Assembly (NCBI RefSeq): GCF_964204645.1
Contig: NC_134035.1
Location: 5,642,001-5,706,000, forward strand
DNA length: 64,000 nucleotides
From: Tubulanus polymorphus
Lineage: Eukaryota; Animalia; Nemertea
Direction: 5' to 3'
A model generated the notes under the pieces. The model made no database searches. It was not told where the DNA came from and saw only the letters and a program-made list of their open reading frames with translations. The position numbers and the translations under genes were made by a program. Positions 1 through 64,000 of this stretch are shown piece by piece (the first letter of the stretch is position 1; each line of letters starts with the position of its first letter).

Positions 1-1458
1 ACTTCTCCATTTAAATGCTTCAACTTCTCCATCTAAATGCTTCAACTTCTCCATCTAAATGCTTTAACTTCTCCATTTAAATGCTTCAACTTCTCCATCT
101 AAATGCGTCAACTTCTCCATTTGAATGCTTCAACTTCTCCATCTAAATGCGTCAACTTCTCCATCTAAATGCTTCAACTTCTCCATCTAAATGCTTTAAC
201 TTCTCCATTTAAATGCTTCAACTTCTCCATCTAAATGCGTCAACTTCTCCATTTAAATGCTTCAACTTCTCCATTTAACTGCTTCAACTTCTCCATCTAA
301 ATGCTTCAACTTCTCCATCTAAATGCTTTAACTTCTCCATTTAAATGCTTCAACTTCTCCATCTAAATGCTTTAACTTCTCCATTTAAATTCTTCAACTT
401 CTCCATCTAAATGCTTTAACTTCTCCATCTAAATGCTTCAACTTCTCCATTTAAATGCTTCAACTTCTCCATCTAAATGCGTCAACTTCTCCATTTAAAT
501 GCTTCAACTTCTCCATTTAAATGCTTCAACTTCTCCATCTAAATGCTTCAACTTCTCCATCTAAATGCTTTAACTTCTCCATTTAAATGCTTCAACTTCT
601 CCATCTAAATGCTTTAACTTCTCCATTTAAATGCTTCAACTTCTCCATCTAAATGCTTTAACTTCTCCATTTAAATGCTCCAACTTCTCCATTTAAATGC
701 TTTAACTTCTCCATTTAAATGCTTCAACTTCTCCATTTAAATGCTTCAACTTCTCCATCTAAATGCTTTAACTTCTCCATTTAAATGCTTCAACTTCTCC
801 AACTAAATGCTTCAACTTCGCCATTCAAATGCTTCAACTTCTCCATTTAAATGCTTCAACTTCTCCATTCAAATGCTTCAACTTCTCCATCTAAATGCTT
901 AAACTTCTCTATTTAAATGCTTCAACTTCTCCATCTAAATGCTTTAACTTCTCCATTTAAATGCTTCAACTTCTCCATCTAAATGCTTAAACTTCTCTAT
1001 TTAAATGCTTCAACTTCTCCATCTAAATGCTTTAACTTCTCCAATTAAATGCTTCAACTTCTCCATCTAAATGCTTTAACTTCTATATTTAAATGCTTCA
1101 ACTTCTCCATCTAAATGCTTTAACTTCTCCATTTAAATGCTTTAACTTCTCCATCTAAATGCTTAAACTTCTCTATTTAAATGCTTCAACTTCTCCATCT
1201 AAATGCTTTAACTTCTCCATTTAAATGCTTCAACTTCTCCAACTAAATGCTTCAACTTCTCCATCTAAATGCTTCAACTTCTCCAATTAAATGCTTCAAC
1301 TTCTCCATTCAAATGCTTCAATTTCTCCATCTAAATGCTTCAACTTCTCCAATTAAATGCTTCAACTTCTCCAATTAAATGCTTTAACTTCTCAAATTAA
1401 ATGCTTCAATTTGTCCATTTAAATCCTTCAACTTCTCCATTTAAAATGCTTCCACTTA
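1..1458. repeat. 22-bp tandem satellite (consensus ACTTCTCCATYTAAATGCTTYA), about 66 copies, runs off the window start
   Basis: Period of 22 read directly (unit restarts at 1, 23, 45...). Variants TTT/TCT and TTCA/TTTA often alternate. The array degenerates after about 1320. Unit length is not a multiple of 3 and the ORF track shows no ORF here. Confidence 0.97.
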
Positions 1459-1894
1459 TAACATTATAATGATCGGGTATTGTTCTATCCAAATCCACTA
1501 CGATTTCTCTGGATTTTCAAGTTTCAATAAGTATAAAACCTTAAAGATCAGGTGTAGCCTATTCATAGAAATTCTTATCATGAAGATCTCGGTCGATAGA
1601 TAACTAACTCACCCATATACCAGTAATAAATATTAATTATGACACGATACGTATAATACTGCCATTCTTCCCATGTTGTATCAAAATCCGTAAAAATATC
1701 AGTTAGAATCTATACACAACGCGTTCAATTACTAGCATTATATACCCGCGCTAAATCACTACCAACTCACAAAATTGGCAGAACTTTCAAATTGAATCAA
1801 ACCTTCAATTAAACCTTCACATATGACTGTAATTATAACCGTTGCTCTGTCCATGGTTAAATAGACAAACTTTGAGAGGACGTTGAACAGTTAT

Positions 1895-2173
1895 CAGGCC
1901 CGTGCCGAGCGGGGGTTCGTTGGTAGCGAACGAACCCCCTCAAAGCCAGTGTAAAAAGATTTGGGTAAAGATTTTGCGAAATTTGGATACATTTTTCTCG
2001 TTTTTTTTCTCCGAAAATGAAAAGTAATCCATTCTGAAATGATTTATTCAGGTCCCGGCCACTTCATATTTCAGATGTGTCATTTTTCAATAGGAAAGTG
2101 CCCCTTTTCGAAGTAATAAAGTGCCCCTTTTCCTGAAATAGAACTGCCCCTCAAAAAGCGCGGCACGGGCCTG
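1895..2173. mobile_element. MITE with 13-bp perfect TIRs (CAGG...CCTG ends, hAT-like)
   Basis: CAGGCCCGTGCCG at 1895-1907 and CGGCACGGGCCTG at 2161-2173. No clear TSD. Confidence 0.7.
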
Positions 2174-3536
2174 GATATATTTGAACTTGAACTTGATGTC
2201 AGATATAAATATAAGCATTGTCCCTCATATTCGTTAGGATTTGATTCGGTTTCGTATCCCTTACAAACCTACCATACCTGCCGAGAACGAATCAGGGGGT
2301 TAGATTTTGAAGTCAGTATAAACAGTTGTGTGATCGGCGGTCGAATTTACAGAATTTCTCGTTCAAATCCAAAGAGTCAACGTCGTGTATAATCGGAAAT
2401 TTCGGTTCGGATTCGTGTAAACAATCTTCCGTCGAGTCTGAACCTGCCAGCGACTGATTGCGGTTTATTTTTTCAATGTTCAGCGTATTGAAGGAAGTAC
2501 GCAAACTGATATTGAGTTGCCCAATCGACATGGACTGTTTTGTCATGCAAAAACCGCCCGGAAATTAAACCTGCACTTGTCCGTATATCATCAACTGGGA
2601 ATGAATGATATATTCCACCGGTCTGTTAATACACGGTGTATAGCATGGCGCGCTCACGGGGTCTTATAGAATATATACCCGGCGAGCGATAAAAACTACA
2701 TCAGAAATGCAGTGGCGGTTCCAGGAGAGAGGGGGCGCGTGGCTCACTTTTTTCAGCCGAGTTACCTTGGAATTTGGGGAAATTTTGAGCACATTTCGCC
2801 CCTAATCATAACCATGAAAATGCTCAGAATGCACCTTGATGCCAGATTTTCTGGAGAGGAAACCCCCAAACCCTTTTGTGCTGATGTGCACCCCCTCTTC
2901 CCAAAAGCTAGATACACCCCTGAACGGTTGCCACAATCGAAGGAATCTGTAAATAGTCAAATCTATAAAATTCTCAATAAACGTGTGGAGCATCATTTCT
3001 ATATCATTCAATTCAATTTAGGTTAATTTTCACCATATTTTTGAGCACAGATTATTGAATATACTTTAGTGAACATATATATTTTTGTACCAGGCGGCCG
3101 AAAAGAAGGAACCTGGGCCAAAGGGCTATGTTCATACATTCATATAAGAAATACGTTTGTAAAGGACGTTGACCGCATCATTATCGAATAGTAAACAGGG
3201 AATTAGTGAATGGAAAGCAGTTTGCTAGCTTCTTCTATATTGTCGTTACTTGTACGTATCCGTATTAAAAAGTGCGTATAGAATGAGTATGTACTTGGTC
3301 GCCTATAAATAAACCCTGATAAGTATTTGCGTCAAAAAGAAGCTGTATTCATTATAGACATTGATGATCACCCACCAGAGCGACCGATTTCCAATCTAGC
3401 ATTGACTATAATTCCGTTCGGATTCTATATTCTATATTTTCAGTACTCTCTTTTCTGTTGTGGTTTCCATATTTCAATACATTTCGTTGGATGGAAATTT
3501 TAGCGCGGGACTTCTCCATTTTCACCCATCGATAAC

Positions 3537-3702
3537 AGAGAATCCCACAATAACAGAAATGTGAAGTCTGGAAATGTTTCCTTGAGCGTTTCCTTCATTC
3601 AACGTTTCTACTATATCCTAGAAATAGTCATCGTCAGGAACACTTGGAATAAACTACTAGAGCTCGTGGAAACATTTTTCGTTACTATTGGGGATTCTCA
3701 TC
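3537..3702 (-). mobile_element. Penelope-like-derived short repeat with a degenerate hammerhead core
   Basis: Ends AGAGAATCCCACAATA ... TATTGGGGATTCT as in the 54178-54389 copy. Minus strand reads TTC-CTGACGA-T-GACTA..TAGTA-GAAA-CGT-T-GAA. Confidence 0.55.
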
Positions 3703-6700
3703 TTGATATTACTTTTTCATTTATCTACACTTGATACGGATGAGAGTCAGTTTTAATTCGACTAATCTATTCACGAAAATCTCGACTCCATATTCCGCGT
3801 CATATTCTGATGAGAACGGCGGGCATCAGCAGAGTCCCATCACAGTTATCTCTTCTATATTCTCTATATACAGTCTCGTAATTGCAGTTATGCATATACA
3901 TACACTTCAAAGCTATCTCGGGTCGACGCCGGGTCGTTATAGAGTGAGTTTGTTAACACTTCTATCCGTCTCTGAGAGATAGAGTCCCTTTCATCAACCG
4001 AGTTTCAGTATACAGAACGCGCGCCGGGGTCCACACCGGAGGCGATGGAACGATGTTGATCGTGATGACACGAGTTCGGAAACGTCGTTAACTCATCGCC
4101 TGCCGATCTAAACGACATTCCATATATATCTATAATATGTCGACAAATTATCCTCCTCCCTACACGAGATCCGATTTACGAGCGCAACATATCATTACGG
4201 CATATATAGAAAAGCGCTTCGAGGAAAAAAAACGACGACAAGATCGAAGGTTCCGGACCGCTAAATAACCTTGGATATGTACGTGACTTCCCCTAGTAAA
4301 GAGGCGTTATACACCGGTGATTTAGAGGATGTTAGTCGTATAGAGAGTATGGCGGTATATCGGGGTTATTGATTCCCACTAGTTCCATGGCGGTTTAGGG
4401 GTAGGGTCTGAAACACGGCCCCGGCCACGGCCGCACACGTCTATAACACAGCCCCGGTCCTATTTACGATAATACAAAATGCTAGAATTGTAAATACTCA
4501 TACTTTTGCGAGTAAATGTATCGGTTAGAATTCTATTTGAATTTACTTTGCACAGTTCGGTGAATCAACTTGCCGTCATTTTAACACTGAACACCGTACC
4601 GTGCTCCAGTGTTGTAATGTGACAACTCTCCAAGCAATGAACACGGAAAGAGTACAGCTAGGGATAAGTTGATTTTTGTATGTGTGAGAGAGTGCATGGA
4701 AGTGTGAATTAACCCTTTTCTTCTCTTCTTCTAATGTAACATTTCTTTTTTGGGAGGTAGATCCTACGAGCTATGCTTTTTTATATCTTCTCCTCTGATA
4801 AATCATGTAAGTTTATACGTAATTTGTGCAAAAAACATCATAATTTATAATAGATAGTATATTATTTGCTATAAATTGCTATGATTTTCAGAAAATGGAC
4901 AAACAAACAATTATAGTGTTCATTTTATCTCACAATGATCAACTGTAGATACATGATATTCAACAACAAAAAAACAGGCAACAAAACATACTCTCACCCA
5001 AATTAGAATCACCAGTCGAAGGAGGTAAATAACTCACTTTCCACAAAGTAAATTATCCATACGAGCTTTTCGGGTATTGTGTGGGTGATACATTTAAGGG
5101 AGTGGTCTCGGGGCCCAGATTCCTGCCTTCCCACTGATATTATAGCCACTACATAAACAAACTCATACTGACTAAATGTATTATTTTATCAAAATTTAAT
5201 AATAGCTCCTCGCAAAGCAAAAGGGTAGATAGATAGGCATCTGGTTTGGGCCAAAATGAGTCGATTTATGGCGGTATATCAGGGGTTGATTTCAACTAGT
5301 TCCATAACAAAATACAGATTTATAGTTTTCTGGTGTTATAGGCAGGGCTGGCGTTTTGTCAGTATCTGGTAGTATATCAGTATAGAGCGGTATATCAGCA
5401 CAGGGCGTTCTATCATCAGAAGCGGATTTGAGGGCTGGTCTTGGGGTCCAGACATTGGGGTTGCCGTTTGCGCCAGTTCAAAGATCCTTAAACCTGCAAA
5501 TATAATCATCCTTTCGGATATTGCACATTTTCAGATTTATTTCTTAAGGTATATTTACAACCAAAGTAGTAGCAAATGACATGGCTGCTCTATCTGAAAA
5601 AAATGCCTTTTCTTTTCCCTTAGACCCCTGCCTCCAATTTTTCCTGTATATCAGTACAGAGCGGTATATCAGTAAAGAGAGGTATATATCAGTATGTGGC
5701 GGTATATCCGAGGTTGACCGGGTGCACTCGTTCAAATTGAATTTACGTATCACGGTGTATTGAGAGCCTCATAGAAAACTTATCATGTCATTTCTCACTA
5801 GCCTCAATTAATGATCGGTAAACGTCAGATTTCCATTAAAGCAGGAATATTGTTTATGCGGCTAATTCCCATAAATCATTCACATTTCTTTGTGTATAAT
5901 GATAAATCGAAGGACGTAAATTATTCTCAGCCGCTTGCCGACGACGGTTCGGGCTGGATGGAAGATTGTTCACCGCGAACCACGACCGAAATTTACAATC
6001 ACGTTCTTCGATTTAAACAGAAAATTCTGTAAATTCGACCGCCGATCACGCAACTACATATCGGTACTTCGATTTCAGATTTCAAAATCTAACCTATTTC
6101 GTTTCCGACAAGACAGTGTGACTGGTGGATTTCTAAGGGGAACGAAATAAGGCAATTTTCTAATTTTGGAGTACGGATCCACCTCCCAGAATTCTGCAGA
6201 AATCATCAAATCAAAAAAAAATCACTTATCCTACGTGTTTTCATCACAATTTTTCAATAAAATAGATATTCTGTCCGTTTTCTTAAAGTTACGTTCGTCT
6301 TAATTTTCAATCCCACGATTTGCAAAAAGTGCACTTTTTCATTTCTCCCATCATTTGAACCAAATTCATCGCAATTTTCACTACTTTTTTTTTTAAATTG
6401 AAAATATTCAAATAAGAAAAAATCATTAAATCATAAAAAGAATTTTCTATCTTTGTTTTTTCCCTTCACCCTCGCACGTTTTTCTTGAAAACATCCGTAC
6501 TCCAAGGAATTAAAAAACGCGCCAACTATGCGTCAAATCATGGACCTATAAAACGAAGCGTTTTGGAAAATAACGATAAAAACAATCAATCAAATAGGTA
6601 ATAGGAAAATTCCCCGTTTCAAGATTCAAAACCGACAAAAACAAAAATGGCGGTTCCTTTCTGTTCGTGTACTCTATGCAGACTATTAGCATCTTTGCGT

Positions 6701-8194
6701 ATATGGAGAATGTGATAACCGCGATGCTATACAGCGGCGGTAATACGACGGGTATACGGGCTGACCGGCACACGATTATCCCCGTATAAGAACATCCATT
6801 AAAGAAGATATCGACTGAGGACGCCGGCAATCGTGCATCACAAATCCTCGATTGCTTGCGTCAACCGAAAAGCGATTATACGCAGCTAAAATAGTCGATG
6901 TTTCCTTTCGTTTTCCGGGTTGATCCTTGATCAGACGCCGGCGCGCGTTTACTGTTACGTTTCTGTTTCTGCCATCATCGATAGCGATCGCAGTAGCATT
7001 GCCGGCTCTCGTCTCATATACAGTGCTTAGATAGATGTAATTTCTTGACACTTGACGACGGTCTCTAGAGAGAGTCCGAAATTTGGTTTTTCATTTTTTT
7101 CTTTCGAGCAAAAAGGAAATCACCAAACCGAGAGCTGCGTCAAAAGGAAAGATGCCTTATGATTAACAAATCTACAGCCCCGATATACCGCCCACATCGG
7201 TGACGGAACGTATTTTGGCGGTATAGAGAGTATGGCGGTTTATCGGGGGTGTTTAACTCTGTATTGAGAGGTACATTGAGCAAATCTGGCGGGGTTGGTA
7301 GTATAGGAGAGGGCGGTATATCGGAGGTTGGCTGTATACTTGTGATTAACAAATTTCGCTTTAAAACCTTAAAATTTTGTATATCTATCTCCACGTCTCC
7401 GAGGTTACGGTTCGACTACTGCATCTACGCCAACATTGTGTCTTGATCCGTGAAACCGTCTTTCAATAAACACCACAAGAAAACTAGCCAGAAAAAACAC
7501 TGTTTCTGTTCGGGTCTTCTGTGCTCTAGGCTTTCACGGCGTATACTTACTTTACCCATTGTTTTCCATCAAGCGACGACGCGCTAACCTTCACCCGATC
7601 GACGTTCGCCGCGTGGAATTCAACTCTGTTCTTTTATACTTTTACATCCTGTTTTGCAGATGAAAGTCGACCGGAAAAACGGCGCCATGATTTAAAGGTA
7701 CGTAAATGTTCGAGATACTTTGCTGATTGAAGCTTGTCGGGGAATATCATTTAAGTCTTGATAAAACCCAGATACGCATCGAGCTCGTATTCTTGGGGCA
7801 CATTATCTTGACGGACGGATCCTTTTCGTCGGTACTGTTCCGCCATGGCAGGCTTTAAAATTGAACAAATCAATGACTTCCAAATATCGTTATAATCTTT
7901 TCGTGGTACAGTATAACTAAAATTGAGCGTGACTACAAAATCTTAGATGATCAACTCAGTAACGAAAACCATTACGAATTTCAGGCATCGTAGACCGAAA
8001 AACGTTATTGAAGACGGTATCCACAAGTCTTCGCACTCTATCGGAAACTCCGTTCCCAAGGTTTTAAGATGTAAGTACATGTTTAGACGAGAAGATACAC
8101 AATATCCGTGTATGATGATGACGCCGAGAGAAATCCCACAATAACGAAGCCAAGATTGAAAAATTCTACATCGGAATGATTATATTTGAGGAGT

Positions 8195-8228
8195 GACGTT
8201 TCGGCTAACAACTGTTAGCCATCATCAG
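8195..8228 (-). ncRNA. Minimal hammerhead-ribozyme-like core (Penelope type)
   Basis: Minus strand: CTGATGA-T-GGCTAACA-GT-TGTTAGCC-GAAA-CGTC, a canonical core with a strong stem II and a GUC triplet. Stem I pairing is poor. A family-like flank AGAGAAATCCCACAATA is at 8127. Confidence 0.5.
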
Positions 8229-11123
8229 GCGTACTGAGAACAAAATCAAATAACAGGATATTTATACTTATTTTTTTGTATAAATATCCTGTTATTTGAT
8301 TTGTTTAGCAACAGAAAAAAGCCAATTATGAGGATATCTAAAAGTAATCCCTACACCTTCCATTTTCACTAGATACACAGGTAGATGGCAGGTAGAGTGT
8401 CGAGTTGTCAATGATGTTATCATTATCATTATACTAAATTTGCGTAGCTCCTTATTCCAATAAGGCTCACAGGGGCAGACCTATATAGCCAAGGTTTCTG
8501 AGTGCTGCTAAACACTGTGGAAGGGCACATATTATATCATAGAAAATATTGGATCATTAGGGCTCTGAGAATCTGTCAATTTGGGGCATCAGATCCTGCT
8601 CTGCGTCCAGAAAATAGGAAATCTTAACCTGTTAAAGAAAAATCATTCATAAGAAAATAAGTTTACCAATTTTCGATTATTCAAATTGGCCACTTAAAAT
8701 AACCTCCACCAGAACTTTCAAACTAGAAGGGCACTTCTACAAACGTAAGTACCGCTCCAGCGGTAGGCTGGATCCGCCCCTGGCCCGCTCTCAAGCGCTG
8801 AATATAGAACCAATTATACACGTTGAATAAAAACAACCACAGACACGCGGCAAATATAAACTAAACTGAAATGTTTTCTTTTAAATATAGAAATGGGTTT
8901 TTAAAGCGCACTCACAATCATTGACACTGCAGCAGGTCTAATGAAATAAAAACTGGAAACACACAAATTGTTCTAGATGAACCGTCATTAGCCTTCCCGT
9001 TGTTAATCACGTTCTCTCCGCGCGTCGGAGCAGCGTTTATCGCCTCCTCTCCCGATGTCGTCCTTGCATGATGATAATCATGTGACAATTGTTATAATAA
9101 CTCATAAATATATATATCCACATATGTATCCGAGCACATAATCTTGCTCCACTGAGATGCTGGATTCTGTTGTACGCAGAGCCGTCTTTTAATCTCTATT
9201 TATTCAGCGCGTCCCTTTTTTAACACAGCATACTATGTCGGGAACGAAACGGGTGGGGCGCTTAGATCACAAATAGAAGTACAAAGACCAAATATATAGA
9301 AGAAGGTCGAATTTATTTACAGAATCTTAGGTTTTGAATCGGAGTACGTAATTGGAAAATTCGGTTCAGCTCAGGTAAATAATCGTTCATTCAGCGACTG
9401 TTGTTGGGTTTATTTATTTAAGTCGGTTGTCTTTGGGGCACGATTACGAATTTAAAGGATTTTTCAGAACGGCTTAGGCGAATTGTTACTGAGAAAACGC
9501 GGGGGACCGAAGAATCCCGTGCGTCTGTGGGTGCCTTAAAAATACTCTACTACGAAAAGATGACGTTTTTTTCTACCTCCTCAAAGCATGGAATAATTCA
9601 GTTAATGATTTGATGAATCGATTGTCAATGGTGTTTACTTCAGTTCGCTGAAATTGCTTCGTCAATACTGTCGCCGTAAAATAGACGATTCTTTTCATCG
9701 TTCAACCAGCTGAGCACCACTTCAGGCATTATAAGCAGCTTGGGGCGAAGGTTCTTACGCTTTATCAAAGGGAAAGGGCCCCGAAACCATCATTCTCGCT
9801 TGCCAGGGTCCGATTGCCACCCGCTACAAACCCTGGCCGCAAATTTGTTATTGGTCTATTACATTCGCCCAGGATTTCTTGGGTGGACGGGTTACCGCTC
9901 GGCGCCACCAGTCTATATATCTAGGTAATAAGATACGTGGTATTTAGAGAGCAAAAGTCGCGCTACGCAGTTAGACTGCTTGCCCGTCTCTACCAACTTC
10001 AGTTAGCTATTCTGACTCTGAATGCAAGTGGCGCAGAATTGGACAGGCGACCAGTCTAACATCGTGCCGGTATAAACGCCTATAATTGGCCATCTTCACC
10101 CTCAAGGGATTCGAACCCACTACGCTAAAGCTGTTCCCCGAACCCCTTGACCTCACGAGTCGTTGGAGTCGTTACTAGCCGACCAGAATCCGGTCGTACC
10201 AATCACAGCGCTTGTAACAAACCGTCAGTAGACTTCTGTTGGTTTTCCCGTTAAATTGACCAATCAGCGAACGTTTTACCGAACAAGGAAGTATTTCGCA
10301 AATCGATATATGATGTCACGCGCAACAGCGCCAGTAATGAAATCACGCTTCGTGAGGCCAGGGGGCTGGTGGAAGCGAATTCGGGAGTGATACCGGACCC
10401 CTGGCAAGCGAGGATGGGCTGGCGCCGAGCGGGAACCCGTCCGCCCAAGAAAAGTTGGACAAGGTAATAGGGTTTGCGACAGCTAGCCAGTACAATCAAA
10501 CCCTGCTAAACGAGAATGCGAAATCATCAGCCAAGAAATGCACTCAGTCACCAGATGCAGGATTCGATCCCATGGACCGCGCCGACAATGACCGGTGGCC
10601 ACTTACTGTACAACCCTCGTGGAGGCTGATGATAGTGACATATTATAGTGACATATATGAAATAGATATCATATTCCTTTTCATTGAACTGTCAATGATA
10701 GCTTGTCGTGAGGAGTGGTTCTTTTTTATGGTTATTTGTTATAATAAACCGACAGCATAAATGCGTTCGCGCACATTTTCCGATCTGGTTTGAGATCAAT
10801 TTCGATATATAATGGTCATTACACGAATATAGCTGCGCGTTCAGCCGTGCACGCTGGTTTCATCTCATTCGTTCATACTAACACCAACACCCGGAGCCAT
10901 CCATTTTACCTCCAACTAAATTATATTACCATTATGAATAATGAGTAATTAATCATTGATTATTGACAGAGGAAAACAACGCGTTTTCTTGGGACATAGT
11001 TCGCCCTCTATGAGCAGCAATCGGAAATGCTGAAACTGCCGTCTAAATATTTGTTATTTAAAAAATAAATAGTATGTTTACAAAACCCGTTGCCAGCATT
11101 TTGAACGGGGCGTCATTATATCA

Positions 11124-14100
11124 CCGAAAAGCATGCTCCGCAGTAATGCGACGCCCAGTCTGGGGGCCTCCCCACAAAACTAATCTATAATACCATTCCC
11201 TAAGATGCATTCTCCGAGCAATCTGGTGAATATTTTCCTAACACTCGAACTTGGAGGTCACTGACATTCGTTACAACGTTTCAATTACTAGTATAGGCCT
11301 TTTTGAAATGTTACCAGAACATATGTCACAATTCAAATCAAAAAAAAAATAATTCCGAAAAAATTATGAAGGGCACTTTCTGAAACGGGGGGGGGGCGTG
11401 AACGGACGAACGCCCCCTGGCAACGGGCCTGGCTTATATATAAAGCATCATGTAAATTTGAATTTTGATGACGTATCAATAATGATTAAAAGCTTTTTTC
11501 TTCATTTTGCAGCTATGTTTTTACGATTGAAATCAGCAGTATTTCAGCAGTCAGATTGTCGTTGGAAGCTGATTATAATTCAGTCTGTATGATGGAAGAT
11601 GAAGAAGTCGAATGGTGCGCCGTGCCACGTGGTTGAATTATCAGCTGGTGTCACTTCGGACGCGCAACGATCGTTCATTTCTACAGCTTGCTCTAAACTG
11701 TGGTACGTCTATATATATCTAGTCATTAGATTCATCTTCAGGGCCCAGTCATGGCTTAGACTCAAGACCAATTTAAGACCAATTTAAGACCGGATTTCCC
11801 CGTGCGTTAGAAATAAAAGAAAACAATGCCAATAAAGGTCACACCATGCTTTCACTATCGAACCAGCGAGAACACTGTTGATCGTAAGCATTAATGTAAT
11901 AGGCCCCATCAGATTTGAACAGAGCGATAAACATCATTGCAGACAAAGGTCACTAGGGGGCAGCAATAGCTCCTCGGGAAGCTAAATCAGAAAATTCTTT
12001 AAACAGAAAATGCCCTTTAGAACTCAAAGTAGGGACAAGGATATCCATATCCTTCGAGATCAACGATAAGATATTTACATATTCTAGGCTATAACGATTA
12101 TCAAAAGTTAGAATGAATTTATAAGAATGGTGACCATTATCGTCTGCTAAATCTATTACCCTTCTACTTCAAATCAACTAAATATCGTCTGCTAAATCTA
12201 TAACCCTTCTACTTCAAATCAACTAAATATCGTCTGCTAAATCTATAACCCTTCTACTTATCAAATGAATATTCTTAAAGTGTACGTTTTCCCTCCGAAT
12301 TTTGCAGGTATTGTTGCAGCCACTGCAATGTGGAACGCTGGGTGCTGAACCCGTACAGTAACCTATACTATTACTGGCTAGCTTTCGTATCGTTCGCCTG
12401 CGTCTACAACATCCTGATGATAATCGTCAGAGCCGTGTTCATCGATCTGCAGGTTCAGTACCACGGTCTCTGGTACAGCATGGATTTCCTGTGCGATGCC
12501 GTCTACCTTTTTGATATGATCGTTCGCTTTAGGACAGGTAGGTGGAACGAGCGGCGCCGAACGATATCATCAAAGGACAGAGGGAAACGTGTGAAATTGA
12601 GATGATGAGATGAAATGGCGCGATGCCTTAAGCCGAAAAGCATGCTCCGCAGTAATGCGACGCCCAGTCTGGGGGCCTCCCCACAAAACTAATCTATAAT
12701 ACCATTCCCTAAGATGCATTCTCCGAGCAATCTGGTGAATATTTTCCTAACACTCGAACTTGGAGGTCACTGACATTCGTTACAACGTTTCAATTACTAG
12801 TATAGGCCTTTTTGAAATGTTACCAGAACATATGTCACAATTCAAATCAAAAAAAAAATAATTCCGAAAAAATTATGAAGGGCACTTTCTGAAACGGGGG
12901 GGGGGCGTGAACGGACGAACGCCCCCTGGCAACGGGCCTGGCTTATATATAAAGCATCATGTAAATTTGAATTTTGATGACGTATCAATAATGATTAAAA
13001 GCTTTTTTCTTCATTTTGCAGCTATGTTTTTACGATTGAAATCAGCAGTATTTCAGCAGTCAGATTGTCGTTGGAAGCTGATTATAATTCAGTCTGTATG
13101 ATGGAAGATGAAGAAGTCGAATGGTGCGCCGTGCCACGTGGTTGAATTATCAGCTGGTGTCACTTCGGACGCGCAACGATCGTTCATTTCTACAGCTTGC
13201 TCTAAACTGTGGTACGTCTATATATATCTAGTCATTAGATTCATCTTCAGGGCCCAGTCATGGCTTAGACTCAAGACCAATTTAAGACCAATTTAAGACC
13301 GGATTTCCCCGTGCGTTAGAAATAAAAGAAAACAATGCCAATAAAGGTCACACCATGCTTTCACTATCGAACCAGCGAGAACACTGTTGATCGTAAGCAT
13401 TAATGTAATAGGCCCCATCAGATTTGAACAGAGCGATAAACATCATTGCAGACAAAGGTCACTAGGGGGCAGCAATAGCTCCTCGGGAAGCTAAATCAGA
13501 AAATTCTTTAAACAGAAAATGCCCTTTAGAACTCAAAGTAGGGACAAGGATATCCATATCCTTCGAGATCAACGATAAGATATTTACATATTCTAGGCTA
13601 TAACGATTATCAAAAGTTAGAATGAATTTATAAGAATGGTGACCATTATCGTCTGCTAAATCTATTACCCTTCTACTTCAAATCAACTAAATATCGTCTG
13701 CTAAATCTATAACCCTTCTACTTCAAATCAACTAAATATCGTCTGCTAAATCTATAACCCTTCTACTTATCAAATGAATATTCTTAAAGTGTACGTTTTC
13801 CCTCCGAATTTTGCAGGTATTGTTGCAGCCACTGCAATGTGGAACGCTGGGTGCTGAACCCGTACAGTAACCTATACTATTACTGGCTAGCTTTCGTATC
13901 GTTCGCCTGCGTCTACAACATCCTGATGATAATCGTCAGAGCCGTGTTCATCGATCTGCAGGTTCAGTACCACGGTCTCTGGTACAGCATGGATTTCCTG
14001 TGCGATGCCGTCTACCTTTTTGATATGATCGTTCGCTTTAGGACAGGTAGGTGGAACGAGCGGCGCCGAACGATATCATCAAAGGACAGAGGGAAACGTG

Positions 14101-14141
14101 TGAAATTGAGATGATGAGATGAAATGGCGCGATGCCTTAAG
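11124..14141 (+). repeat. Tandem duplication of 2 x 1509 bp (11124-12632 / 12633-14141), apparently identical, containing a CNG exon
   Basis: ORFs repeat at +1509 (11398/12907, 11599/13108, 12330/13839). The A10 and G10 homopolymers are the same length in both copies. CCG microhomology at the junctions. Confidence 0.95.
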
Positions 14142-16423
14142 CCGGTCGACCTTGCGACGACGCGATTTTCTGCGCTATTGCAAGCGATGATTTCATCGTA
14201 AACACCCGTCGACTAATAACACACCCTTGCGACACATACCTGTGACTCTAGTTGCAACCTGACGCACATTTTCGTCGTTAAATTAGACGTTCCAACTAGC
14301 AATCCGTCAAAGAAATTTTTGCTTAACGATCTTAAGAATAGAATGGAAATGTGGCTAAATTCGATGCAGATTTAGAAAAACATTCAAATTGATTTTACTT
14401 CGAACAGCATAACCCATAATCAAAATCCCATCCTCCCCGCAAGTCCGGTAGGAATTCGAACCTGATGGCATCGAGAAACTCGCCACAGAATGAAACCTAG
14501 TTTGGGAATGCGAGGCTGCGTAGCTTATAGATGATGGCAACACTAGCCACATTAGAAACCCGTTCTATTTTAGCCCGGGTTTTCCCATTTATAATCCGTG
14601 AAATGTGCCTCAGCGATTATACGACTAGCAATCCGATTGGTGCGGCAAGTTTTCTTGCGGCAAACCTGCGCACCCGTTCTTCGTGCGGCAGCGATCCGTG
14701 GCGTGGCTGAGCGAAGCGACGCCATCAGGTTCGAATCCCTGCCGGCGGAGGATGTTGTCAAAATCCGCGAGATAATTTACGTTGTTTACATAATTTTAAT
14801 TTATTTCACAAATTACCGGTTTCTACTTTTGATAAACGTGTTTATTTTACAGGTTTCTTGGAGCAGGGCCAACTGGTTCGCGATACGGTGAAATTAAAAC
14901 GCAATTACGCAAAACTGAAAAATCCGATCTTCATATTGGACGTACTGAGCATGATACCCGTCGACATATTCCTGCTCGTCATCGACAAATACTCGCCGGC
15001 GACGCGCATGAACCGACTCCTCAAATTCCCGCGCGTTCGCGAATTCTGCGACCGCACGGAAACGCGCACCAGCTTCCCGAACGCCTTCAGGATTACCAAT
15101 CTCGTTTTCTACATATTTGTGATAATACACTGGAACGCTTGTATATATTTTCAAATTAGCAAATTCATCGGTCTCGGCTCGGATAAATGGGTCTTCCCGA
15201 ACATATCGCAACCGCGTTTTTCGGCCGTCGGCACGCAATACGTTTACTGCTTATACTGGTCGACCGTCACGCTGACGTGCATCGGCGAACAGGCCCAACC
15301 GGAGAAAGACGGCGAATGCCTGTTCGTCATATTGGACTACCTGGCCGGGGTTTTGATATTCGCTACTATCGTCGGCAGCGTGGGGAACATGATCGGCAAC
15401 CTGAACGTTTCCCGGTCTCAGTTTCAACAGCGAATCGACGCCGTCAAACGATACATGGAGTTCAGAAAGGTCGGCAAACACTTGGAGAAACGCGTGCTCA
15501 AATGGTTCGACTATTTGTGGCACAATCGACAAGCGATGGACGAAGAGCTGACTCTGTCGCTGTTACCCGAAAAACTGAAAGCCGAAATATTGATGAACGT
15601 GCACCTGGACACGCTGCGACGCGTGCGCATCCTGCGCGGCTGCGAGCCCGGACTGCTACAAGAGCTGGTACTCAAACTGCGACTGCAGGTGTTCAGTCCG
15701 GCCGACTACGTTTGCCGCAAAGGTGACGTAGGCCGCGAAATGTACATCGTCAAACGCGGAAAGCTAAGCGTCATCAGCGACGACGAACAGACTATTTATG
15801 CAAATTTAACCGAAGGTTCGGTTTTCGGCGAAATTAGTATACTGGACATACCGGGCAACAAAACCGGCAATCGCCGAACGGCTAACGTTCGCAGCGAGGG
15901 CTACTCGGACCTGTTTTGCCTATCGAAAGAGGACCTGTGGAAAACGCTGTCCGACTATCCGGACGCGAAAGAGAAGCTGATACAACGCGGTCGTCAGCTG
16001 CTCATCGATCAGAAACTGTTGGACGAACGCGAAGAGGACGAACGCCTGATGCGAGAAGAGAAGGCGGCTAAGGCGAGAGAAGCGTCGGCGGCGAAGGCCG
16101 CGAAACTGGAGGAAGAACTGAAATTCAACCCCGACGACATTCCCGGCGAAGTACGGAAACTAATGATGGAACTCGACGGATTGTATTCGCACGTCACTAA
16201 AGTGGTACAGGAGCTTAGATCATCAGGACATCTGAATGAGGAGATATCGGGAGAGACAGTACAGCAGCAGCAGCAACAGCAGCAGCAACCACAACAACAA
16301 CAACAACAACAGCCGCCGTCATTACGGGAATTAGGTCGCTGTCACAGTCAGGAAAATGGCGTCGCGTCGACGTCGTCGTGTACCATTAAAAAGCGTACAG
16401 TGCGACAAACACAGACTTTATAA
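12308..16423 (+). CDS. CNGA: Cyclic nucleotide-gated channel alpha subunit (CNGA/TAX-4-like); 5' exons not resolved
   Basis: Exon 12308-12537 (duplicate 13817-14046) encodes S1-S2 (YYYWL...DMIVRFRT) and joins in phase 1 to 14853-16423 (G|FLEQG). That exon carries RMNRLLK S4, [11 protein letters not shown]5, pore [12 protein letters not shown], the C-linker, CNBD FGEISIL...[10 protein letters not shown] and a polyQ tail. Confidence 0.93.
14699..14749 (+). mobile_element. tRNA-derived SINE head fragment (A and B boxes) in the CNG intron
   Basis: TGGCTGAGCG (A-box-like) and GGTTCGAATCC (B box). No complete cloverleaf. Confidence 0.4.
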
Positions 16424-16805
16424 CCAGTTTAAAGCCAGTCGCTGACCTTTCCGATTCATGGCTTTCATTCGGCGAAAAGTAATGACGCCAAGTAGCCCCG
16501 CAGTGCTTGCTATTCAGTCACGTAATCTCATAATGATGCCGTTTTGGCGAGTAAAAACGGAACGCTTTAAAACCAAAAATACATATTAGAAACTCAGATC
16601 GCGCCTTTGATCAAGCGTTTGAATAAAAATGATAGGAAATCTCAAACGATGGTCTCTCGGATATGAAAACTATATGGTCAAAATCCAAGTATGGTAAAAT
16701 CCAATACGTACAACATAGTGTCGCGCTCAGCTGTCAAAAACGATTCGTCTTTTGGAACTAAGGATTCAAAAAAGGTTTCAAAGGTATATATAACTTTCTC
16801 CTCTG

Positions 16806-16943
16806 GGGCCAGTTGCACAGTCGTTACTTAAGTCCAAAAGTGGTCTTAAATCTTAAGACTGGTCTTAAGTTGTTAGATTAGCTATAGAACTAAGTTGGTC
16901 TTAGACTGGTCTTAAGTCTAAGCCACGACTATACAACTGGCCC
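16806..16943. mobile_element. Palindromic MITE, Harbinger-like (CTG 3-bp TSD)
   Basis: CTG|GGGCCAGTTGCACAGTCGT ... ACGACTATACAACTGGCCC|CTG. Similarly built short palindromic elements at about 25111-25185, 25363-25415, 33496-33592, 33702-33817, 50984-51098 and 56551-56790. Confidence 0.65.
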
Positions 16944-17659
16944 CTGAAGTAGACTAAAGACGTCTGGCCTAAAAGAACGCAACACAGAACTATCTTCCTC
17001 TCTCTCTTCTTCCCTCTGTTGAGAGCTGCGGAAACGATCGCAAATTCCACATTTCACCATAACATCGATAAACCGGGAATAATCGGAGAGGTTTGCGGCG
17101 GGCTATGTAGATAGAGGCGCGCGTCGACTACACCGTTTTATACCGTATTATTCCACAAATTTCACATTTTTACGGTCATTCATGTTACCGCATGGTTGTC
17201 AACACAGGATCTGCCTCACAGTCGTCATACACGCGTGTATATATGGTTTTTAATTTTTAGATTGATCTTGCGGAAGATATCATTGTAAATAATGTATTGT
17301 ATATATATAAACGAAAAGATACGTGGCTACACGATTAAAAGTTGTTTGATAGACAAATAAAATGTGATACCTTCAATGAAATGCTGATTTATGGAACATG
17401 TTTAAACTGCGTTGTTGATTTCTGTTAGTAACAGTTGTTTATACCCGTATCTTTGTTCTCAATTCATATTTCTTAAGAAAATGCGATTGAAGACGATAAT
17501 CATTTAAGTATATATGACTAGATAAACTCGAGAAATGTTGGATATTACAAAAAATATAGGAATGAAAAAAACTGGATAAATCGTGGCCTAGCTCTTTGCC
17601 AAAGAAAGAATGTTTAACCATTTGTGTCGTTAGTTTTGATGATTATCAAATACTTGATA

Positions 17660-17877
17660 CAGTGGAACCTTGTTATAAAGACCTCACAGATTCAGATTTA
17701 TCATTTATTGAAAAACCTAAAATTTCGTCTCAAAAACAAAAATTTTCATATAATATTAATGGATGTACAAAACAAATTTTTGGTCCTCTGAAGTTTGTTG
17801 TAACGAGGTTTCGTCGTATCAGTTATAACGAACAGATTTTCTGGTCCTGTGAAGTTCGTTGTAACGAGGTTCCACTG
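17660..17877. mobile_element. Tc1/mariner-type MITE with TA TSD
   Basis: TA|CAGTGGAACCTTGTTA ... TAACGAGGTTCCACTG|TA. Confidence 0.75.
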
Positions 17878-20800
17878 TATGTCGTATGGTATCTATCGAA
17901 CTCCAAACTACATGCATTTTTTCAATTTTCGATATATCTGTTTCAACACATGCACTGTTGGTTCTGGTTTTACCTGATCTTCGACTATCGGTGCCGGGCT
18001 TTAATTCTCTGCAGATTGACCGAAGCCAAAATCTTGTCAACTGAATTGTAAAACGTATAAACAATAAAAATGATTTTATTTAGAATTTTCTCATTCGTGT
18101 TTTCGACAACAAGTTTTTTTCTTAGCGATCGGAGGAAGCGGTCGAACGGCCTAAAAACTCCCGAAATACGAAATTAATTCCGCAGAAAGAGAGCACATAA
18201 TCGTTTCCACCGGTTTCATGAGCAAAGATTATCCGTCAGTTTTCCATTGCCATGTAATTGTGTGATAAAACTGAAGACCTGAAACTGAAAAAGTATGTTC
18301 AGAATTTGAAGCGGGGAATAGTCGTTTCCATGCAGTGCACCGAATACTTTCTCGCTTGCCGCTCTCGATCTTTTTAAATTGATTCTTGTGAAAAATATTT
18401 AAGTACAACATAGTAACTTAATTTCTATAGCGCCCTTTTCGCTGTGATACAATGTTCAACGGCGCTTTCCATTAAATCGTTATTATTACCCCGAAGTGGG
18501 GGCCAAGGTTGTCGCGAGCTGACGATATCCGAGCCATGTCACGCCGCATATTGGGTTCAGTAGTGGCATCAAATGCGCTGTCGCTGGCAAATAGGAGTTC
18601 GGACAGTCTCGTTTGACTCTTGTGACTGAGTCTACGCAAGTTTTACAGCCCTCCATAAGTTCTGTAAAGTTGACCTGGGTACCCCGGAGAGGGCCTTGAA
18701 ATGCATCATGGATCATTGCGGAGAACACTCGGGTGCTACAGTAATGAGCGCTTTCTACTGTAGCAGCAATTCGTTCTACAGAATCACATTGACAAAGCTC
18801 CGTTCAAACAATAAATTGATATAAAGTCGATTTTCGGGGTTATCTTTGATCAGAGGTTGGCCCACAAATACAATTGACAGCTCCCCCCCAAACACCCCCA
18901 GCTGTGGTGACAATTTTTTGTCATCTTTTTGTCACTTAGCACAGGATCTCAAACCGTACATTCCAGCTGTTTGTTGACAATTATTGACACTTAAAACAGG
19001 ATCTCAAACCATACACTTCCAGCTGTTTTATAGGTGACAATTTATTGTCAATTGTAACAGGACCTCAAACTATAGATCAGAGTACATGTAGGGACACTGC
19101 CAACTTCATCGAATTCTAAATAAGGACAATAAAATCCATCAATAAACGACTGAACTACGATTCGAATGTGGGTTTGAACTGCTGAGTGAATACATATCCT
19201 TTTGTAATATTTGTTTAACAAAAAATAAAAACATTCTCCCATCGCACGTTTTAGGTATTTTAGGAATCGTTCATAAATACCTTTGATTCCGAATCTTCTC
19301 AGTATTCTTGTACACGACACTATAAGTTTTTTCCAGGGGTAATCATTGGGATTTTTTGTGGGTAAAATCAACTTGTCGTCAACATTTGTACAATCTGTAA
19401 AATAAAATAAGATGTGAAATTAATCACAAAAAACTGACAAGCGGAATATTGGCATTGATCGAAAGTTCATCACACAGTATGAATTTATGGAGAAATTTAC
19501 CATTAGACTGGACCGTTTAATTGCAGGCATTCACCTCGCAGCTGAACCGGGTCTTTAAAAAAGTGTTCCAAATGAGAGGGTGCTAAATAGATCCATGAAA
19601 AGTATACAACATTCTGAGATACATTATTCTGTCAGGAAAGTCAATTCAACACGTAAATTGTTTTAATCATTTATCTACGTAGGGAAACCACGAACTTTTG
19701 AATTGTATCTGGCCACTTTTCAGAAACATCATTCATTACAAAATTTTGTCTTGCTACATCGAACCATTTTTCTGCCCGATAAAAATTTGAAATTGCCTCT
19801 TAAAGCATATATAGCTCTTTGATAGTTTAATTGGCATTTCTTTGGTCTACAGGTCAATCATCTATCAGTTACCGGTACGTGCGGTGGGTTTGTATCGGAC
19901 ACACCAAATAGTATCACAGAAATAAAGCCGGGAAAAGTCCCTTAAAGAGTATTCCACAGAAGCCTAAAAACTAGATTACCATATTTTGTTTACTTGAGGA
20001 AAATAACCAGTAGAATTTCAGTCCCGTTGATACAATATTCTTTTCTTCCTATTCCACGGACTGGAACAATAGAAAAATAGATGTATGTTTTGTAGGGCCT
20101 ACTCAACTTTTTCTGTAAACCGAGACCATTGGGCATTGCCGGTCAAAGCGTCTCCCAGTCTCTCTTTGTCTTTAGTACTCTTATCTGCTTGCAAAAATTG
20201 TACAATCTTCTTCCTGCTCGACCTCATCACTAGTGAAAATCAATATTCAATGTGCTGATGATTTATGATACTCTAGTTTACAACGTTGTAAGATACATGT
20301 CGTGCCTAGTGAATTGAATAAAATGGTTTCAGTGATGAATCCGGAAACAACAACCTGGTGAGCACTAGTTCGATGTGGAATGGTAATGAAGTCAGTTCTC
20401 AACAATAGACATTGACTGGTCTTACATAAATTATCTCGTCAGGAAGACTAGATGGGCGGGGAAGTAAAGTTTGAGGTCCTGTTCAGGGGCAGATCCAGGG
20501 ACCACTGTCGAGGGTAGCACAACGACTGGTATTCAGACTACTGTTTATATATAGGCCTCTAGCTAGGCCCCAAGTGACCTGCTGGATCTGGGATTATATT
20601 AGTTAGTTACCTAATCATTGGTGGTAAGCTGTTATAATCGGATGGGCTTATACCAAATATGGTTTGTGAAAAAATTCGATCGTGAAACTAAATCACAGAC
20701 AGGTTACTGACTTAATAACGGATTATTCATTAGCCAAATCATTTGGCAAGAGAATGTACTGTGACAACCACTAAGCAAAGCGCAAAGTGTCGCAGTGAGG

Positions 20801-21571
20801 GGTCGTGGGGCTTCCCCCGATACTGAGCCTGCTGGGTCGTCGAAGACACCGCAAGAGCTGAGTCAGGCTGCGACTTTTTATGCGAAATAGGGACTTTTTA
20901 ATTTCAAGACCTATGTGACACATTAGATTAATTATGTGATTGTGCCAGCTGTGGAAACAACTTCCAGGACTGGGGAACATCCCTGCGTGAGTGAACCGGC
21001 CCGGACAAATTTGATCGACCTGCCACGCTTACATCGTAAAATACCGTCACCTTAAGAACAACACTGGGCTACTTTGTTTGGCTTTTATAGAGCTAACTAA
21101 AAGGTACACCACGCGGTTTGAGATGGCCGCCATATTATTCGATTAGACTGGTTGCCGGTCGTGTTTTTTACATTTTAGAAATAAATTCTCGATTTTAAAT
21201 TCTTTCAATTGTACATAGTGGGTTTTTTTATCCTATTATCCATTCACCACGTTTGAGTGTGGTTATCGTACTATTGGTTGTCGGTCTATTGCCAATAGAT
21301 GGCGCATCACTCGTCAATAAATGATTTGAATTTGTATTGAAATTGGCGGTCTGGTTTCTTCGTAAAATCGCGAACAAATTATTACTATTTGCAAAACACT
21401 GCTCACTCTCAGTGACCGCACCGGCTGGAAGTATCCTGTAAGCCTAATTTGTGTATTGTAGTTGGGCTTATTATTATATAGGCCTACGCAGAAAGTTGTT
21501 GATGATAGTAACTGCAGAATTTAAAAAAACATTCTGTCACTCAATCTCGTCTCTACTCGACTGCTGCTGAG

Positions 21572-23046
21572 CAGTCAGGAACACTTTCCAAAAACGGCTT
21601 ATTCTGCCAATTTCGGCGTTTTCCGCCAATAACGGCAGAATCAGCCATTTATGGATTACTCAGTTTTAAACTGCTTCTGCCAATTTAGCCGAAATCGGCG
21701 TTTTCTGCCATTTTTGGCTTGTTCTTAAAAAACGCCATTTCCGCCGTTTTCAGCTGTTACAGTTTTTAAAACTACATCGCCAGAAACGGCGTTTTTAGCT
21801 TAGATAGTTTTACAGGTGCTATTTATAATGCTTAGTTCGATGGGAGTCCCTATTATGACATCATCGCTTTTCTGCTGGCATACATTTGTATATTTGCGCC
21901 GAAAAATTAATCTCATTGATCCATTCCAGGCTTCAAGAAAGAATCAAATATAAATGTACGGGTTTCCGATGGCAAATGTATTTGAATTCTGTTCTTTCTG
22001 TATACCTGTATTCTATGTAATAAATATATACATACATGTATCCCAAATTGTTTCGAAAATGTCTGTTTTATTTTGAAATGAATCTAGATACAGCTGTATT
22101 GATTTTGAGTGTTGTAACGTCATCGGCCACCAATTCATTCAATCACTACCCATCACAAGTCCAATTAGCTGGGAGGCATCGAAGATGTTAATTACCTTCA
22201 ATTAACCAACATCATATGCAGTCCAATATATCCCTCAACCATTCTATGCTTTATTAGGCAAGATAAGACCATGGGCAAAACTTAAAACTAGATTTTTGAT
22301 ACACTAGTTTATACATGATCCATGATTGATTTGTCTTATGAGAATGATAATTATAATAATTATTTTATCTTTATTATATAATATTTACACATCCGTTCAC
22401 CTCAGCAAATTAATTATTTTATTCCGAAAAAAAGTACCGTGTAGACACTAGGGAAAACGTCTAAGCGGGTGGGGGAATCCTCTTATATAACAAGTGGACT
22501 GCCAATAATGGCTTAATAGTTTATGATTATAAAACTAGCTACGCCAAAAACGGCGGAATACGCCAGAAATGGCGAATGTTTTTATGTGTACCCATGGCAA
22601 CGTTTAATTGAAAACTTTATAATAGTTTTTAAAACTAGTTCCCAAATTTATTTTTAACAAAAATCATGATTAATAAACTTGTTTCATGCTGTAGTAGTTT
22701 TGAGAGTTTTCCCGGAGTTTTTGGGCTGCATATGACGTAGTCATTTAGAAAAACGTGAATTTGACCACTTTACCTAGCTCAAAAATTTCCATCCTAGCGT
22801 CATATGAAAGCTTATCGTCTGCTCGAGATTATGACGTAATCGGCAACATGCGCTAATTTGACCGGAAGTGCGCAAAAAACTTTAAAGCAAAACTCGAAAC
22901 TTAGTGAGCTGAAACTGGCTGATTAAGCCATAAACGACTGTAAAAGTTTCAAAACTGAGTGATCCATAAACGGCTGATTCTGCCGTTATTGGCGGAAAAC
23001 GCCGAAATTGGCAGAATAAGCCGTTTTTGGAAAGTGTTCCTGACTG
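21572..23046. mobile_element. Non-autonomous DNA transposon, about 1.48 kb, about 100-bp TIRs, in the probable 5'UTR intron of FNBP4
   Basis: CAGTCAGGAACACTTTCCAAAAACGGC... from 21572 is mirrored at about 22945-23046. CTGAG direct repeat on both flanks (21567-21571 and 23047-23051). No transposase ORF. Confidence 0.85.
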
Positions 23047-23316
23047 CTGAGTGACGTCGGCCACCACCACCGTCCAGCCACACTCACCTGCTCACAGCCA
23101 CACAGGCAGTCACTATCCTCTCCTCAGTACACTTCTAGTAAAAATATAGAATTCTTAGAATTGATTGAAATAATTATTGATAAAACTATTGCCCCATATG
23201 AAATGGCCTTGGGCATCATGAACGCAGAAAACTATAGTCTTTGAGTTAAGCACTGTTGTATGCTGTTGATGATTTGGCCTGAATGAATATTTCTCTAAAA
23301 TTCCAGTCGATGAACA

Positions 23317-26300
23317 ATGTATTCGCGTAATCGAAACGGCAAGAAAAGCTACGGTCGAAAAACCATTCTTCAACTCGGTGGTGAATCTTCGAAAAAACAT
23401 CAACAGTCGACTGGTAAGTTCAACTGTTTATTCCGTTGTTATATTCGTCCCCAGCCGCGCAGATCGATGCAAAAATATGTGAAAATTAGATGTCTGCTTG
23501 GAAAATTGTCCGAAAATATAAAGAAATCTGTGAATAATTCAATACTTCGATCCCTCATCACACGGAGCTCGGAATTTATGTACTTAGCTTTTCTAAAAGT
23601 TAAAGAAATCCCATTATAATCCATCCAGATTGTGATCGGTAACTGCTAGGCCTGTGTGTTGACTTACATGACGGAAAAATGTGGACAAATTATGTGAACA
23701 AATCTAGAAAAATCCTTTTGTCTTTTAAAGTTCAAAACCCACTATACAGAATTTAAGATTCTCTAGACAGAGAGGGCCTAAAACGTGTCTTTTGATTTTA
23801 ATTTTTGATAAATGAAATTTGTTTTTAATCTTTTAAATTTTTTATATAGGCCTACTAGGTTTTAAACTTATCATCTGTTCTCCACATCACATAATGGCTA
23901 TTCTACTATCCTTTTCTTTTCTTCTGAAAAAGCAAATTTTAAGGATATGAAAAATGTGGAAATTCCAGAGATTTGTAAAAATTGACAAATTTTGTAGGTA
24001 ATCAGAACGCGCTTGGTTTGATCGGGGCTTATGATGATGATGACACAGAGGACAGTCCTCCGCCGAAACAACAGCCTAATCGTAAGTGTCAAACAACAAG
24101 AACTTACACCGTGAAAAATGGCGTAGATATTGACCGGTAGACCGATATTAATCTCAGTATTTCAGATATATAATGACTGGGTCCCTATGACTCCCTTGAC
24201 TCCTTCTAAATGTAAAATACTTTTCACGGTGCTTGAATCGCTCCCTTAATTTACCTTAGTTTATAGAAATTAGGATAAATAATGATGCAGGCGTTTCCTC
24301 GAAATGTGAAATTTTCTCCTTTAAAAACTCCTTAATCTTATATCCAGGAATATATGATTAGTAGGGTAGCCTGAGTGAGCAAAATCCACATTTAGTTTAT
24401 TCTGTTAGTTTCAAAGTTTTGACTAAACTTATTCATCAGAGAAATGAAAATAAATGTCGTATCTGTATCTTAGCGATTGTCTCATAGTTACTTATCCTTT
24501 CCTAGTAATGTCCATATTTTTACATTACTGTTTATTATTATTACTGGTAGGTCATTTTCGTTTTTTCTGATCATGAAGTTTAGTCAAAACTTTGAAACTT
24601 AGAATATACTGTTATATTATCAACTGCAGGTTTTGCTCATTAACGTACCCGGTAGATATTGCTTTATGTTGTCGACTATGAATAACTTTTAAACGTAAAT
24701 TAATGTCCGTGCATGCTTTAGGCAACTACAATTTTAAGAAATATTTGCAATATTTTTTTCAGCTACAAATGGAGTGAAGAAAAAGGAAGGCGATAAAATT
24801 GATACAGAACTGGCCAATTTTTTAGCAGTAGGTTGATTTGATGTGATCGGTTATTAATGCGCTAGAATTGCTTATTGTTTTTGACATATACATAACATTG
24901 ATATTTCAGGAAATAGATGCCATCGATGAACCACCCTCGAGTAGCAGTCAGGATCCTGAGACAACAACAACTGAATCAGTTATACCAGTCAGTAAGTAAT
25001 TTGTCTTTATTTGTTACAGTATTAAAGAGATGGAGTTTAGTTCAAGGGTCGAATTTTGACCCACATCCATGGGACTGGATCCAAAGATTAGAAGGCACGC
25101 TTAACCCTCCGGACCCAGTCCCGCAGTTGTGAGTTAGAGTTAACTCTTAGGTTAGATGTTAACTCACAACTGTGGAACTGGACCCCGATTAACTAAATCC
25201 GGCTAAGCTTAATCCAGATAATATTATTGACAGTCAAAACATAGTTTATACAATCATGAATAGAAAATACAATATTTTCTATTCAGTGGGCCCCAAAAGA
25301 TCCGAATTAAGCTGGGTCTTATTGCCTTATTGAGGTTCTGACTGCTGGGTTGCATAAAAACGAGCCAGTTCTACAGTTGTGAGTGACTCTTACTCACAAC
25401 TGCGGAACTGGGTCCTGGTGATTTGTAACCCATTTGTTCTTTCTATTTTCTATCAGTGCCTACAACGGACTGGCAACAGTGTTTAGACGAGGGTACCGAG
25501 TGTTACTATTTTTGGAACGTTGCCACGAATGAAGTGACGTGGGAAATACCCGAGGACTACTCGCATTATTTACTGAAATATAAAGAATATGAAGAGAAAA
25601 TGTTCGCCGCGCAAAAGAATCCCGAAGAATCGACTTCAGCTGAAGGGTAAGCACAACGAAAAAGCCTTTCAAAACATATATTGGGGTTGGCTTCTCTGTA
25701 ATAAGGTGACTTAGAATATAGTCAAAACATTGGATAAACTCTACTAGCTCAAGGGAAGATTTTCTGATCTAATATCATTTTTCATCATCATCGTGGAATT
25801 TTCTACATATTTTGCATACATTCTAAGATTCGAAGGGCTTTCCGGGAAGTAATTCATGACTCGATCTATTCTCTGGTTTAAAAGGACGGTCGACCCGAGC
25901 AATGCATCGATGCCAGAACAGACGACGCAACCTGTGGATAATCCTGCAGAAGAAACTGACGTCTATTCCGATTACGGACCTGCGACGCCGGCATCGTCTC
26001 ATCCCGAGTCTCGCGGCGAGACCGTTCAACAAACCGGGGAACAAACCGACAGTCGCGTTAAGTCGGCGTGGCAACCAGAGACGTACAACCCCGTGCCGTA
26101 CAAAGATCCGATATCGTTGGACCACAATCGGTGGAGGTTAGGATTCGGAAGCGTCGACGGATCGACGCGTTTCGTCGAAGCGGAACCGGAACCAGACCCC
26201 GGCGAAACGACGGCAGGCATCGGCGAGAGCGAGTTCTTGTGGTTCCATCGCGATCAGCACGCTTCGAAAATTAAAAAACGCGACGAGCCGACGACGCAGC

Positions 26301-28870
26301 ATCGCAAACCGTCGTCGTCGTATAATTTGAAATTCGTAAAAGGCGCTTCGTTGGACGAAGAGAAAGCACGATTCAGTCAGAACGTCGATGAAACGGCGAT
26401 CGCTCAGCAGCAGCAGATCGACCGCGACGAATTACTGCGGCGAATCCGCAGCGGGACGGCTATAAACAGCAGCAAAGATTTCGCGCGGATGGCGACGAAG
26501 AAAGATAAACCGTTCGTCGGTCCGGCGTTACCTTTCGGTCCGGCGTTACCGGAACGGCGCGCGGATGAGGCGGTCGCGCCGGTCATCGGTCCCGCGGTGA
26601 ACCCGATCGGTCCGGCGTTACCTCACCAGCCGGAGGTAGAACCGGTTAGTAACGACGACAAACAGCCGCTAGTCGATCCGCCGCATCAGCCGCGAATATC
26701 TTTAGTGTCGTATATGGATGAAAGTAAAGAGGATGAAGACGAAGATGAAGGCGGCGATGATAAGAATGATGATAATGATGGTGATGATGATGATAAGGGT
26801 CAGCAGCAGCAGCAATATCCGGATGATGGCGGTTCGAAGGTAAATTGTGGAAATGTTGCGTGGCTAATTGAAGTGTAATAAGGATATTGTATCCGACATT
26901 TTTGATTGAAAATGATTTACTAACACCAGCCATTTTATCATGAAGTGATTGTTGAGTCTTTGCACTAAGATGGTGAATCTCTGAAGAAGGGTAGTTTTCA
27001 AAAAGCCGCAGATAAATCATATATCGATTCATGTTGTAGGAAACGATGGATGCTACGAATAATGATGACATGTGCAAGAAATCAAAACGAGGTTTGTCGG
27101 ATGACGCAGATCAAACTGAAGAGATCGAATCAAAGAAAATAAAAACAGGTAATAGATAATCAGGGTGGTCACTTACATAAATGGAAAAGCCCAGGGAATT
27201 TTCTTTTCTTTAAAAAAGTCGGGGAATAGTCTGGAAAATTCATTTGAAAAAAAAAGAGTTATAAGACATGGAAATTTGTTGAGATTTCTATATCGCATAT
27301 AAAATCAAACAATTTCCTTCTATGTATTTGATTGTGTTAATTGATTGGATTCTTAGCAGATCAGAGTCAGGGAAATTAATATCAGAGAGTAGTCAGGGAA
27401 AAAGCCAAATATAAGTCAAATATAAGTGGCCACCCTGATAATTCCTGGATCTTACTTAGCCTGAAAGTTCTAAAAATGTTTGCAACACTTCAGAGCAAAA
27501 TATATCAATGAATATTACCTCATTCTGTTGTAGAAAACGCTGAAGAAACGACTGAGGAATGCGTTTCTACTTCGGACGTGAAAGACGAATCCGAAGAAGT
27601 CAATGATGAAGAAGTCAAACAAATAATTCAAGACTTGTCGAGCGTTATTACTAGTAAACTGGAATTTTTGGATATTTCGCGGAAAAACATGTCGAAATTA
27701 CAAATACTCTTCATCGAGTTGCAGGTATGTTTGCGATAGAAATTATGAGATTTTATATTTCGGTGGCTAAAAAGTAATACGGCCGCGCATAGTGTAATGC
27801 AGCGGGCTCTTAAATGTTTGTAAAGTCGCCTTATCGAAATACAGTGCCTCCTATTGGAACACCAGTAGCTACTACTCTACCACTAGCTCTTATCCAGTGT
27901 TGTTCTCCATATACTAGAATTTTTAAGGGGTGCATTCATTGTTAGGTGTATGAAATCCTGGCCGCTGAAGTAGCAAGGCTTTCGATCTCCGAAAAAATAA
28001 AGCTAAATTTTGGTGTTATCGTCTATTTGTCACATTAACTCGACATATTTCAAAACCATTATCACAATTGATAGAATATTGACATCCACTCTGGAAGGGG
28101 CAAGATATATTTTATAAGGGGTGGCTAATTTTCAGAGGAGTGGAAGTAAAAATGAAAGGGTTGGGTCGCCCTTCTAAAACCAGTAGTGGAGAACACTGCT
28201 CATCTGCTAGGCCTATAAGGTAATAATATTAATCTCAGGATCACGATGGCCGACCATTGTTTGTAAGTGTCATTTGTTTCTAGTAATTTGTCATCTGCAG
28301 CACAAATTGATTTCTGTGTAATACTCACAGATTTCATTCGGAGATGTGAAAATTCTTCCGTTAGTTTTTCCGATTGTGCTACTATCTAAAGCTGTGTTTT
28401 GTGATTCAACAGTTCCTCATTTGACACTGGAACTAGAATTCTATTAGGCATTTGAATCCGGGTAGTATTCTGAATGTCAGCATCTTTGTACAAACCTTGT
28501 TTGAAAGTGGAAGTACGAATTACGATGGTAAATGCTTAAATAGGTTCATAGGATTATGAAATCAAACTGTAAATTAGAAATTTCGAAAAATGAATTTCCC
28601 AGTAACCGTAGAAAAATGCATGTTTTCAGACACGTATGAGCGACTGGATGGACGGCGGACTTTCGATGAGTCACCTGTTGAAAAAACTCCACGACGCCGA
28701 CACGCAGATCAAACTCTACGAAGACGGCGCCGCTCCGTCCGGGTGGACGTGTCACTGGGACAGGTATGCCGATTTCATCCTTGTCAAAACTGTCGACGTC
28801 ATAAACGCACGGGAACGACGCGAATATTTTTTGCAGGCGCGATTTGTCGATAGCGATAGGTTTCTGCCGG

Positions 28871-28902
<32 letters not shown>

Positions 28903-31900
28903 CTGATGACTTGTTGCCCGGTTTTTGCCGGCTTCGGGCGACAAAGAGACGTCGTCGTCTTTTTTTCTTACTCTTCGGCGGCAGGGGTCTTAATTCACGC
29001 CTCCCGCGCGCCGGGTCTCAGTCGGACGATACGTGGATTTAGAGGCAATGAACAAAAACCAACAGTCGATGATTCGACGATTTAATTTCTGACGGTTTTC
29101 ATGGTTTTGACCAAGTTTCATCAGAGAAACGAATTGTTCATTAATTCATGAAATACTGAGGTCGATATCGGTCTACCGGTCATGATTTGGAGGCAGTCGT
29201 TTTAGGCCGATATTCGGTTTTCAATTCGATCGATGTTTAGACGAGGATTTCACGACCGCGTGAAGTTTTTGATTGTCGCGACGGGGTCTTCTCTCTCTCT
29301 CTCTGGCGGGCGGTCGTCGTAGAAAAACAGCGGTTAAAACGAAATCGCGTAATCCTTCCCTCTTGTCGTGGTTCGTCCTACGATTTTTACGACGCGGGGG
29401 GAACGAATTCATCCAAAAAAAAAAGTGTTTTGTTTGTTGAAATAAATGATATGCAGGTGTTGAAAAAAGTTGGAGCAACGTAACCCGGATGCCTTTTGAC
29501 GGTGAGTGCTTGTAGCCAAGGTGGTAAGTAAATACATCTCTTTAAAATCGAAATCTGAAAGTCGTAACTTGGTATTTTACCGGTCCACTGACCAAGTTAG
29601 GTCTTTCACGACTGGGTATAAATAAGCTTTGAAGATAAATAAGAATTTGAAAAATTGTAAATCATTAAGATAGATGCACGTATATTTTTCTGAGGAAAAT
29701 AACGAAACATTTGGCCAATTTCCAGATTGACATGATATGTTTGCATCTATTTTCTATCTAAAACAGATAAAAGTGTTTTCAACGTGTCCGGAATTCTTGA
29801 ATTGTAAAATCTGAATTCGATGATTTTGAACTTAAATATTGATTAGTTATACGTCCGGAATACGTAGAAGTTTGTCTCGAAATTACCACGATTCGACCGA
29901 AATTCATCCTTGCCTTAAAATTCTATTGTTCTTTCTTTCATAAAATACCCAGCCCAGGATTATCAGTATCTATGCCGTAATGCCAATTTCAGTTGAACAA
30001 ACCTTGAATTCCGGACATTAAGTGGACCACCAGTCTCCCGTTCGGTCGCTTAAGCGTAATTTTGGCCGAGGATAAAAATAATAATAATTCCATTCAGCGA
30101 AACGTGTACGCGATGTCGGGAGACTGAATTTTTTTATGTGTATTTCAGGTAAGATCCGGATCTTCTGTTCTGATTTCACTTCGGAGTTATCAACATTCGA
30201 ACAAAACTATGTCTGAATCCTATTCGTAACTCGAAAAATGAAATTATAGCAAAAGATTATTTCACTTTTCAATGATGTCGGCGAGAGGGCAACAATATTT
30301 GGCTTTGGTACGAACGAATACTTCAAAAATCTAAAAGAATCTGTTATAACGCTGCCAGCGCTTGCTCGATGATAAAGATGATACTGATTTATTGCTTTAC
30401 ATTAAATCAAAGCTCTCGACATATTTATCAAAAAGTGACCATCATCATAAAACTCTTCGAATTAAGATATCTTTGGAGCACTTTTTTTATTGACGGCCGG
30501 ATAAACGCCAACATCTTCGCCTAGTTCGATGAAAGTATACTGGTTTTATGTTTTGAGGGTCTCCGGGGTGGCGTTATTATAACGATTCTCTGTATTTCGA
30601 ACGAATCAATTTTGCACCGTTTCGCGGCGCATCATGCCGAAAAGTTGTCTGCTCGCCGCGTGTCAATCGACGATCGATATAGTTCGGTTTTCCGCCGATT
30701 TTTGTCCGGTTTCTAAAACGAAGCGTTTTCTCTTTTCTTTTCTGTGACTTTCGCGTTTCGGTTTCGTCGTCATCGCGCGTCACGTTTTCAGAGATTATAA
30801 ACGTTATTTCTACATGAACGAAACGACCGGCGAATCTCAGTGGGAATACCCGATAACGGCCGACCACCAGCAGCAGCAGCAGCACACCGATGGAAATGTT
30901 ATACAAGACGGCGCCGAAACCTCGACTACGAATACGACGATGAATAACGAAGAGAATCGAGTCGACTCGTCGCTAATGGAAACTGGAGTAAGTTATTTTT
31001 CATCCCTCGACTGAGATCTACTCGGTAAATATTAACAGATTTGATGTTCCTGACCCCCACGACCCGCTGAGCTAACCCTAGCAGATTCCCCTCGACCCAC
31101 TGAGCTAACCCTAGCAGATTCCCCTAGACCCGCTGAGCTAACCCTAGCAGATTCCTCTCAACCCGCTGAGCTAACCCTAGCAGATTCCTCCCAACCCGCT
31201 GATTATATAACTTCTTCAATTATTTGCCATTGCAGATTCTGATGAATATTTTTCGTATTTGAATTTCGCGTTTTTATTTTCTAATAGATCGATTCAACTG
31301 TGATGACTGCGGTAGAACAGCCACCTCTCCCTGACGAAACAGTCGTCAGTTCATCATCACCACCGCCTCCTCCGGACGACTACCCGTGTCCACCACCGGA
31401 GCCACCCTTGCCGGAGCCATCCCCGAACGCTCCTCAGCCGCCTCTACCGACTAGCGAGGTCGAACCGCCGCCTCCGTTACCGTATACACCACCTCCTCCG
31501 CCTCCTGAGCCGCAGTCGTTCATGCAGCAATCGTATTCTTCTACGCCGTATTCAGCTGCGTCTACGCCGTACTCGGCTGCGTCTACGATGTCCGAGATGA
31601 TGGCCATGATGCCTCTACCGCCGGTACCGCCAATACCTCCGATGCCTGTTCCGCCGTCTTTACCACCGCTTCCGATGTTCATGTCGAGTCAACCGCAGTT
31701 CATGCCGCCGCCGCCGCCCCCTGCCAGCAACGATCCGCCGCCCCCGGGCACCGAGGATTACTCAACGATCGTTCCCGACATGTCGACGGATATGGACATC
31801 GATTCGGATAACGAGGTCGATTCGACGGTGCCCGATTCGACTCATATCGGTCATATCAGCTACGGTCATAATTACAACATGGCTTACGACGCGTCGATGA

Positions 31901-32036
31901 TGTATACCGATCATCAGCAGGTTTATCATCAGACTCATTCGTCGGTTTACTGCGCGCCGTCTTCCTCGTCGAAATCGGCGCATCTCAGCGCCGCGCCAGT
32001 GATCTTTAAACAGGCGCAAAACGTTATAACTCAGCT

Positions 32037-32067
<31 letters not shown>

Positions 32068-32734
32068 GTGCAGTCACGAGAATCGACGCCGGATATAATA
32101 ACTACGGAAACGACATCTGAACAGACGGATATAGCGACGACTAAACCGACCGCACCAGATTCAACAGCTGCGGTGGCTACGACTTCAACAGTAGCAGCAG
32201 CTGCGGCGGCGGTACCGACATCGACAAAAAAGAAGAAAAAAGACAAGGTAGAGTTAAAAGTTGCCTTCAAACCCAATTCCTTAACCAGAATGTACATAGA
32301 CTGTGCCATGCTAGTAGTGTTGGGGCTGAATTGAAGATCAGGGAAAAAGAAAATTTTCTAGATGCAGTTCAATAAAATTCAATGATTTGACAATTTACCA
32401 AATAAAGTAATGGGAGCCACCTCATCATTCTTCTTATTAAATTTTTCGATAATAAAAGCTTCACCTGTATTCAGAATCTCACCTCAGATATACGTAATCG
32501 ATAATGAACTAAGAAATACCCACCGAAAATGCCGGGTATCGGACATTTTTCATCAGCACACTTCAAATGATAATTTCTCATTATTTTCAGTCTAAAATTA
32601 AAACCGCGGGTGGATTGTCGATGAAAAAGAAGAACGTGACGAGTTTAGTGATGAAATGGCAACAAGCTCAGCAACAAGTCGAAAAGGAAATATCGAAACG
32701 AACTCAACATCTGGAAAATAGAGACAAAACTTGA
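23317..32734 (+). CDS. FNBP4: Formin-binding protein 4 (two WW domains, Pro-rich region)
   Basis: Phase-consistent exons 23317-23413, 24763-24827, 24910-24991, 25457-25646, 25885-26839, 27040-27148, 27534-27724, 28630-28763, 30792-30987, 31288-32247, 32591-32734. Motifs: GRKTILQL, IDTELANFLAEIDAI, WW1 WQQCLDEGTECYYFWNVATNEVTWEIP, SKLEFL...TRMSDW, WW2 GWTCHWDRDYKRYFYMNETTGESQWEYP, SLVMKWQ. Confidence 0.9.
27161..27437. mobile_element. hAT-like MITE in an FNBP4 intron
   Basis: CAGGGTGGTCACTTA ... TAAGTGGCCACCCTG terminal inverted repeats. Confidence 0.65.
31061..31201. repeat. 33-bp minisatellite, about 4 copies, intronic
   Basis: GACCCGCTGAGCTAACCCTAGCAGATTCCCCTC repeated with period 33. Confidence 0.85.
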
Positions 32735-34734
32735 TGCGATTCATGGATATTAACGGTTGGAATTTGTTGCGGCTGGCCTGAATTTATTGTTTGTAATATA
32801 TTCAGGGTGCTTACGGATCAGGGAATACAAGATTCCCCGATATTTTCCCTGGCATTTCACCTAATATTCTCTGTTTAAATTATAAGATATCCGTACTGAA
32901 AAAGAATTGGAATTCCCTGATTTTCCCTGCATGGTTGAATAAATCCAGAATTCCCTGATTTTTCAAAGAACCCTGTTTATCGTACGGTATGAATCATTGC
33001 CGTAAAGCAGATCGTCTGCTATCCAACTGATCAAACTTTGTACCATTTAGGCAGCAGTGTCCTCTACTCCTAGAGAAATTCCGAAAATACATTGCGAGCT
33101 TTGATAGGGATAGCTTAAAGATGATCTGCTAGTGAATATCGTGTATGATTACATTGTATATTACAGTGTACTTAAAAACTCAGATGAACGCTTGCGATGA
33201 ATTGAAGTCATCGAATAGAATCTTTATTCGATCATGACATAACTGATCGTGATAGTTGTGTAATTGTAACGATGCCTAATTGGGTTTTTGTCTCGAATTG
33301 CATCGATAGTTGGAATTCGATTTAATATTACATTCATGAAGTCTAGTCATCCGTGTACTGCATGAAATTGTAGCCAGCAATTTTAAGAATGAGTGTTGAA
33401 ATGATTAAAAGTTTTCATTCATGGGATGATCTTTGTAGTAGATGCTCTTTTAGTGGACCTCGCTTGGATCATTTTCGGACCAATAAAATCGAACTGGGCC
33501 CGGTTCCACAGTCGTGAGTTAAGATTTGATGCGAGTTAAGAACTAACTTTAACTCAGAGTTAAATCTAACTCACAACTGTGGAACTGGATCCTGGTTTAT
33601 TAGAAATCCGGACTAAACATTATATTTTTCAAATATTTTTTTTGTATAGATGGACTGTAAATATATTCCGAATTAGAGCGAAAAATCGTAAAATCACACT
33701 TTTGGGGCTGGTTGCTCGAAAGTTAAAGTTAACCGGTGGAGTGACTATTGAAATTGCATGTAACAATGGTGTTTGTCAACTAGTTAACTGTAGTTATCTC
33801 TTGAGCAACTAGCCCCAAATTTGATCAAAACACTTATCCAGATTAAGCGAGGTCATTTAGCTGCTGGTAGTTCTAGATCCCTTATGAACTTATTATACGG
33901 GGCGTATTTCAAAAGCATTTGTACATCGGTGCAAGGTAACGATATCATTGTAAATTTAAGATATTGTAAATATATTGATATTTTATGTATATATTCCAGT
34001 GCTGTTCTAGTTTCTAGTATTGCGGCAACTTAGGGAATTAAATTACCATCACCGGCTCTAGTGTGAAGGTAGTGAACTAGCGCTCGAAAATACCCGGAGA
34101 AGCTAAGCTTCCTGATCCTGTTTGCGTATGCAGTAGACTCTGCTTCCTTCTGGATCCTTGGGGCCAAACTCTATGCACTGGTAAATTCATCGAAAATGTA
34201 ACGATTTATTATCTTACGACAATAATTCAACATCTACAATGTTATCATTGCGCTTGAAACAAGATTTAAAACAAGTGATGTTCTGACCAAAATGTTTGTC
34301 TTGAGGTAAGCTGTTCTGCTTGAAAGTATTAAGTATTCTGGTTGAGGAATATCCCTGATGACAACACTGCTTCTATCAGGTTTACAGATTACCGGGTATG
34401 CTATTCTGGAATAGATAGAGCATTCTGGTCGAAACCCGCGCGCCAGAAGAGAATTCCCATTCTAGTTTAATCGAAACCTGCCTAATGTAAGCGAAGTCTA
34501 CCTTATATTTTGTTAAATCGAAAATGCCAAGAACAAACTATCAGGGACTGCAACTCCAAAAATATCCACAGATCCCGCAAAAAAAAAAAATGAAAGCAAA
34601 TGCAAATGTTTTTCTTTGAAAATGAATATTCTTGTTGTAAAAAACATTTAAAAATGGCTGGCATTAATGCATTGATTTATTATGGACGGGAGCAACGAGA
34701 TCTAAGAAGAGTGAAATGATCCCATGGGTCACTT

Positions 34735-37700
34735 TTACAAGTTGTACTTGAATCTGATGTGTACATCTTTTTTCTCATCAATTGAATCGACCACCTAGAA
34801 ATAAAAACACCATAATTAATGAGAGTTATCTAAGTTATCTACATACGGCAGTCAAACCCACTTAATTCACATGTGAAAAAAAAGTATTTTATCATCCACC
34901 TAATCTTGCATAGAAAATTGAAAGCTCAATTTTTCTACCGTTTCCAAACGGCCATCGTCAGGTAGAATGATAAAGATGCAGGCCTGTAGTCAGGGGGGGA
35001 GGGTTGATCTATTTGCTACTCTGCACCCGAGATGTATGCAACTGCAAGGTGTCTTATTGAAAAATAATAATACGTCATTTTATATTCAGTGTTTCGATGT
35101 TTTCTGATCAGAGTACCAAATGAGAGCTGATCTCGCATCAACACTTAAAGCCTTCGCCCCTTGGCTTTACTGACGTTGTTTAGGTCCACTTGTAGTTTAT
35201 ATCGCACCCCCTTGGAGGGCCCTGGCTACAGGCCCCAGATTGCTAGGATGTTATAGGGTTGAAATCTTTGAACCTTCAGTCCACAATTGTGGGAATTCTC
35301 TAATAATCTCGATTTGTCACGGATTAGTTTGTCTTTAATAATTCGCTGTATAAGAAACACCGTACGTACCTTGCAACCAGCGTTTGCTGCCATCGCGCGC
35401 ACTTTCTTCACGAACTCGATCGACTGTTCCTCTTTCAACTCGAGCATGTACTTGGCGGTTTCCAGAATAAGGACGGCTTTGTCAGAAAAAATCGACTTCA
35501 TCTCGGGAGTCAATAGATGCACCATGCTAAAATAGGAACCGAAATCAAAACTCATTGCATAATTCATAGGCCGATAAAGAGATTTTCGTCGAATCAGAAG
35601 GCTTACCTATTCGACAGATATACAACGTCGAATAACTGTCTGAATTTGTTTTTCTTGTGAAGTTCAGTGCCGGATGATAGAGGCATGAAGTGGATCTTCA
35701 CATTCGGTAACTGTATCGATGCTGAAGGGGAAAAAAAACGAGATAATCCTAAGACTAAACAGATGACGAAAAAAGCCGGAGACCAATGGGTTGACTCGGT
35801 AAAAATGAACTTAGTAAACCCCGTTTCTGAAGTCAGATGTTTTAGGGAAGTCTACTGTACTTACTATTTTCTGATGATATTTTCGTTCCTTTATCTTCAG
35901 TAATTACTACTTCATCCTCTTCGGTTATTTCTGCAAATTGTAAGAAAGAAAATGATAGATTTTCTATTTTTACCTGTTGCGCATCATCTAGCTTTCTCTA
36001 GTTCAGGTGAATGGCAGTTGTCTCTAGTTAAAGACTAACCTTCTAGTGTAGCTGTTTGGCAGCCATCCTCTGTCGATGGTAATACATATTTGTCTTCGTT
36101 CAGTAGTTCATAAATCAATGATGTCACATTGTATTCGGCTACGTTACCAGCAGTCTGAAAAATAAATCAACCGTTTATCTGTAGAAATGCTCGAGAACTT
36201 CGTAGAAATGCTTAAAAAACCGGTACAGTTGGTATCGTACTCACTTTAGTATATAGCTGGTTCGACTTTTTGAAGAAACTCTTCTCTTCGGATTCAATTC
36301 CCCAAGCGATAAACGGACTGACTAGTATATCGCCCCAGTAACCGCGTCTGGCTACACGTCCATCATTCTGAATAAACATCATTCAAAACGCAATATAAAA
36401 TTCAACAACCCAGTCGACTGTTTAATCAGGATTTCTCCAATATGCGAGGTATACTGTGCATTTACTGCAAAGATGAATGTTTTTGGAGTTGTGGGTCATA
36501 GACTAACCGTTTTGAAGAGTACGCCGCTCGCCAGGGTTCGATTCGGCACGTTATAAGAACCATCTCTTATCTCGTAAGCTACTCCTGTTTGTCTCCATTG
36601 TTTGTATTCACTAGTGTGAATTATGTCGGCCTGCAAGAAATATTGAACGTATGAAACCCTGACTTGAATAGATACCAGGTTCAAATAACCATCAAGAGAG
36701 GATTCAATGGCCGTTAGACAGACATTTATCAGATTTCTCGCAAAACATCAGAACAATAAGCTTTTGGTTGAACTATAAGAATTGCATGTGCGTACATCTT
36801 TGTGGTGGAGTTTCATGCTTAGATCCCAGTCAAATACATTAGGTATAGCGTCATATCGAACGCCCAGGTGCTGTCTTAATCTCAGATCCCTGAAATACAT
36901 TAACATTTTGATATCTCGGTGAAGTGTCTGTGAGGGTTAAATCATACAGTAAAAACTGTATATCAAGCAGTAGGCCTACAGCTAGAAAATATGCTCAATA
37001 TATTTACCAATATTTGTCGATTTCAAATTCTCTGTTTTCTCTGTTTCGCCAAAACTTGAAAATAGCTTCAAGCGCATCGACTTCTTTATACTAGAATAAG
37101 ATGAAAATGACAAATTCATAATAAACCGTAGATTACAACGTGAATACGTTATATGCTATTAACAAAACATTTAATTTAGGATAAATTACTGATGTTCAAG
37201 CTTCGTTTTATTTACCTTTAGTTGAGACAGATCGATGCAGGGAAGTTTCTGCGCGAGTAAATCGAAATCGTTCACCCACCTACAATCATTAACATAATGA
37301 AACAACAATTATCAGAGGTATGGGCAAGTGGTTAGTGCATTGAACTCCGGACGCCAGAATTTCTGATTCGATGCCGTAAAGATCTCTAAATTTTATGCCA
37401 AAAATTCTTCAAAATCTACAAAGCAGGTTTGATTGAACGCTTGCCAAAACGTTACCAAATAGAACCAGATAGAATCATTATTATTACTATATCTATTACT
37501 ATTATCTGTATATATCTATTTGCGCGCACCCATACACTTTTGTTTCATCGACCAGTAATTCGTCTCCTTAAAAGAGAATGAAAATCATGACGATTCTTCT
37601 CGACGTACTTAATGAACTCGGTAGACATTTTCTGCACATAGTCACACGATTGTTGTCGGACCATACTGTTGCCGTAGAGTTCCAGGAATAGTTCCGTCTT

Positions 37701-40700
37701 TTCTGAATGATAGAATCAGATACATAGTTTCCATAATCGACGGTCGTGACACAAAAATCGAGTCCACCCGGAGCCAACCACTAAGATTTGATTATTCTTA
37801 TAGCAACCCCTATTATCAGATATAAGCATGAAACATGAAATATTTAGCATTCTCATTATTTTACAACAATCTGACCGTGATACTGTAACTTTATTACACA
37901 ACTATTTGTAATTTTCTAACCTTGTAAACCCAGGTTTTCAGGAGACTCCAATATAATCGACAGAAACAACATCGCTCTAGCATACAACTCCAGGTTGTTC
38001 TCTATAATGTATATCTACGAAAAAAAAACCCAGAAGTCCTGTGACATTTCACCGATTCTTGACCAAATATTGCCTGGATTAGATTTTAAGTCGTAAGATA
38101 TCCTCAGTGAAGGCTGTTTCTTCTCAAGAGGTTCTTAGTGCCACTTGTCACCAGCAAGAACAACTAGGGGTCCAGGGACACCATGCCCACTTGGGAAGTT
38201 GTTTCAAATGCTCAACAATCTAACAATTTCAATATTCAACGCCCCCTGGTGACCATATACAAAAACCAATAACCTTGAAACTCACCACAATCATAAAACA
38301 TGTCAGCAGCTACGATTGTGTAATTGATTGTGATAACAAAATATGCCTAGTTACCTATTTAATATGGAAATATTAAGTTATTCTACTATTCAACGCCCCC
38401 TGGTGACCATATTCAAAACCCAATATCCTTGAATCTCACCACAATCATTGAACATGCCATGAGCTACAAGGCCAGTTTTTGGGCTGAAGATGTGTCTAGA
38501 GTACAGGGTTCCCACGGGTTGGCCAATATCATTTTCCATACCTCTTACTCCATACTTTTTCCATACCCAGATTATAAATTTTCCATACCACTAAGTTATA
38601 CATCGCCAACCTAGGGGATTTTTACTGGGGGAATATTTACCTGTTACCCCGAGAAACATGCAACGTAGGTCTCATCAAGGAGAAAGCAAATGAAAGCATG
38701 CGTCTAATTCTAAGTGGAATCAGAAGATTTGGCTTCTAAAATTGATTCGACTTGCTATAAACATAAGTGCTATAAACGAAGTGCTATAAACATAATCTTA
38801 TAATTCATTTTTCTTTTAATTTAAAGATATTCATAACTTCCAAAAAAAAAACAGTTCCAATCTCGGCTCAGCCCGTAAACTCTAGCTGAGCCATAACCCT
38901 AAGCCTAGTTTGGATTTTGACCCATGCCCTTCGCCTACCAGCCGGGTGTGGTAACCACTATACCACAGAGCTCTAGTTTGTCTGGTAAGGTGTGGTGATT
39001 GGTCATCTTGCGACATTTTTAAATGAATCAAACTGCAAATTGATGGTTATTTGTAGTAGTATGAATTTCTACGGCAGAATTTCATACAGAAATATTCACG
39101 AATTTCTCGTCCCAGCAAAAGATATATGTAGAAATTTACCACATAGTTACACATTTGAAACGGTGCAAACATGTCGTATAGAGCATTTTTTACTTCTTCA
39201 GAAATTGGTAAAAATACGGTTATAGTGGATGGAAGTGTGAATATCGCAAATGCGAGCGAAACTGTTACGAGCGTTATCGTCGTACGTTTTGATTTCGTAG
39301 TTCTCTGATCGGAAGAAACCATTTTTGAACCTCTAAATAACTGAGTTATTATGACAGAATTTGATATTAAAATCAAAGATAAAGGCAGCACATAAACGTG
39401 GATGACAGATAACATGAAAAATGTTATTTGGTCCAGTAATTCATAGTAACATCCAAAAAACTGGTCGGAAAAATGTATCGGCCAAACAAGTGTGAGATAT
39501 ATAAACAGTACATTCACTGCAATGATTATCAATATAATGAATCTAGCGAATTTAGGTGTACATATCAAACGAGATGTGAACGGGAAGAGAACAACTGCCG
39601 CGCGTTCTAGAGATACTGCTACTATCAACCACGAACTGCTAGAATTGGCAACTGCCATCAACATTTCATAGATTTTACAACTGATCACTGAATTTATGAT
39701 GAACATAGGACCATATTTAATGTGGCAGAGAACAAATTGTAAAACAGGCATCAGCGTATGATTGATGCAGAACATGGAATCATAGAGAGACAAAACGATG
39801 AGATAGTTAGCGTAAGCTAAACCGCGGAATCTGCGACTTATCATAATAAGGAAAGTAGCGGAATTTCCAAACGTTCCGAACAAGAACAAGATTGGTAGGA
39901 TAATCAGTAACGCAGTGCGGTAGATTCCAGATCTGTTCACAACAGACATGAGAACGATGTAACTGTTATAAGTTCGGCCGATCAGTGTCCGAGTAGAATT
40001 CATGATTCATGAGGATCAAATGAGAGTGTACTGACTGTCTGAGCGTGTACTGACTGTCTGAGCGTGTACCGCCTGTCTGAGCGTGTACCGCCAGTCTGAG
40101 AATGCACTGACTGTCTGAGAGTGTACTGGAATTGACCGTGTCTTCTTGGCTTTTGGAAAACTTTGATAGTATTTTATAGCTACCATCTATTTGTAAGATT
40201 TATTGTTAACAGCCAATAGAAAAAAAAAACAAGACTAGCAGTACTCTATAGGTTACCTATTCATTTGACGCACAAGCTTTTGCTACTAATGAATAGTAGC
40301 TTCATCAGGCGAATGAGTCAAAAAATCTAGCCAATAGAAAATAAATTCTGAGAAATCTAACACAATTTACTCAGATTTAATGAAAGTTCATTATTGTGTA
40401 AAATATGAATGTGCCGGCAACTAAATTAAATATCAATATTCTTTGTACAAGAATTCATTGTGAGTGGTGAAATGAATATCTGAAAACGTACAAACTGTTT
40501 ATGTCGAGACAAGAGACTTTTCGTTATAGAATCATTACTATTTGTAGGATGCATGCGTACCACAATCTATTGTAAATATCATATCGTGTATCATATTGTG
40601 TGTTGCGTACCCTCAACTGCCAGGCTGTTTCTTGTCCACCATCTCTTGAAAAAGTATCTGAGTTTGTACATCGAGATTTTCATGTTTTCTAGTGAGATTT

Positions 40701-42093
40701 AATTGTATCTATAGAGAATTTACACATGACATTTAGTCCGTAACTGAACTGAACTGAAGCCAGACTTAACATTACACAAAGTACTGGTTGGGCTGCATCA
40801 GATACTTACATGGATCCGACTACGACTGCAAGTTTTAGTTGTCTTTTTCCTCCATTGATGAGCGATCGTTTTTAATACATGTCGCAAATCACCAGCACCA
40901 ATCACTAATAAATTGATCACATCTAAAAGGGAAACAATAGAGACCTAGCTACGGACACCTTAAACTGCAGTTGCTTCTGGCTTATCTTTGACAGCTCCGA
41001 GAAGGGGGTACCCGTTCGTAAGTACGCATCGTGCAAGATACAATCTTTAAAGTTTGTTGACTCACTTTTTATCAGTTGGTGGAGTTGGAAGTGCAGCAGT
41101 GAAGGCGTGCCCGTGGCAATAATTTACTAGAGATGTTTTTTCTTTCTATGAATATGGTACCATGTTTAAGACAGAATTGAAATAAATTCGCTGCGGCAAC
41201 ATATAACAACGTGACAAAAATCTGCATTTTTGTACTTCCTCCTCTTCCACAAGTCACAACGGCGAACGCTGATCGTCGTACCTCTGCATCATCGACTTTA
41301 CAGCAAACGCCAATAGGATTTGGTCTAACTGCAGTTTGGGTCACCTATCCACTGGGTGGCGCTAATGTCTATTTATTAATGGATGAGACCTGTTTTTCTG
41401 GGATATTTTGCTTACTTTTTGGGATACATACCTCATTTATGTCTTAACAGAATGCCAAAAATCGCGGACAACAACTGAATATCCGATATATTTCCAGTTC
41501 TGTACCAATTAGATGGATTGGCAAAAAGACTCCTTAAGTCCAGTTGAATGAGAGAGAAAATCTTCCATTTTGTGAAATTTCTTGAATTTTTACATTGTCA
41601 CCATGCCTACAAAATGAAGTTATTTTTCTTGTGGGGTCTCAACAACTAAATCAGGGTGGCGTAGGCATGGTAACAATGTTCAAATCCAAGAAATTTCACA
41701 AAATGGAGGATTTTCTCTCTCATTCAACTGGACTTAAGGAGTCTTTTTGCCAATCCATCTAATCGGTACAGAACTGGAATAATATCGGATATTCAGTTGT
41801 TGTCCGCGATTTTTAGCATTCTGTTAAGACATAAATGAGGTATGTACCCCAAAAAGTAAGCAAAATATCCCAGAAAAACAGGTCTCATCCAAAATAGACA
41901 TTATTAGTATTATTAAAGAATAGTGTTATGGTAAGGTTAGGTACATAACCATTAGGGACACCTAAACTGCAGTCATACCTAGGATTTTTTTCTTCTTAAA
42001 CATACCTTTATCTTGTTGAATATTTTCTAAAAGGTCTAAAGCTGGACTGAAACCCCACCAAGTAATCGAACCAAACGCATCGGTCGCCGCCAT
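34735..42093 (-). CDS. DNAAF3: Dynein axonemal assembly factor 3 (PF22)
   Basis: 14 phase-consistent exons: 42093-42006, 40922-40810, 38014-37921, 37702-37609, 37279-37216, 37090-37008, 36889-36796, 36630-36508, 36367-36245, 36154-36040, 35930-35865, 35721-35607, 35526-35370, 34794-34735. Motifs: [78 protein letters not shown]. Confidence 0.93.
38161..38502 (-). mobile_element. 3' fragment of the same Helentron/HINE-like family as 53254-54844
   Basis: CAACTAGGGGTCCAGGGACACCATGCCCACTTGGGA is the reverse complement of 54810-54845. The core repeats are shared; ORF-track peptides at 38429 and 54394 both contain [17 protein letters not shown]. Confidence 0.85.
38903..38975 (-). mobile_element. 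tRNA-derived SINE head (degenerate)
   Basis: Minus strand AGCTCTGTGGTATAGTGGTTA...GGGTCAAAATCC: A box good, B box degenerate. Confidence 0.4.
39047..40003 (-). CDS. Intronless rhodopsin-class GPCR (invertebrate peptide-receptor-like orphan), nested in DNAAF3 intron 2
   Basis: 318-aa ORF with 7 hydrophobic segments: GTFGN (TM1), LSLYD (TM2), CK...SLERA (DRY-equivalent), FTLP (TM6), NYVVNFYIY (NPxxY-equivalent). Confidence 0.88.
   Translation of the reverse strand: MNSTRTLIGRTYNSYIVLMSVVNRSGIYRTALLIILPILFLFGTFGNSATFLIMISRRFRGLAYANYLIVLSLYDSMFCINHTLMPVLQFVLCHIKYGPMFIINSVISCKIYEMLMAVANSSSSWLIVAVSLERAAVVLFPFTSRLICTPKFARFIILIIIAVNVLFIYLTLVWPIHFSDQFFGCYYELLDQITFFMLSVIHVYVLPLSLILISNSVIITQLFRGSKMVSSDQRTTKSKRTTITLVTVSLAFAIFTLPSTITVFLPISEEVKNALYDMFAPFQMCNYVVNFYIYLLLGREIREYFCMKFCRRNSYYYK
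40021..40128. repeat. 19-bp minisatellite (about 5.6 copies) in the GPCR 5' leader
   Basis: TGAGAGTGTACTGACTGTC repeated with period 19. Confidence 0.85.
40172..40337 (-). promoter_or_regulatory. Putative promoter of the nested GPCR: TATA box plus two CCAAT boxes
   Basis: TATAAAA on the minus strand at 40178-40172. AGCCAATAG at 40211 and 40329. Confidence 0.45.
41363..41903. mobile_element. Foldback/palindromic element, about 245-bp arms and about 50-bp spacer, in DNAAF3 intron 1
   Basis: 41381-41610 is near-perfectly mirrored by 41661-41890. Outer ends TAATGTCTATTT / AAATAGACATTA. Confidence 0.9.
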
Positions 42094-42230
42094 ATCTCCG
42101 CAGAGGAATTTAACAAAACTGTTGACAACTAGCTGTAACAAATATCGCCGAACGAGTAAAAACGTTGCGCTATCGCTGTAACAGTTCTGTCAAATTGAGT
42201 CATTGCTAGGTTACAGCGATAAACAACAAA
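42094..42230. promoter_or_regulatory. Compact bidirectional promoter of DNAAF3 and EFCAB2 with an X-box-like site and a forkhead site
   Basis: 137 bp between divergent ATGs. GTAACCTAGCAAT (minus strand, 42214-42202) is one mismatch from the RFX X-box. ATAAACAA at 42219-42226. 12-bp inverted repeat at 42171-42182 / 42210-42221. Confidence 0.7.
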
Positions 42231-42785
42231 ATGGCGGACGAAATCGTAGAAACTACTCCCGTCGGCATTCCCGGAGGAGAGGAACAAGAAGATGGCCAGA
42301 AAGACACGAAATCCGACGCGGAAGCGATTATCTACGACGTGCAGATGAGAATTACCGACGCTTTCAATATATTCGACCACGAATCCAACAAAACTGTCGA
42401 CGTACGCGAAGTCGGGACGATCATCCGTTCGTTGGGATGCTGCCCGAGCGAGGCCGAGCTACACGACATGCTCTGCGAAATCGAAGAGGAAGAACCGACC
42501 GGGTACATTCGTTTCGAAAAATTCCTGCCGATGATGACGCACGTATTGATGGAACGGCGATACAAGGCCGCGTTGGAAGATCAACTGTTGAAAGCGTTCC
42601 AAGTTTTGGACGCCGAATCGAAGGGACATATCACGCAAGAGGACCTGACTAAATACATGACCGAAGAGGGTGAACCGTTTACACAAGAAGAAATGGAAGA
42701 GATGCTATCGGCGGCCGTCGATCCGGATCAAGGAATCGTTCTATATAAAGACTTTGTATCAGAAATGGTCGTAGAAGAGACCTAG
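42231..42785 (+). CDS. EFCAB2: EF-hand calcium-binding domain protein 2 / dynein regulatory complex subunit 8, intronless CDS
   Basis: 184-aa calmodulin-like ORF with DRC8 signatures FDHESNKTVDVREVGTIIRSLGCCPSEAEL, EEEEPTGYIRFEKFLP and EEGEPFTQEEMEEMLSAAVD. AATAAA at about 43280. Confidence 0.92.
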   Translation: MADEIVETTPVGIPGGEEQEDGQKDTKSDAEAIIYDVQMRITDAFNIFDHESNKTVDVREVGTIIRSLGCCPSEAELHDMLCEIEEEEPTGYIRFEKFLPMMTHVLMERRYKAALEDQLLKAFQVLDAESKGHITQEDLTKYMTEEGEPFTQEEMEEMLSAAVDPDQGIVLYKDFVSEMVVEET

Positions 42786-43423
42786 GATATTTGTACCATA
42801 TCTTAGACGATAGATTGAAGAAATTTGTGAACTTGAAGTCATCGGAAATGTGATGGAATATGTTTAAGTAACTCCATTGTAAAATGATGCACACTCTGAA
42901 TTCTTATTGTTACATGCAACAACCAGACAGGCTGCTACATATTTTTGACAATCTCTTACACAATTCACATCAAAATCATCTGCCAATCATTGCTTTCTCT
43001 TGGCACCGTATATATTGGATAATGATGAAACTTGTATTGTGGAAAGATAATAGGCCTACAGCCTGATTTTTTACTTTTAAGCACTCACTGTGTTTGTATG
43101 CCTTGGTCTTTGTAGACTTCAGCTTAAATAGGGGGATGTCTATTGTTTTTTGTAGGCTGTTTGACTAAGTTAGATAGTCACGGGGTACTGTCTGTTTGGC
43201 TAGAATCCCAGAGTATGGTGATTAAAAATACCTGTGTGTAGTGTATATATCGTTATGATTTAATAATTTTTTGATAACTAATAAAAAGCGGTCATCGCGA
43301 ATTTTCAAATACTTTTTATCGTCAATCCCTGAAATCTAGGCCTTATTAGTGGTGTGTTAAAATATCGATCCATATCTTGTTCCATTGACGTTTTGAAATG
43401 ATGCCATTTATTGAAGAAAAACC

Positions 43424-43967
43424 GTTCGTTTTAGATCAAGATTTATATTTATTTGTGCAATCAGCATCGAATAAAAAGAGAGCGTGCTGGACGGAGCTAT
43501 TCAAATCTAACAGATGACTCGGAGGCTAATCTGGTGCGTGACTTCTTTCTATTTCTGCCTACTAATAATCAGCCGAGCTGTATTTACGACGAATAACCGA
43601 ACGACAGACGGACACTAGCGAACTATTGTTTTACGAACCAGCGTTTCACGATGAAATCCTTGCCTGGTATTTCAACATTCTACCATATATTCTACAGTTC
43701 GTTCTAGATCAAGATTTATATTTATTTGTACAATCAGCATCGAAATATAAAACGAGCGTGCTGGACAGCTAGTCAATTCTAACAGATGACTCGGGGGGGG
43801 GGGGGGGGGCTAATCTGGTGCGTGACTTCTTTCTGTTTCTACCCACTAATAACCAGCTGCGCTGTATTTACGACGAATACCCGAATGACAGACGGACACT
43901 AGCGAACTATTGTTTTACGAACCAGCGTTTCACGATGAAATCCTTGCCTGGTATTTCAACATTCTAC
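43424..43967 (-). repeat. Tandem duplication of the FABP last exon, 3'UTR and polyA signal
   Basis: Second copy of the coding exon at 43679-43623 with its own AG acceptor. Units at about 43424-43683 and 43697-43967. Confidence 0.9.
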
Positions 43968-46083
43968 AATACATTATGACATAAGCGGTTGATTATTTTA
44001 TCAAAACGAAGACTGAAACAGGACACAATCATGAAACGGGTATACACCACTAGCAGTGGACAAACAGTAACCTGTCTTGGGTTTAGTTTCACGATCGGAT
44101 ATTTTCACAAACCACATATGGTAAAAAAGCCCATCCGATTACCAAAGCTTACCACCAACGATTAGGTAACTAACTAGCAGTGGAACAGCATACAGAATAG
44201 CAAAACATACGTGAAAACTTTCAATTCATTGTCCGCGAATTAAGTTTGAGCATTTTAGCATATGTGTGGAGATACGAAATCGATTGCATAGAACTCCACT
44301 TCATAACATGTATGGCATATGTTTAGTACGACTACTCACCCACATCATCATGTCCCCGTCCATCGCCCGAGTTTCAAAATGATGAAATGCTTTATCACTA
44401 ACAGGTTGCATTTCAGTTCGCAGTGTACCTTCAGGTTCCCAAACGGGAGTTCCCTGAAATAAACGGATACGAATTTTAGATCGGGCGAGGCCGCGTGTAT
44501 CGCAGTAACAACTTCATTCATCACAGTATAACAACTAATGGCGACTAAAAATGTTGATGGAGATTAAATGTTGATCTGGTTTTGAACAAACCTTGAATTT
44601 TCGCCCATCTGGACTTTCGAAAGTGTACTCTTCACCGACGTTGAAACTGAATTTCAAATTTTTCTTCACCGGTAAATGCAATTCGATGTCGAAATGGTCG
44701 CCGTTCTGCTCGATTTTCTGCGTGGGTTTATTCCCCTTCGCTATTTCCATTCCCATTTTCTGCAGAAGACCGGCATCTACAAAACAATTCAACCCGATAT
44801 CATATACGGGGCATCCTGACCTTTATTGGTACAGCCTTTCGGCTAAGGGATCTAATTAGCTACGTAATCGTTGGCGGTAAGCTTTATTATTGGATGGGCT
44901 TATTGTGAAAATATTCGATCGCTTAAACCATGGACGTATAAACTAGATTAGACGTCCATGCTTAAACCAAACCATAGACAGGTTACCGACTGAAATTAGC
45001 AAATAAATAATTCTTCGATCTATTAACAATTATAACTTTTTTAAAGACACAGTTTACAGTGAAAAGCCCAATGCATTTACCGCAAAGAAAGGATTGAACA
45101 ATCTTCAAAAAAATCGCATAGATTGAGTGTCGTATTATTTTCTTTTGCCCCCGAATCGCAGCCACCATAGAAAGCTGAGTCATATTTATTGAACTGATAT
45201 TCAATGGATTTTCGGTCTTACATAGATAATTGCGGTATGATTCCGTCGTGTAATAAGATCTTCCCCGGAGGCATAAAACGCGTGAATATATAATACATAT
45301 ATTATTACTACTATTTCTTAGTTGTTTTTTTTAGATAAGGGAATAATGTAAGATATGGACTGTATTTTCTTGTTATGTTTTCCCAAATCAAGTGAATCAA
45401 TGAAAGGTCTAAACACCTTTCTTTATTCAATGCTTCCAAAGCTACATCGCGTAAAGTGTGCAATTAACGGGTCAAAAACAGTACTGTGCCATTTAGGATA
45501 TAGAAACCCGATTTAAAATTTATGTTAGATTATTTAATGTTATTGAAAGTGAAAATTGACGATTAAGACTTAGTTAGAAATATTACGTAATTATATAGAA
45601 TAATACAAGCCCAACGCACACACGGCAAAACATTTGTTTCATCAAACAAAAAACCACGATTTTCATAAAACGTTTTGAGTAAAAGTTTTACCTGCAAACG
45701 ATAAAACGTTCAACGCACATGGCATAACAAAAACACATCGAAAACGCGGAAAAATGTTTCTTCCTTGCCGCATGTCCGTTGGGCATAGATACAGGGTTGA
45801 GTCTAGTTCCATAGTTCTCGGATAACATTTTATCTGCTACGACGAAATCATCAGAAATGCTCAGTCAAACTCTAAACCGAGATCTGTGGATCTGGGTCCT
45901 GGGAAACTGTTTTAGACTTAGGCTATATATCGCTACTGAGTTTAAAATGAACACGAACCCAACCGGAGCCGCGTATGACATTATTATTTACACTATACCT
46001 TCTTTGAGAAACGCAAAAAATTTGTCGAGATTTTCGCTCTTTTCCAGTTTCCATGTACCAGTGAAATTAACGCTCTGAGCCAT
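43907..46083 (-). CDS. Fatty acid-binding protein (iLBP family), classic 4-exon structure
   Basis: Exons 46083-45999 (MAQSVNFTGTWKLEKSENLDKF), 44776-44592 (KPTQKIEQNGDHF..FNVGEEY..DGRKFK), 44453-44340, 43963-43907 (VKRWFVKQ*). Intron phases 1, 0, 0 as in FABPs. Confidence 0.88.
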
Positions 46084-46899
46084 GTTTACGGTGTGTTCGG
46101 GTGTATAGGCTGGGATGTGTTCCGAGTGGAGTGACTGCGGTAATAGATTTTCCTGTAACGATGGAGATTGCACACACAATTCAGGAGAGATCGATGTTTC
46201 GTGGCATTTTGTATAATTGTGATTCAAAGCAGCCATAATTCATTACTAAATCATCATCGTCATTTATACAGCTATGCGAATATGTATTGAATGAATAAGC
46301 AACATTAATATCTTAAATATTCTTTATTTAGGCCTGCATTGAAACTGTCATGACCTCAGACATAAGAACCATCTTTAAAACCTTTCACTTCCTTCGAAAA
46401 AAATTAGAAAAAAAATCCATTTACGAAACTCATCTCATCTTCGGCGTGTACCCCAGTGTTGTGTGCAATGGTTATAAAGATGTGCAAAGTATGAGAAATT
46501 ATTTAAGTCACACATTGAACTTACCAGATCTAGAATCACCGGCACGAATGAGTAAATGCGGCCTCGTCTGATTACCTTAGTCTCTGTCATCGCGCAGTCC
46601 CTGGCTGTGCGTCACAAAAAAACATGCCGTGATTGGTGCAGGTTTTTCAGACGGTAAAAGCAGGAAAATTTCTTTTGGTACATTATGAATGAAAGACCCT
46701 GAAAGGATCTACGCTGGGGCGGTTTTAATTAGATAGTAAGAAGAAAGTTCAAATTCTAGGCCGCTTTTTAATAAACTGCCTGGAAACCTCCGGCGCAACT
46801 GAGCACGGAATGACTGAGGCCCATCTCACTAAAACAAATTTGCTTTACCGTCGTGTACTAAAATGACCATATCGGAAACTGCAATGCAAAATTACCGAT

Positions 46900-47551
46900 A
46901 ACAGATTACTCATTTAGGCGTACCGTGGTAGGTCTTTGAATCAACAAACTGCGTGGCCGTAGGACAGAAAACCATTGATCCCGCCGCCCCGGCGTAGGGG
47001 CGGTACTATACTTCTACTTCGACCAATTTATGGCCACCATCAACCAGTTGATGATTTTGCCATCGAGAGGTGCATGAAAAAATTATTTTATTTTTTTGGG
47101 TGTTTATTATGGTTTTATTCAAAAAATTGCCCCAATGGCGTTAGGCAGTTAGGAGAGACTTGAAGGCTTCAAAGCTCTCGGTGGTCACCGTTGTGGCGGG
47201 TAAGGCATTCCAATCAGCGATGGTCCTTGGGAAAAATGACCACTTGCGTGCTTCGGATGAACACGTTGGCCGCTGGAATGCATGCTGGCTCAGGCCTCTG
47301 GAGTAGCGTATTGGCTTGACGAGACGAGTAGTGGTGTCTAGGTTGGCCATGCTTGTACATCATGGCTAGTCTGCATCATTCCTGCGCCTATTCTCCAGTG
47401 TCGGCCAATTCAGCTTCACCAACATTGCTGTGACGCTTGAGCGGTTGTGTTGACTATTGGTGACGAACCGTGCTGCTCGACGTTGGACCATCTCTAGTTT
47501 TCGGATATCTGAGGACTGGTGAGGATCCCAATACAACGCTGGCATATTCAT
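46900..47551 (-). mobile_element. 5'-truncated, decayed non-LTR retrotransposon (CR1/L2-group) 3' end
   Basis: ORF2 C-terminal motifs WDPH...KLEMVQRRAARFV...SSVTAMLVKLNWPTLENRR and SFFPRTIADWNALP...FK, split across two ORFs (47366-47551, 47141-47350). The 3' boundary is approximate. Confidence 0.85.
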
Positions 47552-48130
47552 TGGTACGGAAGAATTGCCAAAATTGTCTTAATCAAGTTGAATAGAGAAA
47601 ATATAGACATTTTGAAATGAGTAAATGCTAAGCAGCATTATCCAAACATCTTATGTTCTTTGTAAAATTTGTTTTGCCTTTTTTGTAAACCCAATGAGAA
47701 TATCATAGCACAATAAAGCAAATTTGAATTTGTTATCTAACAAATTGATTGATTGTATTGAATTCATACGTCGAGTAACATGGTACATTTTCTTTGTGAA
47801 TTTTGAACAATTCTTTTTAAAGATTGTTTATTCGGCTATTGCTTTTTGTCAAGAAAGTATTTGATCATTCGTCAATTGTAAGTTGCTTCTAATGACTGAG
47901 AGCACGTCTAGTGCGCATTTACCGATCAATTATCGCCCGTAGTTCTGTGAAAATCAGGCAAAACTGATTCAATTCAATTCAACAATTTATTGAAACGAGT
48001 GAGTAATGCTACAAGAAGGAGTACATTGTCATTAAGCCATATTCTTATTAGGCGGAATACCGGTATTCTTGCTTTATTTTTTCACAGATGAGTGTGTTGA
48101 TATGAATTAAAGTAAATTACAAGCTTCAAC

Positions 48131-51100
48131 ATGTTGTTCCTTGGTAGGTAAATCGCTGACATTCTCTTATGCACAGAAGTGGTTTGTAATAGGTAGTGCG
48201 TGGTGCACCGGTCCTCCTCATTACCAAGATGAAGTAATTTACCGAGATCAACTGAGATGACATGAAGTATAACATAAATATTTATTCCTTATCGATTTTA
48301 ACACTTGAAATCATATTATATCAGTAATAAATGCCTGCTGGAGGAGTCATATTTCACATATTTTGTCGGATATTTTGTAGAAAAATAACTTTTGACTTTA
48401 CCGAGATGAGATCAAGGATCGATCATATTCAAATTTTATAATCAATATCCTAGCATGTCGAACGTAAATGATAAAGTCAAATTTGTAACTATAATGTCCT
48501 CTATAGAAATGGCCAAATATTTAGGGAAATACATCGAGAAAGGGTCTAACTCATGAAAAAAAAACAATCTGAAATCTGAGTGTTACGTCGCAGTATCCAT
48601 TAATTAAACTATCACTGATTCACTTACTGAAAACCTGTCTACATCGTGTATATATGTATATTAAACTGTTATATGTATTCCATGTAATTTTATTGCTAAC
48701 CGAGATGACGTATTTGAAGTCAAAATTTTTTTAACCAAATATCTGGAAAAATATGTGAAATATGACTCTGGAAGGTATTTATTACTGATATAACATGATT
48801 TCAAGTGTTAAAATCGATAAGGAACAAATGAATATGTTATATTTCATGTCATCTCGGTTCATCTCGGTAAATAATGTCATCTCGGTAATAAGAAGGACCC
48901 ATGGTGCACTACTGAATACCAAAGTAAACCTTTTCAATGGCAATGCTTTAACCCTTTTGACAATACAACTAGCCTGAGTTGAACAAGCAAAAGTATTTAT
49001 AGGATTGAAAGTTGTTGTGTCTCAAATAAGGTGTTGATAGATAGTAATTAGGGCCTACGCTTATTTGATTAAGATAGAGACATCAGACAGATCTGCAGCC
49101 TAAAAATTGGCTTTTCAGCATCCCTGGACCCATATAGCGGTAGCTATTGACTATATTTTTGACTATACTGTTTCAGAAGTACCCGAGGACGTCGTACGGA
49201 AATGTTTAATCAACCATTTAGAACTATTCGACGATATAATCATCAGTGCAGACGAACCAACTTGGTCGCGATGGGATCGAAAACGCAAAAACACGCTCCA
49301 TTTTCATCGTAATACGACAACGACGTCCTGTTGTAAGTATTTCTATTCAAAATCTATAAATCGCATCGCGCGAGTAGTCTACACGGATGTGCTGATTTCG
49401 CAGCTATGGTGGAACGAAGTTTTCAAAGTCACTGCGATGGGTTATAACAAATCTGAGTACCGAACATTTTTATATCAATCAATCTATCGATTTTATAAAA
49501 AAATTTTATTGTTATTTATATTCTGTGTTTATTTTGATTGATCGTGATAGCGCTTCAGAGTAATTTTGTGATTAAAGCGCTCTTTTATTTTGTACGACAT
49601 AATAAATGAGGATCAATCGGGATAACAAGTACTGCGATAGCATAATGTAACGAGCATCCCACTGAAAAGACGAGAAAATAAGTTTAAAACAGGCGCGCTG
49701 GAAGCAATTTTTGATTGCTGCGGCCAAATACCGATTCTGGACAGGTTCTAAATATTGCCGCAGTGAATTTACTTAATTTCTTCAAAAACGTGGTATAGAA
49801 AGAAAATACGTCATTCAGTAAATTATTGCCGCGGCTTTCGCAGCTGCAGTCGCTGCACTTCCAACGCCTCTGTGAAAATGTTTCTTTGAGCTGCTGGTAG
49901 TTTATTCAACGTTTCGACTATAAACTTCAGGAATACAGGAAACATTTTCGGACTTAATCATTGCGGGATTCTAGTTGTATTATCGTCTCAACGCGGATAT
50001 AGCGTTTTATCAACGGTGGATTGCGATAACACGTCTAGCGTTTGAATTATCAACTCCTGGGGGTCGGTCTCGTAGACCGAGTATCTAAGTTATCGCGAGG
50101 GCTAAATCCTAAATCTGGTTGACAACCACCATAGTAACAATGAAAAACCATTGTTATAACTAACAAATTTCAAAATGTTCCCGGGGACTATTTTTCTTCC
50201 ACATCTATGAAACCTGGTTATTCGCCACTCGTGGTTATTTCTTTTCTAGTGAGTCAACAACAACCTGTTTCAGAAGGCAACAATGATTCGTTTGATAACG
50301 ATGCGAAATCGAGATCGGATGAAAATGCGCCTCGGCGTTCGTCGAATTGCGATTTACGAATCCCGAGCACGGTCACCGAGCACGAATCGCAGACGGCGTC
50401 GACGATACTACCGGTTGAATCGTTACCGGTGTCGATCGCTATGGAAACGGACTTCGTAACCACCGCTCCGGACGTCGAGCGAACGGAAATCTACGGCGAT
50501 CAAGCGATTAAAGCTTGCGACGACGATGAAAATGAAGATGACGTATTAAACGATGAGGAGGATTATAGCGGCGCGTACTCGTCGTCGGAGCGGATTGCCG
50601 ACGAGTTCTTGCAGCAAAACGGCGGTGATTCGTGGACGAATCGGGGAGATTCGCATGACGTACATTCGTCGCTAGTTCACGCAGAATATTTACACAATAC
50701 GGAGTCTCACAATCACATTACACAATCTGCAGGTAAAATATGACAACATTCAATGCTTATAGATTTTGTAAGCATTGATGTAACACTCTGAGAATATATG
50801 AGGGAAAGATAGAATCCCTGAGTTAATGATATAATTTTGACGTTTCAACTTAACGCTGATAATAGTCATCTTCGGGAATACATATGAGATCCAACAAATT
50901 GGTTAGACTCTAGGTACCGGTCCCAACTTTGTAAAAAAGTTGATCAAAGTTGATCGGTTTTATCGGGGAATATCTGCTGTCTCTAGGGGCTGGCTTTATA
51001 GACTGGTATCGACTTTAACCCGAGGGTTAACTTAATTTAAAATGAATTGAGTTAGCCCCCGGGTTAAAGTTAATACCGGTCTATAAAACCAGGCCCAGGG

Positions 51101-51341
51101 TTCTACAACCTATAAACCCTGGATCGATGAGAATAGGGACCGATGGCTAAAACCGCTGAAGCGTCGCCGCTAGTTTTTATTATCTCTCATTTTTAAACAG
51201 GTATCGATATGAACGAAGGCTTAGAGAACGATGAACAGGAGGGGATTACAATAAAAGAAGAGCCGCCCGACGAAATAGAAGAGATCGTATCAGAAGATGT
51301 GCTCACTGCTCATCTACCTGTTCCGCAGTCATTCGCAGAAG
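48131..51341 (+). CDS. Common N-terminal exons of a C2H2 zinc-finger gene (acidic, low-complexity linker; no recognisable BTB)
   Basis: Exons 48131-48143 (putative start, caacATG), 49177-49332, 50250-50732 and 51201-51341 are all joined in phase 1. The last donor is GAA G|GTGAGT. Contains an IKEE SUMO-type motif. The first exon is the least certain. Confidence 0.7.
48194..48911. mobile_element. Foldback/TIR element, about 170-bp arms, in the first coding intron of the zinc-finger gene
   Basis: About 48195-48365 is imperfectly mirrored by about 48745-48911 (for example TTCCTTATCGATTTTAACACTTGAAATCA / TGATTTCAAGTGTTAAAATCGATAAGGAA). Confidence 0.75.
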
Positions 51342-52388
51342 GTGAGTTCTATATATTTCATAATATCTTCTTATTAAAATCAAACGGGTCTTTTATGACT
51401 GTAGAACGAATGTAGCGAGACAGACTGATCTACAACAGAGGTCGTTAATGCCTGTAAAAAGTTGAAATTGTACTCGGATTTGTTTGTTTGACTTGGAATC
51501 TCGGAGAATTCTTCATAAGAAAACAAGAAAACAACGTGATAACGGCTTGCATCGTTGTTTACACGGAACTCTGGTTTTGCGAGCTCGGATAAAATTCGGT
51601 CCGTCCATGAAACGGAAGAACAAAGTTAAACTAGTGTATAGTATGTACGTGTAGCGTGATAGATGATTGAAGACTGGATGTACGTAGCAGTTTGAGAATG
51701 ATCAGTTTCGACGCCTGCTTGTACGGTGCAGTGATGGTCGCGGGATATGGTTTTGTTTTTCCGGTTTCTGTGACAATTGATAACCTTTAAAATGTCGCTG
51801 CAAGAAATGATCGACGTTGGATTTCACGATTTCTTACAAGAGTGTAATGTTGGATTTTAAGGAATCGACATCCGGTATACATTTCGTATAGAGTTTGCTC
51901 ATGACATCGTTCATTGCATTCACCGCATGAGGAATTGTTCCATTCAATTAGTATTGAATGGTGTCGTTTATGGAGGTTTTGCAGCCTCGTGCTTTTTCCG
52001 CTTTTCCAAGATCCTTATGGTTGTAAATCCTCTGATTATTTTGTCTGACTTAATGACAAGTACGCAGCAAGTCTCTATACATATTGGGCAGGGATTTACA
52101 CAGCAAAACGAAAGCCACTTTAAACATTGAAAATAAAACTCAACACTATTACTTACTCTCTAACACCGATATAGTATTTGCACATGGACGGCTTGTGAAA
52201 AGTAGCAGCTTGGTACAAGGGGATTACTGGTTGAATGGTCCCTTATAGGTATAATGCTGAACTGTACGTTTTCCTCCCTGTTTTATGATTACCCCCGGTA
52301 CCCATTTTGAAGACAAATATCGATAAGAACGCGATAAAAAAAATCAATTTGCGAATTGAATTGATCGACGACAATTTGCTGTTTTCAG

Positions 52389-52915
52389 ATGCCTGGATTT
52401 CTCCACAGCAATGGAATAGTAATTTGGTTCCACCGACAGTTTTCCCGCCGGTCGCTTACGACGACGGCTTGCCGATGACGGTGCGAAAATTACGCGTATC
52501 GAATCCGGTTCTAGCGGCAAGTCGAAGACGTTCGGCGCAAACGGTTAGCGGTGTTAGAAAATCACGTTCTCGCACGGGTCTTACCGCGGCGACCGCGCGT
52601 AATATCGACGATAACGAACGAACCGAGAACCGACGACCGACCGATAATAATCGTCACGCGGATTACGTCTTCAAGTGTCGCGATTGTCCGAAGATATTTC
52701 GCCTGCTGAACAGTTTGAAAGCGCACGTCAGAGTTAAACACTCGGGTATCGTGTTCGTCTGCGAGGTTTGCGGCCGGAGTTTCGATCGTAAATATTCGTT
52801 GCAGATTCACCTGGCTGTTCACACCGGCGAACGAAGACACGTGTGTCCCGTGTGCGATCGTCGGTTCACTCAACGCGCGTCGTTATTCACTCATATTAAA
52901 ACGTTTCATGAATGA
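52389..52915 (+). CDS. Alternative terminal exon A: 3 C2H2 zinc fingers
   Basis: TTTTCAG|AT phase-1 acceptor. Fingers CRDC..H..KH, CEVC..HLAVH-TGERRH, CPVC..HIKTFH. Own stop codon. Confidence 0.85.
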
Positions 52916-53253
52916 AACGTAGCTTTACGGGTGAATCCACCTCTGTCTCCTCTCGCAGTTCCGCGCAAAAAAAACACACGTCTCAGTCGCTTTAGAAGCT
53001 TAGATGACGAGGGCGACGCCTAGTGTCAACTTTCGAGCCTCGATGAACACTGCTGATATGTTAGTGCGCAATACCCGACGACGGTCCCTTTTGAGAGACC
53101 GAAAGATATTTTGAATTGTTAGATGGTTATCTTCAATAGATTCAAATGTTATACACAGTCCAATAGATTTCAGTGTTATGCGGTCGAACCTTTTCCCATA
53201 AAATGGGTTCCTCTTATCCGAAATTAAGCAGATTCTACTGTAGTTGGGTTTTT

Positions 53254-54844
53254 AGCCCACTTGGGACTTTAGTCCCAGCGGGCTATTGCGTTCACTTTTC
53301 GTCCATCGTCTGTCCGTTCGTCCATCCGTCCGTCCGTAGACGGAATCCAGTTATTTTGGGAAGTTTTGAAGACGCTTCAAGGTAATGTCTTGATATTTGG
53401 GTTACACATGTATCTACCCTAGACACATCTTCAGCCCAAAAACTGGCCCTATCAGAATCAAGATGGCCGACTGGCAGCCATTGTTGTTCGTCAAAATCAG
53501 CACTTTTTACACATTTTTGAACTTTTTGAGGGAAATTTTGAAGACGCTTTGATCAATTACCTGAATCTTTCGGATATATGTGAATCCCCCCAGGGCCCAT
53601 CAACATAACAAAAATTGGGTCGGTCGGACTAAAGATGGCCGTCCTATGACCTTTTTAGTGCCCAAGAATGTTAATTTTGGCCCAAATTCTGAGTCCTGTA
53701 GCTTCCTACTGGTTTGCCATTTCTCATTACAATTTGTGATGGGTATTCTTTGGAAAGGGATGTTTTATACCTGAGACAGGTATTTTTCATCAGCCAATTA
53801 TGACGCAATTGGCGGCCATCTTGGTGTCACCAGTACTCATTCGTAAGTGGGAAAAAGTTTTTCCACATTATATTGATACCTAAGCATATTTTGCTACCAC
53901 CATCAATTAGAAAGTTGTAGCTCATAACATGTTCTATGATTGTGGTGAGTTTCAAGGTAATTGGATTTCGTATATGGCCACCAGGGGGCGTTGAATAATA
54001 CAATATCTTAGCATTTCTTTATTATATTCGTACCTATGCATATTTTGTAACCACAATCAATTGGAAAGTTGTAGCTCATGACATCATCTATGATTGTTGC
54101 GAGTTTTCTATATGGTCACCAGGGGGCGTCGAATAGTAGAATAACTTAGTATTTCCTTATTATATTGGTACCTAGGCATGAGGAGAGAATCCCACAATGA
54201 TAATAAAAAGTCCGAAAATGAAACTTCGAGATAGTAGTTTATTTCAACGTTTCGACTATATCCTAATAGTCATCTTCAGGAATAATGATGAAGATGACTA
54301 TTAGGATATAGTCGAAACGTTGAAATAAACTACTATCTTGGAGTTTCATTTTCGGACTTTTTATTATCATTGTGGGATTCTCTCCTCATCGCGTCAACAC
54401 GGATATAGTGTTCTACCAATCGTGGTACCTAGGCATATTTTGTTACCATGATCAATTGCAAAGTTGTAGTTCATGACATGTTCTATGACTGTGGTGAGTT
54501 TCGAGGTCATTGGGTTTTGCCAAAAACTGGCCTTGTAGCTCATGGCATGTTCAATGATTGTGGTGAGATTCAAGGATATTGGGTTTTGAATATGGTCACC
54601 AGGGGGCGTTGAATAGTAGAATGAATGACTTAGTATTTCCATATTAAATTGGTAACGAGGCATATTTTGTTATCACAATCAATTACAAAATCGTAGCTGT
54701 TGACATGTTCTATGATTGTGGTGAGTTTCAAGGTCATTGGTTTTTGTAAATGGTCACCAGGGGGCATTGAATGTTGAAATTGTTAGATTGTTTAGCATTT
54801 TAAACCACTTCCCAAGTGGGCATGGTGTCCCTGGACCCCTAGTT
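53254..54844 (+). mobile_element. Helentron-associated (HINE/DINE-1-like) element with internal tandem core repeats
   Basis: 5' subTIR GCCCACTTGGGA with adjacent inverted copy TCCCAGCGGGC, (TCCG)n microsatellite, about 140-160-bp tandem cores, 3' subTIR TCCCAAGTGGGC, then hairpin GGTGTCC-CT-GGACCCC and CTAGTT. Inserted in a T-run. Confidence 0.8.
54180..54422. mobile_element. Palindromic Penelope-like-derived insertion with hammerhead core and 14-bp TSD, nested in the HINE
   Basis: About 100-bp arms (54178-54277 / 54290-54389). TGGTACCTAGGCAT direct repeat at 54166-54179 and 54423-54436. Minus-strand core CTGAAGA-T-GACTA..TAGTC-GAAA-CGT-T. Confidence 0.75.
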
Positions 54845-55800
54845 GTTTTTATTAAGTATAGCAAAGTTTAGTTAGTTTTATAGATGAATACAGTGAACTA
54901 CAGCACCATAACCTATATTGTATAGTCCAGTGTTGATGTACACCGATTCAACTGACCTTGATTATTGAATATTAATGTGGACACTCCGTTATAAGTTGTG
55001 AAATCCAACATTCATTTCATTTTATATAGCATTTAATTTGTTTGACGTTTTATATTTTTAGTTTGTGAAATACTTTGAAAAATATCAATAAAAGTACGGT
55101 ACATTTTTGTGTTGTATTCTATTCTTTGTTTTTCGTCTAATTTGTAATTCTTAAAAATCTTTCCAAGCTTATCTCAGCGGTTTACAGAATCAGCTCGCAT
55201 CATGGAGACTTGATAATACTCGACTAGTGCATTGTACTTCTCAATCGTTAAAATGTACCCAATGCAGAGCGGCCAATTGTTCCTGATTTTCAGTATTACT
55301 ATTTTATGCTGATTTGATTTGTTTGATGATGCATACCGTAATATGAAAGATGTTACTGAAGCTCTTACCTTTGATTGCTGATTGATTTGAATACTTTCTT
55401 TCATACTTCGATGAAATGTTATTGAAAAAAATGCAATTTGTAACCGATAGCACTTTTCAGAGGTTGGCAGCCCTGCCGACAGTTTGACAGACTGCCCACT
55501 GACATTCACCTGACTATTTTACAATATTTTTATTCAATTTGACCTCAGTCACTTCTTGAAACAGATATTTTTGGCAAAATTCCTTTGTGAACTAATTTAC
55601 TACTCTTTTAACTGATACCGTAAAACAAACCGTGATGACTTTTAACTGATACCGCGCGCTAAACATCTTTTGTATTGAACAACGTTTTAAGGAATAAACT
55701 ATCAATGATAAAATTGATCGATGACGATATTTTTCGTTTATTACGTTGTTGTGTTTTTTTTCCCGTTCTGATCTGATCGTTGCTTTTGCTGCTCTTTCAG

Positions 55801-56453
55801 ATGTGAACTGGATCAGCAGTCTGCAGACGTGGTGTAAGTCTCGACAGCGTCCGTGGAACGCGACTAGCGGCACCGATCCGTCGGTCAGATCGACATCGGT
55901 TCACAACAGCGTGCGTCGCGCGAACTCTGAAATGAGAGGAGCGGTCACGTCTCCGGGCTGGCAGCGCAACGGAGAAAACAACGGAAGCGCCGTCTCTGCG
56001 AAACGCGCGGTGTCGAGAAATGCGGCGAGTCGGATACCGCGGAGGTTTCTTGCGAGCGATAATAACAGACGAAATCATCGTCCGTCTGCTGAGAACGAGG
56101 CGACGGTGACGACGCCACGGCGATTTCAACAATATCATCAACGAACGAATAAGAACGATTCGTCGTCGTCGTCGAGTTCGTACGTGCCGATCGTCATGTA
56201 TCAGTGTAAACAGTGTCCGAAAACGTTCACGATCCTGAACAGCCTGAAGGCGCACGTCAGTCGTAAACACTCGGGGAGGTGTTTCCCGTGCGACATCTGC
56301 GACCGCAAGTTCGATCGACGGTTCCTGCTGAAGGAACACCTGCGCACGCACACTCGCGTGAAGTCGCACGAGTGTCGCGTGTGTCGGAAGAGCTACACGC
56401 GCGCCGTGTATCTGAAAACGCACATGAAAGACGCGCACGGCATCGACTTCTGA
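55801..56453 (+). CDS. Alternative terminal exon B: 3 C2H2 zinc fingers (paralogue of exon A)
   Basis: CTTTCAG|AT phase-1 acceptor. CKQCPKTF..LNSLKAHVSRKHSG, CDIC..HLRTH, CRVC..HMKDAH. Own stop codon. Confidence 0.85.
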
Positions 56454-57306
56454 GATGCGGTGTCGTCGCAGCAACAGGGAATGATAAAAACATTCTCTTC
56501 CTATTAGTTTTATCACGTGTCGTTAAACCCACAGACTCCTCATAGACTTCAGGACTCAATTCCGCAGTGGATGGTTGAATATAACTCTAGTCTATCCGTC
56601 TGTTAAAAATCTAACTGTTTTTTGGTCAAATTTGAGTGTCAGTTTATGTTTAACTGAGAACTATGGAACAGGTATGACTCTGGACTCAGTTCCACAGTTG
56701 TGAATTAAGATTTAACTCAAGAGTTAACTCATTGAAAATTAACTAATTCTAACTCGGAGTTTACTCTAACAACTGTGGAACCGGATCCAGGGTATGAAGG
56801 GTAGTAAGACTCCCGGTTAGCTTCTAACTGGAAACTGTGGAGCCGGATCCTGGCGTTCGAGTATCCGGCAAGCCTCTTAGGTTTTGTGACAACCACCGCA
56901 TGACTTAAAACCTTCTTGAATTTTGTTAAAGGGGTTATTTCAGTTTAGTGACACCTAGAACACGCTTCTAAAACCAAATACCCCATCAACCCCTAAACAC
57001 AGATTCAATGACTTTCTCCACTTAGATGAGTTCGACTATGAAAATCTATATTTCGGTATATGCAATAAACCGTTACCCAGACATGGCCAACTCGGACAAA
57101 AGCAAATCATTTTTCTGACTTCTTAACGTAATTTCCTATCGTTGACCAGGACTGGGACTTCGTTAACCTCGGACTGATTTTGATCGGTCCCAGTTTGTCA
57201 GAGTCAGGTGAGGTTTACTGTACAGGGAACTCGGGAACTCTTATAGATAGAAATTTTGTATTTGAAATCAAATAAACTATATTTATACATCATTGTGTAT
57301 TTTCAG

Positions 57307-58187
57307 GCGCGACCGTGCTACCGAGTTTCATCGAAGCGTTATCAGCGCGAAGATTACCGATACCGTCTCTGGTCAGCCATCATCATCACCAACCACCACT
57401 AGGCGGCGGCACCGACGAACACCGACAACTGCGGTACGAGTCGTCTCAGTTGATGGCAGGCGCGATACGCCGCGCGAGTTTACGAGATTCGCCCGGTCTA
57501 CACAGTCCGAACGAGATGTTCGAATGCCTCGCATGCGGCGAACGGTTTGCGGACGAGGAATCGTACCGCGTACACGGCCGGTTGCACCAACGCAGCGCGG
57601 CGAACAGCGGCAGCAGCAGTCCGGCGTTATCGCTCGAACGGCTGATCACTCGATTCGAATGTCGAATTTGCGAGCGCGTCTTTACGCAAGAGACGCACCT
57701 CGCGGCGCACGTTCTGACGCACGGCGATAACGACGCGTCGCCGTGGCACGCCGAGAATTCCCCGCTCGCCGGAACTCATCAAAAACTAACGGAACTTCTC
57801 ACGACGCCATCTCGAACGGACGGTGAGGCCCCTCGCGGAAACAAGCGCTGTAAAATCGACGCGAAAACGACCGACCCGGAACGACACGCGTCGACGAGTC
57901 CAGCGTCGTCGCGGGTGAAACGTTGTCAACTGTGCGATAAAGTTTTCTATCGTCAATACAGTCTCGATCGACACGTCAAAGATGAACACTCCCACGACTC
58001 ATCCGGATTGTACGATTGTCGTTTGTGCGGTCATAAGTTCGCGCGCGATTACCTACGCGTTCACATGCGTATACACACCGGCGAAAAGCCGCACGAATGC
58101 GCGATATGTAAACGTCGTTTCACGCAGCGTTCGACGATGACGCGACACGTTAAACTAGTCCATCCACAGTCTATCTCTCAATTGTAA
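57307..58187 (+). CDS. Alternative terminal exon C: 5 C2H2 zinc fingers
   Basis: TTTTCAG|GC phase-1 acceptor. Fingers CLAC, CRIC, CQLC, CRLC-(TGEKP)-CAIC. Own stop codon. Confidence 0.85.
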
Positions 58188-58238
58188 TGATACGACGAGA
58201 TAGTTCCTCTCCGAACACCAGTTACTATTCCTGTCAGA

Positions 58239-58634
58239 CAGGGCTGCCAACTAGCTGTTCCCGATTTTCATTATTTCGCTACTATTTCGACCCAAGAGAA
58301 ATACTGGTTTGATTTGTTTGATGCATACAGAAATATGAAAGGTGTTACTGAGGGTCTTACTGTTGATAACCGATTGATTTGAACAGAAATATGAAAGGTG
58401 TTACTGAGGGTCTTACTGTTGATAACCGATTGATTTGAACAGAAATATGAAAGGTGTTACTGAGGTTCTTACTGTTGATTACCGATTGATTTGAACAGAA
58501 ATATGAAAGGTGTTACTGAGGTTCTTACTGTTGATTACTGATTAATTTGAGTATTTTCTTTCATATTTTAATGAAATGTTCTTGTTAAAAATTCAACTGG
58601 TTACTAATAGCACTTTACAGAGGTTGGCAGCCCT
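58239..58634. mobile_element. hAT-like MITE with an internal 56-bp unit amplified 4 times
   Basis: CAGGGCTGCCAAC ... GTTGGCAGCCCT. Period-56 repeat at 58327-58551. A single-unit relative lies at about 55270-55475. Confidence 0.75.
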
Positions 58635-58778
58635 AATGCAGATCCTACACTTGTTTTACTGTATTTATCCATTTAGATTTGTAACTTACGTACCAATGAT
58701 TGAAACAACTAGCTGTGAGTCAGGCCACTGTGGGTTAGAAAGGCTATGATATTCCTGTTGCTGGACTAAATAGCTAAG

Positions 58779-59008
58779 ATAGGTTCAGATATGTGTAGGC
58801 CTCACTGAAATAGGAATGGTTGAGATAGGTGTTGGCCATACTAGAATAGGTTCAGATATGTGTAGGCCTCACTGAAATAGGTTGAGATAGGTGTTGGCCA
58901 CACTAGAATAGGTTCAGATATGTGTTGGCCGCACTAGAATAGGTTCAGATATGTGTAGGCCTCACTGAAATAGGTTGAGATAGGCCTCGTTAGATTAGGT
59001 TGAGATAC
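58779..59008. repeat. Degenerate tandem repeat of about 30 bp
   Basis: ATAGGTTCAGATATGTGTAGGCCTCACTGAA alternates with ATAGGTTGAGATAGGTGTTGGCCACACTAGA. Confidence 0.8.
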
Positions 59009-59701
59009 GTGATTTTTATTATGAGTTGGAAAATCTTACTTCCTCAAAGTCATGGAAAATGTTCCAAGTTGAAACACTGTATACCAGTATAACGAAATTG
59101 GGTGATTTTATCGAATGAATTTTACATTTATTTTTATGTAATAACGATAATCTTATCATAGAAATATTGATAATTCTTTTAGATATCAAATTAATGTAGA
59201 TTGATATCGTGTCGAATTGTGTTCACGAAGTTTGTTTTTAAATTTCTCTAGAACTGGATGATAATAAATATGTTTTTAATGAAACCAAGAAAAGTTCTCT
59301 TTTCAGCTTACTTGGGATGCAGCCCCATTCATCCATCCACCTGTCCTTAGATGAAATTTAGTTTTTTTGGAATTTTTTGACATAGATTGCCTGTTTTTGT
59401 TGAAGGAAATCAGCAGTTTTGCATGATTTTGTCTGTTGCACTAGAGTCGCTAAACTCACGGAATTGTCGCCAGTAAAAATGATTCCTGATATATTTAATT
59501 TTCAACAGTGTTTCTCATTTTGAAGGTTACTGTATTTTGTGTATAAGTATAAGTTTTGCCACAGAAATCTAAAATGAATTCTAGATGTTATACATGTGTA
59601 TGAAAGTATTCATATTATATTTCAGTTGAGTCATTTTCTCAATTTGTACTAGAAATTTGTTTACTTGGTTATTACAATGGTCCAATATTTATCCTAGAAA
59701 T

Positions 59702-62700
59702 TTAATATCTTTTTGATATTTCTTCTAGTTGATGTTCATCGACAGTCGGGTGTATCATGTTGTTTTTAGGTCTGTCGATATCACTGATAGTTTGAGGCAT
59801 CGGTGCACCTCTAGTTTCCGGTAAGGGTAACATCAGTAAAGCAGTTACCAGTCCAATACACCCGAGAATCACGCCTGGCAACCAAGATATAAATTGAGCC
59901 TGAAACAATTCAATCGAAATTTTGAAATGTTTAACAAGTTACAGGATTGAAAATGTACGAGATAAAATCCTACCAAATAAGCGGCGAATGGTGCTGTCAT
60001 CGACCCTACTCGGGCAAACGCTGAAGCAATACCTATAGCACGGTTTCTATAAAATAGATAATACAGTGATTAATTAAGGGAAAACGATTTCTTTTTAAGT
60101 TACTTTAATGAGTAGAATTTCACCTGAAGTTAGTCGGGTAAAGTTCACTGGTATGGATGTAAACGATACCAAATGCTGCGGCGCAGCAGAATTTCCCTGC
60201 GGTATTAAACGTCATAATTAACGGAACCAAATTCGTCCCTCCTGGAAATATACATTTTGAATCTGTAGTTCATGCTTGAACATTATACGGTAGACTTCAA
60301 TCAAGCTGGATCTTTGGGACCGTAAAGATGTGTCCGCCGGGTTGGGTGTTATGTATTTCATATATAGGCCTACTTGAACTAGTGTCGTAAAAATATTTCA
60401 AAAAACATCCGAGTTGAACCCGGTTATCCGCAGCCGAGTCGATCGGATCCGACTTCGACGGAGTCTACTGTATTTTCATAGACAGTATACTAACAATTCA
60501 ACCTAGTATTAAGTGACGCTTTGATATGTGTACAGTTCATCTTTAACAACCAAAGTGCTTATGCACGGTGAGTATCAGTTGAATTATTAATTCCTATCGA
60601 AGTGGTTTTTAGCTGGCTCTGGGCTGTCTTATACGTTCAGATAAGCTTAAAATACGTACCGACACTTTTAGGACAGAACGTCACAGCTATTAGAACTATA
60701 CCGGTTATAGCATAGAGCAACATCAACGATACTCGTCTTCCAATACTGAAAGATTTTTAACATTTATACATCTTACTCTACTACTGGAGGGTGGGCGGGA
60801 AGACTGAGAATATAGATATTTCTACCCCATAAACAATGAATTTGGCCTTAGCTGTCCATCTGCATTTTTGCACTGAAGGCAAGCAAATTTTTGCTTAGAA
60901 ATCGACCTTATGTCGTTGTAAATAAATTTTTCATGGAGTGGAGATATTGCGGTAAGGAATATATGTCGATTGCTTTTTCAGACGCGAAAAAAGGATTTGC
61001 GACGTGGAACTATCGACGGCTGTCGTCGAACGTACCATAGCAGTAGCAGGTGCATCGCTAGGTAACTCGGTAACTCAATTGCAGTGCTCAGAAAATAATT
61101 AGCAAATCGACCTCCGGCCATTACTGTCGTACTCAGTGTCAACCCGTAATAGGTAAGACTCGTAAAAGACCTGCAAAAAGAGAAAAAAAAAACAGATTCG
61201 CTGTAGTAGAGAAAACGAAACCCGTGCGTCACCCACTTGGCCTGAATATTCAGAACACGAGATACGCAAGTTTACACAATGTAAAAGTTTTTGCATAAAA
61301 GGTATGTCTACGTTTGTATCTTGAATGTACTTTGAACCGATACCGATACTTACCAGATAATAGCTTCTAGCATCGTGTATAGACGCAGTTTTGGATGTTT
61401 GAGAATCTGTAAAATTCCAATCGTTTCATTATTCGAGTCTACGCTACCCTTAGAACAGCCGACCATATCGCTGAAAACCAATTTTACCCTGTGCATCCCA
61501 GGGCTCTCATCTGACCAAAAATAGACAATGTTCCTAATTATTCGGGAACAACGAATTAAGAGGAAGGGAACTTATACGATAGTCCACCTTGTTTTTTGGT
61601 GTCTTCAATCATTGAAATGACGGCTGGTGAAAGCGAACGTTTGTTGAATTTCGCTGCTTTTCGCAAAATTCTGATCGCTTCATCGGGTCTGGAATTAGCG
61701 ACGAGCCACGCTACAGATTCATCGTAAAGCCTAGATCACAACGAATAGATTTTATTAGGATTTAGTATTTACAAAAATACATAAAAATACACTATGTATT
61801 TTTGGTGTATTTTTGGTATTTACCATATTCCTACGATCGGGATACAGAAGGTTAATCCTCCAATGATTTGCATATATTTCCAGTGATCGAAGAAGTAACC
61901 GCAAACCCCCGTGACGAGCATTCCTACTGACCAGCTGACCATGTGAAACGCGTTGGGGAATGAACGCTGATCGGTCGGGTACCATTCACATGCCAAAACA
62001 TAACCGCATAAAGAGGTACCCTGAGTTGAAAACGAAAGAGGGAAATATACAGCAAAAAACGAGAATTAATTATGAATTGATTAGAATAAGTAATTTGATA
62101 CCACGGAGAAAGATAAGAATATTTTTAAAGTACTGGGTCTATGATGATGTATAAATATAAAGGATTCCTGCTTATGAATTTTACATAGTAGGTTTCATTC
62201 ATATAATCTTTCTCCACTTCTGAGTGGATACGGCCTGTTATTCCGCTACTGTTCTAATTTGTCAATAGATTATGGAAAGCGTTGTTCAAAGAAGTCCTTC
62301 AAAATCTTCATGGGCTGTTTTCGAGTTATAGGTGCTATAGGGGGTAGTATATCAAATGCAAATGGTTGTCGACTTGGTAAATACGTATTACGCTTATTCC
62401 AAGGAATGTCAATATGCAAGTCAAATAATAACGCCCGCGTAGTTTAATTTATCTTACTTGTAAATATGTATGCATACCATGTTAAATATTCCGCAGAAAA
62501 ACCTCATTACAGCGAAAAATATCGGATCTACAAATATAGCGGATAGGAACATCGTGACAGCGGCCAATACCGAACAGACTATAAGCGGCCTTTTCCTTCC
62601 GAAATAATCCGACCACGGGGGCACCAATAGACTGCCGGTCATAATACCGCCGAAGAATATCGAAAAAATCAAGGCGTTCATGTGACTGGATTCGCAAACC

Positions 62701-63729
62701 CACGAAAACTGAAAAATAGATGAGATGATTTTACGATTTCTCTGGTGATTGGATCATAGAGATTTCTGCTGAGTGACTGACTGACCTGTTCGGTAAGAGT
62801 GTAATAACCGTGTGACTGGTAAGAGTAACCGTTTTGACAGACGACTGTGGTATTATCTGTAATTGACTTGAATTGTCGACACTGATCGAGTTTAATTTCT
62901 CCATCCTCACTAGTTGTATATGGTATCGACTGGTTCACTGTTTGATTCACCGTAGACAGTTTACAACGATGTTCCGGAATCCATCCTACCATATATGAAA
63001 CATTCTTTGGATGGTATCAGAATTTTTGGCAAAGCAATCGGTTCCCTAGACGCGGATCTTACGGAATTCCGTAAAATTTTTAAACTGCCAATGCAACCGG
63101 TTTCCCAGTTTTTATTTGCCCTTGGAAAATCTTGACTATTGGCATGCTAATAAAAACCTCAAAATTGCCAGGAGGCGGAATAGAAAAACCTCAAAATTTG
63201 GGGCTGATTATAACTTCCGTAAGTTCGTCATGTATAGTAATGCTCCGTTAGGAATTGAATTGAAATTCTGAATGAGAAATTTGATAGAAATTCGATGAGT
63301 GAAGTCTCTTTAAACAGCATAAAAATGAATATTCCGGTTTAGTCAGCTGCTATGTTACTCGGTGCAAGCTGTTTCCTTGTAAAAAGTAACTAAAACATTC
63401 TTTTTTCAAAACATTTTTCTTTCCACCATTATCTAGCTTATCAATATATGATTCGTAATCTGTATATCGAACGTAATCACGATGGTTATCGTGTACGCCG
63501 CAATGAACAGACTCTGCGAAGGATGAATTATTGTATAGATTTATGATATAAATATAGCCCAGCTATGATAAAAAAAATTCATGAATTTTTGCTTCGCGGA
63601 TGTACCTTGAAACATCAAACCGACTGAACTGAAAGCCGATGCGAAACTGACGATTTCGATGAGAAATATCTGTAGAAACTGATATCTTCCGTAACGTCCT
63701 AACTCCTTCAAGGCGTCTTCGACTTCCAT
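59702..63729 (-). CDS. SLC22-family organic cation/anion transporter (MFS)
   Basis: Exons 63729-63606, 62985-62786, 62708-62478, 62020-61824, 61730-about 61575, 61470-61354, 61170-61036, 60745-60660, 60241-60124, 60046-59974, 59899-59702. Motifs: LKELGRYGRYQ, PEHRC, WVC, SDYFGRK, DESVAWL, LTYYGL, IELP, IGRR, ELYPT, ARVGS, LPETRG. Confidence 0.92.
60287..60472. mobile_element. Tc1/mariner-type MITE in an SLC22 intron
   Basis: TACGGTAGACTTC ... GGAGTCTACTGTA imperfect TIRs with TA flanks. Confidence 0.5.
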
Positions 63730-64000
63730 CGTGTGTTGCTTGTTCTCTAGTCGCGGGTTCCTCTCCGGAGTCTATAGCCGACTGAGACTAGAGCGAAGGA
63801 ATATCCGGGTCATGTTGACACTAGCAATGTGTACGCAGCCCTAATCGGCGGCTTCTGTATGTAATACTATATCGAGCCTTCGACGTAACAGATTATAGCT
63901 GAAACGTTTCTTTTCAATTGAATTAAAGTGATATATAAGAATTGTGGCACAGGTCGTTTTTGGCCATGTGTAATATGTATTGTAGGACAGAATTATCTGT

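Follow-up and report, generated by a model that had tools for sequence, protein, structure and literature searches.

Whether the DNA-binding tail of a transcription factor can be exchanged on a constant protein module in a gene that has no BTB domain is the question raised by a locus in the nemertean Tubulanus polymorphus. Tail swapping of this kind is textbook knowledge for a few insect BTB genes, in which it is tied to an arthropod-specific type of BTB domain. A preliminary description of the locus, made from its sequence, proposed one common N-terminus followed by three alternative terminal zinc-finger exons. Coordinates in this text refer to the window, which is the whole stretch of 64,000 nucleotides that was analysed, and the coordinates proposed in that description were all reproduced from the sequence. 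The gene in question is LOC141912993 of the RefSeq annotation, where its product is named "uncharacterized protein".

Common exons and terminal zinc-finger exons

The gene comprises the common coding exons E1 to E4 and the terminal exons A, B and C, all on the plus strand. E1 (48131-48143) is a micro-exon that lies downstream of the 5′ UTR, contains the ATG, encodes MLFL (residues 1-4 of the RefSeq protein), supplies the opening base of codon 5 and ends in ATGTTGTTCCTTG/gtaggt, the slash here and below marking a boundary between exons or between exon and intron. E2 (49177-49332) carries the body of an N-terminal three-helix domain (49177-49295) and a short linker, and is matched by the profile of this domain from its own genome with an E value of 2.1e-16. 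It is followed by E3 (50250-50732), a common acidic low-complexity region to which no Pfam family corresponds, and by E4 (51201-51341), the last common exon, which ends in …GCAGAAG/gtgagt and is represented in record 17 of the contigs assembled from run X4. Residues 56-264 of the common part contain 50 D/E as against 10 K/R. With 793 nt of common coding sequence and 264 shared residues, the donor at 51341 (G/gtgagt) interrupts a codon behind its first base, in agreement with the phase-1 donor that had been proposed as the end of the last common exon.

Downstream of this donor are three open reading frames, which are the only ones in the window that encode two or more fingers. Exon A (52389-52915) encodes a basic linker and three C2H2 fingers (Pfam E value 2.7e-18; X4 contig record 18), exon B (55801-56453) a basic, Ser-rich linker and three fingers (1e-14; X4 contig record 22), and exon C (57307-58187) a linker and five fingers (1.6e-19; the tail of the RefSeq protein). 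The zf-C2H2 scores of A, B and C are 65.7, 54.4 and 69.6 bits with a cut-off of 25.2 (PF00096, finger pattern C-x2-C-x12-H-x3-5-H), and in one of the fingers of C the spacing is reduced to C-x2-C-x11-H. Their acceptors, ttttcag/AT at 52389, ctttcag/AT at 55801 and ttttcag/GC at 57307, place all three exons in frame once one upstream base is added, and each reading frame ends in its own stop (52915, 56453 and 58187). Both the sequence and Pfam are therefore in agreement with the finger counts, phase-1 acceptors and separate stops of the preliminary description. When polypyrimidine tracts were scored, the proposed site stood out for B only, and not for A or C; because motif strength singled out B only, the acceptor calls rest on the contig ends and the RefSeq model. 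Predicted poly(A) signals (AATAAA) were also seen after each reading frame, as had been pointed out, at 55087, 57064 and 59263, with further copies at 54202, 54324, 55693 and 57271. The 3′ UTR of A extends to at least about 53155 and that of B to at least 56985. Flanking genes on the minus strand, one FABP-like (44-46.2 kb) and the other SLC22-like (59.7-63.7 kb), leave no space in which further cassettes, or a BTB exon upstream, could lie.

The three-finger blocks of A and B share 49% identity, with dS of 1.3-1.7, which is saturated, and dN/dS of 0.28-0.35. The beginnings of the two exons are homologous as well (DAWISPQQW in one, DVNWISSLQTW in the other), both reading frames are intact, and all zinc ligands are kept. 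Given the saturation of synonymous sites and a dN/dS of about 0.3, A and B are old duplicates that have been under long-term purifying selection. At the DNA-contacting helix positions -1, 2, 3 and 6, A and B differ in fingers 2 and 3, and the finger sets of A, B and C are likely to bind different DNA.

Use of the three endings

The ending present in public annotation is C. RefSeq holds one protein for the gene, without an isoform label, and this 557-aa sequence (XP_074660532.1/XP_074660533.1) is the sole public protein that was found for it. It equals E1-E4 joined to C letter for letter, the 13-nt first coding exon included. Exons A and B are present in no public protein in the searches made, and from the single unlabelled RefSeq protein it follows that Gnomon did not accept junctions to either of them. 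The exons were used as queries singly, isoform C being the joined form that was searched, in the shape of the RefSeq protein; scripted joins of exons served frame and identity checks only. With E3 as the query, public proteins gave no match; with ORF B, there was none among public proteins of 119-378 aa at E<=1e-10. Residues 1-264 of the RefSeq protein, compared with public proteins of 306-975 aa, matched that protein itself as the only one, and a search for assembled contigs encoding it has none on record. Of the three protein endings of the gene, public annotation thus lacks two.

Evidence on A and B comes from contigs assembled from runs X2, X3 and X4, which were compared over the stretch from E4 through A to B, exon C lying outside it; such contigs carry no information on RNA levels, starts or ends, and do not distinguish cis from trans joining. 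Only X4 yielded a spliced contig. This contig (record 17, 881 nt) is without the intron before E4, has 740 nt upstream of E4, where 652 nt of coding sequence are predicted, and stops exactly at 51341, in the manner of an assembly graph that ends at a branch. Exons A and B are expressed, with contig ends at their splice sites: record 18 starts at 52388, at the acceptor of A, and record 22 consists of 28 unplaced letters followed by sequence placed from 55799 on, at the acceptor of B, where the 28 letters and the shared AG add up to 30, or k-1. In the same run the depth is zero over 51350-52349 and over 55550-55749. Among the junctions that had been proposed, the one from 51341 to 57307 is thus contained in the RefSeq protein; for those from 51341 to 52389 and to 55801, one X4 contig ends at the donor and others start at the two acceptors, while the joints themselves are absent from the 15 joints listed. 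E4 as the partner of A and B is therefore inferred from the contig ends. The proposal of a common N-terminus with alternative finger exons accordingly stands on the RefSeq model for C, and on X4 contig ends and empty introns for A and B. Unspliced contigs run through the donor in X2/X3 (51105-51590), through acceptor A in X3 (52154-52614) and through acceptor B in X2 (55542-56318); they may derive from DNA, from pre-mRNA or from separate transcripts. A contig break within exon A, at 52815-52818, was considered as an internal donor and rejected, there being no GT consensus at that place, and is read as a coverage gap.

These data bear on three alternatives. According to one of them, which we consider unlikely, C is the only productive ending, and A and B are former cassettes that yield no protein and are transcribed as part of the intron (51342-57306) or as noise. 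The single protein annotated by RefSeq would be explained in this way, as would the X2 and X3 contigs, which follow the genomic sequence uninterrupted across both acceptors. However, the reading frames of A and B have stayed intact and have kept their zinc ligands despite saturated synonymous sites, with dN/dS near 0.3, and intron transcription does not fit run X4, in which depth in the flanking intron is zero and contigs start within 1-2 nt of both acceptors.

There is a still slimmer chance that A and B are small zinc-finger genes in their own right, lying inside the intron with promoters and internal ATGs of their own. Contigs of X2 and X3 do start upstream of the acceptors, by 220-260 nt for B and 26-235 nt for A, and in-frame ATGs precede the fingers of both exons (…PMTVRKL… in A, …SEMRGAV… in B). 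Yet the public proteins of 119-378 aa include none that matches B, and the X4 contigs begin at the AG/ itself, one of them with its 28 foreign letters in a splice-like arrangement. Moreover, three things would have to coincide by chance: the agreement in phase 1, the homology of the exon starts and a rule that holds family-wide. Joining of the tails by trans-splicing, as in Drosophila mod(mdg4) and lola, is a mechanism reported at the two largest insect loci (PMC11426971, PMC13490949) and one that contigs cannot separate from cis joining, but we regard it as very improbable here, where nothing requires it and a single strand carries all the exons in order, within 10 kb and with ordinary splice sites.

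LOC141912993 is therefore best explained, in our judgement with good probability, as a C2H2 transcription-factor gene that produces three proteins from one 5′ module. E1-E4 would supply the 264 shared residues, consisting of the N-terminal domain and then a strongly acidic region, which is predicted to be a possible effector or activation part. With E4 ending on G, the opening base of a codon, the transcript would be completed by A, B or C, each tail contributing a phase-1 acceptor, a basic linker, its three, three or five fingers, its own stop and a putative poly(A) signal. The choice of tail in LOC141912993 would depend, as at alternative last exons generally, on competition between cleavage/polyadenylation at the proximal exon and splicing to a more distal exon.

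The N-terminal domain and its family

The N-terminus of the gene is a domain of about 45 residues with three helices, a real and confidently folded unit (AF2 model, pLDDT 85). A profile search finds about 49 copies in the T. polymorphus genome, and among 1.84 billion proteins the domain occurs almost only in this species; one copy is present in the assembly GCA_044232415.1. In the library proteins it occupies residues 6-49, and alignments of the first 50 or so residues yield the signature V.E..L..CL..H.D.LD..V..ADD.TW.RW...R, to which the copy in LOC141912993 conforms. The preliminary description had called this N-terminus unrecognised, and it is still so after comparison with Pfam, PDB sequences, Foldseek, VIA-align and the Atlas. 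Pfam reports no family at E<=1 over E2, E3 and E4, and no KRAB, SCAN or ZAD over 39 sequences of the domain; two stray Pfam matches, to PAH and ScsC_N, were set aside, both having E>0.03. Comparison of the profile with PDB sequences gave no match (best E 1.2), Foldseek against PDB returned 0 matches, a wide VIA-align search reached a best Z of 3.1 with unrelated small helical pieces only, and the Atlas offered nothing usable by features or by shape. A homodimer prediction scored 0.01, in a program to which the fold of the domain itself was uncertain, and this score weighs neither way on binding.

The gene is also BTB-less, as had been stated: Pfam finds no BTB domain in it, its search of E2-E4 being empty, and the genome's 64 PF00651 matches all lie outside contig C11, where LOC141912993 is located as a dispersed single gene with three finger cassettes.

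The search for paralogues that had been suggested led, among the roughly 49 copies, to LOC141901926, a gene with four tandem finger ORFs. RefSeq isoforms X1 and X2 of this paralogue share residues 1-198 and then continue into different finger tails, and its donor (…TCT G/gtgagt) and acceptors (cag/GT and cag/AC) are phase-1 as in LOC141912993. Finger ORFs on the same strand occur within 10 kb at 19 of 20 dispersed loci of the domain, and on the opposite strand at 0 of 20. The alternative-tail system is thus not unique to LOC141912993, and RefSeq annotates alternative finger tails for paralogues. The RefSeq models of dispersed paralogues start in the manner of E1 (MLFL/E, MPLM/K, MVII/D, MVWF/D), and the phase-1 acceptor of E2 is conserved among them.

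Comparison with known systems

The lola, fruitless, broad and tramtrack loci of insects resemble LOC141912993 in having common 5′ exons, an N-terminal module that does not bind DNA, and mutually exclusive finger tails, each with a small finger set of its own, its stop and its poly(A) site. Tandem exon duplication is the source of the cassettes both at insect TTK-type loci and here. Unlike those loci, LOC141912993 has only three cassettes and no BTB/POZ domain, the place of which is taken by the three-helix domain, without detectable relation to BTB. The three-helix domain may act as a protein-protein interaction or effector module, the part played by BTB in the insect genes. The multi-isoform fly factors carry BTB domains of the TTK type, which has been found only in Arthropoda (PMC11426971), so that independent evolution of this diversification system, as suggested in the preliminary description, is the natural reading. 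We would more tentatively raise the possibility that the domain is a hitherto undescribed oligomerisation or effector module, born in the Tubulanus lineage, that replaces BTB, that the roughly 49 genes, many of them with more than one finger tail to choose from, form a combinatorial transcription-factor system convergent with the arthropod TTK-BTB factors, and that the dispersed gene with three cassettes represents the simple state out of which the large arrays developed. If the parallel with the insect loci is true, a spiralian worm has built this logic on an unrelated small domain; BTB would then not be required, and the layout would be one that evolution can reach repeatedly as a way of diversifying transcription factors. 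With three tails within 10 kb, LOC141912993 is small enough for practical work on how an isoform is chosen and on what the new domain does.

Within its own family the gene shares the domain (profile E 2e-16), the phase-1 G/ donor and the order of domain, acidic or low-complexity linker and finger tails. It differs from the clustered members on contig C8 in that its start codon stands in a separate 13-nt micro-exon, whereas the cluster has MLLLEGVEVH in the domain exon, and in that its fingers come in blocks of three to five, whereas those of the cluster come in pairs.

The KRAB-, SCAN- and ZAD-ZNF families provide a further likeness, in that a small, lineage-expanded N-terminal domain is combined with C2H2 fingers in paralogues that number in the dozens and are in part clustered. 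In those families each gene has a single finger array, and gene duplication is the main route to diversity in DNA binding. LOC141912993, with a domain that has no Pfam match, instead places several arrays on one 5′ module by means of alternative last exons.

Exon structure of LOC141912993

When 48.0-52.5 kb was read and the proposed exons were translated, the result was exactly the exon model of the preliminary description, in which one common N-terminus is followed by three alternative terminal zinc-finger exons. The gene, RefSeq LOC141912993, lies on the plus strand and opens with a 13-nt first coding exon, E1 (48131-48143; ATG TTG TTC CTT G, then donor gtaggt). It continues through the common exons E2 (49177-49332) and E3 (50250-50732), both read and translated from the sequence, to the last common exon, E4 (51201-51341), which ends …GCA GAA G before the donor gtgagt. 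Because the common coding sequence of E1-E4 comprises 793 nt, the donor at 51341 interrupts a codon after its first base; the cag acceptors of the terminal exons A, B and C all need exactly one upstream base, as determined by a frame check by translation. Exons A (52389 to the stop at 52915) and B (55801 to the stop at 56453) each encode three C2H2 fingers (Pfam zf-C2H2, E 2.7e-18 and 1e-14, respectively), and exon C (57307 to the stop at 58187) encodes five (E 1.6e-19). The motif AATAAA occurs at 55087, 57064 and 59263, and there are a few additional copies. Coordinates, frames, fingers and stops were thus as first described, and these three exons, all on the plus strand, are the only ORFs with at least two fingers in the 64-kb window. 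Two minus-strand genes, a FABP-like gene upstream (44-46.2 kb) and an SLC22-like transporter gene downstream (59.7-63.7 kb; 59702-63729 by translation only), flank the gene too closely for extra cassettes, or a concealed domain exon at the 5′ end, to fit between them.

Family alignment A1, a profile built from the N-terminal peptide together with its paralogues, was run against 1.84 billion representative proteins and returned 32 proteins. P0011, the only public protein of the gene (557 aa; source names XP_074660532.1/XP_074660533.1, with no isoform label), matches E1-E4 joined to exon C residue for residue, which identifies the window as ribbon-worm DNA. An independent RefSeq gene model therefore bears out every common exon, including the 13-nt coding exon at the start, as well as the 51341>57307 junction. 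When common-region residues 1-264 were used as the query among proteins of 306-975 aa, nothing but P0011 matched, and ORF B found no match among public proteins of 119-378 aa. Exons A and B are thus annotated neither as isoforms nor as genes in their own right, such that two of the three tails of this dispersed three-cassette gene are missing from public proteins.

Several other features were observed in the window. Intron 1 holds a foldback element of ~690 bp (48210-48899), resembling a MITE or foldback transposon, with inverted arms of 134 and 42 nt that are 87% and 86% complementary, respectively. A high-copy repeat follows exon A (53150-54950; contig depth 10^4-10^5 in sequencing runs X2-X4, with many internal joints), and a smaller repeat occupies the 3′ UTR of exon B (~56560-56750). 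Directly upstream of the gene, translation reading of the minus strand at 44535-46236 shows ORFs that resemble a fatty-acid-binding protein (FABP; …VNFTGTWKLEKSENLDKFF… and …KFSFNVGEEYTFESPDGRKFK…). Two short minus-strand ORFs at 47141-47551, ~600 bp upstream of the LOC141912993 ATG, look like the C-terminal end of a reverse transcriptase from a non-LTR retrotransposon (…FFPRTIADWNALP…). By translation only, we also noted a cyclic-nucleotide-gated channel-like exon (14858-16423), a single-exon GPCR-like ORF (39047-40003, minus strand) and an EF-hand protein ORF (42231-42785).

Use of the terminal exons

Four sequencing runs, all kept as contigs and none of them on record as RNA, were mapped on 51150-57149, a segment of 6,000 letters that ends before exon C. 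Run X4 behaves as RNA. Its record 17 (881 nt) carries 740 letters from upstream of E4, skips the intron before E4 and ends at exactly 51341; the predicted coding sequence of E1-E3 accounts for 652 nt of those letters, with ~88 nt left for a 5′ UTR. Depth in X4 is zero across 51350-52349, record 18 starts at 52388, one base ahead of acceptor A, and depth is again zero across 55550-55749. Record 22 consists of 28 letters without a place on 51150-57149, followed by sequence from 55799 onward. Together with the AG common to the E4 end and the acceptor, these 28 letters make 30, the k-1 overlap that an assembly graph should show if it branched where E4 ends. Alternative splicing from a single donor yields this combination of a contig ending at the donor, contigs starting at both acceptors, and empty introns.

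The proposal of one N-terminus with three tails is thus upheld for C by the RefSeq model and supported for A and B by contig ends at the splice sites, with the joints of the E4 donor to A and to B absent among the 15 joints listed. The parsimonious reading, inferred from the X4 contig ends and not from a read junction, is that E4 is the splice partner of A and B. Less probably, the RNA of A and B might represent intron transcription, or transcripts from separate promoters. These two alternatives draw on contigs of runs X2 and X3 that are colinear with the genome through the donor and both acceptors; their patchy depth is compatible with either DNA (e.g., Hi-C) or unspliced RNA, and these runs were treated as uninformative. 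Splicing of A, B and C all from the E4 donor is, in our judgment, probable, and the use of at least two of the tails from that donor more probable still. Read-through of the donor (51342-51415), which the X2 and X3 contigs cross, adds ~25 residues before a stop is reached (…AEGEFYIFHNIFLLKSNGSFMTVERM*); if these contigs were RNA, a finger-less protein would result.

Exons A and B have homologous starts (DAWISPQQW versus DVNWISSLQTW) and share a three-finger block of 80 residues at 49% identity, to which C aligns with its last three fingers. Synonymous sites between A and B are saturated (dS 1.3-1.7; dN/dS 0.28-0.35), and both reading frames are still open with every zinc ligand retained. By sequence comparison, A and B are old tandem exon duplicates. 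At helix positions -1, 2, 3 and 6 (Zif268 numbering), finger 1 is nearly identical (A LNSA, B INSA); finger 2 reads RYSI in A versus RFLE in B, and finger 3 QAST versus RVYT. The five fingers of C read DESV, QTHA, RYSR, ADYV and QSTR. It is a fair inference that the finger sets differ in predicted DNA specificity.

A Tubulanus-specific N-terminal domain family

The ~45-aa N-terminal domain (N-domain) has relatives throughout the T. polymorphus genome, with 45 matches to the exon-2 peptide and 49 to the profile. Contig C8 carries a cluster of about 15 copies (11.41-11.64 Mb), the others being scattered across ten contigs, and family alignments give the signature V.E..L..CL..H.D.LD..V..ADD.TW.RW...R. 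In the C8 cluster genes, the start MLLLEGVEVH is encoded in the domain's own exon. Dispersed genes have a phase-1 intron directly before the N-domain, and their RefSeq models start with a four-codon micro-exon (MLFL/E, MPLM/K, MVII/D, MVWF/D), which supports the odd-looking 13-nt exon of LOC141912993.

AlphaFold2 models from the family alignment consist of a beta hairpin and three helices for the cluster form (pLDDT 90.7) and three helices for residues 1-52 of the window protein (pLDDT 85.1); the predicted folds are small and confident. The N-terminus was initially called unrecognised, and it indeed has no known match in Pfam, PDB sequences, Foldseek, Atlas or VIA-align (best Z 3.1). Sources were looked up for 30 of the library hits: 28 proved to be RefSeq "uncharacterized" proteins of T. 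polymorphus, another comes from an unnamed gene on a contig of 1,066 nt in assembly GCA_044232415.1, and the last is a spurious repeat match. The GCA_044232415.1 contig (JAZHCE010056404.1, L050) carries a 78-aa gene that is the only non-RefSeq N-domain holder, ~90% identical to paralogues on contig C7 at 17.71 Mb.

In the paralogue LOC141901926, which has four finger ORFs in tandem, RefSeq isoforms X1 and X2 are common over residues 1-198 and differ in their finger tails thereafter. The last exon that these isoforms have in common ends …TCT G before the donor gtgagt, and the two tails start at cag/GT and cag/AC, the same phase-1 rule as in LOC141912993. The ORF containing that exon (L046+L048, G000:C3:4065556-4066491) runs past the donor without a stop, spanning 312 codons and 9 fingers, so that the unspliced form would itself be a further finger-bearing ending. 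The closest paralogue, LOC141899354, also starts MLFLE and has two finger ORFs. Sampling of the next 10 kb at 20 other dispersed N-domain loci revealed finger ORFs on the same strand in 19 of them and on the opposite strand in none (one ORF in 12 loci, two in 2, three in 2 and seven in 2). The N-domain and fingers are thus closely linked, and several candidate tails occur in a minority of N-domain genes, among them LOC141912993. LOC141912993 is a member of a Tubulanus-specific N-domain family, which as a whole is of more interest than the single locus; a literature search found no paper on this zinc-finger family.

Comparison with insect BTB zinc-finger loci

The gene had been proposed to lack a BTB domain, and E2-E4 contain no Pfam family; a six-frame search of the whole genome with PF00651 (BTB) gave 64 matches, none of them on C11, the contig that holds the window. 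Bonchuk et al. (PMC11426971) detected the TTK-type BTB, which is borne by multi-isoform fly factors, in Arthropoda only. Given this confinement, convergence is the straightforward reading of the resemblance to those factors, which favours the earlier suggestion of independent evolution. Because it has no BTB, LOC141912993 is not a member of the lola-type family; it works like lola-type loci, with tails swapped on a common part, but does so without the BTB domain.
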